This document shows, piece after piece, positions 1-64,000 of a DNA stretch of 64,000 bases. The stretch comes from Melioribacter sp. (GTDB taxonomy: Bacteria > Bacteroidota > Ignavibacteria > Ignavibacteriales > Melioribacteraceae), in NCBI GenBank assembly GCA_012026935.1, contig VEPI01000001.1, forward strand, positions 26,464-90,463, read 5' to 3'. A model generated the notes under the pieces. The model was not told the origin of the DNA. It ran no database searches and worked only from the letters and a program-made list of their open reading frames with translations. Every line of letters starts with the position of its first letter. The stretch's first letter is position 1. A program made the position numbers and the translations under genes.

Positions 1-883
1 CTTTATCATCAATTGCAGATTGAGGTATTTTTCTATTCTTAATTTCATCAATTAAAGTTTTTTGATTCAAAAATTGGCCAACTGGCATTTCGAGATCGAG
101 TCCGCCTTTTGCAGTTGGCAATGATGAATGTACAGCGCCCCAATCACTCATAACTAATCCTTTAAATCCCCATTCGTTTTTCAGTTTGTCAATAAGCAGA
201 TAATCATTTTCACTTGCATAATGCCTGTTAACTTTGTTGTATGAACTCATCACGCAGAGAACATCTGCTTCGGTAACTGCAGCTTTAAATGACGGAAAAT
301 AAATTTCATTCAGCGCTCGCTCACTAACGAGAACATCAATCCATCCTCTCTCAAGTTCTTGATTATTCACAGCAAAGTGTTTAATCGTTGCGGCTACATT
401 TTCTTTTTGCACACCTTTAATGTAGGAGACTGCCATACGCGATGTTAAGAAAGGATCTTCGCCAAAGCTTTCAAAATTTCTTCCGTCCATCGGCATACGA
501 ACTATGTTTACACACGGACCAAGAATTACGTGTCTGCCTTTGCCTTTAAGTTCCCGTCCAATCGAGCTTCCAATTCCGCTGACTAATTCCGGATCCCATG
601 TAGCAGCCATTGCTACTGAAGCGGGAAATGCGGTTGAAGGATTCCATCTCACTCCTACAGGTCCGTCAGACATTCGAAGTTCCGGAATACCAAGACGTTC
701 GTTTGGTTTCGTTGCAAATCCGGTTCCACCAAGAATATCAATTTTTTCTTCGAGCGTCATACGCTTTAATAAATCATTTACCCGTTCATCTATAGGTAAT
801 TTTGAATTTTTATAAGATGGATTTTCTTGTGCGGCTATAATTGATGCGAATAAAAGAAACAACGATAAATAAAATTTTTTCAT
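1..883 (-). CDS. Glycoside hydrolase family 3 beta-glucosidase, N-terminal part (gene runs off the window start)
   Basis: Not in the ORF track because there is no stop inside the window. My own minus-strand translation from the ATG at 883-881 gives MKKFYLSLFLLFASIIAAQENPS...RMTLEEKIDILGG...RMSDGPVGVR...KHFAVNNQE...GFKGLVMSDWGA. This has a signal peptide and GH3 hallmarks, including the SDW nucleophile region. Confidence 0.85.
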   Translation of the reverse strand, partial: MKKFYLSLFLLFASIIAAQENPSYKNSKLPIDERVNDLLKRMTLEEKIDILGGTGFATKPNERLGIPELRMSDGPVGVRWNPSTAFPASVAMAATWDPELVSGIGSSIGRELKGKGRHVILGPCVNIVRMPMDGRNFESFGEDPFLTSRMAVSYIKGVQKENVAATIKHFAVNNQELERGWIDVLVSERALNEIYFPSFKAAVTEADVLCVMSSYNKVNRHYASENDYLLIDKLKNEWGFKGLVMSDWGAVHSSLPTAKGGLDLEMPVGQFLNQKTLIDEIKNRKIPQSAIDDK

Positions 884-916
884 TACTTCTCCTTTGGCTT
901 TGCAAATCTTTTTGGC

Positions 917-2137
917 TTATTGTTTCATCTCAAGTGCATTTAAATATCCTCTGTTGACCGTACAGTTTTTAAATTTGATGTTCTCAAGCAAATCATTGAA
1001 TGCTTGCTTTACAATTTCACTTGAGGGTTTTGCTTTTCGTACTTCATCAAAATTTTTCTTCGGAGTTTCAGCGAACTTGATTACTTGTTTCCACTCCTCC
1101 GTTTGTGTAAATGAAACAATACCGCGAGTTGAATCCATTTTCTTGTAAGGCCAGAAACACCAGCCAATATTATTTTTTTCTAATAATTTTCTAAATGAAT
1201 TAATCCACTCATCATCATTTTCTCCTGATTCACCTAAGTATATCGGAACATTATATTCGTTGCTGTAATCAATATATTCTTGAATTTCTTTTTGCTCTGT
1301 CGGCATCCAATATTTATGAAATGTGTATGCGAGATTTTTATCAAACGGAGCGCCGAAGACTTTGAAGTTTGTATTCCATTGAGCGCCGCCAAGAAAGATA
1401 ATATGATCCTTATCTACACTACGAATAGCGGCAGTTAGTTTTTTATAGAATGGCTCAAGTAATTTGTTCAGGTCTTCTTTGTTCTCGTAGAAATGCGGAA
1501 TCGGCTCGTTCAACAAATCGTAACCTATCACTATTTTCTCATTTTTATATCTTGCAGCAATTTTTTTCCAAAGTGCAATTGTTGTTTGTTGAGCATCTTC
1601 GCTTTCAAACAGAAACGGGTAACTCCAGCTATCGTCAATATTATCGCCGGTTTGCCCGCCGGGTGCGGCATGCAGATCCAACAAAACATAAAGATTTTCT
1701 TCACGGCACCACTTAATTACATCATCCAGCCGCTTGAATCCTTCTTCTAAAAATATATCAGGATGATCTTCAACAAGAAAAAGTTTAAAATTGAAAGGAA
1801 CACGAATATGATTTAATCCTAAATTTTTAATGTAATGAATATCTTCTTTGGTGATGTAATTGTTGCGAAATGTTTTCCAAAATTTTCTTGCTTCATCCGC
1901 ACCGAGAAGTTCTTTGAAAGTATTATCAATCAAACGGTATGAGCTTACATCTTCGAAGTGGAACATATATCCTTCGGGATTCAGCCAGTTACCCAGATTG
2001 ATTCCCTTCGGTATAAAAACTTTTCCGTTGGCATCAATAAAATTCTTTCCTTCACAGCGGATAAATCCTCTTGTCTGTGCAGAAATACCAATTCCGATTA
2101 CTATTAACCAGAAATAAATAACAAAAAATTTTTTCAT
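917..2137 (-). CDS. Glycoside hydrolase family 5, exo-beta-1,3-glucanase-like, secreted
   Basis: 406-aa ORF with a signal peptide. GH5 motifs are present: LNHIRVPF, LLDLHAAPGGQ, acid/base LLNEP, and a nucleophile region YLGESGE. Confidence 0.8.
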   Translation of the reverse strand: MKKFFVIYFWLIVIGIGISAQTRGFIRCEGKNFIDANGKVFIPKGINLGNWLNPEGYMFHFEDVSSYRLIDNTFKELLGADEARKFWKTFRNNYITKEDIHYIKNLGLNHIRVPFNFKLFLVEDHPDIFLEEGFKRLDDVIKWCREENLYVLLDLHAAPGGQTGDNIDDSWSYPFLFESEDAQQTTIALWKKIAARYKNEKIVIGYDLLNEPIPHFYENKEDLNKLLEPFYKKLTAAIRSVDKDHIIFLGGAQWNTNFKVFGAPFDKNLAYTFHKYWMPTEQKEIQEYIDYSNEYNVPIYLGESGENDDEWINSFRKLLEKNNIGWCFWPYKKMDSTRGIVSFTQTEEWKQVIKFAETPKKNFDEVRKAKPSSEIVKQAFNDLLENIKFKNCTVNRGYLNALEMKQ

Positions 2138-2154
2138 AAATTTTTATTTTAATA

Positions 2155-2916
2155 TTAAAACCAGTTTGAATTCAATTTCTTTCTTTGATCTTTCGTTTGT
2201 TTTAATAACCATTCATAGATTTCAGGATTATCGTAAGTTTGAGTCCACGAATCGTGGTTAGCTTCCGGATAAATTGTAAGCTTAGCATTTCCTTTACATG
2301 CAATAAGTGCATCAACAAGTTCTTTGGATTTTTGCGGATTAACTACATTATCTTTTGCACCGTGAAATGCCCACACGGGTAAATCACCTATTTCACAGAT
2401 TGTCCATGAATCACCCCAGCCGCAAATTGGAATAATTGCCGCAAGCCGTTCCGGAATTTCATTTGCAAGTTTCCATGTGCCGTATCCGCCCATACTTAGT
2501 CCTGTGATATAAATTCTGTTCTCATCAACATTGTAGTTTCTGATAATATCGTCAAGCAATGCTATAAGAGTATTGGTTTTCCAGCGGATTCCGTTTGGAC
2601 ATTGTGGAGAAACAATTATGAAAGGAAAATCTTTTCCTTGATCTATCAGTTTAGGCGGACCATGTTTTTTAACTAATTCAAGATTACTTCCCCGTTCACC
2701 GCTTCCATGTAAAAACATCATTAAAGGAAATTTATCTTTACTATTATAATTTTTAGGCAGATATAGTAAATAATTAATGCTTACCGTCTGCTCATAATTT
2801 GTCGTCAAATTTTTTTCTTCCTGTCTGTTCCTACTTGTTTCCTTAACAATATTTGAAGAACAACCAGTAATTAGCAATAAATATCCTGCGGTGATTATCA
2901 GAAATATCTTTTTCAT
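2155..2916 (-). CDS. Alpha/beta-hydrolase esterase (carboxylesterase / CE1-like), lipoprotein
   Basis: The track ORF is 2155..2937 and begins at TTG. The ATG at 2916 gives MKKIFLIITAGYLLLITGCSS, a lipobox-like signal. Other motifs are FLHGSGERG, the nucleophile elbow GLSMGG, and a late HG.KD / NHD.W. Confidence 0.7.
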   Translation of the reverse strand: MKKIFLIITAGYLLLITGCSSNIVKETSRNRQEEKNLTTNYEQTVSINYLLYLPKNYNSKDKFPLMMFLHGSGERGSNLELVKKHGPPKLIDQGKDFPFIIVSPQCPNGIRWKTNTLIALLDDIIRNYNVDENRIYITGLSMGGYGTWKLANEIPERLAAIIPICGWGDSWTICEIGDLPVWAFHGAKDNVVNPQKSKELVDALIACKGNAKLTIYPEANHDSWTQTYDNPEIYEWLLKQTKDQRKKLNSNWF

Positions 2917-2926
2917 CTTTAATTTC

Positions 2927-5134
2927 CTAATCAACAACTGAAAATGAAGCTTCTTTCACATCTTCAGAATTAGTTCCGACAAAAACTTTGAAGTCTCCCG
3001 GTTCAACAACAAACCTCATATTGATATCGTAAAATTTCAACTTCTCAGGTGTAATTGTGAATTCAACTTTCTTTGTTTCACCGGCCTTCAGAAATATTTT
3101 AGAAAAATCTTTCAATTCTTTAACGGGACGTGTAACACTACCGACCAGATCACGAATGTATAGCTGGACAACTTCTGCACCATCTACTGATCCGGAATTT
3201 TTAACATTAACACTAACTTTTAAGGATTCATTTTTCTTGATCTTATTTTTGTTTAAGGAAAGATTAGAATAAGTGAATGTTGTATAACTCAGACCAAAAC
3301 CGAAAGGATAAAGTGGTGTATTCTCTAAATCCTGATAATAAGAAGTATAGTGATCATTTGGATTATATGGACGGCCTGTATTCTTATGATTATAATAGAT
3401 AGGAATTTGTCCAACATAGCGCGGGAAAGTTACCGGAAGTTTCCCGCTGGGATTATAATCACCGAATAAAACATCGGCAATAGCATTGCCTGCTTGAATT
3501 CCTAAATACCATGTTTCAATCACAGCAGAAACATTTTCCTGAATCCATGGAATAGTTAGCGGTCTTCCGTTCATAAGTATAACAACTACAGGTTTGCCTG
3601 TTTTTTGAATTGATTGAACAAGATCTTCTTGAATACCAGGAAGATCAATTTTTGCTCGCGAACTTGCTTCACCGGCCATATTTCTGCTTTCACCAACAAC
3701 AACAATTGCTACATCAGATGCGTTTGCGAGCTCAACAGCTTTTGTAAAACCGTTTTTCTCTTCCCCTAAAATTGTACATCCTTCTTCATAATTTACTTCT
3801 GTACTTTTCCCTAATTTATTTTTAATCCCTTCTAAAACTGTAACAACATCATTTGCATTTCCTTGTTGAGACCAGCCGCCCAGAGGATCATCTTTTGAAT
3901 TTGCAAGAGGACCGATGACGGCAATTTTTTTCAAATCTTTTTTTAGAGGAAGTAAATTATTTTTATTTTTAAGTAGAACCATCGCCTCCCGTGCTGATTG
4001 CAAAGTTGCCTGAACAATTTGTTTGCTCATAACTGTATTTTTTTCGCGTTCAGCTTCGCAATATTTATACGGATCATCAAACAATCCAAGACGGAATTTA
4101 ATTCTTAAGATCCTGCGGACACTTTCATCAATTATTTTTTGCGAAACTTTGCCTTCATTCACTAATTCTGAGAGGTGATTGTAATATGCATTTGCTTCCA
4201 TGTCCATATCAACGCCGGCTTTAATTCCAAGTTCTGCAGCTTGTTTCAAATCTTTTGCAACACCGTGTGGAATTAACTCACCAACTGAATTCCAATCGCT
4301 CACAACAAATCCATCAAACTTCCATTCTTTGCGTAAAATTTTTGTTTGAAGAAAATTACTTCCGGAAGAAGGTACACCGCCGACTTCATTAAATGAAGCC
4401 ATCAACGTTGCAGCTCCGGCATTAACAGCTGCTTGAAAAGGTCGTAAATAAACTTCACGGAATGTTCTTTCAGAAAAATCAACCGTATTATAATCGCGTC
4501 CACCTTCAGCACCGCCGTATCCTGCAAAGTGTTTAATACAAGCAGCAATTGTATTATTTGCGCTAAGATCATTTCCCTGATAACCTTTAACGCGTGCAAC
4601 TGCCATTAAGGAACCTAAGTATGGATCTTCACCGCTTCCTTCCATAATTCTTCCCCATCGCGGATCTCGTGCAATGTCAACCATTGGATTAAACGTCCAA
4701 TGAATACCGGCCGACGAAGCTTCGATTGCCTGCCAGCGTGCAGATTTTTCTACAAGGGAAGGATTCCAGCTGCTGGCCTCTGCTAACGGTATTGGAAACG
4801 TTGCGCGAAAACCGTGAATAACATCAAGACCAAAAATAAGTGGAATTTTTAAGCGTGATTCTTCAACTGCAACTTTTTGAATTTTTTTGGTTTCTTCCGC
4901 ACCGAAAACATTTAACAGAGAACCAATTTTACCTTTACGGATTAATTCTATATGCCCTTCACGCGGTCTGGATGTTTGTGTACCTGTATCCCATCCTCCG
5001 CTGTATTGAACTAACTGCCCGATTTTTTCTTCAAGATTCATTAACGCAAGTACCGAGTCAACCCGCTGTTCAATTGTTTTTTTCTGCGCGAAAGAAATTG
5101 AGCATATAAAAATAAAAAGTAGAATTTTTTTCAT
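2927..5134 (-). CDS. bglX: Glycoside hydrolase family 3 beta-glucosidase (BglX-like), periplasmic or secreted
   Basis: The track ORF is 2927..5191. The likely start is the ATG at 5134 (MKKILLFIFICSISFAQ signal peptide). Motifs: EEKIGQL, GLDVIHG, KHFAGYG, GFVVSDW, and a C-terminal FGFGLSYT. Confidence 0.9.
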   Translation of the reverse strand: MKKILLFIFICSISFAQKKTIEQRVDSVLALMNLEEKIGQLVQYSGGWDTGTQTSRPREGHIELIRKGKIGSLLNVFGAEETKKIQKVAVEESRLKIPLIFGLDVIHGFRATFPIPLAEASSWNPSLVEKSARWQAIEASSAGIHWTFNPMVDIARDPRWGRIMEGSGEDPYLGSLMAVARVKGYQGNDLSANNTIAACIKHFAGYGGAEGGRDYNTVDFSERTFREVYLRPFQAAVNAGAATLMASFNEVGGVPSSGSNFLQTKILRKEWKFDGFVVSDWNSVGELIPHGVAKDLKQAAELGIKAGVDMDMEANAYYNHLSELVNEGKVSQKIIDESVRRILRIKFRLGLFDDPYKYCEAEREKNTVMSKQIVQATLQSAREAMVLLKNKNNLLPLKKDLKKIAVIGPLANSKDDPLGGWSQQGNANDVVTVLEGIKNKLGKSTEVNYEEGCTILGEEKNGFTKAVELANASDVAIVVVGESRNMAGEASSRAKIDLPGIQEDLVQSIQKTGKPVVVILMNGRPLTIPWIQENVSAVIETWYLGIQAGNAIADVLFGDYNPSGKLPVTFPRYVGQIPIYYNHKNTGRPYNPNDHYTSYYQDLENTPLYPFGFGLSYTTFTYSNLSLNKNKIKKNESLKVSVNVKNSGSVDGAEVVQLYIRDLVGSVTRPVKELKDFSKIFLKAGETKKVEFTITPEKLKFYDINMRFVVEPGDFKVFVGTNSEDVKEASFSVVD

Positions 5135-5261
5135 GACAGTCCTCTGTATTAAACTAATTAATTTCCTTAAGTAATAACTGTGAGCTGACAATAGATGTCT
5201 GTAGATTTATTCATTCACAGTGTTTCCAGACTTTGCTATAAGACTTTGAAGAAAGATATTA

Positions 5262-7061
5262 TTAATATGTTAATCCAAATCCGTATGGAAACAACGGATC
5301 GTAATTTGTATCTCCGATATTAATTGGAATTTGCTGCATGTTTTTAGGCCATGAATGCGGGAGTTTTCCGACAGGTTTAAAATCACCGAATAAAACATCT
5401 GCAACTCCTTGTCCTTCAGTTCCCGGCAGCCATGCTGCAACAAATGAGTCACTAATTTTCAAACTTGGTTCTATTAACATCGGTCTCCCTGAAATGAGTA
5501 TAACAACAACCGGAACACCTGAAGTTTTTGCTTTTTCGATTGCCTCTGCGTCTTCTTTCGCTAAACTTAGATCCTCACGGTCACCAATCATTTCAGCGTA
5601 TGGAGTTTCGCCTACAACAACAATACAAACATCTGCACCCTCAGCACCGGAGCCATCAGTAGATGTTGTTACTTCTGTGTTCTTTGAAACTGTGTTCTTA
5701 ATTGCTTGTAAAATTGTTGTGCCTCCGCTAATCACATTTCCGCTTTTACTTTGCCAGCTGATTGTCCAACCGCCGCACTGATTACCTATATCATCGGCAC
5801 TTTTTCCTGTAACGTGAATGCGTTTTAAATTTTTTGATAAAGGTAAAACTTTATTATCATTTTTTAATAATACAAGTGATTGGCGGACTGCATCACGTGC
5901 AATTTCTCTATGCTTTTTTGAACCGATCTGTGTAGTTAATTGCTTATCGGTCATCGGATTTTTGAAAAGCCCTAATTCAAATTTTACTTTTAATATTCTA
6001 CGAGCCGCATCATCAATTCTGCTTAACGGTACTTTATTTTCGTTTACAAGTTCTTTCAGCTTTGTAATGAAATCTACATAATTGTTGTTTTGTCCATATC
6101 CGTTCGGAATCATAATCATATCGAGTCCGGCATTAATGGATTTTTCAATATCACTCTTATAGTCTTTCCCAAGCTGGTCTATAGCAGCCCAATCTGAAAC
6201 TAAGAAACCTTTGAACCCGAGCTCTCTTTTCAAAACATCGGTTAATAAATATTTATGCTCATGTAACTTTTCATTATTCCAACTGCTGTATGAAACCATA
6301 ATTGACTTAGCGCCGGCTTTAATTGCTTCAACATAACCTTGCAAGTGTATTTTACGAAGAGTCTCTTCATCAATTTCAGTATTGCCTTGATCTTTTCCGT
6401 TTGTAGTTCCGCCATCACCGGCAAAATGTTTAACACAAGCAAGTACCGAGGTTTTATCAGAAAGATTTTTTCCCTGCATTCCTTTTACATAAGCCGCTCC
6501 CAACATTTTAACTAGATCCGGATTTTCGCCATAACTTTCATAAGTTCTTCCCCATCTTTCATCACGTGCGACAGCAACACACGGGGCAAAATCCCATTGC
6601 ATTCCTGTTCCTTTTATTTCAGCTGCGGTAACAGCAGCAACTTGTTCAACAAGTTTTGGATTATGAGTTGCACCAAGTCCGACATTGTGCGGAAAGATTG
6701 TTGCACCATCAACGTTATTATGCCCGTGCACCGCATCTATTCCCCAAATGATAGGTATTTTTAAGCGTGTCGTAAGAGCAAGGTTTTGAAAACTATCATA
6801 AAGATTGGCCCAACCTTTGGCGGTTATATCATCCGGTTCAGAATTACCGCCGCACAAGATTGAACCAAGATAATATTTAACGATGTCATCAACATTTTTT
6901 TTAATTGCATCATAATCAACTTGTGTCATCTGACCAATTTTTTCATCAAGAGTCATTTGGGAAAGAAGGGCATCAACTTTTTTATCAATAGCATTTTGTG
7001 CGTTAACTGAAAATATTCCGGCCAATAGAAATATTATGACAGGAAGAATATTTATTTTCAT
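5262..7061 (-). CDS. Glycoside hydrolase family 3 beta-glucosidase / glucan beta-glucosidase
   Basis: The track ORF is 5262..7112. The likely start is the ATG at 7061 ([22 protein letters not shown]). Motifs: [36 protein letters not shown]. Confidence 0.9.
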
Positions 7062-7121
7062 TTTGTCCTCAAAAAAAATTAAAACAACAGAAAGGTTACA
7101 AATCCTTTCCAACGATATTTA

Positions 7122-8087
7122 TCACTTTGTTTTCTTTAATTCATTCCAGATAAGAGCACTGGCACCAAGAACAGCGGCATGCGCACCCGGAAGTGCCGAC
7201 GGAAGAATTTTAACTTTATTCTTGAAAATGTTTAGCAAGTATTCTTCCATGTATTGTTTTGTCGGTGCAAAAATTAAATCGCCTGAAAGAGCGAGACCGC
7301 CGAAAAGAATTATTGCTTCTGGACTTAAATGTGCAACAGAATCTGCAAGTTTGAGACCGAGAATTTTACCGGTGTAGTCAAATGCCGCTAATGCAAGTTT
7401 ATCACCGTTGTTTGCTGCATCGGCAATATCTTTAGATTCTAGTTGATTAAAACTCACATTCCTTAATTCACTGGGAATGTTTGTTGTTCCAATTAATTCA
7501 AAAACAGTGCGCTTAATACCTGAAGCCGAAGCATAAGTCTCTAAACAACCTTTTCTTCCGCACCCGCACTCACGGCCATTAGGATCAACAATAGTGTGGC
7601 CAATCTCCCCTGCAAATCCATCGGCTCCGTAAACTAACTCATTATTAACAACGATTCCGCTGCCGAGACCTGTTCCCAGAGTTATTACTATAAAATCTTT
7701 CATTCCTTTTGCAACACCGAAGATCATCTCACCGATTGCAGCAGCATTTGCATCGTTAGTAATTGCAGACGGTAAAGGAGAATATTTTTTTACTATATCT
7801 AAAACATTTACAATTCCCCAATTTAAATTTGGCGGCCTCTCAACCGTTCCCTTATAATAGTTGGCGTTCGGTGCGCCAATTCCAATTCCAATCAGTTCAT
7901 AAACATCAGAATATTTTTTGAAATCATTATCAATCTTGAAAAATAATCTGCTGAATAATTGATCGGCGTCTTGATCTGCTTGAGTTAGGATAGATGATTC
8001 ATAAATGCATTCACCAGCTTCATCAATAAAACCAAAAACAGTATTAGTTCCTCCGACATCTATTCCTATTGCAACTTTTTTCTTCAT
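7122..8087 (-). CDS. glk: ROK-family glucokinase (no N-terminal HTH domain)
   Basis: 321 aa. Motifs: IGIDVGGTN, LGTGLGSGIV, and the ROK Zn motif GHTIVDPNGRECGCGRKGCLE. Confidence 0.85.
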   Translation of the reverse strand: MKKKVAIGIDVGGTNTVFGFIDEAGECIYESSILTQADQDADQLFSRLFFKIDNDFKKYSDVYELIGIGIGAPNANYYKGTVERPPNLNWGIVNVLDIVKKYSPLPSAITNDANAAAIGEMIFGVAKGMKDFIVITLGTGLGSGIVVNNELVYGADGFAGEIGHTIVDPNGRECGCGRKGCLETYASASGIKRTVFELIGTTNIPSELRNVSFNQLESKDIADAANNGDKLALAAFDYTGKILGLKLADSVAHLSPEAIILFGGLALSGDLIFAPTKQYMEEYLLNIFKNKVKILPSALPGAHAAVLGASALIWNELKKTK

Positions 8088-8089
8088 GG

Positions 8090-9409
8090 TTATGCCTTTG
8101 CTGTAACGAATGATGGTTTATGCCCTTTAATTCCGTAATAAGCAATGTACATATAACATAATACGGGTACAAAGAATGCATGGTGAATCCCAATATTATC
8201 TGCAAAGAATCCTTGAACAACTGGAAGAATTGCACCGCCGACTATTGCTGTGCAAAGTATTCCGGATGCTTGGCCGGTATGTTTACCAAGACCATCAATC
8301 GCAAGTGTAAATATTGTTGGGAACATAATCGAATTGAATAACCCGACAGCAAGAATAGCCCACATTGCAACTTGGCCAAAGGTCAGCATCGAAATAATTA
8401 CGAGAGCGGCTGCAACAAAAGCGTTAAACGAAAGAACTTTTCCTGGATTAATTTTTCTTTGAACTGCTGAACCGATAAATCTTCCTATCATAGCTCCGCC
8501 CCAATAGAAGGATACAAATTTACCGGCATCGGATTCTTTTAGGCCTGCAATGAATGGTTGACCAATATAGTTAACAAGAAAACTTCCTATAGAAACTTCT
8601 CCGCCTACGTAAACAAATATTCCAATTGCACCAAGCACCAAGTGTTTGTAACCCCATGCGCTTTTATGATGATGATCAAAACTTCCGCCATCACCGCCGC
8701 TTGAACCGACTTCTGACGCTTCAATTTTGGGCAACTTGACAATAGCAAAGATAGCTGCAATAACAAATAACGCTGCTGCTAATCCAAGATATGGAACTTG
8801 AACTGCGCCGGACTCGGCTAATTTATATGCCGAAATTTGTTCAGCACTCATTGTTTTAAAATCTTCAACGGTCTTTACTGCAACTGAAAGAATTATCAAT
8901 GCACCAAAGTATGGGGCAATTGTAGTTCCGAGCGAGTTGAAGGCTTGAGTAAGATTTAATCTGCTTGATGCAGTTTCGGGTTTACCAAGAATTGCAACAT
9001 AAGGATTTGCTGCTACTTGTAATATTGTAATACCCGATGCAAGAACAAACAACGCACCTAAAAACATTCCGTACGATTGCATACTTGCTGCCGGATAAAA
9101 TAACAAGCAGCCAATACCGGCGGTAATTAAACCAATAACTATTCCGCTTTTATACCCAATTTTTTCTACAAGGATTCCTGCCGGCAACGAAACAACAGCA
9201 TAAGCAGTAAAAAAACTGAATTGAATAAACATTACCTGCGTATAATTTAAAGTGAAAACTGCTTTGAGGTGTGGTATCAAAATATCGTTAAGGCAAGTAA
9301 TAAATCCCCACATAAAAAACAGCGAAGTAAGTACTGTTAGTGCGAAGTTATAATTTTGCCCGTTATTAACAGCTTTTACATTAGTTGTAGTAGGTGTAGA
9401 AGAAGCCAT
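8090..9409 (-). CDS. gluP: MFS glucose/galactose (FucP/GluP-type) transporter
   Basis: 439 aa with about 12 hydrophobic helices and a GluP/FucP-like N-terminus ([19 protein letters not shown]). Its stop lies 2 nt upstream of the glucokinase start. Confidence 0.8.
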
Positions 9410-9546
9410 TTATTTCTCCTTATTAGTTAAATTCTATAGAGAGTTTATTCGTTTTAAGTAATTCAAAATATTTACTAACTATTGTATTACAATCACATTC
9501 TAACAATAATTCTGATTACCAACCTAATAAACTATTTATCTGTTTT

Positions 9547-11355
9547 CTATTTTAACAATAACATTTTTTTTGTCTGAGAGAAACCATCCGTCTGTAATGT
9601 ATAGAAGTAAACTCCGCTTGGTAAAGATTCTGCATGCAGCGTTTTTACATATTGACCGGCATGCTGTTCTTCATTTACAAGAGTAGCAACCTCAGATCCG
9701 AGCAAATTAAAAACCTTTAATGAAACGAAACCGAAATTTGGAAGACTATAACTTATTGAAGTATCCGGATTAAACGGGTTTGGAAAATTTTGCTCGAGTC
9801 GGAATTCATTAGGAATATTTGTTCCAACTTTCACTTCAGAAGTAGTTAGTGATTCAATAATAATTCCATTGAGCAGTGGTCTTTCAATCTGTGCGGCAAA
9901 ATGAATATCTAGTATGTTGTCGTTCACTTCTACATTATCAATAATTTTTTCTAATGCTGACTTTGCACCAACTTCCTTAAAAATATCTAGCCTGTCAATA
10001 ACAAGATTACCTTGGACATAAACATCAAACACTCTTTTACCAATTGTGCTAAAATAATTTTCTGCGAACAATAGTTTGATTTTGTATTTACCATTTGGAA
10101 CACGCACAACGTATTTTGCTAATCCGTTAATTTCGGATTGGAAAATAGTATCGTCATTCGTGTTGGCTATCGGGTCAGAAACTGTTCCTTTTACACCTTC
10201 CATAAATCCATAATTAGAAGAGTCAGTTACAAACTCTTTATCGGCATAAAAATCCCCGTAAGCATTACCGCCGGCATTGATCTTAAACGGAAAATTTATT
10301 TTCGGAGTTACTATTATGGAGTGAGCAACCAGGTTTATAAAATTAGCAGGTGACCAAGTATCTTTAATATTTCTGACAATAAAATTGGGATTTGAATTGA
10401 GATCTACCTTATCAACTAAAATATCAACAGTTCGATTGTCTCTTAATAAAGTTGTATTTGTTATAACCGATCCGGTCAAAATATAATTTCCGTTTGTTTC
10501 CGCAGTTGTTCTTTCAATTTGTTCTGAGAAAAATGCTTTTAATTCATTATCAGCTACAACACGTGCAGAAATTATTTTGGGTGCTGAATTATCCGTATAA
10601 CCCAGCGCGTTTTTATCCGTTAGACATAGAATCAACTTGCCATTAACAAAAGCAATATTTTCAGGCACAAAGTCACTTCTATTTCCGCCAAACCCGTGAT
10701 TACCTTTTTCCCATCTCGTATCATCAAAGGTGTTGAAATCATCACGCCAATCAAGTGTAAAATTATTGTTTGTTCCATAATTACCCGCACCCGGCGAATA
10801 TTTGTAATAAGCCACCCAATCATAGTATCCAAATGCCGGAAGTACCGCCTCGTTCCAAACTCCGGCCCAATTAGAATTTGTAGGACTCCAAATGTTCATC
10901 ATTAATTTTTGTGCTCTGGTTATTGTGTTTATATGGTCTCCTGTCTGTCTGTAAACTTCAACTCCATCAATGAACCAAGCTACATATTGTGGTGTCCATT
11001 CAATTGTATAGGTATGATAATCCAAAGCGGGATCAAAATTCACAAATTGATGACGGACATGATTTGTCTGACTTAAAGTGATAGTATTGAATTGCACATC
11101 GTTGTTATAACGTCCCATGATTTCAATATCAATTTCATTCCATTTAGAGGATGACCATGGATCATTCGGAAGTCCGTCAAAATATGTAAATAACGAAGTA
11201 AGAACTCCTTCTTTGCCCGGAGCTTTGATACTCGCTTCAAATCTTCCGTAAAGGTAGGAATCTTTTGTTCTGTATTCTGCGCCTCTAACTTGTGCTAAAG
11301 AATAAATTTGAATGCACAGAATGAATACTGCTAAAAAAAAATTTTTATTTTTCAA
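9547..11355 (-). CDS. Secreted GH16 beta-glucanase with a malectin-like domain and T9SS C-terminal sorting domain
   Basis: 602 aa with a TTG start and a signal peptide. GH16 catalytic motif NEIDIEIMG. Malectin-like segment (LLFAENYF...GKRVFDVYVQG). CTD LEQNFPNPFNP...SGVYFYTL...KKMLLLK. Confidence 0.85.
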   Translation of the reverse strand: MKNKNFFLAVFILCIQIYSLAQVRGAEYRTKDSYLYGRFEASIKAPGKEGVLTSLFTYFDGLPNDPWSSSKWNEIDIEIMGRYNNDVQFNTITLSQTNHVRHQFVNFDPALDYHTYTIEWTPQYVAWFIDGVEVYRQTGDHINTITRAQKLMMNIWSPTNSNWAGVWNEAVLPAFGYYDWVAYYKYSPGAGNYGTNNNFTLDWRDDFNTFDDTRWEKGNHGFGGNRSDFVPENIAFVNGKLILCLTDKNALGYTDNSAPKIISARVVADNELKAFFSEQIERTTAETNGNYILTGSVITNTTLLRDNRTVDILVDKVDLNSNPNFIVRNIKDTWSPANFINLVAHSIIVTPKINFPFKINAGGNAYGDFYADKEFVTDSSNYGFMEGVKGTVSDPIANTNDDTIFQSEINGLAKYVVRVPNGKYKIKLLFAENYFSTIGKRVFDVYVQGNLVIDRLDIFKEVGAKSALEKIIDNVEVNDNILDIHFAAQIERPLLNGIIIESLTTSEVKVGTNIPNEFRLEQNFPNPFNPDTSISYSLPNFGFVSLKVFNLLGSEVATLVNEEQHAGQYVKTLHAESLPSGVYFYTLQTDGFSQTKKMLLLK

Positions 11356-11460
11356 ATTAATTAGACTCGTTGAAGAAGACTATTTTTTTAACAGTTAGGC
11401 TGCTGTATTTTTTTATAATTCCGTAAAGATGAATTTAAAAAATTGCTTCCCAATAATTTT

Positions 11461-11483
11461 GGGGTGAGTAAAATACTCACCCC
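11461..11483. other. Perfect 10-bp hairpin (GGGGTGAGTA-AAA-TACTCACCCC) in the spacer between the PorV-like gene and the GH16 gene
   Basis: The inverted repeat was read directly. There is no U-tract on the minus (coding) strand, so it may act as a terminator or an RNA-stability/processing element. Confidence 0.4.
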
Positions 11484-11506
11484 TTAGCTTTTTCCTTATT
11501 TAGAAT

Positions 11507-11528
11507 CATATGGAGGCACCCATATGAG
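11507..11528. other. Second hairpin (TCATATGG-AGGCAC-CCATATGA), 24 nt downstream of the PorV-like stop
   Basis: An 8-bp inverted repeat read directly. Function unknown. Confidence 0.3.
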
Positions 11529-11551
11529 GAAAAATATTTTCTCCGTTTTAG

Positions 11552-12601
11552 TTAGAAAGTTATTCCTACGGAAAATCTTTGAACATTATTTAATCTTCCG
11601 AAGTCTCCGTATGAATAATCAATTTTTATAGAAACGTTCCCGATAAACCTTTGTTGTACGCCGGCGCCAAATGTATACGACTCTTCCGATTCTTTTAAAA
11701 GGAGAGATTTATAACCGGCTCTAATAAAGAACATATCATTAAATGTATATTCACCGCCAACATTTAGACTCTCGTAATTATCACTCGGATGTAATGCGTC
11801 AACCGCAATTAAGAATTTATGCATCGAGCTATTAATAAGTTTATAAGACAGCCCGACTCTAAAAATCAACGGCAATTCCCATTCGTCAGTTTGTAAATAG
11901 GCGGGTATTCTATCATTATTTCCGGTTGAGTTTTTATCGGGATCGTAAAGTACAAGTGCGGAAGTTCCGTCCAATTTCATCTTTGTTCCAAAATTTGAGA
12001 TTGACATTGCAAGAACGATTCCATCAAATGGAGTTATATATTGAACGCCCATATCAATAGCGAATGCGGTTGCGTTTGTTCTCCAGATTTTTTGATTAAT
12101 AAATTTCGGATTGAAACCGATAGCAAAATTATCTGTAAGATTAATCGCATAAGCAATGCTGAACATTACATCAGAGACACCAAAAGTTTCACCTGTACCT
12201 TCCGGATCCTGAACTGTTCTTACAATCATATCTTCAATATTTGATGAAAGAAAACTTAAACCGAGTGTACCATAAGATCCAACATTATAAGATGCAGCAA
12301 CGTAGTTATAATTTATGCCTGCAATCCAGTTTACATGATCAAAAACAACAGCACCTCCGGGTATTTTTGCTAAACCGGCAGGGTTCCAATAAATTGCTGT
12401 AGGATCATCAGAAACCGCAACGTATGCACTGCCCATTCCCGAAGCTCTAGCACCTTGGTTTATTGAAAGGAATTGTGCAGCAGTAGTTCCTTTCTTTGAA
12501 ACATCCGAAACAAAGTTTTGTGCGGTGATAGTAGAAATATCTACTAAACTTATAGCCGCAATCAAAATCAGAAAAACTAAATTTATTATTCTTCTTTTCA
12601 T
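11552..12601 (-). CDS. PorV/PorQ-family (FadL-like) outer-membrane beta-barrel
   Basis: The track ORF is 11552..12613 and begins at GTG. The ATG at 12601 is preceded by GGAG. It has a signal peptide and an N-terminal signature GARASGMGSAYVAVSDDPTAIYWNPAGLA. The rest shows an alternating beta-strand pattern, and the protein ends in ...FSVGITF (terminal aromatic). Confidence 0.6.
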   Translation of the reverse strand: MKRRIINLVFLILIAAISLVDISTITAQNFVSDVSKKGTTAAQFLSINQGARASGMGSAYVAVSDDPTAIYWNPAGLAKIPGGAVVFDHVNWIAGINYNYVAASYNVGSYGTLGLSFLSSNIEDMIVRTVQDPEGTGETFGVSDVMFSIAYAINLTDNFAIGFNPKFINQKIWRTNATAFAIDMGVQYITPFDGIVLAMSISNFGTKMKLDGTSALVLYDPDKNSTGNNDRIPAYLQTDEWELPLIFRVGLSYKLINSSMHKFLIAVDALHPSDNYESLNVGGEYTFNDMFFIRAGYKSLLLKESEESYTFGAGVQQRFIGNVSIKIDYSYGDFGRLNNVQRFSVGITF

Positions 12602-12615
12602 ATCTCGCTCCACCG

Positions 12616-15600
12616 CTATTTGATTACAGCAAATTTGCCAATGTACTCGCCAATACCCGGCGCATCAACATGATAAATGTAAAGTCCGTATGCCAAATCC
12701 ATTCCGTCTTCTGTTATCAGATTCCATGATAAAGTACCATCCTCGGAACCTGATTCTTTTTGAAGTGTTTTTATCAAAGCACCTGTTACATTGTAAATTC
12801 TAATTGTACACCTCGTTGGCAGATGAATAAAATCCATTCGTCTTTCACCGCGTCCGGTTTGAATAAGATTTCTCTTTTCCCAAGCATTAGCACTTATGTA
12901 CGGATTCGGAACAGCAGCAATTCGGCTGAGAGAATTCTTTGCAAGATCTGCATCAACCTTTGCACCTTTAGTCGAGAATTGGAAATAATCACCTGTCTTG
13001 AAGGGTTTAGTGGTCACAATTCTAAAAACATTTCCCGGTCTTGGCGTAATATACACAGGTGCGGAGGGCTGCCTATACTGAATTCTCCATGTTAATCTAA
13101 ATTGATTTTGCTCATACTCAATAATTACAATGTCGTCACCCAAACTGAATTGTCCATCAGAATTATTATCAAAATATTCAGCTTGAACTTCTACTCCTCG
13201 TGAAATATTACGGACTTTAAACGGTACCGGTTTCTTAGTAAATGGAGTAGTTATTGTCTGACCTTCAGGCAGCCATTCAATTTCATAATCGGAAGGCCAA
13301 GCAACATTTCGTTGCGGAGAACTTTTATCAGGAGCTACAAACATATCAACATTACTAAAACCAACCACCCAGCCTTTTTGTTTAACAACACCAAGTGTAT
13401 CACCGATTACAGAAAAAATAAGTCCATCAAACGGAGTACTGAATTTTCCGACACCAATGTTAGAACTATCAACATTTGCAAAAATCACTTCTTCTGTTCC
13501 GTTCAATGTGCGGGTCAAAGAATATCCGGTAGTTTTATATTTTGGTACATCACCGCTTGCAGTAAAATTAATTTTATAAGTAGCGCCTTCTTTAACTTCA
13601 TTCGGATTTAGAACTATCATACTTACCTTACCGGAGCCAAGACCCTGCGTAACTTTTGTTAAATCACCTGTAATTTGAGGAGGAAGGTAACCAGCGGATG
13701 GAGAGTTCGGTGTAACAACAGCGCAATTGATATCAACAAATTTAATTTGACCTGAAAAATCCTGAGAAATTATTTTTGTTGTTTCACTCGGAATTAATCC
13801 TTTTGTACCATAAGCAGGATCTCCTTGATCATAAGCGACTAAAGCGTAATAATAAGTGCTTCCATTAGTAACGGTGGAATCAACGTATGAATGTTGAAGT
13901 CCTGTTTCATTTCCTCTCCAGAAATGAGCACCGTTTATTCCCACAGGATCAGGACCTTTAAGACCATCTTTCAAATCAAATTGAGCAATTGGTTTCCAAT
14001 ATTTTGGCTCACCTTTAGAATCTGTTATCAACTTAATATCATTAAACTCCGGCTCCTGACTTCTATAAAGTAGGTAACCCTCAAAATCTTTCTTTCTTAA
14101 AAATCTATCAAAAGATTTCTCGGCATAGTCATTCCAATAAAGAAATACTTTTTTATCTCCTGCTATAGCAGTCAAAGTCGGTTTTAAAGGAGGCTGAGAG
14201 AAATTATAATTTGCATTGTAGATTGATTGAACTGTCTCTTTATTAAAAACCATATCGTCATAATCAACACCAAATACCAACGCAACAGAAAATCTTTCAC
14301 GTTTATATAATTTTAGCGGAAACGGGCCTGAACCGAAAAGAATTTGAATGTTAGAATTTGTTAATGAAGTATCGAAACTATTATAATTCATTTTTCTCCA
14401 AATCACTTCATCATTCTTAGGCCAAATAGCATTTGGTCCCTTGTTAGATAATCTTTCGATAACCAAGCTTGTTAAACCGATCTGATCTGATTCATCTTTA
14501 TCGGTTCTATCAAAATTTGGTTCACCATCTGTTGGTAAGCCATCACCCTCACCTTCGTCAGGGCCATTGTACTGCGGATCATCCGGTCCAACACCATCTT
14601 TTCCAAGATCGTCGTTCAAAGGTTCTCCTGCATCCCAGTGTCCGTCATGGTTTAAATCCGTATATGGAACCCAGTTATGATTATCGTCAATACCATTATC
14701 ACGACTTTCATCAGTCATACCATCTTGATCGTTATCAATACCATCAGTTGAATTACCCGGACTTTCCAAAAATGCGTAACCAACGAAACCGGTCTTCCAA
14801 TTATCAGGCGGTGCAGCACCATCATGGTCGAATGCGTATGCAAGATCAAGTTTAGTATTGTAAGAAGCATCGTCATCGCCATTATCATTTAAACCGCCAA
14901 CACCTGTATCACAATAAAATCCAAAATAAGTTGTATCTAATGATACCTCGGATAAATTAACTATATCATAATGGAAAAAGATGATATCTTCTGCCAGTAC
15001 ATGCGACCATTGAAATCCACGCACTTCAGTTCTTAATCCCAATCCTCCCCGGTTATGATCTGAAGGAAGCGGATAATAAAAATAAGGCGGACGGGAAAAT
15101 TCTTTATCTTTTGAATCATCCATTGCATAAAAAACTTCAAGATCAGCATTCATAACACCGCGTCCAAAATATCCGAACCAATAACCATCCCAATTAGCAT
15201 TAACATTTGGAAGTGAACGGGGCCAATTTTCAGGCCATGATCGGGGTCTTGTACTCATTGCAGGTTGTTCTGATGCGGCTGCAGCATATCCCGGTATCGG
15301 TTCCATTACCCACAAATCTCCGGTAACAGGATCATAATCAACTTCTTCTCTATATGATGTTTCTGCAGGATGAACAAGTTGTCTATTACCAGGGGCAAAA
15401 ATTGCGGATGTTACAATTGGTGTACATCCATCCAAATACATGTGCCCGGTTCCTTTTGGCCATTCACCCGAAGGTCTATCCGGCCATGTACCCACTTGTC
15501 CATCATTCTGGAAAAGTGTTCTAACCAGGTTTCCATCCATTACAGCTTTTTTTCTATATGTCTTATCCCCGTACGGCTCCAAACGATATTTTAATATCTG

Positions 15601-15672
15601 TTCCTGTGTCTGAGCCCAAGTAGCATCGGCAATAACGAGGAAGGTAAGTAACCATAAAATTTTTCTTTTCAT
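12616..15672 (-). CDS. Large secreted protein of unknown function with an Asp-rich Ca-binding-type repeat region and a divergent T9SS-type C-terminal domain
   Basis: The track ORF is 12616..15684. The ATG at 15672 is preceded by GGAG. Signal peptide MKRKILWLLTFLVIADATWAQ. The DxDxDG-like run includes DGIDNDQDGMTDE, DLNHDGHWDAGE and DDLGKDGVGPDD. C-terminus: VPNPY...IRIYNVTGALI...YGLYIYHV...GKFAVIK. I recognised no catalytic motif. Confidence 0.65.
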   Translation of the reverse strand: MKRKILWLLTFLVIADATWAQTQEQILKYRLEPYGDKTYRKKAVMDGNLVRTLFQNDGQVGTWPDRPSGEWPKGTGHMYLDGCTPIVTSAIFAPGNRQLVHPAETSYREEVDYDPVTGDLWVMEPIPGYAAAASEQPAMSTRPRSWPENWPRSLPNVNANWDGYWFGYFGRGVMNADLEVFYAMDDSKDKEFSRPPYFYYPLPSDHNRGGLGLRTEVRGFQWSHVLAEDIIFFHYDIVNLSEVSLDTTYFGFYCDTGVGGLNDNGDDDASYNTKLDLAYAFDHDGAAPPDNWKTGFVGYAFLESPGNSTDGIDNDQDGMTDESRDNGIDDNHNWVPYTDLNHDGHWDAGEPLNDDLGKDGVGPDDPQYNGPDEGEGDGLPTDGEPNFDRTDKDESDQIGLTSLVIERLSNKGPNAIWPKNDEVIWRKMNYNSFDTSLTNSNIQILFGSGPFPLKLYKRERFSVALVFGVDYDDMVFNKETVQSIYNANYNFSQPPLKPTLTAIAGDKKVFLYWNDYAEKSFDRFLRKKDFEGYLLYRSQEPEFNDIKLITDSKGEPKYWKPIAQFDLKDGLKGPDPVGINGAHFWRGNETGLQHSYVDSTVTNGSTYYYALVAYDQGDPAYGTKGLIPSETTKIISQDFSGQIKFVDINCAVVTPNSPSAGYLPPQITGDLTKVTQGLGSGKVSMIVLNPNEVKEGATYKINFTASGDVPKYKTTGYSLTRTLNGTEEVIFANVDSSNIGVGKFSTPFDGLIFSVIGDTLGVVKQKGWVVGFSNVDMFVAPDKSSPQRNVAWPSDYEIEWLPEGQTITTPFTKKPVPFKVRNISRGVEVQAEYFDNNSDGQFSLGDDIVIIEYEQNQFRLTWRIQYRQPSAPVYITPRPGNVFRIVTTKPFKTGDYFQFSTKGAKVDADLAKNSLSRIAAVPNPYISANAWEKRNLIQTGRGERRMDFIHLPTRCTIRIYNVTGALIKTLQKESGSEDGTLSWNLITEDGMDLAYGLYIYHVDAPGIGEYIGKFAVIK

Positions 15673-15711
15673 TCTCAACTCCATTTTCTAAAAATATTTC
15701 TGTGTTCCGGA

Positions 15712-18423
15712 TTAGAAATTAACATTGAATCCAATGTTGATTCTTCTTGGAGATGAGTAGTCTCCTGGATTTCTTAAATATTGTTCAATAGTATTTCTTC
15801 CAATAATTGGAGCAGCAAATTTTGTATTCAAATCAATACCGGCTCTACCTGTAGTGCTGGATACGCCATATTCATTCTTTATGTCAAACAAGTTATAGAC
15901 AAGTAAGAATGCATTTACATCAAGACCGAATACCTTGAATTGTTTATTTGTTCTGAGATCAACATTTAATGTATTCGGTTTTCTTCCGCCGTTTTCAAAA
16001 CGTAATCCTTGTGAATAACGCGGGTCTTCAGTGTATGGTGCGCCTGAGCCGTAATTAAAAATTATTCCCGCTGTCCAATCCGATGGATCTCCAATTGTTA
16101 TTGAAGCATTAATAGTGTGTGTCTGATCCCAATCAAGCGGAACAACTTTTTTATTCGATTCAACCGGGGGATCGGCTTGATTATTATAAAATTCCACCAT
16201 CGGATCTGATGCATTACCCGAAGCAACTTGATAAGTATAATCTATTTTTGCACTGAAGAAATCGGCAAATCTTTTATCCAGCGTAATGATTACACCTTTA
16301 ACGTTTCCATAATCCCTATTTATAAATCTTGCAAATGTAAATCCTTCGTAGGTTTTAAGAATCTGCATACCGAGAAGATTTCGTATATCACTGTAATAAA
16401 GAGAAACATCAATAGAAACTTCAGGAAAGATTACCTGTTGTAATCCTAATTCATATTTAACTGTTTTTTGTGATTTCAATTCCGGATTTCCAACTGAAGA
16501 TGAAAGAGAAGTCGTCTGATCAATTAAGTAAGCGTAATTAGTGTATAAGTTTTCAAAACTTGGAATCTGGAAAAAATGTCCGTATGAAAAATGGATAGCT
16601 CCTTTTTCAGACATCGGAAATGAAACACCAAGCCGGGGACTAATTTGGTATTCAGATTGTGCATTTCTCTTTTGGAATGCATTAGGAAAGTTAGGATTGT
16701 TTAACGGGTTGCGAATATCAATTGGTAAATCTGTATTTGAACTAAAGAAATCAAATCTTACTCCGGCATTGATAATCATTATATCATATTCCATCTTATC
16801 TTGAATGTATGCCGATAGTTCGTATGGGTATCTCATATAACTTTGATTGTACTTAGTATTAGGATCACTATAACCCAAAGTAAAAATTGCATTACCCAAC
16901 GAATCTAATTGTCCTTCCGTCATGTTTCTAATTGTTTTCCAGCTGTTCCAAATTGTATGAAGTCTTGCTTCGGCACCAATCTTAATTTTATGTTCTTTCG
17001 TAATCTGTGATTCTAATGATAATTGCCCAATATAAGTTTGTGTATATCTATTATATCTATCAGTCTCGTTACCGCCTTGATTAAAAGTATAACCTGTAAT
17101 AGGTGAACCTTGATTTGGTTCAACGTAACGAGGATCGTATTCATCTTCATATAAATAGCCCCAGAACTTATGATAGTTCGATGAGAGCTTTAATGTTGCA
17201 AAAGTACTTTGAGAAGGTATCCATGAAACTTGAAAACTATGAATTGTATTTGTACGGTAATGATTTTTTATCGCATCCGGAGTCCATTTGTAAGCATGAC
17301 TATAATATTTATTCCAGTTATCATCCCAAAAAATACTATAGCTAAATTTCCACTGATTAAAATTATAAGTTAGTTTACCGTTAAAAGATTTTTTCTCATA
17401 AGGATTCATCGGTACAAAAGCGCTGTCTCCGGTACCATGATCAATCCAATAAGTTTGATTTCCAGCAATTGGAAAAGTTGGTCTATCGTCTGAAACATTA
17501 TAATATCTTTGTCCATACTCATAGCCATCATCGCGAAAATATCTGCCTGTTAAAAAGAAAGTTAAATTATCTAAAACTTGTGTCGGTCCGCTCAAAGTTA
17601 ATTGAAAATCTCTCGGACCATTCAGATTAGCTTTATTTACATTTTGAAAAATGTCTGTGTGAGTTGTAAAATAGTTCCCTACATAAGCCGATACTGAACC
17701 ATCGTATTTTGCACCGCCGTCTTTTGTAACAATATTAACAATTCCTGCCATCGCTTGACCGTACTCTGCATTAAATGTACCGCTGATAACTTCCATCTGT
17801 CGAATTGAAGAGTTTTCTACTTCAACGGACATACCACCGTTGAATACATCTGTAACAGTAACGCCATCAACTAAATAAGAAACTTCACCGGAACGTCCTC
17901 CTCTAAAATGCCCGTTAACAACACCGGCCTGGAGGTTAACTACTTGATTCAAATTTTCTACGGGCATCATTTTTAATTCTTCTGAAGAAACAATAGCTGT
18001 TGATGAAGTGAGATCTTTTGTAACGAGCGGCTGTTTGGCTTGAATAACAATTTCGCCAACATTAATTGTTGCAGGTGTAAGGTTTATATCAAGGCGTGTA
18101 GTTTGATCAATCCTAATTGAAATTTTTTGAACCGTAACTTTATGGTAACCTATAGAACTAACAACAACAGTATATGTCCCAGGTGAAATATTATTGATAT
18201 AATAATATCCGTCCAAATCTGCTACCGCACCTAAGTTGGTACCCTGTAAAAGAATTGTTGCACCAATCACTGGTTCTTTGACTTCAGAATCAATCACCTT
18301 GCCTGCTAGTTTTCCAGTCGTACCCGCATTAATAAATGAAGAAGCAAACAACAAAAAAATAAGACTCAGTTGTATTACCCTTCTCGACAACTTGATACTC
18401 TCCATTCTATTAATCCTGTACAT
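15712..18423 (-). CDS. TonB-dependent outer-membrane transporter with an N-terminal carboxypeptidase-regulatory-like domain
   Basis: 903 aa, with an alternative start ATG at 18405 preceded by AGGA. It has a CarboxypepD_reg-like segment (GKVIDSEVKEPVIGATILLQGTNLGAVADLDGYYYINNISPGTYTVVV). A plug region follows (VSSEELKMMPVENLNQVVNLQAGVV), then a long barrel ending in NIGFNVNF. Confidence 0.85.
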   Translation of the reverse strand: MYRINRMESIKLSRRVIQLSLIFLLFASSFINAGTTGKLAGKVIDSEVKEPVIGATILLQGTNLGAVADLDGYYYINNISPGTYTVVVSSIGYHKVTVQKISIRIDQTTRLDINLTPATINVGEIVIQAKQPLVTKDLTSSTAIVSSEELKMMPVENLNQVVNLQAGVVNGHFRGGRSGEVSYLVDGVTVTDVFNGGMSVEVENSSIRQMEVISGTFNAEYGQAMAGIVNIVTKDGGAKYDGSVSAYVGNYFTTHTDIFQNVNKANLNGPRDFQLTLSGPTQVLDNLTFFLTGRYFRDDGYEYGQRYYNVSDDRPTFPIAGNQTYWIDHGTGDSAFVPMNPYEKKSFNGKLTYNFNQWKFSYSIFWDDNWNKYYSHAYKWTPDAIKNHYRTNTIHSFQVSWIPSQSTFATLKLSSNYHKFWGYLYEDEYDPRYVEPNQGSPITGYTFNQGGNETDRYNRYTQTYIGQLSLESQITKEHKIKIGAEARLHTIWNSWKTIRNMTEGQLDSLGNAIFTLGYSDPNTKYNQSYMRYPYELSAYIQDKMEYDIMIINAGVRFDFFSSNTDLPIDIRNPLNNPNFPNAFQKRNAQSEYQISPRLGVSFPMSEKGAIHFSYGHFFQIPSFENLYTNYAYLIDQTTSLSSSVGNPELKSQKTVKYELGLQQVIFPEVSIDVSLYYSDIRNLLGMQILKTYEGFTFARFINRDYGNVKGVIITLDKRFADFFSAKIDYTYQVASGNASDPMVEFYNNQADPPVESNKKVVPLDWDQTHTINASITIGDPSDWTAGIIFNYGSGAPYTEDPRYSQGLRFENGGRKPNTLNVDLRTNKQFKVFGLDVNAFLLVYNLFDIKNEYGVSSTTGRAGIDLNTKFAAPIIGRNTIEQYLRNPGDYSSPRRINIGFNVNF

Positions 18424-18456
18424 AATTCATTCCTTGAAAAATTTAAGTTATAGAAA

Positions 18457-18489
18457 CAAAAAAGGGCACTCCATATTCGGGAGTGCCCC
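18457..18489 (-). terminator. Rho-independent terminator after the 881-aa surface-protein gene
   Basis: The minus strand reads GGGGCACTCC-CGAATAT-GGAGTGCCCT followed by a T6 run, starting 14 nt after the stop at 18503. Confidence 0.8.
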
Positions 18490-18502
18490 TAAATTGATTT
18501 TA

Positions 18503-21148
18503 TTATTTGATCAACATCATCTTCTTAACACTAGTGAACGAACTACTTTCGATTCTGTAAATGTAAACACCAGATGCAAAACGGGTAGCATCGAAATTAA
18601 CAGTATATTTACCTGCTTCTTGATATTTATTTACTAAATCTGCAACCTGGCGACCAAGTATATCATAAATCTTTAATGTAACGAGACCCGGCTTAGCAAT
18701 TGTGTATTTAATTTGTGTAGCTGGGTTGAAAGGATTAGGATAGTTTTGATCTAATGAATATTGCAGCGGTAGTTCATCTTTTACATCTGTTACAATAACA
18801 TCGGAACTTCCGTACCATGAATACATCCAGGTATTTGGATATTGCCAACCGGCATCATTATCATATGGTGACCAGCCTAATTGACCTTCGCGGTTTCTCC
18901 ATAGTTCGGGAGAGTTTAATCCATCGTTATCACAAACCAACAACTGAAGCGGAATCTTAAATCCTTCATGTAGATAGAGTGTGTCTTGTGTGCCTGCTGG
19001 GGTTTTTCTTAATTTTATAATATCGGCTAATGCTAATCTTCCTTCAACCATATAACCAGACGGGAATTTTTCCTGCCAGTAATAATTTGTACCGGGCATT
19101 AACAACGAATCTTTTTCTGATTCCCAGTGATCACTTCTTGCTCTATCTTTATTAAATCTAAAATGGTAATCCGGAAAGTGACCATGTCTGTAAGAAGTAT
19201 GTTGTCTTGCTTCTTGATTGTATAAGCCGATTTCAATATCAACACAGTCAAGTGCCCAGCTTGAACCTTGACTCAAGTATGATATATTATTATAAACAAT
19301 ATCATCAGTAACATCGGCAGCGAAATACAAATAAGTTTTATCCATTGCCAAATAAATATTTGCAGAACAATCAGCATCATTAGAAATAGTAAATCCCGTC
19401 ATAATATGTCCTGATCCGTCAGATGGTTTTAACGTGAAAGGTGTAACACCGGCCCATTCCGTCAAATTACCATCAGCCGCCCAGCTTGGCGGTGTCATAT
19501 TGGGAATTGTAGGAATACCTTTCGCTGTATTACCAATTGCACCGGTAGCTGTTAATGCACCTAGGTTACCAGCTTTATCAATTGCTCTTACAGCATAATA
19601 ATAAAAATCAGTTCTATCCGTCTTGGGTGATCTTAAAAGATGTTCAAATACCTGTGTCCCTCTTGGAATACCTGCTGCGGCAACTTCAACTCCTGCTGCG
19701 CTGGTATTTGTAATTGGATTCTTGCTTACATAAACATAATATTTTTCTGTTGTTTCACCTGCAAGATCTGTCCATGTAATTAGATTTGAATAAGTACCTT
19801 TAACAAAATTTACTGATGGAGCTAATGGTGCTGTTATATCAAAAATTTGGAATCCTGATTGCTGCATTACACCAAAAAGCAAAGTTCCGGTCATCTTCTC
19901 ACCTTTAGGACCGGCATCCGGCCCAACACCAACACCTAGAACTTCAAATCTGATTTTGTTAACCTTATCAGGATTAAATGTTTGATCTCCTTTAGCCCCG
20001 TTTGGATTTAAACCAAATGCACCGATCGGAGGGTATTGATCTCCATTAGTACTATAAGCTGTTTGCTTAAGCGGTAATGTGTACCGGGTCCAATCAGATG
20101 TCTGTGTTAAATTAATAGGAACTTTTGTAATCCATTGTTCCCCATCATCTTCAAAGAGAAAAATTCTTACTATAGCTCTTGCAGGTACACTAGTTGTAAC
20201 CGCAGTTTTATTTTTGAGAAAGATTGTTAAAGCAGTTCTTTCAAGAAATTTTGCCGGAGCTGTTACCGGAAGATCAAATGCAACAAAGCCGCCCCAATCT
20301 TGAGAGGCATTGCATGTATAATCAAATTTCAATGAACCGGTTGTACCTTCAACGTTATCCGTAGCTTCATTTGATAAAGCAACGGAACCTTTATCAGTTG
20401 CACCGGCCCAGCCCATATCGTCAACACCAAATTGTGAAGCCATGTTAACAAACGAAACATATGGTGGCGGATAGTGATCGCCGGTTATTGCAAAACCGTC
20501 CAATAAAACTGTTCCTGAAGCCGTGGGTGTATTGGGGTTATTTCCACCGGTTGTTGGAACATAAACTACGGCCCACTCAAATCCGTTTACATGGTCCCAA
20601 GCCATTTCTCTATCACCATCCTGTGCTTGGTAAGTCCAAGAAATAGTTTTATCGGTGCCCATTGTAAAATCAACTGTTACTTGTTTCCATGTTCCGGATG
20701 CATCCGAGAGATCTACCGGAACTTCGCGAAATACACGGTTTTCATGTCCGTCAAGTATATCGCATATTTTGAATTCCATTACCATTGCACCGGGAGACGA
20801 AAAAACTGCCGGCTTAGTTACTTTGTACCAGAAAGTTATTGCAGTACCGGTGGATAAATCCAAAACCGTGGAAAGGGGTTTAACGGATGTACGAACAACA
20901 TAACCACCCCAGCTGTCTCCAGCACCAACAGTGTAATCGAGCTCGAGGCAACCGGTACCTTCTTTTTGTCCGGTGGTTACATCTTTAACATCCCATTTAG
21001 CTGTAGCATCACCCTGGTTGTTATATAGATTGGCCATATCCCAGAAACCGCTTGCAACCGAATTATCAAACGGCTGGAACACATACTTTTGCGCGTATGA
21101 TGACCCAACGATGAATAGAAATAGTGCGAGTGTTAGAAGTTTTTGCAT
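18503..21148 (-). CDS. Non-catalytic multi-domain surface protein: two CBM/galactose-binding-like modules, Fn3-like, CBM9/DOMON-like, T9SS CTD
   Basis: 881 aa with an AAGGAG-type SD and a signal peptide. Internal duplication: EGTGCLELDYTVGAGDSWGGYVV versus EGTTGSLKFDYTCNASQDWGGFVAF. An Fn3-like segment is present (YYYAVRAIDKAGN). CTD LDQNYPNPFNP...SGVYIYRI...KKMMLIK. I recognised no glycosidase motif. Confidence 0.55.
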   Translation of the reverse strand: MQKLLTLALFLFIVGSSYAQKYVFQPFDNSVASGFWDMANLYNNQGDATAKWDVKDVTTGQKEGTGCLELDYTVGAGDSWGGYVVRTSVKPLSTVLDLSTGTAITFWYKVTKPAVFSSPGAMVMEFKICDILDGHENRVFREVPVDLSDASGTWKQVTVDFTMGTDKTISWTYQAQDGDREMAWDHVNGFEWAVVYVPTTGGNNPNTPTASGTVLLDGFAITGDHYPPPYVSFVNMASQFGVDDMGWAGATDKGSVALSNEATDNVEGTTGSLKFDYTCNASQDWGGFVAFDLPVTAPAKFLERTALTIFLKNKTAVTTSVPARAIVRIFLFEDDGEQWITKVPINLTQTSDWTRYTLPLKQTAYSTNGDQYPPIGAFGLNPNGAKGDQTFNPDKVNKIRFEVLGVGVGPDAGPKGEKMTGTLLFGVMQQSGFQIFDITAPLAPSVNFVKGTYSNLITWTDLAGETTEKYYVYVSKNPITNTSAAGVEVAAAGIPRGTQVFEHLLRSPKTDRTDFYYYAVRAIDKAGNLGALTATGAIGNTAKGIPTIPNMTPPSWAADGNLTEWAGVTPFTLKPSDGSGHIMTGFTISNDADCSANIYLAMDKTYLYFAADVTDDIVYNNISYLSQGSSWALDCVDIEIGLYNQEARQHTSYRHGHFPDYHFRFNKDRARSDHWESEKDSLLMPGTNYYWQEKFPSGYMVEGRLALADIIKLRKTPAGTQDTLYLHEGFKIPLQLLVCDNDGLNSPELWRNREGQLGWSPYDNDAGWQYPNTWMYSWYGSSDVIVTDVKDELPLQYSLDQNYPNPFNPATQIKYTIAKPGLVTLKIYDILGRQVADLVNKYQEAGKYTVNFDATRFASGVYIYRIESSSFTSVKKMMLIK

Positions 21149-21218
21149 AGTACTTCTCCTTTTGTTTAGTGCCTCTATTATTTATTAAGTGCTATCTATT
21201 AAATGAACCTACATTTTC

Positions 21219-22841
21219 TTATACAAAGAGAAACCACAAACTCAAAGTTAAAACCAGAATTAAACCGGAAAGAAGAATATTAATTTTCACCTGCGGAATG
21301 GCTACAACATTATTAGTTACACCGGTTCCGTTATTTTTTTTGCCTAGCAGAAAATCAATTTTAGATATGTTAGTTTCTCCTTCATAATAGACTAAATAAC
21401 TAAGAAAGATTACAAGCAACGAAGTTGCGAGGAAAAGAAATATTGTAAAGTGTAAATAGTTAACCTGCGCATATGCCATTAGAATCGGGTTATCTATCAT
21501 TCCCGACTTATTCATAATTTCAATTAAGAATCTTGAAACACCAAGAAACTCACCAACGATTAGAGAAACAAAAACACTTTTAGCACTTACTTTTTTTAGA
21601 GTTAATCCTAAAATAAAAACTGCCGTTATAGGTGCGCTAATAAATGCTTGTGTGCTTTGTAAAAAAATGTAAATGTGAGAGTTCACAATCTTTACAAACG
21701 GAACAAGAAGAATTACAACAACAACAGTAACGATAGTAGCCATTCTCCCGACAAGTACTAATGTTCTATCCGACGCATCGGGATGTTTGGGTTTATAAAA
21801 ATCAATTGTGTAAAGTGCCGCTATGCTGTTAAATGATGCTGAAAGAGACGACATTACTGCAGATAAAAATCCTACAATTACCAAACCTTTAATTCCAACA
21901 GGGAGAATATCACTTGCTATTAAAGTCGGATACGCTTCGTCTCCCCTTATTTCAGGAAAGAGTGCAAATGCAATTAAACCAGGTGTTACAAGAATAAAAA
22001 TCGGCAGGATTTTTAGAAAAGAAGCCATGATTGTGCCAGTACGAGCATCGTTAATACTTTTAGCACCAAGCACTCTCTGCACTATATAATTGTCGGCACA
22101 CCAATACCAAAATGCTATTATAGGTGCACCGAAAATAATTCCCGTCCATGGAAAGTCCGGGTCGCTCATAGATTTGAACATCTGGAAATGCTCAGCCGGT
22201 AATCTTTCACGCAGACCGGCAAAACCGCCGACTTCATTAAAACTAAACACCGTTAATAAAAAAGCACCGACAAGTAAAAGGATTCCTTGAAACACTTGTG
22301 TCCGAACAACTGCTGAAAAGCCTCCGACCAAAGAATAAATTCCGGTTAGAAGAACAATAATAACAGCTGAAGAGAAAATGCTTAATCCAAAGATTTTATT
22401 AAACAGAATTCCACCTGCAAAAAGAGTTACTAAAATTTTAGTTATTACATACGTAAAAATTGAGAGCCCGGAAAAAAACTTTCTGCTCGACGCATCGAAT
22501 CTTTTTTCTAAAAATTCCGGCGTTGTTAAAACTCCGGCTCTTTTATAAATTGGAGCAATAATCCATCCGAGAAGAATTAAAAAGAAAATTGCAATCAATT
22601 CAAATTGCGCAACGGCTAATCCGCGTGCAGCCCCTTGTCCGGCAAGACCAATAAAATGTTCACTAGAAATGTTGGTTGCAAAAAGTGTAATACCAATAGC
22701 AAACCAACTAAGATTTCTGCCTGCAAGAAAATAGTCTGTCAAATTCTTATCACTGTTTCGCATGTATAGTCCAATCCCTAAAACAGCAATAAAGTAAACA
22801 AGAATTATCAAACTATCGTAAATGCTGATTGGATTATTCAT
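21219..22841 (-). CDS. Sodium:solute symporter (SSS/SGLT family), probable sugar importer
   Basis: 540 aa with about 13-14 TM helices. It has an SSS-type N-terminus (DYFLAGRNLSWFAIGITLFATNISSEHFIGLAG). Confidence 0.8.
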   Translation of the reverse strand: MNNPISIYDSLIILVYFIAVLGIGLYMRNSDKNLTDYFLAGRNLSWFAIGITLFATNISSEHFIGLAGQGAARGLAVAQFELIAIFFLILLGWIIAPIYKRAGVLTTPEFLEKRFDASSRKFFSGLSIFTYVITKILVTLFAGGILFNKIFGLSIFSSAVIIVLLTGIYSLVGGFSAVVRTQVFQGILLLVGAFLLTVFSFNEVGGFAGLRERLPAEHFQMFKSMSDPDFPWTGIIFGAPIIAFWYWCADNYIVQRVLGAKSINDARTGTIMASFLKILPIFILVTPGLIAFALFPEIRGDEAYPTLIASDILPVGIKGLVIVGFLSAVMSSLSASFNSIAALYTIDFYKPKHPDASDRTLVLVGRMATIVTVVVVILLVPFVKIVNSHIYIFLQSTQAFISAPITAVFILGLTLKKVSAKSVFVSLIVGEFLGVSRFLIEIMNKSGMIDNPILMAYAQVNYLHFTIFLFLATSLLVIFLSYLVYYEGETNISKIDFLLGKKNNGTGVTNNVVAIPQVKINILLSGLILVLTLSLWFLFV

Positions 22842-22966
22842 ATATAATATTCCTCAAAAATAGTACCGTTGCTGAATTGAAAAATTCGTCGGATTTAGAG
22901 ATAATTCTTAAGACTTAAATAATTAGCTTATTATTTTGATAACATGCACTTATTAATTTAATAAAT

Positions 22967-24019
22967 CTATTTTATCAACATTAGTTTTCTGCTTTGATAA
23001 AAAGAACCTGAGGAAAGTGAATAAATATAAACTCCAGATGAAAGTTTTGAAGCATCAAATTGAACAGAAAAATTTCCTTCCTGGTGGTATTTGTTTACAA
23101 GCTGTGTTACTTCCTTGCCTAATAAATCAAAAACTTTTATTGAAACATTTCCGGCATCTGCTATAGAGTATTTAATGATCGTAAGTGGATTGAAAGGATT
23201 GGGATAGTTTTGTTCCAAAGAAAAATTATTAATTTGTTGTGTTTTCTCTACATTAGTCGGAGTTGTTTGATAAACTCTTACGTAATCAACAAACATTGAA
23301 TCCGGCATTGGTGTTGTGCTGTCAGGATTACCAGGCCAATTACCCCCAACAGCTAAATTTAAGATGATAAAAAAAGGCTGATGAAAAGCGCCGGTATTCG
23401 AGACTCCATTTGTAATATTAACAGACCAATATTTACTTCCGTCAACAAACCAATTTATAGATTGTGGGTTCCACTCAATAGAATAAACATGAAAATTTTG
23501 TACACCAACACCCCAATAATTTCCGCCGGATGAGACGTGACCGTTGTTATCCCAATGCATTGTACCGTATATGATAGAACTGGTATTAATATGTTCCATT
23601 ATATCAATCTCACCGCATTTTGGCCAACTAACTTGTGTTATATTATTCCCTAACATCCAAAATGCCGGCCACAAACCTTTTCCGGATGGAAGTTTAATAT
23701 TAGCTTCTATTTTTCCATACGTAAAACTTTTTAACCCTTGAGTTTTTAATCGTGCAGATGTATAATTATTTGAACCATAAGATTCCTTTCTTGCAATGAT
23801 CAGTAAATTTCCGTTGACAACTTTGGCATTTTCGGTTCTATTGGTGTAATACTCTAATTCATTATTACCCCATCCATGCCCGCCGATATCATAAGTCCAA
23901 TTAGAGGTATTAATGTTAGTGGAGTTAAATTCATCCGACCAAATTAATTGATAGTTTTGTGCTAACGATACAGAAGTAAATAACACAGTTCCAAAAAGGA
24001 GAGATATTGTTTTATTCAT
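22967..24019 (-). CDS. Secreted GH16 laminarinase-type beta-glucanase with T9SS CTD
   Basis: 350 aa. Motifs: WSDEFN and the catalytic motif GEIDIMEH. CTD LEQNYPNPFNP...SGVYIYSL...RKLMLIK. Confidence 0.9.
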   Translation of the reverse strand: MNKTISLLFGTVLFTSVSLAQNYQLIWSDEFNSTNINTSNWTYDIGGHGWGNNELEYYTNRTENAKVVNGNLLIIARKESYGSNNYTSARLKTQGLKSFTYGKIEANIKLPSGKGLWPAFWMLGNNITQVSWPKCGEIDIMEHINTSSIIYGTMHWDNNGHVSSGGNYWGVGVQNFHVYSIEWNPQSINWFVDGSKYWSVNITNGVSNTGAFHQPFFIILNLAVGGNWPGNPDSTTPMPDSMFVDYVRVYQTTPTNVEKTQQINNFSLEQNYPNPFNPLTIIKYSIADAGNVSIKVFDLLGKEVTQLVNKYHQEGNFSVQFDASKLSSGVYIYSLSSGSFYQSRKLMLIK

Positions 24020-24037
24020 AAAACAATTTTCTTAGGA

Positions 24038-26395
24038 TCATTTTATCAGCAACATCTTTTTTGTTTGCACATAATTACCAGCATGTAAACTATAAAAATA
24101 AACACCGGAATTTAATTTATAATTTTGTGTTGAAAATTGAGAATTATAAACACCTGCTTGTTTAAATTCATTCACTAATGTTGTTACTTCTCTTCCCAGA
24201 AGATCGTAAACTTTCAGTGTTACAAAACTGCCGGCTGATAATTGCCATTTGATAACTGTAGTAGGATTAAACGGATTTGGATAGTTCTGTTCTAATCGAA
24301 ATTCAGTCGGCAATTTTTCTGTTGGATTTTCCTTAACGCTAACTATCAAACCATCTTTATTTGCATAAGGCAAATAAGAACTGCGTAAAGTTGCAGCAAT
24401 TGATTTTTCTGTTGTTCTATCCATTGATATCAAACCCATTGTCTGCCATCCGTTTTTCTTCGCTTTAAATTGATACCAGTCAAAAACACACCACCAAGTA
24501 GTGCCCATTAAATTTCCCGATTGATTTTCTAACCCTGCGGCATCATATGGAGTATTGTATTTGAATGCGCTAAATGTTTGATTAAAAACATTTACTTGTT
24601 CCGATGCCGTTGATCCGTTTTCCGATGACCAATAACCAAATTCTGTATCAAGAATAGGTTTATTGGGAAATGCTGCCTTTGCATCATTGACAAATGTATA
24701 AGTAGGACCTAAATATTGACCGCTTCTTCCATAAAAAATTCCGAAGTAAATTGTCCAGCCTGCGACATCAAGCGGATCTTGAGTTACATCCGCAGCGCCT
24801 GGTTTGTCCGCAGCTGCAGATTGTGTAAGTAATCGTCCATCGTCGTAATTTGTTCTGTAGTCATTTTTTATATTGTTATAAAAAACTAATCTTCCGCCGC
24901 CATCAAGATGGCATTCATTCGATGTACTCCACATAATCACTGATGGTCTATTATAATCTTTGAAAACCATTTCTCTAAACATTTGCGTATGAAGTTGCCG
25001 GCTGTTTTGAATATCCCAAACATCTTGCGTGTCCCACTGCCAGACAGGAATTTCTTCCATAATAGCAATTCCAAGACGGTCCGCAATTAAATATGTATAA
25101 AGGTGATTAGGATAATGTGCGGTTCTTAGGTAAAGTGCATTTAGGTTTTTAACAGTTACTAAATCCGAGTAAATAATATTCTTCGGAACGCTTCTTCCGT
25201 AATCTGGATGTTCTTCATGTCTTGCCACACCGGGTAAAAACATAATTTTATTATTGAATATAAATTTACCTTTACTTGCCGCAACAGTTCTAATTCCAAA
25301 TTGTGTATAGTATTCATCTAAAATTAATGCACCACTTGTTAAGGTTACTTTCATTACATAAAGATTGGGTGATTTCATTGTCCAGAGTTTTGGATTTGAC
25401 AGCTTTAGATTTGTTTTCCAAACAGATGCTGAATTTGGATTTATTGTTAGAGTGTTTTGAGTGGAACCGGATAAAACCGCTTGAGTTCCAACCAAATCTT
25501 TTGCAAACTCAGATTGAATATTATTTTGAGTTACGTTTGCTTCGAAAACTTCTACATCAACAGTAACGGTTGAATTTGCGTTTTTATTATTATTAAGGAT
25601 TACATTCGTTTCAAAATTTCCATCTAAATCTTTTGGTATAATATTAACTCTTGCAACGGAAGAAGTTTCAGAAAATTCAAGATAAATGTCGTGAATTACG
25701 CCTGCCCAGTTAAACCAATCAACAGTGTTAAAAGGAATAATATCTTTTCTTGAATTCCATGCAATATTATCAACTCTTATTGCTATGGTATTGGGAGAAC
25801 TATAATTAATCAACGAAGAAACATTAAATGCAAAAGGCGTGTAACCTCCTTCATGATAACCAACATAGGTACCATTAATCCAAATATCGCAGACATAATT
25901 AACAGCATAGAACATAAGCTTAACAAACTTACCGCTATTAGCTGCATCTACATTAAAAGTTCTTCTGTACCAAATTCCGTCATTATAAAATTCCGGATAT
26001 GCACCGTTCGGTGCGGTTGCTTCCGTTAATGCGTTTTCCACGCCAGGAAGATTTTTCGTATTCCAATTAGAATCATCATAGCTTGATAGCTGTCGTCCAT
26101 TTGCTTCAGTTTCAAGAGCAGCTATTCCTGAAGCATCTCTTTTAGACATTGTTAAATTATCAGCCGCTGCGAAGCGCTGTTTTTTCCATTCTCCGGATAA
26201 ATCAATTATTGTTCTTGAATTTTGTTTTTCAAAAGATGGAACAGGTATTCCATTTTGATAAGGAACTTTTACACCGGAGATGTCAATCAGGCTTAATGTG
26301 GGTTCCAAAGTAGCGGTTTGCGCTTTTATTATTCCGCTTTCGGCAAATATTATATATATAAAAATTATAGAAATTGTTAGTAAGTACCGTCGCAT
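24038..26395 (-). CDS. Glycoside hydrolase family 2-like enzyme with T9SS CTD
   Basis: 785 aa. It has a GH2-like sugar-binding N-domain and a TIM barrel with WSTSNECH (acid/base NE) and DTEFGYW (nucleophile region). CTD LEQNYPNPFNP...SGVYFYSL...KKMLLIK. Confidence 0.7.
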   Translation of the reverse strand: MRRYLLTISIIFIYIIFAESGIIKAQTATLEPTLSLIDISGVKVPYQNGIPVPSFEKQNSRTIIDLSGEWKKQRFAAADNLTMSKRDASGIAALETEANGRQLSSYDDSNWNTKNLPGVENALTEATAPNGAYPEFYNDGIWYRRTFNVDAANSGKFVKLMFYAVNYVCDIWINGTYVGYHEGGYTPFAFNVSSLINYSSPNTIAIRVDNIAWNSRKDIIPFNTVDWFNWAGVIHDIYLEFSETSSVARVNIIPKDLDGNFETNVILNNNKNANSTVTVDVEVFEANVTQNNIQSEFAKDLVGTQAVLSGSTQNTLTINPNSASVWKTNLKLSNPKLWTMKSPNLYVMKVTLTSGALILDEYYTQFGIRTVAASKGKFIFNNKIMFLPGVARHEEHPDYGRSVPKNIIYSDLVTVKNLNALYLRTAHYPNHLYTYLIADRLGIAIMEEIPVWQWDTQDVWDIQNSRQLHTQMFREMVFKDYNRPSVIMWSTSNECHLDGGGRLVFYNNIKNDYRTNYDDGRLLTQSAAADKPGAADVTQDPLDVAGWTIYFGIFYGRSGQYLGPTYTFVNDAKAAFPNKPILDTEFGYWSSENGSTASEQVNVFNQTFSAFKYNTPYDAAGLENQSGNLMGTTWWCVFDWYQFKAKKNGWQTMGLISMDRTTEKSIAATLRSSYLPYANKDGLIVSVKENPTEKLPTEFRLEQNYPNPFNPTTVIKWQLSAGSFVTLKVYDLLGREVTTLVNEFKQAGVYNSQFSTQNYKLNSGVYFYSLHAGNYVQTKKMLLIK

Positions 26396-26755
26396 AGAAT
26401 TCTCTTTTATTTAGAATTAACAAAAATGATTTTTCAAAAAAGGTACCAGAAAACAAAATTAAAACATTGCAATTTTCGTAAAATTCAGATAGAACCATAA
26501 AGCTGAACTGCAGAGCTTATTATATTAATAACATTAAGTTATAAATTTGATAATAGGGGAAATTTATTCAACTAGAAGTTAATCTTTTAAGACTATGGGA
26601 AATTTTCTGAAATGTCGTTCATGCTTTTCGCAGACAAGTCGAAGAAGCGGAATGACTAAGAAATCACTTATTAGAATTAAAAATTTTTCTCATCTATTGA
26701 AATGACAAAAATATATTTTTCAGACAGCACTATTAGAAATAATTGTTCCCAACAA

Positions 26756-28234
26756 TTATTTTAATCCAAGCTCTTTGCACATTCTATAATAGTTTGGCGG
26801 TGCTAAGCCAAGTTTTTTAGCGGCTTCAGAATCCGATTCCGATTGCATGCGGATATATTTGAAATATTTTTCCCGGAAAATCTTTTCCATATGTTTCAAC
26901 GCTTGAATTCCTTCCGGCGATTTGAAGCTTAAGATGTCGTTGGCAAAATAATTTTCGCTAAGAGATGCTCTCTTACCTAATGCTGTTTGGATTAATTGAG
27001 GAGTAATGATTTTTTCATCGTAGAAAAGTAATCGCTGTATTAAATTTTTTAATTCGCGTACATTACCCGGCCACCCATAATCTACTAAGAGTTTAATCGC
27101 TTCTTCATTAATCACAGGCATCTCTTTTCCCATATCAATCGAAAACTCATTCAAGAAATAATCAATTAGATAATGTATATCTTCTTTTCTTTCGCGTAAT
27201 GGTGGAACGTGAATTGGTACAACATTCAATCTGTAAAATAGATCTTCACGGAATTTCTTTTCACGAACCTCATCTTCAAGGTTCCTGTTCGTTGCTGAAA
27301 TTACTCGTACATCAACTTTAATTTTTTCGGTACGGCCGATTTTTTCAACTTCTCCATCTTGAAGTACGCGCAGAAGTTTTACTTGAGCAGTAAGAGGAAG
27401 TTCGGAAATTTCATCAAGAAAAATTGTACCGTGATGTGCCATCTCAAATAATCCGGGTTTACTTTTTTCAGCACCCGTAAACGCCCCTTTCTCATAACCG
27501 AACAATTCACTTTCAATAAGTTGATCCGGAATTCCGCCGCAATTGATCGGAATAAAATTTTCAAACTTGCGCGGACTGTTATAATTATAGTGAATATTGT
27601 ATGCAACTAATTCTTTGCCGGTTCCGGATGAACCTGTAATAAGGATTGGCGCATTACTGTTGGCGTATTTCGAAATTTCTTCACGCATCTTTTTTATTGT
27701 TGAAGAAACACCAACTATTTTTTTATTAGCCAGAACATTTTCAACGTTTCTATTCAGTTTCTGATTAGATTTTTGTTTCTCTTTAATAAGTTTCTTTCTC
27801 TCAAAAGCATTTATAATGCTCATGATAAAATCTGTCGGTTGATAAATGTATTGTTCAATATCTCCCGGATACTTGGTACAGTACCAAAACGCACCGGCTT
27901 CTATTAAGTTGTGTGCAAAATCATAATCTGTGATGTTGACAGTCATCTTGGTTATAACAATTATTTGAATTGCTAAATCGAAATCCTTAATTTTTTTTAT
28001 GAGCTGCGCACCCCGTAAACCTCCAGCAATCTGAAAGTCCATAATCACTACGTCATAAAAATTCCTTTTCTTGTCCAACAGGTCAATTGCGGAACGTCCG
28101 TCTGAAACCACATCTACTATTTTAATTCTATTTTCGAATGGTTTAATTGTATTTTCAACTCGACGTACATCAAAATCTTCGTCTTCAATCAGTAAAACTT
28201 TTATTTGTTCTTCTAACATTATTCTCCTCTCCAA
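26756..28234 (-). CDS. Sigma54-dependent response regulator (REC - AAA+ - Fis-type HTH; NtrC family)
   Basis: 492 aa. The REC domain has the acidic pocket LLIEDED. Walker A GSSGTGKE, sigma54-contact loop GAFTGA, ESELFGYEKGAFTGA, and a C-terminal HTH (AAKKLGLAPPNYYRMCKELGL). Confidence 0.9.
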   Translation of the reverse strand: MERRIMLEEQIKVLLIEDEDFDVRRVENTIKPFENRIKIVDVVSDGRSAIDLLDKKRNFYDVVIMDFQIAGGLRGAQLIKKIKDFDLAIQIIVITKMTVNITDYDFAHNLIEAGAFWYCTKYPGDIEQYIYQPTDFIMSIINAFERKKLIKEKQKSNQKLNRNVENVLANKKIVGVSSTIKKMREEISKYANSNAPILITGSSGTGKELVAYNIHYNYNSPRKFENFIPINCGGIPDQLIESELFGYEKGAFTGAEKSKPGLFEMAHHGTIFLDEISELPLTAQVKLLRVLQDGEVEKIGRTEKIKVDVRVISATNRNLEDEVREKKFREDLFYRLNVVPIHVPPLRERKEDIHYLIDYFLNEFSIDMGKEMPVINEEAIKLLVDYGWPGNVRELKNLIQRLLFYDEKIITPQLIQTALGKRASLSENYFANDILSFKSPEGIQALKHMEKIFREKYFKYIRMQSESDSEAAKKLGLAPPNYYRMCKELGLK

Positions 28235-28240
28235 TTAGAA

Positions 28241-29716
28241 TTAATAAGGAATCGTAATAGTAAATTTACATCCGCTCTCTTTAAGATTTTCAACATCAAT
28301 ATTCCAGCCGCATCTTTGTTTGGATATTTCATAAGCTATGTAACACCCGTAACCGGTTGATTGTCCCTCTGTTTTTGTTGAAACATTTTCTAAAAATAAT
28401 TTTTTTGTTCCCGATTCATCTTTTTCCATCAGCTCAGGAAGAACACCGGGACCATTATCGGAAATTACTAAAGTTGTTGTCCGTTCTTTAGAATTAAATT
28501 TTGTCATAACGTTAATTAGAAGATCAATATCACCTGCGTGGTCAATGCTATTTTGTATTAAAGGTTCAATTATTTCCCAGACAACAAATTCATTGATGCT
28601 TATCGGTGGAACTTTTTCATCAAGATTCATTTGTATTTTGAAAGAACCGGACTTGGCTGCTGTACGATTAAAAATATGTTCAACAATAAATCGAATTACT
28701 TCATTCAAATCAGTCCTGAAGGCTGCATTTCGTATCGTTTGAATCGGAGGATCATACCATTTCATATCATAGATTACACGCGAGATAAAACTGGAATAAC
28801 GGGAAACACGATATTTAATTTCGTTAATATTTTGCGGTGAGAGCATTCTAAGATCATCTTTAATAAAACCCATTACTTTTTCTGCTTTATGATGTGTGTG
28901 GTAAATACGTTTTGTGAACATCGCTTCCTTATCATGTTCTATCACCTGCTTGATACTTCTCTCGTGTTCGTCAAACAAAAGTTTTTGAGTTTCGTCCCTC
29001 TCTTTAACCGTATAAGTAGAGATATAATACATCGCCAGCAGGCCGAGTAAAAAAAGTGCCGAATAAATTAACGATGTTTCTTCGTAGTTAGAAACGATTT
29101 CGCGTTGAATGAAAGAAACATCTGCAGTATTGCGCATATAAAGAGCGCCAATAAATTCTCCGCTTGGAACGAAAGGAACAAATATGTGATACGTTTGCTT
29201 ATCGCTTAATATATTTATTATTTGTTCTTTCTTTATAAGTTCTGTCTTGATACTATCGTAAAGCTTAATTGCTTCTCTGTGGCGTCCGGTGGCGTCCGGC
29301 AGATTAATCTTCTGATTGAAAATAAATGAAAAGAGTACGCGTCCATCATCAATAGCACGGATTTTTTTCCCATCGTTTACCAATAAACAAATTTCTTCCA
29401 CGTTCTGTTGTAAGACCTGCTGATTAAGAATAATATCAAAAAATTGAATGATCTGACGTTTATCCGATTCACTTACCGGTGTTTTTAACTTCGAAGTTTC
29501 CAAAAGAAGTTCTAGTGTTGTTGTACTTAGATTTGCAAATCTTTCGGCAGAATGTTTCTGGAACCATTCCTGAGTGTTTTCAACAAAATTGTGAAGCGAT
29601 GCTTTATGTACATAAGAAAGTACAAATTGAAAAATAATCAGTCCGACAAAAAGCACAGTAAGGTGTTTAAACTCGAAGTGATATTTTTTTAGATTTTCGA
29701 ATAACTGATTTTTCAT
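28241..29716 (-). CDS. Membrane sensor histidine kinase with a periplasmic domain and an atypical H-box
   Basis: 491 aa. Two TM helices (about aa 20-38 and 215-235) flank a periplasmic segment of about 175 aa. HATPase_c boxes are present (QNSIDHAG, ISDNGPGV, GYGCYIAYEI). There is no canonical HExxxP H-box; the candidate is RIYHTHHKAEK. Confidence 0.75.
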   Translation of the reverse strand: MKNQLFENLKKYHFEFKHLTVLFVGLIIFQFVLSYVHKASLHNFVENTQEWFQKHSAERFANLSTTTLELLLETSKLKTPVSESDKRQIIQFFDIILNQQVLQQNVEEICLLVNDGKKIRAIDDGRVLFSFIFNQKINLPDATGRHREAIKLYDSIKTELIKKEQIINILSDKQTYHIFVPFVPSGEFIGALYMRNTADVSFIQREIVSNYEETSLIYSALFLLGLLAMYYISTYTVKERDETQKLLFDEHERSIKQVIEHDKEAMFTKRIYHTHHKAEKVMGFIKDDLRMLSPQNINEIKYRVSRYSSFISRVIYDMKWYDPPIQTIRNAAFRTDLNEVIRFIVEHIFNRTAAKSGSFKIQMNLDEKVPPISINEFVVWEIIEPLIQNSIDHAGDIDLLINVMTKFNSKERTTTLVISDNGPGVLPELMEKDESGTKKLFLENVSTKTEGQSTGYGCYIAYEISKQRCGWNIDVENLKESGCKFTITIPY

Positions 29717-29723
29717 AATGAAA

Positions 29724-31052
29724 TTATTTTATAAAAACATCGCCGGAGTTAATAGTTCGCTGGGCCTTGCCGAGTGCTTCTTTAACGCTAATCTTATTTT
29801 GGATTGCCAAATTTAAGTAAGAAGCTATTATATCTGAACATTTAGTATATTTTTCCGAGAAGGGTCTGTGAACACCACTCTTTAAAACTTTATTGTAAAA
29901 TATTAATTCAGGATGTTTCTTCATGAATGTTGTATCGGAATACATACTCTTTTTGACCGGTAAGTATCCCCCTACCTCATATAAGGTTTTCTGTACTTCA
30001 TCGCTCAATAAATATTTTATAAACTCAATTACTTCGCTTTTCTTTGTTGAATACTTAGACATCATTAAGTTCCAGCCGCCTATAATACTTACGGGCGTCC
30101 CTCCGGAAAAATGAGGCATCGGTGCTTTTTCGTAAATACTAGAAACGTCTTCGTTCTTTACATTTTTGTCGTACCATTCATAAAAACCCCACCATCCTCT
30201 AAGAAAAGCATCCTGGTGATTAACGAAGTGAACATAACATTCGGTTTCTCTATAATCTGTAATTTCTTTTGGTGAAATATTGTATTTATTCACAAGATCA
30301 ACCAAAAGTTGTAATGCATTTTCTGCAGCTTTAGTATTTAATCTAACGGTATCGTTTACAAACAATTTATCGTTCTGTGACTCAAGTAACTCGACAAAAC
30401 TGCACATCAATCCCTCGTAATCATCGGAAGGAAATACATAGGCCGAGTGGCCGTTCCGCTTCAATCTTTGCCCGACAGATATAAACCTATCCCATGTGAT
30501 AGAATTATCAAGTTCATTTTTAATCGAAGAATAATCCGGCAGCTTTTTAAGTATTGAATTATTGTAGTACAAAATTCCAATGTCAAAATAGAGAGGAAGT
30601 GCAACAAGATCATCTTTGTAATAACATGTACCAATCGCTTGATCTATTATCTGTTGATTTTGGGACGGCAGAAAATATTTGGTCAATGGTTCAGTCCATT
30701 TAGCAAAACGCGGAACCCAGATTTGATCTACCGAAAAAAGATCTACTCGGTCGCTCTTACTTCTAAGATACCGGATTAGTAATTCTTTTCTCTCGTTAGT
30801 GCTGAATTTTTCAAACGGAAGGTCTATCGGAACAACTTCAATTCGTCCTTTGTTTATCTCGTTAAAGCGGTCAATTACAAGTTTATGACTTTGAGAAATA
30901 TTATCCACATAATAAATTTTCTTTACTCCTTCATTGCTAACCTTAAAATAATCACCGAACAAAAACATAACTACGAGTACAGTAAGAACTAAAAAAGTTA
31001 TTGCAACAATTGAAATATAAAACGTTCTGATATTTTGCTTAAGCTTTATCAT
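29724..31052 (-). CDS. Membrane-anchored extracellular solute-binding protein (sugar SBP family 1-like) without cognate ABC permease/ATPase genes
   Basis: 442 aa with a single N-terminal TM helix (FYISIVAITFLVLTVLVVMFLF). The rest has SBP_bac_1-like length and composition. No ABC membrane or ATPase gene is present in the window. Confidence 0.6.
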   Translation of the reverse strand: MIKLKQNIRTFYISIVAITFLVLTVLVVMFLFGDYFKVSNEGVKKIYYVDNISQSHKLVIDRFNEINKGRIEVVPIDLPFEKFSTNERKELLIRYLRSKSDRVDLFSVDQIWVPRFAKWTEPLTKYFLPSQNQQIIDQAIGTCYYKDDLVALPLYFDIGILYYNNSILKKLPDYSSIKNELDNSITWDRFISVGQRLKRNGHSAYVFPSDDYEGLMCSFVELLESQNDKLFVNDTVRLNTKAAENALQLLVDLVNKYNISPKEITDYRETECYVHFVNHQDAFLRGWWGFYEWYDKNVKNEDVSSIYEKAPMPHFSGGTPVSIIGGWNLMMSKYSTKKSEVIEFIKYLLSDEVQKTLYEVGGYLPVKKSMYSDTTFMKKHPELIFYNKVLKSGVHRPFSEKYTKCSDIIASYLNLAIQNKISVKEALGKAQRTINSGDVFIK

Positions 31053-31061
31053 TTACTCGAT

Positions 31062-32900
31062 CTATAACAAATTTTTCTTTTTCAATAGTTCAAATCTCTT
31101 AAACCAGCTTGAAAAGTTTGGTGTATATGGTACCGCCAATAATTGTCCGCCGAAACCAAATCTTCTCAAAACAATCATATTAGTTGTTGAAACCTTTATG
31201 GAATTCAGTGCAGCATCATTGATTTCTACTCCATAATCAGCCGCAAGTTTGGCCGCAGTATTATCCAGATTCTTGTACATCTTCTCGGTTCTTAAAATAT
31301 TTTTAATATCTTCTTTAGCTTCATCAAAAGAAGCAACTTTTTCTTTTTTACCTTCTCTTTTATCCAATAATTTGATGAGCGAATATCCTTCCGGAGTTTT
31401 AATCGGACCAAACACTTCACCAATTTTCATACGTGCTGCTGCTTTCCCAATCTCTCCTTTTTCAGATTCCTTAAAAAAACCGGTTTCACCTCCTCGTGAT
31501 CTAAGAGAATCACGGTTGGTATATTTTTTTGCAACCTCTTTAAAATCCGCACCATGGTCTAATTCGTTAAGAGCTAATTCAATGGTGTTAAGATCGTTTG
31601 TTAAGATTTCCGAAATATTAAATTCATCGGGCTGTTGAATAACCCTGTTTGCTTTAACAAAAAAATTATAAGCATCGTCATCACTTACGGTTTGATCCTT
31701 AAAAAATTTTTTCATCATTTCGTGTGAGAGGTAATAATCTTTCCACATTTTTAATTCTGAAACAACTTCGGGTAATTTATAATACGCGCGCTTTTTCGCT
31801 TCCCTCACAAGTAATTCGCTCTTAATATAGAAGCTGATATACGAGTTCAACCGGCTTTTTATTTGGGTGGAATCAAATGTTTGAAATTCAAAATCCTGAA
31901 ATGAAAGATAATCGAATAATTTAGAGAGTGTAACCGGTTCCTTCGGAAATTTTATGATGATTTCACCGAGTTGTTTCTCATTAAATGATTCTTTGAGCTT
32001 TGGAATATCAGCCTCACCGATTCTATACTTACCCCCCTTATTTTTCAAAAGATTCTTCTTGTTTTCATTGATATAGTTCATTAATACTTGAAATAACTTT
32101 TCAACCATTGAGCGATCTGCATTAACAACAATTCCTTTAAAAAATCTTAAATAAAACTCTTGATATATTTTATCTTCAATCCTAGATTTAATGATTTTTT
32201 CAACCTTTGATTTTTCACTTTCGTTCAAATCCATTTTTGAAGTAACAGAAAAAATTTTACATATATACCAGCCTTCTTTCAATTCTATTGGCGGTGTAAT
32301 TTGTCCTACTCCAATCTTATATATTGCATCTTCCATTCTTTCATTCATGGTGCCAAATGTAACTTCGGCAGCATCTTTTTGTTCTTTTTTTTCCGGCCGT
32401 GTTGTAAGAATTGAATCGAACGATGCACCCAAATTTATGTCTGCATATATTTTTTCTATTTCTCTTTCATCCAGGGAAAAAATAAATTTTGTTCGTACAC
32501 TTCTCATCATTCGTAATCGCCCTTGCACCAATGCGGAATCGGGAATAACTATTTTATCCAGAACTTCTTTTTTATATAAAGCGTCCCTTAAATAAATGTT
32601 CGATAAATTTTCCATCATTGCGTGATAATTTTGTGACTTATCCACTCCTTCTTTTTTGGCAGCTTGAGCTAAAAGTTTTTCGGCAATTAAAGTGTAAAGG
32701 AAATTTTTCTTGAATGAGGTTGAATCAAAACCTTCCTTGTCTGTAACGTGAGGAATAAATTCATACCGTTTACGAAACTCGTCTTTTGTAATTGTTATAT
32801 CGCCGGCTTTTGCTACAATGTCTTTTGATGACTGCGGATAAAGATTTGAAATTCCTATCAGGAAAATTAATAGACATGGAAAAAAATAATTCGATCTCAT
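31062..32900 (-). CDS. SurA/PpiD-like periplasmic peptidyl-prolyl isomerase (parvulin type)
   Basis: 612 aa with a signal peptide. It has SurA-like helical regions and a parvulin-like segment (GGETGFFKESEKGEIGKAAARMKIGEVFGPIKTPEGYSLIKLL). Confidence 0.7.
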   Translation of the reverse strand: MRSNYFFPCLLIFLIGISNLYPQSSKDIVAKAGDITITKDEFRKRYEFIPHVTDKEGFDSTSFKKNFLYTLIAEKLLAQAAKKEGVDKSQNYHAMMENLSNIYLRDALYKKEVLDKIVIPDSALVQGRLRMMRSVRTKFIFSLDEREIEKIYADINLGASFDSILTTRPEKKEQKDAAEVTFGTMNERMEDAIYKIGVGQITPPIELKEGWYICKIFSVTSKMDLNESEKSKVEKIIKSRIEDKIYQEFYLRFFKGIVVNADRSMVEKLFQVLMNYINENKKNLLKNKGGKYRIGEADIPKLKESFNEKQLGEIIIKFPKEPVTLSKLFDYLSFQDFEFQTFDSTQIKSRLNSYISFYIKSELLVREAKKRAYYKLPEVVSELKMWKDYYLSHEMMKKFFKDQTVSDDDAYNFFVKANRVIQQPDEFNISEILTNDLNTIELALNELDHGADFKEVAKKYTNRDSLRSRGGETGFFKESEKGEIGKAAARMKIGEVFGPIKTPEGYSLIKLLDKREGKKEKVASFDEAKEDIKNILRTEKMYKNLDNTAAKLAADYGVEINDAALNSIKVSTTNMIVLRRFGFGGQLLAVPYTPNFSSWFKRFELLKKKNLL

Positions 32901-33102
32901 ATTTACTTTCGCTTATATATTATTACACAACAAAATAAAGAAAAAAACAGTTTAACTACCGATATCATATGTTTATGAATAAAAAACAGAAAATTAACTT
33001 GATCTTATAGCAATAAATTTGCAGTCTGCTTGTAAGTTCAAATGAAATTTATGTAATTTTTAGTTGCAATTCTTATCTCTATTTTTACAATATGAGGTCA
33101 AC

Positions 33103-33948
33103 ATGATTAGCAGAGCATTTTATTTTGTTTTGATTTTACTAACACTTTCTTCTACCAGCTGTAAATCGCAATCTACAGAAAGCAATTTGAATATTCAGGA
33201 CTCGACATCAATTGCAGGGTGGAGTCTGGTTTGGTCCGATGAATTTAATTATACAGGTCTTCCGGATTCTAAAAAGTGGGGTTACGATGTTGCCGCTCCC
33301 GGATGGGTTAATAATGAAGCTCAGGCCTATCACGATAACAGACTTGAAAACTCCCGTGTTGAAAATGGAAAACTTATCATTGAGGCTCGTCTAGATGGTT
33401 ATAAAAATTATCCTTACTCCTCTGCACGACTCGTAACAAAAAACCGTGGTGACTGGACTTACGGCAGATTTGAAATCCGCGCAAAAATACCTTTTGGCAA
33501 AGGAACGTGGCCTGCGATCTGGATGCTTCCAACTGTTTGGAGTCTGGGTGACGGCGGCTGGCCGGATAACGGCGAGATTGATATTATGGAACATGTCGGT
33601 TACGATCAAGGTGTTATTCATGCATCAACACATTGCAATAAATATGTCTGGACAAACGGAAATCAAAAAACCGGAACGATAAATATTCCCGATTGCAGTT
33701 CAGCATTTCACAATTATATTTTAGAATGGTCGGCATCTGAAATTAAAGTTTACGTTGATGGGACTTTATATTTCACAAATACTAATGAGAACAAAGGATG
33801 GCAATACTGGCCGTTCTATAAAGATTTTCATTTAATTCTAAATCTTGCTATCGGCGGATCATGGGGCGGTGCTCAGGGGATTGATAATAATATCTTTCCT
33901 CAAAGAATGGAAGTTGAGTATGTAAGAGTATATAAGAAAGCGGGATAA
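33103..33948 (+). CDS. GH16 laminarinase-type beta-glucanase, probable lipoprotein, no T9SS CTD
   Basis: The track ORF starts at TTG 33064. The in-frame ATG at 33103 gives MISRAFYFVLILLTLSSTSC. Motifs: WSDEFN, GEIDIMEH, and VEYVRVYK at the end. Confidence 0.9.
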   Translation: MISRAFYFVLILLTLSSTSCKSQSTESNLNIQDSTSIAGWSLVWSDEFNYTGLPDSKKWGYDVAAPGWVNNEAQAYHDNRLENSRVENGKLIIEARLDGYKNYPYSSARLVTKNRGDWTYGRFEIRAKIPFGKGTWPAIWMLPTVWSLGDGGWPDNGEIDIMEHVGYDQGVIHASTHCNKYVWTNGNQKTGTINIPDCSSAFHNYILEWSASEIKVYVDGTLYFTNTNENKGWQYWPFYKDFHLILNLAIGGSWGGAQGIDNNIFPQRMEVEYVRVYKKAG

Positions 33949-34010
33949 TAATACTTGCTTTAATATTTTTGTTATTAACAAAAAAGTTTTTGTCGTGGTT
34001 TAAGATTGCT

Positions 34011-35633
34011 CTACGAAGGGAGAGTGAAATTAAATTTACTTCCTTTCTCCGGAATACTTTCAATCCATATTTTACCATTATTGCGTTCAACAAACTCTTT
34101 ACAAAGTATTAATCCCAGCCCGGAACCACTTTCGTTTTCTGTTCCGGTCTTAGAACGAGTTATATCCAGACTAAAAAGATTATCAATTATATTTTGATCC
34201 ATGCCAACACCGCTATCTTGTACAACGATCTGTACCATAGCTCCTTGTTGAACTGCATTAACATTTATCAATCCGCCTTTATAACTAAACTTAATAGCAT
34301 TTGTTAAGAGATTCCGAATTACAGTATTAAGCATATCTTCATCTGCTGTAACAATTGTATCGTAAGAAATTTTGTTGAGAAGCTGAATTTGTTTTTTTTC
34401 TGCCGACTTACAAAGAAGACTGAAATTTTCATCAACAATTTTCTTTAGTTCAAGTTTCTGAGGATTAAAATCAATTCTCCCCGTTTGAGACCTTGACCAA
34501 TGCAATAAGTTTTGAAGCAAATGATGAGATATCTCGGCAGATTTTTTCATTTCTTGAATATAGAATAATCTTTCTTCATCCTGGAGATCTGAATAATCAC
34601 TGAGTAATAAATCAGAGAAGCCCAGAATTGTTATAAAAGGATTTCTTAAATCATGTGCGATGATCGAGAAAAATTTGTCTTTAGTTTGATTGAGCTGTTT
34701 CAATTCTTCAGAATATTTTTTTATCTCGTCGGCGTTTCTCTTTCTTTCTATCACCTGGGCAATTTGTTCCGATACGAAGGTTAGCAATTGCATTTCAGCT
34801 TCACTGTAAGCTTTTTCGTTTTTATAATCTTGTACAACAATAACTCCAATTGTTTTGCCGCCAACTTTAAGAGGTACACCAAGCCAGACTGGTGATTGTG
34901 AACCGATTAATTCTATCTCTCCGGCTTTTCTCAACTCAGTATCTTTTTGAAGGTCTACAAGTATTGCTTCGCCTTTTCTTAGAACGTATTCGGTTAATCC
35001 CCTACCCGGTTTTTTAGATGCTTCGGGCGGATCGAACTCATCTACAAAATACGGAAACGAAATCATATCACTTTTAGCATCATATAAAGCAATGTAAATA
35101 TTTTTTACCGGCATTAAAGTTGCGATTGCTTGATGAATTTTTTTATAAAGAGCATACATATCGGAAGCCGTATATGCTGCTTCAGAAATTTCAAAAAGTG
35201 CTTCGCGAAGTAATTCTGCTCTTTTGCTTTCAGAAATATCCGACGCGACTGCAACAACCACATCTTTATCCAAGTATTTTCCAGGAGAGATACTGACTTT
35301 CTTCGGGAATATTTCACCGTTAGATCGTTTGCCCCAAAATTCAAATTGCTGCGGTTTTCCGGAAAACGCTTTTTGAACATACTCAAAAATTAGACCCAAG
35401 TTGTTCAAACCCGGTGCAGAAAGAAACTCAGGAGTTTTACCAATAAAAAATTCGCGAGGATAACCGTACATTTTCACTGCACCATCGTTTACATCCAAGA
35501 ATTTTCCGTCCTTATCTTGAATATATATTGCTTCCGTTACAGCATTGAATAAACCTCTATACGATTTTTCGATTTCTTTAAATGCTGTTACATCGAGTGG
35601 GATGTTGTTAATATTTTTTTTAGGAGTTGTCAT
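34011..35633 (-). CDS. Cytoplasmic PAS-GAF sensor histidine kinase (orphan)
   Basis: The track ORF starts at TTG 35642; the ATG is at 35633. It has PAS-like and GAF-like segments, a canonical H-box FSIIAHDLRNPF, and HATPase boxes (NAIKF, DSGVGM, GSGLGL). Confidence 0.85.
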   Translation of the reverse strand: MTTPKKNINNIPLDVTAFKEIEKSYRGLFNAVTEAIYIQDKDGKFLDVNDGAVKMYGYPREFFIGKTPEFLSAPGLNNLGLIFEYVQKAFSGKPQQFEFWGKRSNGEIFPKKVSISPGKYLDKDVVVAVASDISESKRAELLREALFEISEAAYTASDMYALYKKIHQAIATLMPVKNIYIALYDAKSDMISFPYFVDEFDPPEASKKPGRGLTEYVLRKGEAILVDLQKDTELRKAGEIELIGSQSPVWLGVPLKVGGKTIGVIVVQDYKNEKAYSEAEMQLLTFVSEQIAQVIERKRNADEIKKYSEELKQLNQTKDKFFSIIAHDLRNPFITILGFSDLLLSDYSDLQDEERLFYIQEMKKSAEISHHLLQNLLHWSRSQTGRIDFNPQKLELKKIVDENFSLLCKSAEKKQIQLLNKISYDTIVTADEDMLNTVIRNLLTNAIKFSYKGGLINVNAVQQGAMVQIVVQDSGVGMDQNIIDNLFSLDITRSKTGTENESGSGLGLILCKEFVERNNGKIWIESIPEKGSKFNFTLPS

Positions 35634-35780
35634 AAACTCCAAATAAATGTGTTAAATTTTAAGCGAATATAGATTTTAGCTTCGTTATAAGCAAAGAGAA
35701 AACCTAATTGAATAATGATTTAAATACTTACAGATAGAACATCTTTTAATTGATTTTTTAAATCCGCAAAGAAAAAATTG

Positions 35781-37307
35781 TCAACTTGAGTAAATAGTAT
35801 CTCTTACTTTATCGGTTATAGTTCTAAAATCAATTTTACCGCTTCCTGTCTTTGGCATTTCAGGCAAAACCACAAACTTGTACGGTAAGGCAATACTTGG
35901 AAGATGCTCAGACATTTTTTTCAAAGTTGTTTTTTCATCTATAGCTTGCGTAATTGCTGCAACAATTCTAGCACCGCGGATTGCATCAGGGACTTCAACA
36001 ACACAGCACTCAATTTCCGGTGGTAATATTTTTTCTAGAACATCTTCAACTTTAATTAACGAAATCATCTCTCCGCCAATTTTCAAAAACCGTTTTAATC
36101 TACCTACATGCCACAAGTAACCTTCAGCATCCATGTAGCCCATATCACCCGTATCATACCAACCGTGGCGCATACTCAAAGATGTCTGTTCGAAATCATC
36201 AAAGTAACCTTTCATAACATTATCGCCTTTAACCAAAATTTTACCAATCTCACCAGTCTTACACGCATCTCCGGTTTCATAATTTTCAACTCTAACCTGA
36301 ACACCATCAATTGGTCTTCCAACACTTCCGGGTCTATTAAATTCAAAATTATTCACAGTGATAGCCGGACTTGTTTCTGTTGCCCCATATGCTTCAAGTA
36401 ATATTTTATTATGCTCTCTAATAAATCCTTCTCTGAGTGCGTCCGGACATTTATCAGCACCCGTTAAAAGAATTCTTACCGATTCAAAATCTCCCGGCTT
36501 TGAACTTCGCAGATAACCCCAGAAGAATGTTGGCGTGCCGGCAACAATAGTTGTTTTTTCTTCACGAATTATATCGCAGATTTTTTTGAAGTCGAGCGGA
36601 TTAGCATAAGTTACAATTGTCATTCCTGTTGCCATCGGTACCCAAAGATTTGCTGTCTGCCCAAACGAATGAAAATATGGGAGGTTAGCTAGAAAAATAT
36701 CATCGGCAGAAAAAGTAAAAGCTTTAACAAGACTATCATAATTGGAAGAAATATTTTTATGTGTAAGCTGAACTGCTTTTGGATCTTTTTCACTGCCGCT
36801 GGTAAACAGTATTACTAATGTATCATCTTCATTCCCGCCATGAATACTTTTAAGAATCCTTTCTGTTGACGCACTTGCTTTTATTGCCGCCCTTAATTTG
36901 TTAAATATTGTAACCGACTTCATTATATCTTCAATGTAAACCATTCCTTCTACATGGGGACAATTAATTTTTTGACAGAGCGCTCTTGATGTAATAATAG
37001 TTTTAAATGCGCATTTTTTTTGAGCGAACCGGCAATTTAATTCGGCACCTGTTGAATAATTGATCATGACAGGAATACGTCCGCTCATAAGACTAGCAAT
37101 AACCGCAAGTACTGTTCCTGCAGAATTGGGCATCATTATACCTAAAAAACCCGGCGGATAAATTTGAAATTTCTTGGTGAGAATAAGCGAACCTATTAGT
37201 GCCCGCTTGTACGTAACTTGTCTGTTAAGTGTTTTATCTACAATCGCAAGTTTTTTTTCATATTGTTTTGCAATTCTTACAAACTGTTGATGGAATAACA
37301 TTATCAC
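35781..37307 (-). CDS. AMP-dependent synthetase/ligase (acyl-CoA synthetase family)
   Basis: 508 aa. Adenylation motifs: LFTSGSEKDPKAV, EAYGATETS, YDTGDMGYMD, and a C-terminal PKTGSGKI. Confidence 0.8.
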   Translation of the reverse strand: MIMLFHQQFVRIAKQYEKKLAIVDKTLNRQVTYKRALIGSLILTKKFQIYPPGFLGIMMPNSAGTVLAVIASLMSGRIPVMINYSTGAELNCRFAQKKCAFKTIITSRALCQKINCPHVEGMVYIEDIMKSVTIFNKLRAAIKASASTERILKSIHGGNEDDTLVILFTSGSEKDPKAVQLTHKNISSNYDSLVKAFTFSADDIFLANLPYFHSFGQTANLWVPMATGMTIVTYANPLDFKKICDIIREEKTTIVAGTPTFFWGYLRSSKPGDFESVRILLTGADKCPDALREGFIREHNKILLEAYGATETSPAITVNNFEFNRPGSVGRPIDGVQVRVENYETGDACKTGEIGKILVKGDNVMKGYFDDFEQTSLSMRHGWYDTGDMGYMDAEGYLWHVGRLKRFLKIGGEMISLIKVEDVLEKILPPEIECCVVEVPDAIRGARIVAAITQAIDEKTTLKKMSEHLPSIALPYKFVVLPEMPKTGSGKIDFRTITDKVRDTIYSS

Positions 37308-37532
37308 TCCTATTATTTGTATTGATATACCAATAACTATAACAGTAATTCTATATTTAAATCTGAACAGTCAGTAAATACTTAATCATACCAGGCTAAA
37401 TAAAAATATAAAGATGGTCTAACTTTGCACTTTTATACACATCTTTTTCCCTCGAAGAATTGTAGCGTCAATATGAGGTATTAATACTTAGTTAGCAATA
37501 AGAGAAATTAAGAAAATCAGTCCCGTATAAAC

Positions 37533-37561
37533 TTGTGCCTATGTAATAAATAATTTATTTT
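37533..37561 (+). promoter_or_regulatory. Candidate sigma70-type promoter for the thr leader (TTGTGC-17 nt-TATTTT)
   Basis: Hexamers and spacing were read directly. The AT-rich context makes chance matches likely. Confidence 0.3.
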
Positions 37562-37610
37562 AGCGGCAAATAAATCCGACTTTATTAATCACGATTAAAA
37601 AACAGATAAA

Positions 37611-37682
37611 ATGATTAGCACAATTAAGAATATGACGACAACAACGACAATGCATCTCCCTTTTAGACTGCCGGGCAAATAA
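37611..37682 (+). CDS. thrL: Threonine operon leader peptide (23 aa, MISTIKNMTTTTTMHLPFRLPGK)
   Basis: Short ORF not in the track. It has five consecutive Thr codons (ACG ACA ACA ACG ACA) at 37635-37649. It lies 110 nt upstream of thrA and is followed by a terminator. Confidence 0.7.
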   Translation: MISTIKNMTTTTTMHLPFRLPGK

Positions 37683-37708
37683 TAAAATTTACTAAAAAGA
37701 AGATTATT

Positions 37709-37736
37709 GACCCCGCAGTAAGCGGGGTTTTTTATT
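37709..37736 (+). terminator. Attenuator terminator between the thr leader and thrA
   Basis: CCCCGC-AGTAA-GCGGGG followed by T6 (37711-37733). It sits in a 5' UTR, 58 nt before the thrA ATG. Confidence 0.8.
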
Positions 37737-37791
37737 GTAGTAAAGTTAGGTATGACATTGGTTCATATAATTAATAGATAAAAGAAAAATT

Positions 37792-40251
37792 ATGAGAATA
37801 TTAAAATTTGGCGGTTCGTCCGTAGGCACTCCGGAAAGAATTAATGACGTCATTAATATCCTGAGGAACTATTTAACTAGGGGAATTGAAATTGGTGTTG
37901 TGTTCTCAGCTTTTCAAAGTGTTACAGATAAATTAATATCATTAAGCAAACAAACGTTAGGACGGAATGAATCCTACAAAAACGAATTGGAACAAACGAA
38001 ACAAATTCATATTAACGCTATTGATTATCTCTTAGAAGAAAAAAAAGAAAAGATTGCTGTTGGTAAAAAAATTATTAAGCTGTTCGTTGAGCTCGAAGAA
38101 ATTTTAAACGGTGTTTATTTGGTAAAAGAACTTACACCGCGTACTTTAGATTACATAATGAGTTTTGGCGAAAGACTTTCCTGCACTATTATTTCAGAAG
38201 TGATGAATTGTAAAGGAATTGAAACAGAATTTTTAGACAGCAGATTGCTGATCAAAACCGATGATTTATTTGGTAATGCAAAGGTTAACTTCGACATAAC
38301 AAACAAAAACATTGCAGATTATTTTTCGACTCATAAAAAAATTCAAATCATAACCGGCTTTATTGGTACAACAGAAAGAAACGAAACAACCACTTTAGGA
38401 AGAGGCGGTTCCGATTATTCGGCATCAATTTTCGGCGCTGCGTTGAATGCCGAAGAAATTGAAATATGGACAGATGTTGACGGTATTCTTACAGCCGATC
38501 CTAAAAAAGTTACCGATGCTTTTTCCTTGAATGCAGTAACCTACGAAGAAGCAATGGAGATGTCGCACTTCGGCGCAAAAGTTATACATCCGCCCACCAT
38601 GAAACCGGCATTGAATAAAAAAATTCCAATCAGAATTAAAAATACTTTTAACCCATCATTTGAAGGAACCGAAATATCCGAAAGTAATTCTGAAAGTAAT
38701 TTTACTGTTAAAGGTATTTCTTCAATTGATGAAATTACTTTGCTTAGAATAACCGGGAGCGGAATGGTCGGTGTAGTGGGAATTGCTTCAAGAATATTCG
38801 GTTCACTTGCAAGAGCAAGTATTAATGTAATGTTAATTACTCAGGCTTCGTCCGAGCACAGCATTTGTTTTGCCGTATTACCACAACAAGGCAGTCATTC
38901 CAAAAAATTGATAGAAGAAGAATTTAAATGGGAAATACGTGATGGAATAATAGATGAAGTTATTATTGAATCCGGAATGTCAATCATAGCTGTTGTCGGA
39001 GAGAATATGCGCCACACACCTGGTATTTCCGGAAAAGTATTTCAGGCACTTGGGAAAAATGGAATAAACATAATTGCCATTGCTCAAGGTTCATCGGAAC
39101 TTAATATCTCACTGGTTATTCAGAAAGAAAATCTGAAAAAAGCTATGAATGTTTTGCATAGTTCGCTTTTTTTGTCTAAACATAAATCCTTAAACTTGTT
39201 TTTGATAGGTCCCGGCAAAGTTGGCGGTGCATTTTTAAAACTGATCTTGGAAAGAAATTTGTACGTGTCGGAACATATTCATACAAATATTAAAGTTGTT
39301 GGTATTATGAATAAACGGAAAATGTTCTTTGATGAAAATGGTGTTGACATATATAATTGGAAAACACAACTTGAAAACTCTAGTCAAGAATCCAACATTG
39401 AAAAATTTATTGCCCATATGCAGAAAATGAACATGCAGAACTCTATTCTCGTTGATTGTACTGCTAATGATGATGTTGTTAAGTATTATCAAGAAATTTT
39501 AAGCTCCAATTTTTCAATTGTAACCCCCAATAAGATAGCTAACACTCAAAGCTACAATCAATTTATTGAATTAAGAGCAGCCGCAAAAAAACATAATGTT
39601 GAGTTTAGATATGGAACAAATGTCGGGTCTGCTCTCCCGATTATCAATACGCTAAAAGATTTGGTTGCCAGCGGAGATGAGATAATTAAAATTGAAGGAA
39701 TATTTTCCGGCACGCTTAGTTTTATATTCAATACTTTGAAAGAGAAAGACAGTTTCAGTGAAGTTGTTCAGATCGCACAAAAAAGAGGTTATACCGAACC
39801 CGATCCGCGTGATGATTTGAGCGGATTGGATATGGCAAGAAAACTTTTGATTTTGATCCGGGAGTCCGGAGTTCAATTCGAACTAAAAAATATTAAAATC
39901 GAAAAATTAATTTCTGCCGAAACTGAAAATGCTAAAAGTCTAAATGAGTTTTATGAAAAATTGAAAAATGATGATGTAAATATAATTCGAAGGAAGAAAA
40001 ATGCCGAAAGACAAAATTGCGTTTTAAGTTACATTGCAAAATATGAAAACGGTTCTGCAAGTTTATCAATCGAAGAGATTGATAAGAATCATCCCTTTGC
40101 TTCTTTAACAAACAGCGAGAACATAGTTGCATTCACAACAAAAAATTATAAAAGAAATCCGCTTATAATTCGCGGACAAGGTGCAGGTGCAGATTTTACG
40201 GCAGTCGGAATTCTTTCCGACATTTTAAGAATTTCAAATTATCTTGGATAA
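37792..40251 (+). CDS. thrA: Bifunctional aspartokinase / homoserine dehydrogenase
   Basis: 819 aa. It has an aspartokinase N-terminus (KFGGSSVG), ACT region and a C-terminal NAD-binding homoserine dehydrogenase (LIGPGKVGGAF). Confidence 0.95.
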   Translation: MRILKFGGSSVGTPERINDVINILRNYLTRGIEIGVVFSAFQSVTDKLISLSKQTLGRNESYKNELEQTKQIHINAIDYLLEEKKEKIAVGKKIIKLFVELEEILNGVYLVKELTPRTLDYIMSFGERLSCTIISEVMNCKGIETEFLDSRLLIKTDDLFGNAKVNFDITNKNIADYFSTHKKIQIITGFIGTTERNETTTLGRGGSDYSASIFGAALNAEEIEIWTDVDGILTADPKKVTDAFSLNAVTYEEAMEMSHFGAKVIHPPTMKPALNKKIPIRIKNTFNPSFEGTEISESNSESNFTVKGISSIDEITLLRITGSGMVGVVGIASRIFGSLARASINVMLITQASSEHSICFAVLPQQGSHSKKLIEEEFKWEIRDGIIDEVIIESGMSIIAVVGENMRHTPGISGKVFQALGKNGINIIAIAQGSSELNISLVIQKENLKKAMNVLHSSLFLSKHKSLNLFLIGPGKVGGAFLKLILERNLYVSEHIHTNIKVVGIMNKRKMFFDENGVDIYNWKTQLENSSQESNIEKFIAHMQKMNMQNSILVDCTANDDVVKYYQEILSSNFSIVTPNKIANTQSYNQFIELRAAAKKHNVEFRYGTNVGSALPIINTLKDLVASGDEIIKIEGIFSGTLSFIFNTLKEKDSFSEVVQIAQKRGYTEPDPRDDLSGLDMARKLLILIRESGVQFELKNIKIEKLISAETENAKSLNEFYEKLKNDDVNIIRRKKNAERQNCVLSYIAKYENGSASLSIEEIDKNHPFASLTNSENIVAFTTKNYKRNPLIIRGQGAGADFTAVGILSDILRISNYLG

Positions 40252-40255
40252 GATT

Positions 40256-41305
40256 ATGAAAAAAAACAAAGTTGCTATACTTGGAGCTACAGGAAGTGTT
40301 GGACAGAAATTTATTGAGCTGCTTTCAAATCATCCTTGGTTTGAAATTGATGAGCTTGCCGCTTCGGATAAATCTGCGGGTAAAAAATACAGTGATGCTG
40401 TCAATTGGGTAATGCAAATACCGCTTGATAAAAAAATTGCCGGGATGGATGTGAAAAAATGTGAACCGGTATTAAATTCAAAAATAGTTTTTTCTGCGCT
40501 TGATGCTTCTGTTGCCGGAACAATAGAGGAAGATTTTGCTAAAGCCGGATATATTGTAATTTCCAATGCGCGCAATCATCGTTTTGATGATGATGTTCCA
40601 TTGATGGTTCCTGAAATAAATTCGAATCATTTAGAGATTATAAAAATTCAAAAGTTCGAAAAAGGCGCAATAGTAACCAATCCAAATTGTTCTACAATCG
40701 GACTTGTAATGGCGCTTAAACCTTTAGATGATGAATTTGGAATTGAATCTGTAAATGTTGTTACAATGCAGGCTATTTCCGGCGCTGGTTATCCGGGTGT
40801 TCCAAGTATGGATATTATTGATAATGTTATTCCATTTATCGGCGGTGAAGAAGATAAAATGGAAATTGAACCGAAAAAAATTCTTGGAAAAATAACCGGC
40901 GGGAAAATAAACTATGCTACTATTACTATTAGTGCTCAGTGTAATCGTGTAAGTGTGATTGACGGACATACAGAATGCGTTCAAGTAAAATTGAAAAAGA
41001 AGACTTCGAAAGAAGAGATAATCAAAGCATGGAATAATTTTTCGGCTGAACCGCAAAAATTGAAATTACCTTCGGCTCCCGAGAAACCTATTATTTATTT
41101 AGAAGATGAGAAATATCCGCAGCCGCGTATCCATAGAAATCTTGGTAAAGGTATGTCGGTTTCAATCGGAAGATTGCGGGAGTGTTCTCTATTCGATTAT
41201 AAATTTGTTATTCTCTCTCACAATACAATTAGAGGCGCAGCAGGCGGAACAATTCTAATTGCGGAATTAATGAAATCAAAAGGTTATCTGGATAAATACT
41301 TATGA
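40256..41305 (+). CDS. asd: Aspartate-semialdehyde dehydrogenase
   Basis: The track ORF starts at TTG 40244. The ATG at 40256 gives MKKNKVAILGATGSVGQ. Active-site NPNCSTIG. Confidence 0.9.
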   Translation: MKKNKVAILGATGSVGQKFIELLSNHPWFEIDELAASDKSAGKKYSDAVNWVMQIPLDKKIAGMDVKKCEPVLNSKIVFSALDASVAGTIEEDFAKAGYIVISNARNHRFDDDVPLMVPEINSNHLEIIKIQKFEKGAIVTNPNCSTIGLVMALKPLDDEFGIESVNVVTMQAISGAGYPGVPSMDIIDNVIPFIGGEEDKMEIEPKKILGKITGGKINYATITISAQCNRVSVIDGHTECVQVKLKKKTSKEEIIKAWNNFSAEPQKLKLPSAPEKPIIYLEDEKYPQPRIHRNLGKGMSVSIGRLRECSLFDYKFVILSHNTIRGAAGGTILIAELMKSKGYLDKYL

Positions 41306-42237
41306 AACCAAAAAGTATAAAAGTTATTGTACCTGCAACTGTATCCAACGTTGGTCCCGGATTCGACATAATGGGTTTTGCAATTAATACCCCAATCGAG
41401 GAAATGGTTCTACGCCTTATAGATAAACCGGGAATTAAAATTTCAAGAGTTACCGGTGATAAAAACGGATTACCGCTTGATATCAAAAAAAATACTGCAA
41501 CTGTTGCATTAAAACATATGATTTCAATGCTGAATATAAATCTTGGAATAGAACTAGAGATTAGAAAAAAAATAATTTCAGGCAGCGGACTTGGCTCAAG
41601 TGCTGCAAGTGCTGTTGCCGCTCCATTCGCTTTAAATGAATTATTGGGAAAACCATTTTCAAAACATGAATTAATGGAGTTTGCACTTCTCGGTGAGAAA
41701 ATTGCATCGGGATCAATTCATGCGGATAACGTTGCACCATGTTTGTTCGGAGGATTCATTTTAATCCGCGGATACAACCCGACTGATATTGTTCAATTAT
41801 CGTCACCTAAAAATTTATATTGTACAATTCTTCATCCGCAATTTGAAATAAAAACCAGCGAAGCAAGAAAATTGATAAAGAGAAATTATTCACTTAAAGA
41901 CGTAATAACTCAAACCGGTAATGCGGCCGGATTGGTTACTGGAATTCTAAAAAGCGATTATAAATTGATTAAACGTTCGCTTAATGATTTGATTGCAGAA
42001 CCAGCGCGCGCAAAATTAATTCCGGGTTTTTACGAAATAAAAAATGCAGCAATGGAAAGCGGTGCCATAGGTTGCAGTATTTCCGGATCTGGACCGGCAA
42101 TTTTCGCATTCAGCACTTCCGAAAAAGACGGAAGAAAAATTGGAAGTGTGATGAAAAAAGTATCTTCAAAATATTTCAAGAAAAGCAACGTTTATGTTTC
42201 TTCAATAAACACTGATGGTCCAAAGGTAATCGGCTAA
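41302..42237 (+). CDS. thrB: Homoserine kinase
   Basis: 311 aa with the GHMP kinase motif GSGLGSSAASAVA. It overlaps the asd stop by 4 nt. Confidence 0.9.
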   Translation: MKPKSIKVIVPATVSNVGPGFDIMGFAINTPIEEMVLRLIDKPGIKISRVTGDKNGLPLDIKKNTATVALKHMISMLNINLGIELEIRKKIISGSGLGSSAASAVAAPFALNELLGKPFSKHELMEFALLGEKIASGSIHADNVAPCLFGGFILIRGYNPTDIVQLSSPKNLYCTILHPQFEIKTSEARKLIKRNYSLKDVITQTGNAAGLVTGILKSDYKLIKRSLNDLIAEPARAKLIPGFYEIKNAAMESGAIGCSISGSGPAIFAFSTSEKDGRKIGSVMKKVSSKYFKKSNVYVSSINTDGPKVIG

Positions 42238-42238
42238 A

Positions 42239-43543
42239 ATGAAATATTTCAGCACACACAATCAAAATAATTTTGTTTCATTCAGAGAAGCTGTTTTGAA
42301 TGGACTTGCCCAAGACGGCGGACTTTTTATGCCGGAAATAATCCCATCATTTTCAAAATCATTTATAGAAAATCTTAATTCATTTTCTTTTAAGGAAATT
42401 GGAACTGAAACAGCAAAAAGATTTATTGGCGATGAAATTGATGATCAGAAACTTCATGAAATTATCGAGCGCTCACTTTATTTTCCTGCACCGATTGTTA
42501 ATCTAGATGAAAATACTCACGTACTAGAATTATTCCATGGACCGACTCTTGCATTCAAGGATTTCGGTGCCCAGTTTATGGCAAGAACAATGGAATATTT
42601 TGTAAAGGATTTGAATAAGGAACTAGCAATTCTTGTTGCTACCTCAGGCGATACCGGAAGTGCGGTTGCACATGGTTTCTATGGTGTCGAGGGAATTAAA
42701 GTATATCTGCTTTACCCCAGCGGTAAGGTAAGCAGCATTCAGGAAAAGCAATTAACAACTCTTGATAAAAATATAACAGCATTAGAAATCCAAGGCACGT
42801 TCGATGATTGTCAGGATCTCGTCAAGAAAGCATTTACTGATAACTATCTTAAAAATAAATTGAATTTAAGTTCGGCAAACTCAATTAATATAGTCCGCTT
42901 GATTCCGCAATCATTCTATTATATAAATGCCATTAAGCAATTGAAACAGAACAAAAATAAAATTGTGTTTTCTGTTCCCTCGGGAAATCTTGGAAATATC
43001 ACTGCAGGATTGATTGCAAAAAAAATGGGAATGCCGATTGACTTATTTATCGCAGCAACTAATTCAAATAATGTATTTACAAATTATTTATCAACCGGAA
43101 ATTTTGAACCGCGCAAATCCGTTCAAACGTTTTCAAATGCAATGGATGTTGGCAATCCAAGTAACTTTGAAAGAATAAGAATGTTATATGAAGACAATAT
43201 TGAAAAAATGAGAAACGAAATTGAGTCGCTTAGTTTTAATGATGAGAAAACAATTGACGGAATAAAAGAGGTTTATTCTAAATATGGTTACATAATTGAT
43301 CCTCACGGTGCAGTTGGCTATATGGCGCTTAAAAAATATTTAGATATACACAAACAGAACAAGATAGATTCGGTTATTGTAGAAACTGCTCATCCGGCAA
43401 AATTTAAGGAAGTTGTTGAGAATGCAATAAGTAAAGAAGTAAAAATTCCGCAGCGGCTGGCCGAATGTCTTAATAAAGAAAAAAAATCAATTGTTCTTGA
43501 TTCCAAATTTGAAACCTTTAAGGATTTTCTTTCCGCTAATTAA
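42239..43543 (+). CDS. thrC: Threonine synthase
   Basis: 434 aa with the PLP-lysine motif HGPTLAFKDFG. It starts 1 nt after thrB. Confidence 0.9.
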   Translation: MKYFSTHNQNNFVSFREAVLNGLAQDGGLFMPEIIPSFSKSFIENLNSFSFKEIGTETAKRFIGDEIDDQKLHEIIERSLYFPAPIVNLDENTHVLELFHGPTLAFKDFGAQFMARTMEYFVKDLNKELAILVATSGDTGSAVAHGFYGVEGIKVYLLYPSGKVSSIQEKQLTTLDKNITALEIQGTFDDCQDLVKKAFTDNYLKNKLNLSSANSINIVRLIPQSFYYINAIKQLKQNKNKIVFSVPSGNLGNITAGLIAKKMGMPIDLFIAATNSNNVFTNYLSTGNFEPRKSVQTFSNAMDVGNPSNFERIRMLYEDNIEKMRNEIESLSFNDEKTIDGIKEVYSKYGYIIDPHGAVGYMALKKYLDIHKQNKIDSVIVETAHPAKFKEVVENAISKEVKIPQRLAECLNKEKKSIVLDSKFETFKDFLSAN

Positions 43544-46500
43544 AAACTTCTAAAAGCCTGTTGTTAAATTGTTCATCATATATTTTAGTAAAATCTACTG
43601 CTTCAATTGCGCGAGGATAAATTTTTACAAAATTATTTTTTTCAATTTCCCAATTTTCCAATATTGATTCCGCAATCGTAGAACCGGTATGAAATTCATG
43701 ATTGACAAGATATTTATAAACCAAATCTTCATCAGGACGTTTAAGCTGATCAATTTTTACGTATTCTTTATTTAAATCTTTTTCCACTGATGATTGTTTA
43801 TTATAAATGAAAGCCACACCGCCGGTCATTCCAGCGCCGAAATTTTTACCGGTTTCTCCAAGTATAATTACTAATCCGCGGGTCATGTATTCACAACAAT
43901 GATTGCCGACACCTTCAACAACTGCTGCTGCACCGCTATTACGAACGGCAAAACGCTCGCCGGCCTTTCCGGCAATAAAAACTTCTCCACCGGTCGCACC
44001 ATATAATGCTACGTTTCCAATTATTGTATTCCCTTCAAGAGATTTTCTAATTGTCCGCGGAAATCTAATTGTAATCAAACCGCCGCTCATTCCTTTTCCA
44101 ACATAATCATTTGCAACGCCGCAATGACGTAGTTCAATATTATCTACAAGGAAAGCTCCAAGACTTTGTCCCGCTGCACCATTCAGCTGATATTGTATAG
44201 AACCTTTGAATTCTCCCGGACCATACAAAAACGAAATCAATCCGGAGATTCTGCTTCCTACAGCGCGGTCTGTGTTTTTTAATTTCCTATTCACAATCGC
44301 CCTGCCGTGAGTCATTATTGCAGGAAGAACTTCCTCATTTATCCCTTCCGAAAAATGCTGTTCGAACTTTGCTGCCGTGGCTCTTATTTTCTCTTTAGAA
44401 TTAAAAAAGAGATTATGTTTTTCATCTTTTGCCAATAGCGGGGTTAGATCAATATTTTTTTCTTCAAGTAATTTTTTGAACTGATTTTTCTCTTTCAATA
44501 AATCATTACGACCGATAATTTCATCAAGACTTTTAAATCCGGTCTCCGCAAGTATTGCTCTTATTTCTTCCGCAATATTTTTCATGTAGTTAACAAGATT
44601 TTCCGGTTTACCTTTGAATTTTTTTCTAAGCTCGGTGTCTTGTGTTGCAATTCCAGCAGGACAAGTATTAAGATGACATTGTCTAGCCATAACACATCCT
44701 AAAGCAACAAGAGCCGAAGTTCCAAAATCATATTCTTCGGCACCAAGCATTGCGGCTATAATTACACTGCGTGCGTTTTTCAATCCTCCGTCAATACGTA
44801 AAGTAACTTTATTCCTTAATCCGTTTTGTGTTAAAGTTCTATGAACCTCTGAAAGACCAATCTCCCACGGCAAGCCGGTATGTTTTAATGAACCAAGGGG
44901 ACTTGCACCGGTTCCGCCATCATTACCGCTAATTAAAATTGTATCAGCACCTGCTTTCACAACTCCGGATGCAATTATTCCTATTCCAAACTGTGATACA
45001 AGTTTTACACAAATATTTGCTCTTGGATTTACCTGCTTCAAGTCGTAGATCAACTGCGCAAGATCTTCTATACTATATATATCATGATGCGGCGGCGGCG
45101 AAATTAACGGCACACTCGGTGTTGTGTGTCTGTTATTTGCAATTGCAAGAGTTACTTTTTCTCCGGGAAGTTGTCCCCCTTCTCCGGGTTTCGCACCTTG
45201 TCCAATTTTAATTTGAATTTCTCTTGCCGCTGTTAAATAAGAAGTTGTTACTCCAAATCTTCCGCTTGCAATTTGTTTAGTGTAGCAGTTTTCGCTTTTA
45301 TCAGGATTGGAAATGCTATAGCGGTCTTTCTGTTCGCCGCCTTCGCCGGTATTACTTCTTATTCCAAGAATTGTTGCCGCACGTGCAAGTGTTCTGTGTG
45401 TTTCCTCGGAAATAGCCCCAAATGAAATTGCGCCAAGTCCAAACTTTTTTAATATCTGTTCAGCTGATTCAATTTCTTCTAACTTAACATTGTTTAATTT
45501 TTTTGATTCAAGAAAATCTCGTAAGTAAACCGATTGTTCCTCATCTTTAACTATAATATTTTTATTTTGAGAAACGTTATGAATTTTTTTGAACTCAGTC
45601 GGAGAAAATCCGTGAGCTTCACCGCCTTTCCTAAATCTAAATCTTCCAACTTCATCTAATTCAAGATTATTTGAGAATGCTTTTTTGCTTTTATTCAGAA
45701 GGGATTTTTTTAAGGCATCAAGATCAATTCCGCCCAAAGCACTTTTAATAGAAGGAAAATATCCGTCTATTAGTGTTTGTGAAATTCCAATTGAATGGAA
45801 CAACATGCTTCCATGATAACTGCTAACGGTAGAAATTCCCATCTTTGCCATAATTTTAAGAAGACCTTTTTCCAAAGCATTACGGTAATTGCTGAGTTTC
45901 CCTATCCAATCTTCATCTGCAAAATTTTCTCTGATTAATTCATATGCCATGTAAGGATATACAGCGCTTGAACCGAATGCAACCAAAGCCGCAACATGAT
46001 GATCTTCAATTACATCACCGGTAAAACTCAACAGTGCACAATTATTTCTTAATTTTTTCTTAATTAAATATTGATGAACTGCCGATACAACCAAGAGCAT
46101 TGGTATCGGAACTTGATTTGGTTGTAATCCTTCATCTGAAAGAAAAATAATTTTTGTTCCATTGATTACAGCATTCTCGCATTCCGTTCTTATTTCCTCA
46201 ATCCTTTTTGAAAGATTGTCTTCAATATTAAGATGACATTTTACAATAACGTGCGGGAACCAATAATGTTTTTCAAGAAGGAGTTTTACTTCACGCGGGG
46301 AAAGAACAGGACTGTCAATTCTTATTGCACCGCTAAATGTATTGGAATAATTAAGAAGATCACTTTCACTTCCAATATATCTATATAAACTCATTACATA
46401 TCTTTCGCGTATCGAATCAATAGACGGATTTGTTACCTGAGCAAATTGCTGTTTGAAGTAATCATAGAATTTTCTGCTTTGTGTTGAAATAAAAGCCGGC

Positions 46501-47981
46501 GGAGTATCATCGCCCATAGAGCCGACAGACTCTTTTCCGCTCTCTGCCATAGGGATTATGAAACGTTCAAGATCTTCTTTATCAAATCCGAATGCTATAC
46601 GCAGCCGTTTATCAAATCCTTCTTCAGGCATACCAAATTCGCCAAACTCTTCATAATCATTTCCTCGTTCGAGTGCTGATAAATTATTCTTAACCTTTTC
46701 TGAATAATTATCATTGTGTGCAACAATTTGTGTTATCTCTTTATTTGTTATTATTCCACTGCCATCTAATTTGATTGCAAAATTTTCGCCGGACTTCATG
46801 TGATGGTGCAGTAAAATATTTTCTTCATCTATATCAACAACGCCCGCTTCAGAAGCCATTATGACTAATCCGTCTTTTGTCTTAGTGTAACGTAATGGAC
46901 GCAAACCATTTCTATCTAATTTTGCACCGACTATATCTCCGTCTGTAAAAACAAGTGCCGCTGGTCCATCCCACGGTTCAATAAGGTTTTCATGATAGAT
47001 ATAAAAATCTTTTAACTCCTGTTCCATACTTCTATCAAAGATGTATGGTTCCGGAATGAGCATCATTGCACTGTGGAATAAACTTCTTCCGCTTCGAACT
47101 AAGAACTCTAAAATATTATCAAGCGAATAAGAATCGCTGCCGGTTTGAGATACAATCGGCTTTAGTTCTTCAAGCCGTTCATTCCAAAAGTTGGATTTGA
47201 TTGTAGCTTCGCGTGTCTGCATCCAAAGACGATTTCCTTTAATTGTATTGATCTCGCCGTTGTGCCCCAGCATTCTAAACGGTTGAGCCATACTCCAGCT
47301 TGAAATTGTATTCGTAGAAAATCTTTCATGAAAGAGAGACACTTTTACTTTGTATTCATGTTGATTTAAATCCGAATAAAAGCGTGCGAGGTGCTGCGGT
47401 TTCATCATTCCTTTATAAACAATTGTCTTGCTTGAAAGAGAACAAATGAAAGTTTCACCATTCACTTCTATAATTTTTTTCTCTACAGATTTTCTAAGAA
47501 GGTACAGTCTTGATTCAAAATCATTGTTTACATCTTTGTCAGTAAAAAAGAATTGAACAATTAGCGGACAAGTTTCTTTTGCAATTTCGCCAAGCACCAA
47601 TTTGTTAACCGGAACATTCCTTGTGCCGATGTATTTAATATTAAGTTCGGAAGATTTCTTCTCAAACTTTATTTCCAGATCAGATAATTCCTTTTCAGTT
47701 GTAAATACCATTGCAATTGCAAGCTTCTCATCCTTAATTTTACAATCAAGCTCCTCTTCTAAAACGAGTTTGAAATATTCTTGTGGAATATCCGTTAACA
47801 GTCCTGTACCGTCGCCGGTTCTTTCATCAGTTCCGGAAGCGCCTCTATGCGACATGTTTTTTAGTGCTTCGATAGAGAGATCTATTACTCTTCGTGAAGG
47901 AATGGCTGAAAGCTCGGCAACAAACCCGATCCCGCACGCATCATGAAAATCTTGTTTAATTATATTTTTGATTTCTTGCAT
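43536..47981 (-). CDS. gltB: Glutamate synthase large subunit
   Basis: 1481 aa. It has an Ntn amidotransferase start (...CGIGFVA), an FMN/Fe-S central domain and a C-terminal GXGXG beta-helix region. Confidence 0.95.
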   Translation of the reverse strand: MQEIKNIIKQDFHDACGIGFVAELSAIPSRRVIDLSIEALKNMSHRGASGTDERTGDGTGLLTDIPQEYFKLVLEEELDCKIKDEKLAIAMVFTTEKELSDLEIKFEKKSSELNIKYIGTRNVPVNKLVLGEIAKETCPLIVQFFFTDKDVNNDFESRLYLLRKSVEKKIIEVNGETFICSLSSKTIVYKGMMKPQHLARFYSDLNQHEYKVKVSLFHERFSTNTISSWSMAQPFRMLGHNGEINTIKGNRLWMQTREATIKSNFWNERLEELKPIVSQTGSDSYSLDNILEFLVRSGRSLFHSAMMLIPEPYIFDRSMEQELKDFYIYHENLIEPWDGPAALVFTDGDIVGAKLDRNGLRPLRYTKTKDGLVIMASEAGVVDIDEENILLHHHMKSGENFAIKLDGSGIITNKEITQIVAHNDNYSEKVKNNLSALERGNDYEEFGEFGMPEEGFDKRLRIAFGFDKEDLERFIIPMAESGKESVGSMGDDTPPAFISTQSRKFYDYFKQQFAQVTNPSIDSIRERYVMSLYRYIGSESDLLNYSNTFSGAIRIDSPVLSPREVKLLLEKHYWFPHVIVKCHLNIEDNLSKRIEEIRTECENAVINGTKIIFLSDEGLQPNQVPIPMLLVVSAVHQYLIKKKLRNNCALLSFTGDVIEDHHVAALVAFGSSAVYPYMAYELIRENFADEDWIGKLSNYRNALEKGLLKIMAKMGISTVSSYHGSMLFHSIGISQTLIDGYFPSIKSALGGIDLDALKKSLLNKSKKAFSNNLELDEVGRFRFRKGGEAHGFSPTEFKKIHNVSQNKNIIVKDEEQSVYLRDFLESKKLNNVKLEEIESAEQILKKFGLGAISFGAISEETHRTLARAATILGIRSNTGEGGEQKDRYSISNPDKSENCYTKQIASGRFGVTTSYLTAAREIQIKIGQGAKPGEGGQLPGEKVTLAIANNRHTTPSVPLISPPPHHDIYSIEDLAQLIYDLKQVNPRANICVKLVSQFGIGIIASGVVKAGADTILISGNDGGTGASPLGSLKHTGLPWEIGLSEVHRTLTQNGLRNKVTLRIDGGLKNARSVIIAAMLGAEEYDFGTSALVALGCVMARQCHLNTCPAGIATQDTELRKKFKGKPENLVNYMKNIAEEIRAILAETGFKSLDEIIGRNDLLKEKNQFKKLLEEKNIDLTPLLAKDEKHNLFFNSKEKIRATAAKFEQHFSEGINEEVLPAIMTHGRAIVNRKLKNTDRAVGSRISGLISFLYGPGEFKGSIQYQLNGAAGQSLGAFLVDNIELRHCGVANDYVGKGMSGGLITIRFPRTIRKSLEGNTIIGNVALYGATGGEVFIAGKAGERFAVRNSGAAAVVEGVGNHCCEYMTRGLVIILGETGKNFGAGMTGGVAFIYNKQSSVEKDLNKEYVKIDQLKRPDEDLVYKYLVNHEFHTGSTIAESILENWEIEKNNFVKIYPRAIEAVDFTKIYDEQFNNRLLEVFN

Positions 47982-47997
47982 TTACATTACTCTCTTT

Positions 47998-49590
47998 TTA
48001 ATCAGCATAAACATGTTTTTCTTTTTCAATTTTGAAAAGCTTATAATTAACGCTGTCACACAATGCCTGCCAGCTTGCTTCAATTATATTTTCTGAAACA
48101 CCAACTGTTGACCACGTCTCAACTCCATCACCGGATTGGATTAATACTCTAACTTTTGCTGCGGTACCATGTTTCTCATTCAGCACTCGCACTTTATAGT
48201 CAATCAATTTTATTTTTGATATTTCAGGATAGAATCTTGTAAGCGCTTTTCGTAATGCGTTATCAAGTGCGTTCACGGGACCATCTCCGTTAGCCGCAGT
48301 ATGTTCAATTTCTCCGTTAACTTCAATCTTCAACACAGCTTCGGCAGAAGTCTGTTTTTGATTATCAAACGTAACATGCACTTTTGAATCCAATGTTTTG
48401 AAAAAAGGAGAGAATTCATTTGTCTCTGACCGTAATATCAATTCAAAAGAAGCTTCGGCTCCGTCAAACTGAAAACCTTCATACTCAAGTGATTTAATAT
48501 GGGCAACTAATTTTTTGCTTAATTCATTATCCTCGGAAAGATCTATTCCAAATTCTTTTGCTTTGTACTTGATATTACTTTGCCCTGATAAATCCGAAAT
48601 TAAAACACGCTGTTTATTTCCGACTTTATTCGGTTCAATATGTTCATACATTTTGTTGTCTTTCATTACAGCGCTGACATGGATTCCGCCTTTATGTGCG
48701 AATGCGGAATTGCCGACGTAAGCCGCGCGCGTGTTTGGAACTAAATTCATTACTTCAAAAACAAAATTCGAGAGCGGTGTTAATTCATTCAGATTAATTT
48801 CATTTTTAGTTTTCAAATTCATTTTCAAAATTAGATTAGGGATTATACTTACAAGATTTGCATTGCCGCATCTTTCGCCTACTCCGTTTATTGTTCCTTG
48901 TACATGTAATGCGCCGTTTTCAATTGCGGTTAACGAATTTGCAACTGCAAGTTCACTATCGTTGTGAGTATGAATTCCTATTGGTTTTCTAATTGCACTT
49001 TTTACTCTAAGAACTGCCGTCATTATTTCGTGCGGAAGTGACCCGCCGTTCGTATCACAGAGAGTAATTACATCTGCACCGGCTTCTTCAGCAGCTTTTA
49101 TCATACGAAGAGCAAATTGTTCATTATCCTTAAATCCATCAAAGAAATGTTCGGCATCAAATATCACTCTTCTTCCGTGTTCATTTAGATACTGTACCGA
49201 TTTAAAAATTAATTCTTCATTTTCATCTTCGGTTAAACCAAGTCCTTTTTCAGCATGGAATTTCCATGTCTTGCCGAAAATTGAAACTGTAGAAGTTTCT
49301 GCTTTTAAAAGAGCGTTTAAATTTATGTCTGAGGAAATCTTATTTGGAAACCTTGCCGTAGATCCGAAAGCACAAATTTGTGCTCTCTTCAAATTCAACT
49401 TTTTTACTTTTTGAAAAAATTCCTCATCGCGGGGATTACTGCCCGGCCAGCCGCCTTCAATAATATCTATTCCGAATTCATCGAGTTTTTGGGAAATGGC
49501 AAGTTTATCATTAATTGACAAATTAATTCCTTCACCTTGAGTTCCATCACGAAGTGTAGTGTCAAATAATTCAATGTAATTTGATTTCAT
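47998..49590 (-). CDS. cimA: (R)-citramalate synthase (LeuA-related, CimA type)
   Basis: 530 aa. N-terminus ELFDTTLRDGTQGEG, HxH motif IHTHND, and a LeuA-dimer-like C-terminal regulatory domain. It is a second LeuA paralogue in the same operon as a canonical leuA. Confidence 0.7.
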   Translation of the reverse strand: MKSNYIELFDTTLRDGTQGEGINLSINDKLAISQKLDEFGIDIIEGGWPGSNPRDEEFFQKVKKLNLKRAQICAFGSTARFPNKISSDINLNALLKAETSTVSIFGKTWKFHAEKGLGLTEDENEELIFKSVQYLNEHGRRVIFDAEHFFDGFKDNEQFALRMIKAAEEAGADVITLCDTNGGSLPHEIMTAVLRVKSAIRKPIGIHTHNDSELAVANSLTAIENGALHVQGTINGVGERCGNANLVSIIPNLILKMNLKTKNEINLNELTPLSNFVFEVMNLVPNTRAAYVGNSAFAHKGGIHVSAVMKDNKMYEHIEPNKVGNKQRVLISDLSGQSNIKYKAKEFGIDLSEDNELSKKLVAHIKSLEYEGFQFDGAEASFELILRSETNEFSPFFKTLDSKVHVTFDNQKQTSAEAVLKIEVNGEIEHTAANGDGPVNALDNALRKALTRFYPEISKIKLIDYKVRVLNEKHGTAAKVRVLIQSGDGVETWSTVGVSENIIEASWQALCDSVNYKLFKIEKEKHVYAD

Positions 49591-49606
49591 TTTTTTCTCT
49601 GATCTT

Positions 49607-50167
49607 TTAATTAATCATTCCGCTATTTTTTGCAAATGCAAACAAACCGCCGGCTTCAACTATTTCAAAAACATCACCAAGCGGAGTAAGCTTATAACTT
49701 TTTCCATCAGCAGTATTTTTAATTATGTTCGCATCAATATCTATTTCAATTGTGTTTCCGGTTTTTATTTTATCATTTAGTTTTATTGAACATTCATAAG
49801 GAATAACAAATCCGCCGTCAACGGAATTTCGGAAAAAAATTCTTGCATACGATTCAGCCACAACGACTTTTACTCCAGCAATTTGAAGAGCAAGCGGAGC
49901 GTGTTCGCGTGATGAGCCGCATCCAAAATTTGTTCCGCCGATAACAATGCTGTATTCCGACTGATAATTATCTCCGGAAATAAATTGTTTCCCTCCATCA
50001 GGTAGACCGGCTTGATTCAGCGGCACACTTGAAAGTGCAAAGTGTCCATATTTCTTTATTTCTTCAGGATCGCTTGTGCTGAAAACCAAATGTTCTGCCG
50101 GAATAATTTGATCAGTATCAACGTTATTACCAAGAACATATGCTTTACCGATAATTTTCTTTTCCAT
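49607..50167 (-). CDS. leuD: 3-isopropylmalate / citramalate isomerase small subunit
   Basis: 186 aa with an aconitase swivel domain (GTNFGCGSSREHA). Confidence 0.85.
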   Translation of the reverse strand: MEKKIIGKAYVLGNNVDTDQIIPAEHLVFSTSDPEEIKKYGHFALSSVPLNQAGLPDGGKQFISGDNYQSEYSIVIGGTNFGCGSSREHAPLALQIAGVKVVVAESYARIFFRNSVDGGFVIPYECSIKLNDKIKTGNTIEIDIDANIIKNTADGKSYKLTPLGDVFEIVEAGGLFAFAKNSGMIN

Positions 50168-50178
50168 TTCTTTTCCTT

Positions 50179-51474
50179 TTATAAAAATTCTCTTGGATCA
50201 GTTATGAAACCATTTATAGCAGAAGCCGCAACAGTTAAAGGTGATGCAAGATAAACTTGCGATGCTTTGCTGCCCATTCTTCCCGGAAAATTTCTGTTGG
50301 TTGTTGATATTACCACATCGCCATCAATGCTTCTTCCGATTGTATCCGAAGGTCCGCCGAGACAAGCTGCACAAGATGATTCGGCAATTATACATCCCGC
50401 TTTTTCAAAAATATCTTTTAAGGAAACGCCATTTATTGTTTCTTCTTCTAACTGTTTTGCAACCGCGGTACTCGCGGGAACAATAAATGTTGTTACATTA
50501 ACTTGTTTTCCAAAAAGTAAATTTGCTGCGTATCTAAAATCCGTAATCTTTCCGCCCGTGCATGAACCTATATAACACTTTGTTAATTTTGTTCCTTCTA
50601 CATTTCGAACCGTATCTCGATTATCCGGACTGTGCGGCTTTGCAACTAAAGGCTCAATCTTAGAAACATCATAAGAATATTTTGAATGATAGACCGCATC
50701 AACATCACTTTTGAAAATTTCATAATCCGTAACACCGATCTCATTTAAATATTGTTGTGTAACTTCATCAACAGCAATAATTCCGTTCATACCTCCGGCT
50801 TCAATAGCCATGTTGGTTAATGTCATACGTTCGTACATTGATAAAGATGAAATTGCTTCACCTTCAAATTCCATTGCTCGATATGTTGCACCATCTGTAG
50901 TAATGTCTCCCAGAATTTGCAGAATCAAATCTTTAGCGGTTAAATACCCGGGCATTTTTCCATTGAAAGTAAATTTCATTGACTCGGGAACTTTCTCCCA
51001 GATTTTTCCAGTACCGAGTATAAATGCAGCATCGGTATTGCCAACTCCTGTTGCAAACATTCCAAACGCGCCGGATGTACATGTGTGTGAATCAGTTCCG
51101 AACAATACGGTTCCCGGAACATTATACCCTTCCTCTGCAAGTGCTATATGGCAAACGCCTTTGTAACGTTCGGTTCCAATATCATAATAGTTCGGCAAAT
51201 TGTATTCGCCGGCAAATTGACGAAGAATGTCTACATTTCTGTTTGCATGTACATTTTTTGTAAAGATGTAATGATCCGGAAAGATCACTAATTTTTCTTT
51301 ATCCCAAATCTTAGCTCTTTCCCCAAATTCCTTTTTCCAGATTGCGATTGTCGGGGGACCGCAGACATCGTGAGTCATAAGAACATCAACATCAAGCCAA
51401 ATGTTATCGCCGGCTTTTACTGCTTCACGTTTTGCCGCTTTAGCCAGAATTTTTTCAGTAATTGTCAAACCCAT
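50179..51474 (-). CDS. leuC: 3-isopropylmalate / citramalate isomerase large subunit (short, archaeal-type LeuC)
   Basis: 431 aa. Aconitase-family Fe-S ligand regions are present (GTDSHT, IGSCTGG, CAACLGG). Confidence 0.85.
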   Translation of the reverse strand: MGLTITEKILAKAAKREAVKAGDNIWLDVDVLMTHDVCGPPTIAIWKKEFGERAKIWDKEKLVIFPDHYIFTKNVHANRNVDILRQFAGEYNLPNYYDIGTERYKGVCHIALAEEGYNVPGTVLFGTDSHTCTSGAFGMFATGVGNTDAAFILGTGKIWEKVPESMKFTFNGKMPGYLTAKDLILQILGDITTDGATYRAMEFEGEAISSLSMYERMTLTNMAIEAGGMNGIIAVDEVTQQYLNEIGVTDYEIFKSDVDAVYHSKYSYDVSKIEPLVAKPHSPDNRDTVRNVEGTKLTKCYIGSCTGGKITDFRYAANLLFGKQVNVTTFIVPASTAVAKQLEEETINGVSLKDIFEKAGCIIAESSCAACLGGPSDTIGRSIDGDVVISTTNRNFPGRMGSKASQVYLASPLTVAASAINGFITDPREFL

Positions 51475-51491
51475 AAAAATTTCCTTTGCCG

Positions 51492-53066
51492 TTACTTAAT
51501 CGAAATTCCGTTTTCGTTTATCTCAACTTTAGTATTACAATAAACATTAAACTGATTTATTGCTTGCAGATACGCTTTTGCGCTTGCTTCAATTATATCC
51601 GTTGAAGTTCCTCTTCCGGTAAAGGAATTTTCACCGCTTCTAATTCTTATTATGGATTCACCAAGCGCCTGTCTTCCGGATGTAACGGAACGAACACTGT
51701 ATGATTCTACTGTCGGTTTAATATCAAGTGCTCTTTCAATCGCATTGAATACAGCATCAACCGGACCGTCACCTGTTGATGATTCTTGAATAACATTTTC
51801 ACCCGTTTTAATTCTAACAGTTGCAGTCGGAACAGTCTTTGTCCCTGCGTTAACGTGCATATATTCCAGCTCATACAATTCTTCTTCTTTATAAATTTCA
51901 TCTCCCATTAAAACACGCAGGTCATCATCAAATACTTCTTTCTTTTTATCTGCAAGTTCAAGAAATGCATCGTACGCTTTTTGTAATTCTTCTTCAGTAA
52001 TCTGATAACCAAGTTCCTTCAGCCGGATTTTTAATCCGTGTCTCCCTGAATGTCTCCCAAGAACTATTTTTGTTTTACCTACTCCCACCGATTCCGGTGT
52101 CATGATCTCGTAAGTCTGTCTATCTTTTAACATTCCGTCTTGATGAATCCCGGATTCATGTGCAAATGCATTCTCTCCAACGATTGCTTTGTTGGGTTGA
52201 ACTACAATTCCTGTAAAACCGGAAACCATTTTGCTTGTATTATAAATTTCAGAATAATTTACGTTCGTGAAATAATTAACAATATCTTTTCTCACTTTCA
52301 GCGCCATAACTATTTCTTCTAGTGAAGCATTTCCTGCACGTTCACCAATTCCGTTGATTGTACATTCAACTTGCCGCGCACCGTTTTGAATTGCCGAAAT
52401 TGAATTTGCAACAGCCAAACCAAGATCGTTATGGCAATGAACGCTGATGATTGCTTTATCAATATTCTTCACGCGTTTTTTCAATTCAGCTATTTTATTC
52501 CCAAACTCAGATGGGAAATTGTATCCGGTTGTATCGGGAATATTAACTGTAGTTGCCCCCGCCTCAATTGCCGTTTCAATAATATCCGCCAAGTAACCGA
52601 TATCTGTTCTTCCTGCATCTTCAGCAGAAAACTCAACATCCTTAACAAAAGTTTTTGCATAAGCGACTGAATCGTACGACATCTTTAAAACTGTTTTTCT
52701 TTTTTCTTCTAATGTGATTCCATATTTGCTGTCACCAAATTTCCCAAGTATATGTATATCGGAAGTGCTTGAAAAAGTATGAATGCGCGGACTCTTTGCA
52801 TTCCGCAGCGCTTCGAATGCTGATTTGATATCAACTTCTTTTGCGCGTGCTAATCCAGCTATAATAACTTCCGATTCATTTGCAATTCTTTGAACTGCTT
52901 CAAATTGTGCGGGAGAAGAAACGGGAAAACCTGCTTCGATAACATCAACTTTAAGTGCGGCCAGTTGCCGTGCTATTTCTAATTTCTCAAATACATTCAG
53001 CGATGCCCCCGGAGATTGTTCACCGTCTCTTAATGTTGTATCGAAGATTAAAATTCGTTCGTTCAT
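51492..53066 (-). CDS. leuA: 2-isopropylmalate synthase
   Basis: 524 aa. Motifs: IFDTTLRDGEQSPG and HCHNDLG, plus a C-terminal LeuA allosteric domain. Confidence 0.9.
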   Translation of the reverse strand: MNERILIFDTTLRDGEQSPGASLNVFEKLEIARQLAALKVDVIEAGFPVSSPAQFEAVQRIANESEVIIAGLARAKEVDIKSAFEALRNAKSPRIHTFSSTSDIHILGKFGDSKYGITLEEKRKTVLKMSYDSVAYAKTFVKDVEFSAEDAGRTDIGYLADIIETAIEAGATTVNIPDTTGYNFPSEFGNKIAELKKRVKNIDKAIISVHCHNDLGLAVANSISAIQNGARQVECTINGIGERAGNASLEEIVMALKVRKDIVNYFTNVNYSEIYNTSKMVSGFTGIVVQPNKAIVGENAFAHESGIHQDGMLKDRQTYEIMTPESVGVGKTKIVLGRHSGRHGLKIRLKELGYQITEEELQKAYDAFLELADKKKEVFDDDLRVLMGDEIYKEEELYELEYMHVNAGTKTVPTATVRIKTGENVIQESSTGDGPVDAVFNAIERALDIKPTVESYSVRSVTSGRQALGESIIRIRSGENSFTGRGTSTDIIEASAKAYLQAINQFNVYCNTKVEINENGISIK

Positions 53067-53107
53067 TACTATACCTTTAGTTTAGCTAATTACTTTTTGT
53101 TACCTTC

Positions 53108-54205
53108 TTAAAGAGTAAAAACACCTAATGCCTGTTCATTAAAAATATCTGTGTAGTATCCCGTCACGTAATTTGTCATCTGACCGGTCGAAACTAATTC
53201 ACATCCTTCCGAAAAAATATCTGCCGTGCGGTAACCGTTTGCTAAAGTACGTTCAATTGCCATCTCAATTATTTCAGCTGCTTTCTGCATTTGGAATGAA
53301 TAATTAAACATCATTGCCGCCGAAGAAATTGCCGCAAGCGGATTTGCTTTTCCTTTCCCTGCTATATCAGGAGCGCTTCCATGAACCGGTTCATATAATG
53401 CATACTTACTTCCAATACTTGCAGAGGGAAGCATTCCTAAACTTCCGGTAATCATTCCGGCTATGTCGCTTAAAATATCTCCGAATAAATTTGATGTAAG
53501 TAGCACATCAAACTGTCTTGGATTATGAACTATTTGCATTGCTGCATTATCAACATACATATCGGTCAGCTGAACATCGGGATAATCTTTATGAACTTCG
53601 TGAACAATATTTCTCCAGAATTGAGAAACTTCAAGAACATTTGCTTTATCAACTGAAGCAACTTTTTTATTTCTTTCGCTTGCAAATTTAAAAGCCATTC
53701 TTGCAATGCGCTCAACTTCCTCATGGGAATAAACCATAGTATTGAATCCGCGTTTATCATCAAAACCTCGCGGTTCACCAAAATAAATTCCACCGGTTAA
53801 TTCGCGCATTACAATAAAATCCGTTCCATCCAGAACTTCTTTCTTCAATGTTGACGAGTCAATCAAAGCATCATAAATTTTTGCAGGACGAATATTAGCA
53901 TACAGTCCTAATGATTTTCTAAGTTTGAGTAATGCAGCTTCAGGTTTTAAGTGATGCGGAAGCTTTTCCCATTTAGGTCCTCCAACTGCACCAAGAAAAA
54001 CAGCATCGGAATCGTAACAAGCTTGAATTGTTTCATCGGTTAGAGGCGTTTGATTTTTATCGTAAGAAGAACCGCCAATTAACTGCTCATTAAACTCAAG
54101 AGTCACGTTAAAGCTTTCCGCAACTGTTTTCATTACCTGTACAGCTGCACGTGTTACTTCCTGGCCGATTCCGTCTCCGGGAAGCAAAGCAATTTTGTAT
54201 CTCAT
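53108..54205 (-). CDS. leuB: 3-isopropylmalate dehydrogenase
   Basis: 365 aa. Motifs: [10 protein letters not shown] and NLFGDILSD. Confidence 0.95.
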
Positions 54206-55218
54206 ACACCAACCTCTTCCTTAGGATTTTTCTTAAAGAGCCAGCTCATCATCCCTCTAAGCTTTGCACCAACTACTTCTATCGAATGTTCTCTGTTTTC
54301 TTTTCTCATTTGATTAAATTTTGAAGCACCGGAGTTATATTCTTCCAACCACTCCTTCGCAAATTTTCCGCTTTGAACTTCTTCCAATATTTTTTTCATT
54401 TCTTTTTTTGTTTCATTAGTAATTAATCTTGGACCTCTTGACATACCGCCGTATTCTGCGGTATCGCTCACGGAATAATTCATTCTTGAAAGTCCTCCTT
54501 CATAATAAAGATCAACGATCAATTTCATTTCATGCATACATTCAAAGTAAGCTAACTCAGCAGGATAACCGGCATCTACTAGTGTTTCGAACCCAGCTTT
54601 AATAAGTTGTGCAGAACCTCCGCATAAAACTGCCTGCTCACCGAATAAATCTGTTTCAGTTTCATCTTTAAAATTTGTTTCAATTACACCAGCACGCGCG
54701 CCGCCAATTCCTTTTGCCCAAGCAAGAGCTAAATCTTTTGTCTCTCCAGATGGATCTTGATGAACTGCTATCAGACATGGAACACCGGAACCTTCCAAAT
54801 ATGTTCTGCGTACCAAATGACCCGGACCTTTCGGTGCAATCATCATTATATTAATATTTGATGGAGGAACGATTTGTTTGTAGTGAATATTAAATCCGTG
54901 ACCGAATGCAAGAGTGTCTCCCGATTTTAAATATGGTGCAACTTCAGCATCATAAACTGCTTTCTGATTTTGATCAGGAAGAAGAATCATAATCACTTCG
55001 CCCCATTTAACGGCATCTGCAACAGTCTTAACATTTAATCCGGCTTTTTCCGCTTTTTGCCATGATGCAGATGAAGTTCTTAAACCAACACAAACATTCA
55101 TTCCGCTGTCTTTAAGATTTAAACTGTGCGCGTGTCCTTGGCTGCCAAATCCCAGTACGGCAATTTTTTTTGATTTAAGCAATTCAAGATTTGCATCCTG
55201 CTCATAGTAAACTTTCAT
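54202..55218 (-). CDS. ilvC: Ketol-acid reductoisomerase
   Basis: 338 aa. Motif [13 protein letters not shown]. Its stop overlaps the leuB start by 4 nt. Confidence 0.95.
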
Positions 55219-55236
55219 TTTATGATTCCTCTTTTA

Positions 55237-55746
55237 TTATGTAATATTTTCTTTTTTATGAATTTTAACTTGCTCGCCCCGTTTTAAAGCAACTATTCCG
55301 CTTCGTGCCATTTCTTTAATTCCAAACGGTGCAAGAACATTAACGGCAGCATCAATTTTATCCGGTGGTCCGGTAATTTCAATCATCATGGATTTATTTG
55401 TGATGTCAACAATATTTCCGCGGAAGATGTCACAAATATTTTTTATTTCTTCCATTGAGCCTTTATGAATTCCAATATTGATCAAAGCAAGCTCACGTTC
55501 AACATGATAAACTTCAGCAAGATCAACAACCTTGATTGTATCTATTAATCTGTTCAACTGCTTAACAACTTGATCTATTATCTGGTCGTCACCTTCGGTA
55601 ACAATTGTCATACGGGACACTTCTGAAATTTCGGTTTCACCGACAGAAATACTTTTGATATTAAATCCTTTCCCGCTGAACATTGTCGCAACGCGGTCAA
55701 ACGCACCGAAACGGTTTTCTACAAGGACAGAAATTGTATGCTTCAT
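55237..55746 (-). CDS. ilvN: Acetolactate synthase small (regulatory) subunit
   Basis: 169 aa. It has an ACT-domain N-terminus (HTISVLVENRFGAFDRV). It abuts ilvB with no gap. Confidence 0.9.
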   Translation of the reverse strand: MKHTISVLVENRFGAFDRVATMFSGKGFNIKSISVGETEISEVSRMTIVTEGDDQIIDQVVKQLNRLIDTIKVVDLAEVYHVERELALINIGIHKGSMEEIKNICDIFRGNIVDITNKSMMIEITGPPDKIDAAVNVLAPFGIKEMARSGIVALKRGEQVKIHKKENIT

Positions 55747-57483
55747 TTATGTCATCCTCTTTGGGTTTAATCTATTAACCATCATATCGGAAATTGATGC
55801 GCCGGAAGGGATCATTGGGAACACCATGTCTTCCTTTACAACTTTGAACTCAATTAAAAACGGTCTGTCTTTCACCGAGAACGCCTTATCCAATAACGAA
55901 CCAACATCTTTAGGATTATCAGTTGAGTATGATTCAATTCCAAATGCTTCACCGACTTTTACAAAATCAGGATTGCTTGAACCTAGATCCGTAAAACTGT
56001 ATTTCTCTTTATGAAATAACTCCTGCCATTGTCTTACCATTCCCAGGAATGTGTTATTGATGATAAATATTTTTAATGGAAGTTTATTTGCAACTGCAGT
56101 TGTTAATTCCTGAATATTCATTTGAAATCCTCCGTCTCCACTAATAGAAATAACAGGGCGATCTTTAACCGCAAACGAAGCACCTATTGAAGCCGGCAAT
56201 GAAAAACCCATTGTACCTAAACCACCGCTGGTTAAATTAGAGCGTGGATTATTATACTTGTAATGTTGTGCTGTCCACATTTGATGTTGTCCAACGTCTG
56301 TAACTATAACTGCTTCACCCTTTGTTTTTTCGGAAATTTTTTCAATTACATATTCTGTTCTCAATCTGCCGTCATTATCTTCATAAGTAAGCGGGCATTC
56401 ATCTTTCCAAGCATTGATTTGTGCAAGCCATTCCGATGTATCAGGCGGGGCGGGTATTTCCGAAGCAAGTTCTGCAAGAATATGTTTTACATCTCCAACT
56501 ATGGGCAAATCAACAACAACATTTTTGTCAATTGCAGTCGGATCAATATCAACATGAATTTTAAATGCACCGGTTGCAAACGTATCAACCTTACCAGTTA
56601 CGCGATCATCGAACCTGGCGCCAAGAGAAACTAAAACATCACAACTATCAACAGCACGGTTCGCCCAATATGTTCCGTGCATTCCCAACATACCAAGTGA
56701 TAATTCATCAGTTCCCGGAAAAGCACCAAGACCTTGAAGTGTCATTGTAACCGGTAATTTATTTTCTCTTGCAAACAATGCAAGTTCGTTTGAGCCGTTA
56801 GACATTATTACACCACCTCCAACATAAAGCAATGGTCTCTTCGCTTTTGAAATTACTTCTGCAGCCTTTTTGATTTGATTACTGTGCCCTTTATAGGTTG
56901 GTTTATATCCGCGGATATCAACTTCTTCGTCATAAACAAATTCGCATTTAGATGCGATGACATCTTTTGGCAAGTCTACAACAACCGGTCCCGGTCTTCC
57001 TGTAGATGCAATGTAAAATGCTTTTCTTATTGTTGATGCAAGTTCTCTAACGTCTCTTACAAGAAAATTATGTTTAGTAATCGGGCGGGTAATCCCAATT
57101 ATGTCCGCTTCTTGAAAAGCGTCGTTACCAATAAGATGAGACGATACTTGTCCTGTGAATACAACAATTGGAACAGAATCCATATAAGCATCGGCGATTC
57201 CTGTTACAGTATTTGTTGCACCTGGTCCGGAAGTAACTAACACCGCTCCAACTTTGCCGGAGGCTTTTGCATAACCTTCTGCTGCATGAACAGCACCCTG
57301 CTCATGGCGTACTAAAATATGTTTTAGAAAATCAACATCATAAAGATGTTCATAAAGTTTTAGAACAGCGCCACCGGGGTAACCGAAAATATATTCGACT
57401 TTTTCCCGCTTTAAGCACTCAAAAAATATATCGGCACCGGTTAATAGATTGTTATTCCTTTTCATTTTAATTCTATCTTCCAT
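55747..57483 (-). CDS. ilvB: Acetolactate synthase large subunit
   Basis: 578 aa, with an alternative start at 57465. ThDP enzyme motifs are present (GYPGGA, GGLGTMGF, GDGGFQMN). Confidence 0.95.
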   Translation of the reverse strand: MEDRIKMKRNNNLLTGADIFFECLKREKVEYIFGYPGGAVLKLYEHLYDVDFLKHILVRHEQGAVHAAEGYAKASGKVGAVLVTSGPGATNTVTGIADAYMDSVPIVVFTGQVSSHLIGNDAFQEADIIGITRPITKHNFLVRDVRELASTIRKAFYIASTGRPGPVVVDLPKDVIASKCEFVYDEEVDIRGYKPTYKGHSNQIKKAAEVISKAKRPLLYVGGGVIMSNGSNELALFARENKLPVTMTLQGLGAFPGTDELSLGMLGMHGTYWANRAVDSCDVLVSLGARFDDRVTGKVDTFATGAFKIHVDIDPTAIDKNVVVDLPIVGDVKHILAELASEIPAPPDTSEWLAQINAWKDECPLTYEDNDGRLRTEYVIEKISEKTKGEAVIVTDVGQHQMWTAQHYKYNNPRSNLTSGGLGTMGFSLPASIGASFAVKDRPVISISGDGGFQMNIQELTTAVANKLPLKIFIINNTFLGMVRQWQELFHKEKYSFTDLGSSNPDFVKVGEAFGIESYSTDNPKDVGSLLDKAFSVKDRPFLIEFKVVKEDMVFPMIPSGASISDMMVNRLNPKRMT

Positions 57484-57485
57484 TA

Positions 57486-59162
57486 TTAATAATTTTTTAA
57501 AACTGCGCCAGTGTTTGCAGAAGAAACCATTATCGAGTACCGAGCAAGGTATCCACGTTTAATTTTCGGTTCAAACTCCGGAAGTGCATTTAATCTTTTT
57601 GAAATTTCTTCATCATTTAATTCAACATTTAAAGTTCTGCCGGGGAGATCTATCTTAATTATGTCACCATTTTGTAATGCAGCAATGGGACCGCGCTCAG
57701 CGGCTTCGGGTGATACATGCCCGATACAAGCACCTCTTGTTCCGCCTGAGAATCTTCCGTCGGTTATCAATGCAACTTTGTCTCCAAGACCCATGCCCAT
57801 AATCACGCTTGTAGGAGAAAGCATCTCCGGCATTCCTGGTCCTCCTTTTGGTCCTTCATATCTAATAACAACAACATCGCCGGGTTTTACTTCACCTGCT
57901 AAAATTTTTTCAACTGCTTCTTCCTGTGATTCAAAAATTCTTGCCGGTCCTGAAAAAATTTGCATATTAGAATTTACAGCGCCTGCTTTAATAACCGATC
58001 CATCTGGAGCTAAATTTCCAAAGAGAATTGAAAGTCCGCCGGTTTTGGAATATGGTTCTTCAACTGTTTTGATAACCGAGTTATCTATAATTCTTGAGCT
58101 TGATATATTTTCACCTAAAGTTTTTCCTGTAACTGTTGGTCTTGATAAGTCAAGAACACCAACTTTTGAAATTTCATTTAGTATTGCGGAGATTCCTCCT
58201 GCTCTATCAACATCTTCCATGTGAACATTTTTTGTAGCGGGACTAACTTTGCAGATATAAGGAACTCGGTCGGAAAGTTCGTTCAAAATTTTCAAATCAA
58301 AATCAATTTTTGCCTCGTTTGCAATTGCAAGAGCGTGCAAAACTGTATTTGTACTTCCGCCCATTGCCATATCAAGAGCAAAAGCATTCATAAATGACTC
58401 GCGCGAAAGTATTTTGCTGGGTTTTAAATCTTTTTCGATGAGAGAAATAATTTGCTTTGCTGCTTTAACTGCTAATTCTTTTCGTTCAGGTGCAACTGCA
58501 AGTATAGAACCGTTTCCGGGAAGTGCTAAACCTAATGCTTCCATTAAACAGTTCATTGAATTTGCGGTAAACATTCCCGAACAGGATCCGCAAGTTGGGC
58601 AACTGAAGTTTTCGTACTCTTTTAATTTCTTTTCATCAATTGTTCCGGCTTGAAATTTTCCAACTCCTTCGAAGACAGAAATCAAATCAACTTTTTCACC
58701 GTCAGGAGTTCTTCCGGCTTTCATTGGTCCGCCCGAAACAAAAATAGTCGGTATATCAATTCGTACTGCCGCCATTAACATACCGGGAACAATCTTGTCA
58801 CAGTTAGGAATACAAATCATTCCATCTAATCGGTGCGCTTCAACTACAGTTTCAACACAGTCTGCTATCAACTCTCGGCTTGCTAATGAGTAACGCATTC
58901 CGAGATGTCCCATAGCTATTCCATCATCAACACCGATCGTGTTGAATTCAAACGGAACACCGCCCGCTTCTCTAACTGCTTCTTTAACGATTCTACCAAA
59001 TTCTTGAAGATGAACATGACCGGGAATTAAATCTATATATGAATTGCAGATGCCGATAAAGGGTTTGTTGAAATCCTCGTCACTTTTGATGACACCGGTA
59101 GCTTTCAATAAGCTCCTGTGTGGAGCTTTTTCAAACCCTTTTTTAATTAAGTCAGATCGCAT
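57486..59162 (-). CDS. ilvD: Dihydroxy-acid dehydratase
   Basis: 558 aa. Motifs: CDKIVPGM and SGGTRG, among others. SD GGAG lies 7 nt upstream of the ATG. Confidence 0.95.
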
Positions 59163-59274
59163 TAAATCTCCAGAATAAAAAAACCTCCAGAAATTCTTTA
59201 GGGTTTTGGTTAACCCCTTAATCTGATCTTGTGTTTAATTTTTATGTGATGTGATTTTGGGATTAACCTATTAT

Positions 59275-59433
59275 TTAGCTTATCACGGTAATTAGAATAC
59301 CGAGTAGGCTAAGAATAATAATCCCAAGGAGAATAATTGAAGGTAAGTTAATCGTTGAAATTGACACAACACCGCTTGCACCAAAGTTAGTGTTTTCTAA
59401 AAAGAGGATTCTATTTTGTGTTGTGCTTTTCAT
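59275..59433 (-). CDS. Candidate ilv-leu operon leader peptide (52 aa) with an Ile/Leu/Val-rich tail
   Basis: Short ORF not in the track: MKSTTQNRILFLENTNFGASGVVSISTINLPSIILLGIIILSLLGILITVIS. Of the last 20 residues, 15 are I, L or V. It lies 112 nt upstream of ilvD and downstream of a TTGACA-17-TATCTT promoter. Alternative reading: a small membrane peptide. Confidence 0.5.
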   Translation of the reverse strand: MKSTTQNRILFLENTNFGASGVVSISTINLPSIILLGIIILSLLGILITVIS

Positions 59434-59453
59434 GTTTGTTAAATTCTTGGGCA

Positions 59454-59482
59454 AAGATAGGATTTGAATTTTGTTATGTCAA
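59454..59482 (-). promoter_or_regulatory. Candidate sigma70-type promoter of the ilv-leu leader (TTGACA-17 nt-TATCTT)
   Basis: Read on the minus strand. The -35 is at 59482-59477 and the -10 at 59459-59454. It is followed by TGCCCAAGAATTTAA, which is nearly identical to the met-leader promoter context. Confidence 0.45.
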
Positions 59483-59603
59483 GGGAGAAAGTGTTATTTA
59501 TCAATAAAAATTTTTTCTTTTGGACAAGAAACTCCATAAAAAATATAGATTTATAATTATTCAAGATCATGAATAAGTAATCACTTTAAGGTTTTATGAA
59601 TTA

Positions 59604-60731
59604 CTAATCGCTTAAGAAATTTTTTATTACGGAATTCAATTGGTTGAACTCAATTAAGAATGCATCGTGCCCGTGTATAGAATCTATTTCGAAATAACTC
59701 GACTCCGGGATTAATGACGCAATTTCTTTTTGTTCTGCTGCAGGATAAAGAATATCGGAGTTGATTCCGACGCACAATGTTTTTGCTTTAATACTGCCCA
59801 AAGTTTCTTTGAGAGAACCACGTCCTTGTGCAACATCATGTAAATCCATCGCACGGGTTATAACTAGGTAAGTGTTGGCATCGAAACGGTCTACCAGCTT
59901 ATCACCTTGATAGCGTAAATAACTTTCCACTTGAAATCCCGGATATGAAATTTTGTTTTGCTGATTTTCGCCATATTTATTTTCCCTTCCGAATTTTTTA
60001 TTAAAACTTTCTGCACTTCTATAAGAGATCATAGCAATCATTCGTGCCGTAGATAATCCGTCATGTGGCTGTACCGTGTAGTTCCCGTTTTCCCATGCAG
60101 GATCATCAATGATTGCTTTACGCGCTGCTTCATTTAATCCGATACACCAGGCAGAGTGTTGAGCAGCAGTTGCAATCGGAATGATTCTTTCAACAAACTC
60201 CGGAAACATTAGCGACCATTCCAATACCTGCATTCCGCCGAGCGATCCGCCGGCAATGGCTTGAAGTTTATTCACACCAAAACTTGTTAATAATTTATAT
60301 TGAAGATTAACCATGTCTCGGACAGTTATTTTAGGAAATTCAATTCCATATTTTTTATTTGTAATAGGATTTATCGAAGCGGGCCCTGTTGTTCCATAAC
60401 ATCCTCCCAATATATTTGAACAAACAATAAAATATTCTGAAGGATCAAATGCTTTACCATGCCCAATCAATTCATCCCACCAGCCTTTTTGTTTTGGTGA
60501 AGTAGTAACATTAGATTTTCCATTGTTACGAAAATTATAATCAGATGCATGCGCGTCACCAGTTAATGCATGACAGATTAGAATAGCATTAGTCCCGTCG
60601 TTATTCAATGTGCCGTATGTTTCGTATGCAACAGTTACACTTGGCAACGTTTCTCCCGATTCAAGTACCAATGGTTCGAGAAAAGTAATACTGTTCGCTT
60701 GTTGAGTTTCTATAAAATTAATTTGTCTCAT
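59604..60731 (-). CDS. metX: Homoserine O-acetyltransferase
   Basis: 375 aa alpha/beta hydrolase with the nucleophile elbow GGSLGGMQ and a C-terminal HGHDAFL. Confidence 0.9.
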
Positions 60732-60756
60732 TCTTCACTCACTGATTAAAATTCAT

Positions 60757-62187
60757 TCATCCAAAATTCACTGCTTTACTTTCTTTTACCGAAGTGATTG
60801 ATTCTCCGAAGAATTCTTCATGCAAAACGTTAACTGTTTTTTCAACTTCCGGCGCATCAACAATAAAAGAGATATTTAGCGAGTATGGATCGTCAAGAAA
60901 GATCAAACTGTGTATTCCATAGTTATCCAATACATCATGAATTCTCCGAACAATAAGCGATTTGACATTCTGACTGATGCCGATAACTGAAACGAGCGAG
61001 AGATTATTCCTTGAATTTATATTACCGATAAAATTTTTCTCGATTTCCGGAATAAATTCGCTTTTGATCTTTTCTAAAAATAAATGTTCGAACTCGCTTT
61101 GCACTATTATTGACATTGATTGACCGTTAGCCGATTTGATGATTGTAATTATCGGTATTTCAAGTTGTGCTAATAAACCAAACAGTCGTGCGTATATTTT
61201 TTGTCCATAAATAGATTCCGTTTCATAAATACTTATTGACAACAGATTTTTTAGAAAAGTAATTGTTTTTATTTCTACATCATTTTGATTATCAGCATTA
61301 CCAATAAAAGTTCCTTTTACTTTTGGATTAAATGTATTGAGGATACTAATCGGCACATTTTGTTTTTCCACCGGGGCGATTGTTTTGGGATGAATAACTT
61401 TTCCGCCAAGCACTGCCAGACTCGATGCTTCATTATAACTCAGTCGGTTCAGAGTTATTGCTGATGAAACAACTTTTGGGTCAGCGCTTAGTACTCCGTC
61501 AACATCGGTCCATATTTCGACGATGCTCGCATTTAGAGCACCGCCGATTATTGTTGCGGTAAAATCCGATCCGCTTCTTCCAAGAGATGTAACATATCCA
61601 TTTTCATCAGAGCCGGTAAATCCATTTACTGCAGGGATTTGATTTTGATTTAATCCTGTATACCACTCTTGAAGCAACTGATTTGTAACCGAAAAGCTTA
61701 CATCTGCATCACCATAATTAGAATTTGTCCTGATTAGTTTTTTTGCATTATGAAATTCACTGTTGATCCCTTGTGATTTTAGCGATTCGACAAGTAATGT
61801 ACTTGAAAGAAGTTCCCCGAAAGTAACTATCGAATCACTGATTCTGTCGGAACATTCTTGAAGAAGAAAAACCCCTTTAAGTTTATTTTCCAATTCACTA
61901 AATAATTTATCTAATTGATCCTTAGTTTGATGCTGGTTATTTACCGCAATAACTTTAGATAAAAAAACATAATGAATTGATTTAATCTCTTCGAGAATTC
62001 CGATATATTTTTGATTTCCGCTGCTTGAAAATTCTATCGCATTAATAAGTTTATCAGTAATTCCGCCAATTGCGGAAAGAACTACAATAGTAAATTCTTT
62101 CTTAAACCGGCCTGAAATAATTTCAGCAACTCTTAAAAATAAATCCGGTGTACCGATTGATGTTCCGCCAAATTTAATTACTTTCAT
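60757..62187 (-). CDS. Monofunctional aspartokinase (with C-terminal ACT-like regulatory region)
   Basis: 476 aa. Motifs: MKVIKFGGTSIG, LGRSGSDFTA, EIWTDVDGVLSADP. It is embedded between metY and metX. Confidence 0.9.
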   Translation of the reverse strand: MKVIKFGGTSIGTPDLFLRVAEIISGRFKKEFTIVVLSAIGGITDKLINAIEFSSSGNQKYIGILEEIKSIHYVFLSKVIAVNNQHQTKDQLDKLFSELENKLKGVFLLQECSDRISDSIVTFGELLSSTLLVESLKSQGINSEFHNAKKLIRTNSNYGDADVSFSVTNQLLQEWYTGLNQNQIPAVNGFTGSDENGYVTSLGRSGSDFTATIIGGALNASIVEIWTDVDGVLSADPKVVSSAITLNRLSYNEASSLAVLGGKVIHPKTIAPVEKQNVPISILNTFNPKVKGTFIGNADNQNDVEIKTITFLKNLLSISIYETESIYGQKIYARLFGLLAQLEIPIITIIKSANGQSMSIIVQSEFEHLFLEKIKSEFIPEIEKNFIGNINSRNNLSLVSVIGISQNVKSLIVRRIHDVLDNYGIHSLIFLDDPYSLNISFIVDAPEVEKTVNVLHEEFFGESITSVKESKAVNFG

Positions 62188-62199
62188 ATTACATTCTCC

Positions 62200-63546
<1,347 letters not shown>

Positions 63547-63561
63547 TTATTAATTGTAAAT

Positions 63562-63592
63562 AAAAAAGCCCTTCGTTTTGTGAAGGGCTTTT
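63562..63592 (-). terminator. Proximal attenuator terminator (unit 2) in the metY 5' leader
   Basis: The minus strand reads AAAAGCCCTTC-ACAAAAC-GAAGGGCTTTT, with a T6 run overall. It ends 33 nt before the metY ATG. Confidence 0.85.
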
Positions 63593-63615
63593 AATTAGTT
63601 GATAAATTTCTGTAA

Positions 63616-63747
63616 TTATATTATCCCTTCACGCATGAGGTCGGACATACACATCATAGCCATCATAATGCAGAAGAAATACTGAAGGTTAGCTGACCGG
63701 TTGTTCTTTAGTATAATATTTTCAAACGTTGTTTTCATTTTGCTCAT
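63616..63747 (-). CDS. Met-rich leader peptide 2 (43 aa)
   Basis: Short ORF not in the track: MSKMKTTFENIILKNNRSANLQYFFCIMMAMMCMSDLMREGII. It has five Met codons within seven (MMAMMCM) plus one more four codons later. The last codons, CGT GAA GGG, are complementary to the terminator 5' arm. Confidence 0.7.
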   Translation of the reverse strand: MSKMKTTFENIILKNNRSANLQYFFCIMMAMMCMSDLMREGII

Positions 63748-63762
63748 TTAAGTTTTTAAAAC

Positions 63763-63796
63763 AAAAAAGCCCTTCGAAGTTTTTCCGAAGGGCTTT
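63763..63796 (-). terminator. Distal attenuator terminator (unit 1)
   Basis: The minus strand reads AAAGCCCTTCG-GAAAAACTT-CGAAGGGCTTT, with a T6 run overall. It is followed 15 nt later by the start of leader ORF 2. Confidence 0.85.
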
Positions 63797-63818
63797 AACT
63801 AATAGTCTTTTATAAAGT

Positions 63819-63905
63819 CTATCCCTTCGTTATAAATAACATCATACACATCATCACGCTGCGCAAGTTTTTTTGAGAGATGTTATTTTTTACAAAGAGA
63901 TTCAT
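63819..63905 (-). CDS. Met-rich leader peptide 1 (28 aa)
   Basis: Short ORF not in the track: MNLFVKNNISQKNLRSVMMCMMLFITKG. It has four Met codons within five (MMCMM). The last codons, ACG AAG GGA, are complementary to the terminator 5' arm. Confidence 0.7.
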   Translation of the reverse strand: MNLFVKNNISQKNLRSVMMCMMLFITKG

Positions 63906-63934
63906 TTTTTTTGCTTGTTTAAATTTCTTGGGCA

Positions 63935-63963
63935 AATCTAATCCAAAAACTTCCCCGTGTCAA
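63935..63963 (-). promoter_or_regulatory. Candidate sigma70-type promoter of the met leader (TTGACA-17 nt-TAGATT)
   Basis: Read on the minus strand. The -35 is at 63963-63958 and the -10 at 63940-63935. It lies about 30 nt upstream of leader ORF 1. Confidence 0.5.
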
Positions 63964-64000
63964 GTTAGTTTTATAGAATTCATAATTTTTTTGAAATAAA

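What the first reader, a model, noticed from the sequence alone, without database searches (positions are those of the whole stretch)
11552..18423. Operon of TonB-dependent transporter + large CTD-bearing protein + dedicated PorV-like barrel: a possible SusD-independent glycan capture and import module
Seen in the sequence: three co-directional genes with gaps of 27-39 nt and 14 nt. GGAG precedes both downstream ATGs. A terminator lies just upstream (18457-18489) and hairpins lie downstream, so the three genes look like a self-contained transcription unit inside the glucan locus. Gene 1 is a 903-aa TonB-dependent transporter (CarboxypepD_reg-like domain, plug, barrel). Gene 2 is a ~1018-aa secreted protein with no recognisable catalytic motif, a ~135-aa Asp-rich Ca-binding-type region and a divergent T9SS-like tail. 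Gene 3 is a ~349-aa beta-barrel whose N-terminus (ARASGMGSAYVAVSDDPTAIYWNPAGLA) resembles PorV/PorQ-family FadL-like proteins. Established knowledge: PorV binds the CTDs of T9SS cargo and shuttles them, and SusC-type transporters normally work with a SusD lid. Inference: a private PorV paralogue could tether the CTD protein next to the transporter. That would give a three-part outer-membrane machine in which the large protein plays the SusD/SGBP role. I do not know of a characterised example, but that is a statement about my knowledge, not a database result.
Basis: partly seen in the sequence, partly recalled or inferred. Interest (0 to 1): 0.8.

Follow-up and report, generated by a model that had tools for sequence, protein, structure and literature searches.

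The report
Transporter, surface protein, PorV-like anchor module
Three tightly linked genes (an outer-membrane TonB-dependent transporter, a 1,000-residue protein of unknown family with a secretion-tail-like end, and a private PorV-like barrel) form a module that recurs in many copies across several SusD-poor bacterial phyla, mostly beside sugar-degrading enzymes, and looks like an undescribed nutrient-capture machine.

Summary
Three co-directional genes on the minus strand sit 27-39 nt and 2-14 nt apart, with a strong terminator upstream and a hairpin downstream. They encode a TonB-dependent transporter (TBDT; NTE + plug + barrel), a 1018/1022-aa protein with no Pfam domain, and a PorV/PorQ-family barrel (NF033709, 223 bits, cut-off 90).

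The trio is not peculiar to this genome. It is intact in every one of 80 GTDB loci whose contig reaches the flanking genes. It is also intact in 8 of 8 distant relatives examined and in about 45 of 47 testable metagenome loci. These span Ignavibacteriota, Kryptoniota, Calditrichota, Marinimicrobia and Balneolales.

The three proteins co-diverge. Triads occur in tandem on single contigs. They sit beside different enzyme sets (GH16/GH3 here; GH13/CBM20/CBM48, GH43, GH99 and others elsewhere), many carrying T9SS tails, and no SusD was seen.

The middle protein has a confident β-supersandwich N-domain, an Asp-rich loop region, an FN3-like domain, a variable β-sandwich region and a divergent CTD-like tail.

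Best reading: a T9SS-delivered surface receptor is held by its own carrier barrel next to its transporter, as a functional analogue of SusC/SusD. The physical complex, retention of the tail and ligand binding are untested. I found no description of this module in ten literature searches.

The parts
15712..18423 (-). Gene 1: TonB-dependent transporter, 903 aa. Signal peptide; CarboxypepD_reg-like N-terminal extension (aa 39-127, nt 18043-18309); TonB-box-like GEIVIQA; plug (aa 136-227, nt 17743-18018); barrel ending in Phe.
   Evidence: Pfam PF13715, PF07715 and PF00593. TIGR04056 SusC/RagA scores only 61.8 bits against 368. A family profile hits PhuR, Cir, FepA and a SusC homologue (8aa4_A) at similar distances. 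C-terminal Phe. The TonB box was read by eye.
12616..15684 (-). Gene 2: 1022-aa secreted protein of an uncharacterised family (probable start ATG 15672, 1018 aa). Sec signal peptide without a lipobox.
   Evidence: No Pfam or NCBIfam family apart from a weak PorU C-terminal hit, E = 0.0017. More than 4,438 homologues, all named 'hypothetical'. 4,399 50%-identity clusters at E <= 1e-3. No sequence match in the PDB.
14185..15606 (-). Gene 2 N-terminal domain (aa 27-500): beta-supersandwich interrupted by the Asp-rich loops. This is the family-wide conserved core.
   Evidence: AF2 with a diverse alignment gives pLDDT 90.8 and pTM 0.88. Foldseek matches the N-terminal supersandwich domains of GH94, GH149 and GH116 enzymes and YidC P1 (prob 1.0, TMq about 0.35-0.38).
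14476..14766 (-). Gene 2 Asp-rich, probably Ca-binding loop region (aa 307-403).
   Evidence: 24% Asp; DxDxDG motifs at 317 and 343. Many invariant D/G/E positions across the family. pLDDT 80-91 with almost no secondary structure. Ca binding is inferred.
13720..14184 (-). Gene 2 FN3-like domain (aa 501-655), highly conserved (DFEGY, YYYAxxAYD motifs).
   Evidence: Secondary structure in the AF2 model. FN3-chain Foldseek hits. Mean ortholog identity 0.75.
12925..13719 (-). Gene 2 variable beta-sandwich region (aa 656-920), a candidate substrate-specific part. In longer relatives extra beta-propeller repeats (Reg_prop) or a BNR-type segment are present instead or in addition.
   Evidence: Lowest ortholog identity, 0.47. 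pLDDT 80-90. Reg_prop or BNR in long relatives.
12619..12924 (-). Gene 2 C-terminal CTD-like beta-sandwich (aa 921-1022): PNPY motif, a roughly 20-aa insert, and a KFAVIK end.
   Evidence: hhalign against the neighbours' canonical CTDs: P = 1.4e-4, prob 53%. Weak PorU-tail hit. PorZ (5m11) and PorU (6za2) at Foldseek ranks 8-9. Weak FlgD_ig hits in homologues. UniRef names homologue P0246 a Por sorting-domain protein. Mean ortholog identity 0.70, and 0.82 for the last 50 aa.
11552..12613 (-). Gene 3: PorV/PorQ-family outer-membrane beta-barrel, 353 aa (probable start ATG 12601, 349 aa), ending in Phe.
   Evidence: NF033709 at 223 bits against 90. Below the equivalog cut-offs for PorV, PorQ and PorV2. 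Pfam PorV 29.1 bits against 27. PDB 6h3i_F PorV, E = 3e-6.
18462..18490 (-). Intrinsic-terminator-like hairpin ending the upstream CBM9/CTD gene, just before gene 1.
   Evidence: 11-bp stem, 7 GC pairs, T-run.
11461..11483 (.). GC-rich hairpin downstream of gene 3.
   Evidence: 10-bp stem. The T-tail is on the + strand only, so termination of the minus-strand transcript is uncertain.

Best explanation
The three genes encode one outer-membrane nutrient-capture and import module.

Proposed mechanism:
1. [quoted passage not shown]
2. Gene 3, a private PorV-family 'carrier' barrel, takes that domain at the translocon and keeps it. This holds gene 2 permanently on the cell surface, as PorV holds PorU, PorQ holds PorZ and SprF-type barrels hold type-B cargo.
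3. The carrier-bound protein sits next to the gene 1 transporter.
4. The conserved N-terminal supersandwich, Ca-loop and FN3 part of gene 2 is the scaffold or interface. The variable beta-sandwich part (or beta-propeller in relatives) binds the substrate, here beta-glucan oligosaccharides released by the neighbouring T9SS-displayed GH16 enzymes.
5. Gene 2 hands the substrate to the TonB-energised barrel. Import into the cytoplasm then follows through the SSF and MFS permeases of the locus.

Functionally this is an analogue of SusC/SusD (or SusC plus a surface glycan-binding protein) for FCB lineages that display surface proteins through T9SS rather than as lipoproteins.

Shown here: gene content, domain families, near-universal linkage, co-divergence, multiplicity, and CAZyme/T9SS-cargo neighbourhoods.

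Inferred: T9SS export of gene 2, retention of its tail on gene 3, contact with gene 1, ligand binding, and the direction of transport.
For: Linkage. The order TBDT, big protein, PorV-like is kept in 80/80 GTDB loci where the contig allows. It is also kept in 8/8 distant relatives at 33-40% identity. In a separate metagenome sample, TBDT lies upstream in 55/59 loci, PorV-like downstream in 61/65, and both in 42/47. Most exceptions are permutations or offsets.

Co-divergence. Across distant triads gene 1 is 32-38% identical, gene 2 33-40% and gene 3 37-47%.

Multiplicity. Two tandem triads occur in L086. A second triad starts in L087, L081 and L088. The family has 4,399 50%-identity clusters.

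Context. No SusD occurs in the window or in the annotated distant loci. Of 136 flanking ORFs, 45 carry canonical Por_Secre_tail, and many are CAZymes or CBMs (GH13, CBM20, CBM48, GH43, GH94, GH9, CBM9). LacI regulators and SSF permeases also recur.

Gene 3. It passes the PorV/PorQ family model. Cognate PorV-like barrels are known to bind and retain CTDs (PMC10202324, PMC10994853).

Gene 2 tail. It is CTD-like and is among the most conserved parts of the protein.

Gene 2 N-domain. It has a carbohydrate-enzyme-type supersandwich fold without any catalytic domain. Relatives carry Reg_prop propellers.

Conservation. The triad proteins are more conserved (0.61-0.62) than the CAZymes beside them (0.38-0.48).

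Background. susCD genes are reported as scarce in the CAZyme clusters of Ignavibacteriales (PMC10576277).
Against: - There is no direct evidence of a complex, of surface location, of ligand binding or of co-transcription.
- The tail of gene 2 does not reach the curated T9SS CTD models, and the hhalign probability is only 53%.
- The supersandwich fold match is modest (TMq about 0.36). In the matched enzymes that domain is not itself a proven glycan-binding module.
- Gene 1 is not in the SusC family.
- Some triads lie beside non-glycan genes: GDPD, GDSL lipase and G3P dehydrogenase in L082, and beta-lactamase-family and OPT genes elsewhere.
- The metagenome sample is biased towards relatives of one query.
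- The full-length AF2 model is of moderate quality (pLDDT 66.5).
Confidence: 0.55

Rival explanations
1. Genes 2 and 3 are this lineage's housekeeping T9SS attachment pair, a PorU-PorV or PorZ-PorQ equivalent that processes or anchors all CTD cargo. The transporter gene is merely adjacent.
For: porU-porV adjacency in Bacteroidota (own knowledge). A weak PorU-tail hit. PorZ and PorU appear among the Foldseek hits. Gene 3 is in the PorV/PorQ family. Some relatives carry Reg_prop propellers, as PorZ does.
Against: The PorU model scores 16 bits against a cut-off of 420, and no peptidase domain is present. Gene 3 is below the PorV and PorQ equivalog cut-offs. Several paralogous triads occur per contig. 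The TBDT is linked in about 95% of loci and co-diverges with the other two genes. The family has thousands of diverged clusters, which does not fit a single-copy core component.
Confidence: 0.05
2. Gene 2 is a new surface enzyme (glycanase, lyase or other hydrolase) rather than a binding or lid subunit. The barrel anchors it, and the transporter takes up its products.
For: The N-domain fold is shared with the N-domains of GH94, GH149 and GH116 enzymes. Family-wide invariant acidic and aromatic residues occur (D, E, R, W in the NADxE...DD and RGFQW motifs). In Bacteroides utilisomes, surface enzymes are part of the complex (own knowledge).
Against: No catalytic (alpha/alpha)6 or TIM domain is present. 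The same conserved core sits beside beta-glucan, alpha-glucan, GH43 and GH99/sulfatase loci, which argues against one catalytic specificity. Dedicated GHs are already encoded next to it.
Confidence: 0.15
3. The linkage is real, but the module works outwards or structurally. In one version the NTE-bearing TBDT acts as an Oar-like exporter. In another the three proteins build a surface layer or adhesin, and nutrient import is not the function.
For: The M. xanthus Oar TBDT with a CarboxypepD_reg N-domain is needed for PopC secretion (own knowledge). Gene 2 is a long chain of beta-sandwich domains like adhesins and S-layer proteins. FG-GAP/CTD proteins often flank triads.
Against: Neighbourhoods are dominated by CAZymes, CBMs, sugar permeases, sugar kinases and LacI-type regulators. 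The plug and a TonB-box-like motif are present. Many substrate-linked paralogues per genome fit uptake specificity better than one structural layer.
Confidence: 0.07
4. Gene 3 acts as a FadL-type channel or co-barrel, with no CTD binding. Gene 2 reaches or stays at the surface by other means. The module still imports nutrients.
For: Weak Toluene_X (FadL) and UPF0164 hits for gene 3 and its relatives. A FadL-like barrel (BamG) is tightly bound to another barrel and to a surface protein in Bacteroidota BAM (PMC12578637). One triad lies in a lipid-type context.
Against: The PorV/PorQ family model is passed by a wide margin, while FadL is below its cut-off. The CTD-like, highly conserved tail of gene 2 always co-occurs with the barrel.
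Confidence: 0.13

Closest known systems
SusC/SusD core of Bacteroidota polysaccharide utilisation loci
   Same: A TBDT with a CarboxypepD_reg-type N-terminal extension is encoded directly next to a dedicated surface partner. The pair occurs in many diverged paralogous copies per genome, each beside a different CAZyme set and its own regulator.
   Different: No SusD-like (TPR) protein is present. The partner is a roughly 1,000-aa all-beta protein with a Sec signal, no lipobox and a CTD-like tail. A third gene, a PorV-like barrel, is obligatory. The TBDT fails the SusC/RagA model (61.8 against 368 bits). Surface enzymes in these loci are T9SS cargo, not lipoproteins.
T9SS attachment-complex pairs PorU-PorV and PorZ-PorQ (P. 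gingivalis)
   Same: A large multi-domain surface protein keeps its C-terminal domain and is held by a PorV-family 14-strand barrel, and the genes can be adjacent. PorZ and PorU appear among the structural matches of gene 2.
   Different: Gene 2 has no peptidase domain and no PorZ-type twin propeller. Gene 3 is below the PorV and PorQ equivalog cut-offs. The pair is multi-copy, substrate-locus-linked and always joined to a TBDT.
Type-B CTD cargo with cognate PorP/SprF-family carrier barrels (e.g. SprB-SprF, PG1035-PorP)
   Same: A dedicated carrier barrel is encoded next to its own cargo, and the carrier stays on as the surface anchor (PMC10202324, PMC10994853).
   Different: The barrel here is of the PorV/PorQ family, not PorP/SprF. 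The tail resembles type A (PNPY..., ...K end) with an insert. Known examples are adhesins, not transporter partners.
BamA-BamG-BamH of the Bacteroidota BAM complex
   Same: A FadL/PorV-like 14-strand barrel is tightly associated with a larger barrel and binds a surface-exposed protein through its extracellular loops (PMC12578637). This shows that such a three-part geometry exists.
   Different: The function differs (OMP assembly), the surface partner is a lipoprotein, and no T9SS tail or TBDT is involved.
Bipartite TBDT receptors with a surface co-receptor (TbpA/TbpB, HmuR/HmuY; own knowledge)
   Same: A TonB-dependent barrel and a separately encoded surface protein that captures the ligand, encoded in one operon.
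   Different: Those co-receptors are lipoproteins. There is no carrier barrel, and the ligands are iron or haem.

Membership tests
PorV/PorQ family (NCBIfam NF033709) - gene 3 | Whole-protein score above the curated cut-off of the family model | tested here: met
   223 bits against a cut-off of 90, covering model positions 1-326. Pfam PorV scores 29.1 against 27.
PorV proper (NF033710), PorQ (NF033711), PorV2 (NF052325) equivalogs - gene 3 | Score above the equivalog cut-off | tested here: not met
   69.4 against 250, 91.7 against 220, and 81.5 against 325. Gene 3 is a distinct branch of the family.
PorV-type carrier function - gene 3 | Binds the CTD of cargo through extracellular loops at the SprA translocon | not testable with these tools
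   Needs multimer modelling, cross-linking or cryo-EM. Only gene linkage with a CTD-like protein is shown.
T9SS type-A CTD (TIGR04183 / PF18962) - tail of gene 2 | Match to the curated CTD models | tested here: not met
   No hit at E <= 0.01, whereas four neighbouring genes hit at 34-46 bits.
T9SS CTD-like fold - tail of gene 2 | C-terminal 7-strand beta-sandwich with conserved CTD motifs | tested here: inconclusive
   hhalign P = 1.4e-4, prob 53%, 48 columns. PNPY motif and K-terminal end by eye. Beta-strands at 949-1020, pLDDT about 80-88. PorU-tail hit E = 0.0017. FlgD_ig weak hits in homologues.
TonB-dependent transporter superfamily - gene 1 | Plug domain plus 22-strand-type barrel domain | tested here: met
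   PF07715 at 30.3 against 23.9, and PF00593 at 80.6 against 27. The family profile hits PhuR, Cir, FepA and a SusC homologue.
SusC/RagA family (TIGR04056) - gene 1 | Score above the curated cut-off | tested here: not met
   61.8 bits against 368.25, with only model positions 2-483 aligned. It shares the NTE domain with SusC.
SusD/RagB family - gene 2 or any neighbour | SusD-like domain next to the TBDT | tested here: not met
   There is no SusD Pfam hit in 35 window proteins or in the Pfam lists of loci L081-L088.
PorU sortase (NF033707) - gene 2 | Full-length match including the C25-type peptidase domain | tested here: not met
   16.1 bits against 420, tail only.
Operon / single complex | Co-transcription and physical association of the three products | not testable with these tools
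   Only spacing, Shine-Dalgarno motifs, flanking hairpins and conserved linkage are available.

The most novel reading that the evidence does not exclude
This is the type example of a widespread, undescribed 'T9SS-built utilisome'. In Ignavibacteriota, Calditrichota, Marinimicrobia, Kryptoniota and Balneolales, the substrate-capturing subunit of TonB-dependent importers is a type IX secretion cargo that is never released from its private PorV-family carrier. T9SS carrier barrels would thus have been co-opted as permanent structural subunits of nutrient transporters. The gene 2 family, with thousands of diverged clusters, would be the specificity-determining counterpart of SusD.
Probability: 0.4. 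Interest if true: 0.9.

Novelty: new variant of a known kind. Interest (0 to 1): 0.78.

Why it matters
How FCB-group bacteria outside the Bacteroidia capture and import polysaccharides is an open question. These include abundant sediment, subsurface, hot-spring, wastewater and ocean lineages. Their CAZyme clusters largely lack susCD (PMC10576277), so PUL predictors keyed on SusC/SusD miss them.

A conserved, multi-copy three-gene cassette next to their CAZymes would have four uses:
- It gives a marker for finding and counting such loci.
- It assigns a role to a very large family of 'hypothetical' 1,000-aa proteins.
- It links type IX secretion mechanistically to TonB-dependent uptake.
- It extends the known jobs of PorV-family barrels from shuttle to permanent subunit.

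The hypothesis is directly testable in cultured carriers: Melioribacter roseus, Rosettibacter, Ignavibacterium album and Natronogracilivirga saccharolytica.

Tried and rejected
- Sequence searches for gene 2. Pfam and NCBIfam on gene 2 and on 13 diverse relatives found no informative family. The exceptions were Reg_prop or BNR in long variants and weak FlgD_ig at the tail. A profile search of gene 2 against PDB sequences found nothing meaningful.
- Full-length structure. The AF2 model built from 30 close homologues was only moderate (pLDDT 66.5). Its Foldseek hits were generic FN3/Ig chains with TM below 0.1, useful only for the PorZ/PorU hint.
- Paralogues in the window. A search found none.
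- Promoters. The sigma-70 scan gave no more hits than shuffled sequence. By eye I found no convincing Bacteroidetes-type -33/-7 promoter between the terminator and gene 1, so the transcription start is unknown.
- RNA elements. The Rfam and tRNA scans of the window were empty.
- Literature. Ten searches found no description of the triad. One of them was badly set and wasted.
- CTD conservation argument. The idea that the gene 2 CTD is unusually conserved relative to canonical CTDs gave a mixed result. It holds against the GH16 protein's CTD (0.41), but the CBM9 protein's CTD is also well conserved (0.62).
- Housekeeping PorU/PorV reading. Considered and rejected, for the reasons given under the rival explanations.

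Full report
**1. What is in the window**

The window has about 36% G+C. Its closest relatives are uncultured Melioribacter and Ignavibacteriota MAGs; gene 2 is 86-88% identical to loci L001-L004.

On the minus strand, 15712-18423, 12616-15684 and 11552-12613 are three co-directional ORFs of 903, 1022 and 353 aa. If the ATG codons preceded by GGAG are used (15672 and 12601), the products are 1018 and 349 aa and the gaps are 39 and 14 nt. With the first possible starts the gaps are 27 and 2 nt.

An 11-bp, 7-GC stem with a T-run (18490-18462, minus strand) ends the upstream gene. A 10-bp hairpin at 11461-11483 follows gene 3, but its T-tail is on the + strand only. The claim of a self-contained transcript rests on spacing and hairpins alone.

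**2. The three proteins**

- **Gene 1** has a signal peptide, a CarboxypepD_reg-type N-terminal extension, a plug and a TonB-dependent barrel, and ends in Phe. It is a genuine TBDT but not a SusC/RagA family member: TIGR04056 scores 61.8 bits against a cut-off of 368. A profile of the triad-type TBDTs lies about as far from PhuR, Cir and FepA as from a SusC homologue.
- **Gene 3** passes the PorV/PorQ family model NF033709 (223 bits against 90). It is below the equivalog cut-offs for PorV, PorQ and PorV2.
- **Gene 2** has a Sec signal without a lipobox, no Pfam or NCBIfam family and no sequence relative in the PDB.

**3. Anatomy of gene 2**

An AF2 model of residues 27-500, built with a diverse alignment, is confident (pLDDT 90.8, pTM 0.88). 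Its best structural matches are the N-terminal beta-supersandwich domains of GH94, GH149 and GH116 enzymes and the YidC P1 domain (prob 1.0, TMq about 0.35-0.38). No catalytic domain follows it.

Inserted in this domain is a loop region (aa 307-403) with 24% Asp and DxDxDG motifs. Its D/G/E positions are invariant across the whole family. Ca binding is inferred, not shown.

An FN3-like domain (501-655) and two well-modelled beta-sandwiches (656-920) come next.

The last 100 residues form a beta-sandwich that begins with VPNPY and ends with KFAVIK. This part fails TIGR04183 and PF18962. It aligns with the canonical CTDs of the four neighbouring genes at hhalign P = 1.4e-4, prob 53%. It weakly hits the PorU tail. 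PorZ and PorU appear among the full-length Foldseek hits. UniRef names one homologue a Por sorting-domain protein.

Among orthologues, the 656-920 segment is the most variable (0.47 identity to the window protein). The Asp-rich region (0.74), the FN3 domain (0.75) and the tail (0.70; 0.82 for the last 50 aa) are the most conserved. In longer relatives extra Reg_prop beta-propeller repeats or a BNR-type segment are present.

**4. The locus around the triad**

- Upstream lie a CBM9 protein with a canonical CTD, an SSF permease, GH16-CTD, GH2-CTD, a sigma-54 response regulator, a histidine kinase, a solute-binding protein, a SurA-like PPIase and another GH16.
- Downstream lie GH16-malectin-CTD, an MFS permease, a ROK kinase, two GH3, an esterase and GH5.

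This is a beta-glucan utilisation locus whose surface enzymes are T9SS cargo. No SusD-like protein is encoded anywhere in the window.

**5. Is the trio more than a local accident?**

Gene 2 has more than 4,438 homologues, all unnamed. An exhaustive search of 50%-identity representatives gives 4,399 clusters at E <= 1e-3 and 654 at 1e-30.

- **GTDB species genomes.** At least 596 loci encode a relative. In the 80 best, the order TBDT, big protein, PorV-like is kept wherever the contig reaches. These loci are the orthologous beta-glucan locus: the CBM9-CTD, SSF, GH16 and GH3 genes are also kept. They include a Kryptoniota MAG (L061) and Calditrichaceae MAGs (L064, L076).
- **Distant relatives (33-40% identity).** They show the same trio in other settings.
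  - A Marinimicrobia-type contig (L081).
  - Next to G3P dehydrogenase, GDPD and a GDSL lipase (L082).
  - Next to an FG-GAP/CTD protein (L083).
  - With CBM9-CTD, GH99, a sulfatase and SSF (L084).
  - Two complete triads in tandem (L086).
  - A triad, a PPIase, an FG-GAP/CTD protein and the start of a second triad (L087).
  - In a Natronogracilivirga-type contig (Balneolales): a PPIase, the triad, a CTD protein, LacI and a GH13-CBM48-CTD amylase (L088).
- **Co-divergence.** Across these loci gene 1 is 32-38%, gene 2 33-40% and gene 3 37-47% identical to the window proteins.
- **Independent metagenome sample.** The sample was seeded with distant members. A triad-type TBDT lies directly upstream in 55/59 testable loci, a PorV-like barrel directly downstream in 61/65, and both in 42/47. 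The exceptions are mostly a permuted order (TBDT, PorV, big protein in L123 and L128) or offsets.
- **Neighbouring genes.** Of 136 same-strand ORFs within 3.5 kb of these triads, 45 carry a canonical Por_Secre_tail and 16 are SurA-like PPIases. Eleven are LacI regulators. Many are starch-type CBMs or amylases, GH43, GH94, GH9, glucoamylase, CBM9, SSF or ROK. A minority are beta-lactamase-family, GDSL lipase or OPT genes. This sample is biased towards relatives of one Calditrichota query.

**6. Most likely mechanism**

Established knowledge:
- T9SS cargo is recognised at the SprA translocon by a cognate carrier barrel and leaves with it (PMC10994853).
- Cognate PorV-like barrels keep uncleaved CTDs and so anchor PorU (on PorV), PorZ (on PorQ) and type-B cargo (on PorP/SprF proteins). 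Cargo and carrier genes are usually adjacent (PMC10202324).
- A FadL/PorV-like barrel can also be a fixed partner of a larger barrel and of a surface protein (BamG with BamA and BamH; PMC12578637).

On this basis the best reading is as follows. Gene 3 is the private carrier and anchor of gene 2, and the pair is stationed at the gene 1 transporter. The conserved N-terminal part of gene 2 serves as scaffold or interface. The variable C-terminal sandwiches, or propellers in relatives, bind the substrate released by the T9SS-displayed enzymes of the same locus. TonB-driven import follows.

This is what SusC/SusD does, built from different parts. It suits lineages that display surface proteins through T9SS rather than as lipoproteins.

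Only the genomic facts are shown. Export route, tail retention, contacts, ligand and direction of transport are inferred. I put the whole chain at about 0.55. The bare statement that the three genes form a conserved, co-inherited functional module is above 0.95.

**7. Rivals**

- A housekeeping PorU/PorV or PorZ/PorQ pair is unlikely. The reasons are a PorU model score of 16 against 420 bits, no peptidase domain, multi-copy tandem triads, and TBDT linkage and co-divergence.
- A new surface enzyme remains possible (0.15), given family-wide invariant acidic and aromatic residues and a fold shared with GH N-domains. Against it, there is no catalytic domain, and the same conserved core sits beside loci for different glycans.
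- An outward-acting (Oar-like) or purely structural role fits the neighbourhoods poorly.
- Gene 3 could act as a FadL-type co-barrel without binding the tail (0.13).

**8. Comparison with what is known, and novelty**

Gene 3 is a member of the PorV/PorQ family but of none of its named equivalogs. Gene 1 is a TBDT with a SusC-type N-terminal extension but is not in the SusC family. Gene 2 belongs to no described family.

The combination of a TBDT, a CTD-like protein and a private PorV-family barrel as a repeated cassette was not found in ten full-text searches. The hits included T9SS reviews, genome papers on Melioribacter and Caldithrix, and a 2026 review of glycoside transporters that mentions neither PorV nor T9SS. 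Subscription-only literature was not searched.

I class it as a new variant of a known kind: a TBDT with a surface co-receptor, combined with a carrier-anchored T9SS protein.

**9. Verdict**

The tail's identity as a T9SS signal is probable but not established. The complex and its function need experiments.

Noticed in passing
window 31062-32900 (-); also L084 939-2738, L085 20940-22805, L087 14230-15897, L088 5342-7069: A SurA-like PPIase (Rotamase + SurA_N) recurs right next to triads. It accounts for 16 of 136 flanking ORFs in the metagenome sample, and cluster c12 appears in several GTDB loci. It may be a dedicated periplasmic chaperone, a fourth component of the module.
   Followed up: partly
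window 26756-31052 (-): A sigma-54-dependent response regulator, a histidine kinase and a periplasmic solute-binding protein lie upstream of the beta-glucan locus and are a candidate oligosaccharide sensor. In other lineages LacI- or GntR-type regulators flank the triads instead.
   Followed up: no
L086 7329-23341; L087 7295-23087; L081 10088-12319; L088 22897-23945: Triads occur in tandem. L086 has two complete ones, and a second triad-type TBDT begins directly after the first triad in three other contigs.
   Followed up: partly
L123 1932-9633; L128 2-6833: A permuted gene order (TBDT, PorV-like, big protein) shows that the trio is kept even when the order changes.
   Followed up: partly
P0137, P0139, P0151, P0165 (1358-1592 aa); P0217: Longer family members carry Reg_prop beta-propeller repeats, the repeat type I recall (own knowledge, not checked here) from glycan-sensing hybrid two-component systems and from PorZ. 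Another carries a BNR-type segment.
   Followed up: partly
L082 7272-22143: One triad sits beside glycerol-3-phosphate dehydrogenase, a glycerophosphodiester phosphodiesterase and a GDSL lipase rather than CAZymes. Five beta-lactamase-family genes and an OPT transporter also flank triads elsewhere. Some triads may serve non-glycan substrates.
   Followed up: no
L065 (JBLNAZ010000143.1): A 7-kb contig binned as 'Syntrophomonadaceae' (a Gram-positive family) carries the full triad at 53-59% identity. This is probably a mis-binned contig.
   Followed up: no
window 11461-11483: The hairpin after gene 3 has its T-run on the + strand although no + strand gene runs into it. It may be a stabiliser or a weak, atypical terminator for the minus strand.
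   Followed up: no
window 9547-11355, 18503-21148, 22967-24019, 24038-26395 (-): All four secreted CAZyme/CBM proteins around the triad carry canonical type-A CTDs that are 43-56% identical to each other. BLAST finds no similarity between them and the tail of gene 2. The cell therefore has two distinct tail classes in one locus.
   Followed up: partly
window 37792-59162: The right half of the window is amino-acid biosynthesis: a thr operon on the + strand, glutamate synthase, and leu/ilv genes on the minus strand. It is unrelated to the finding.
   Followed up: no
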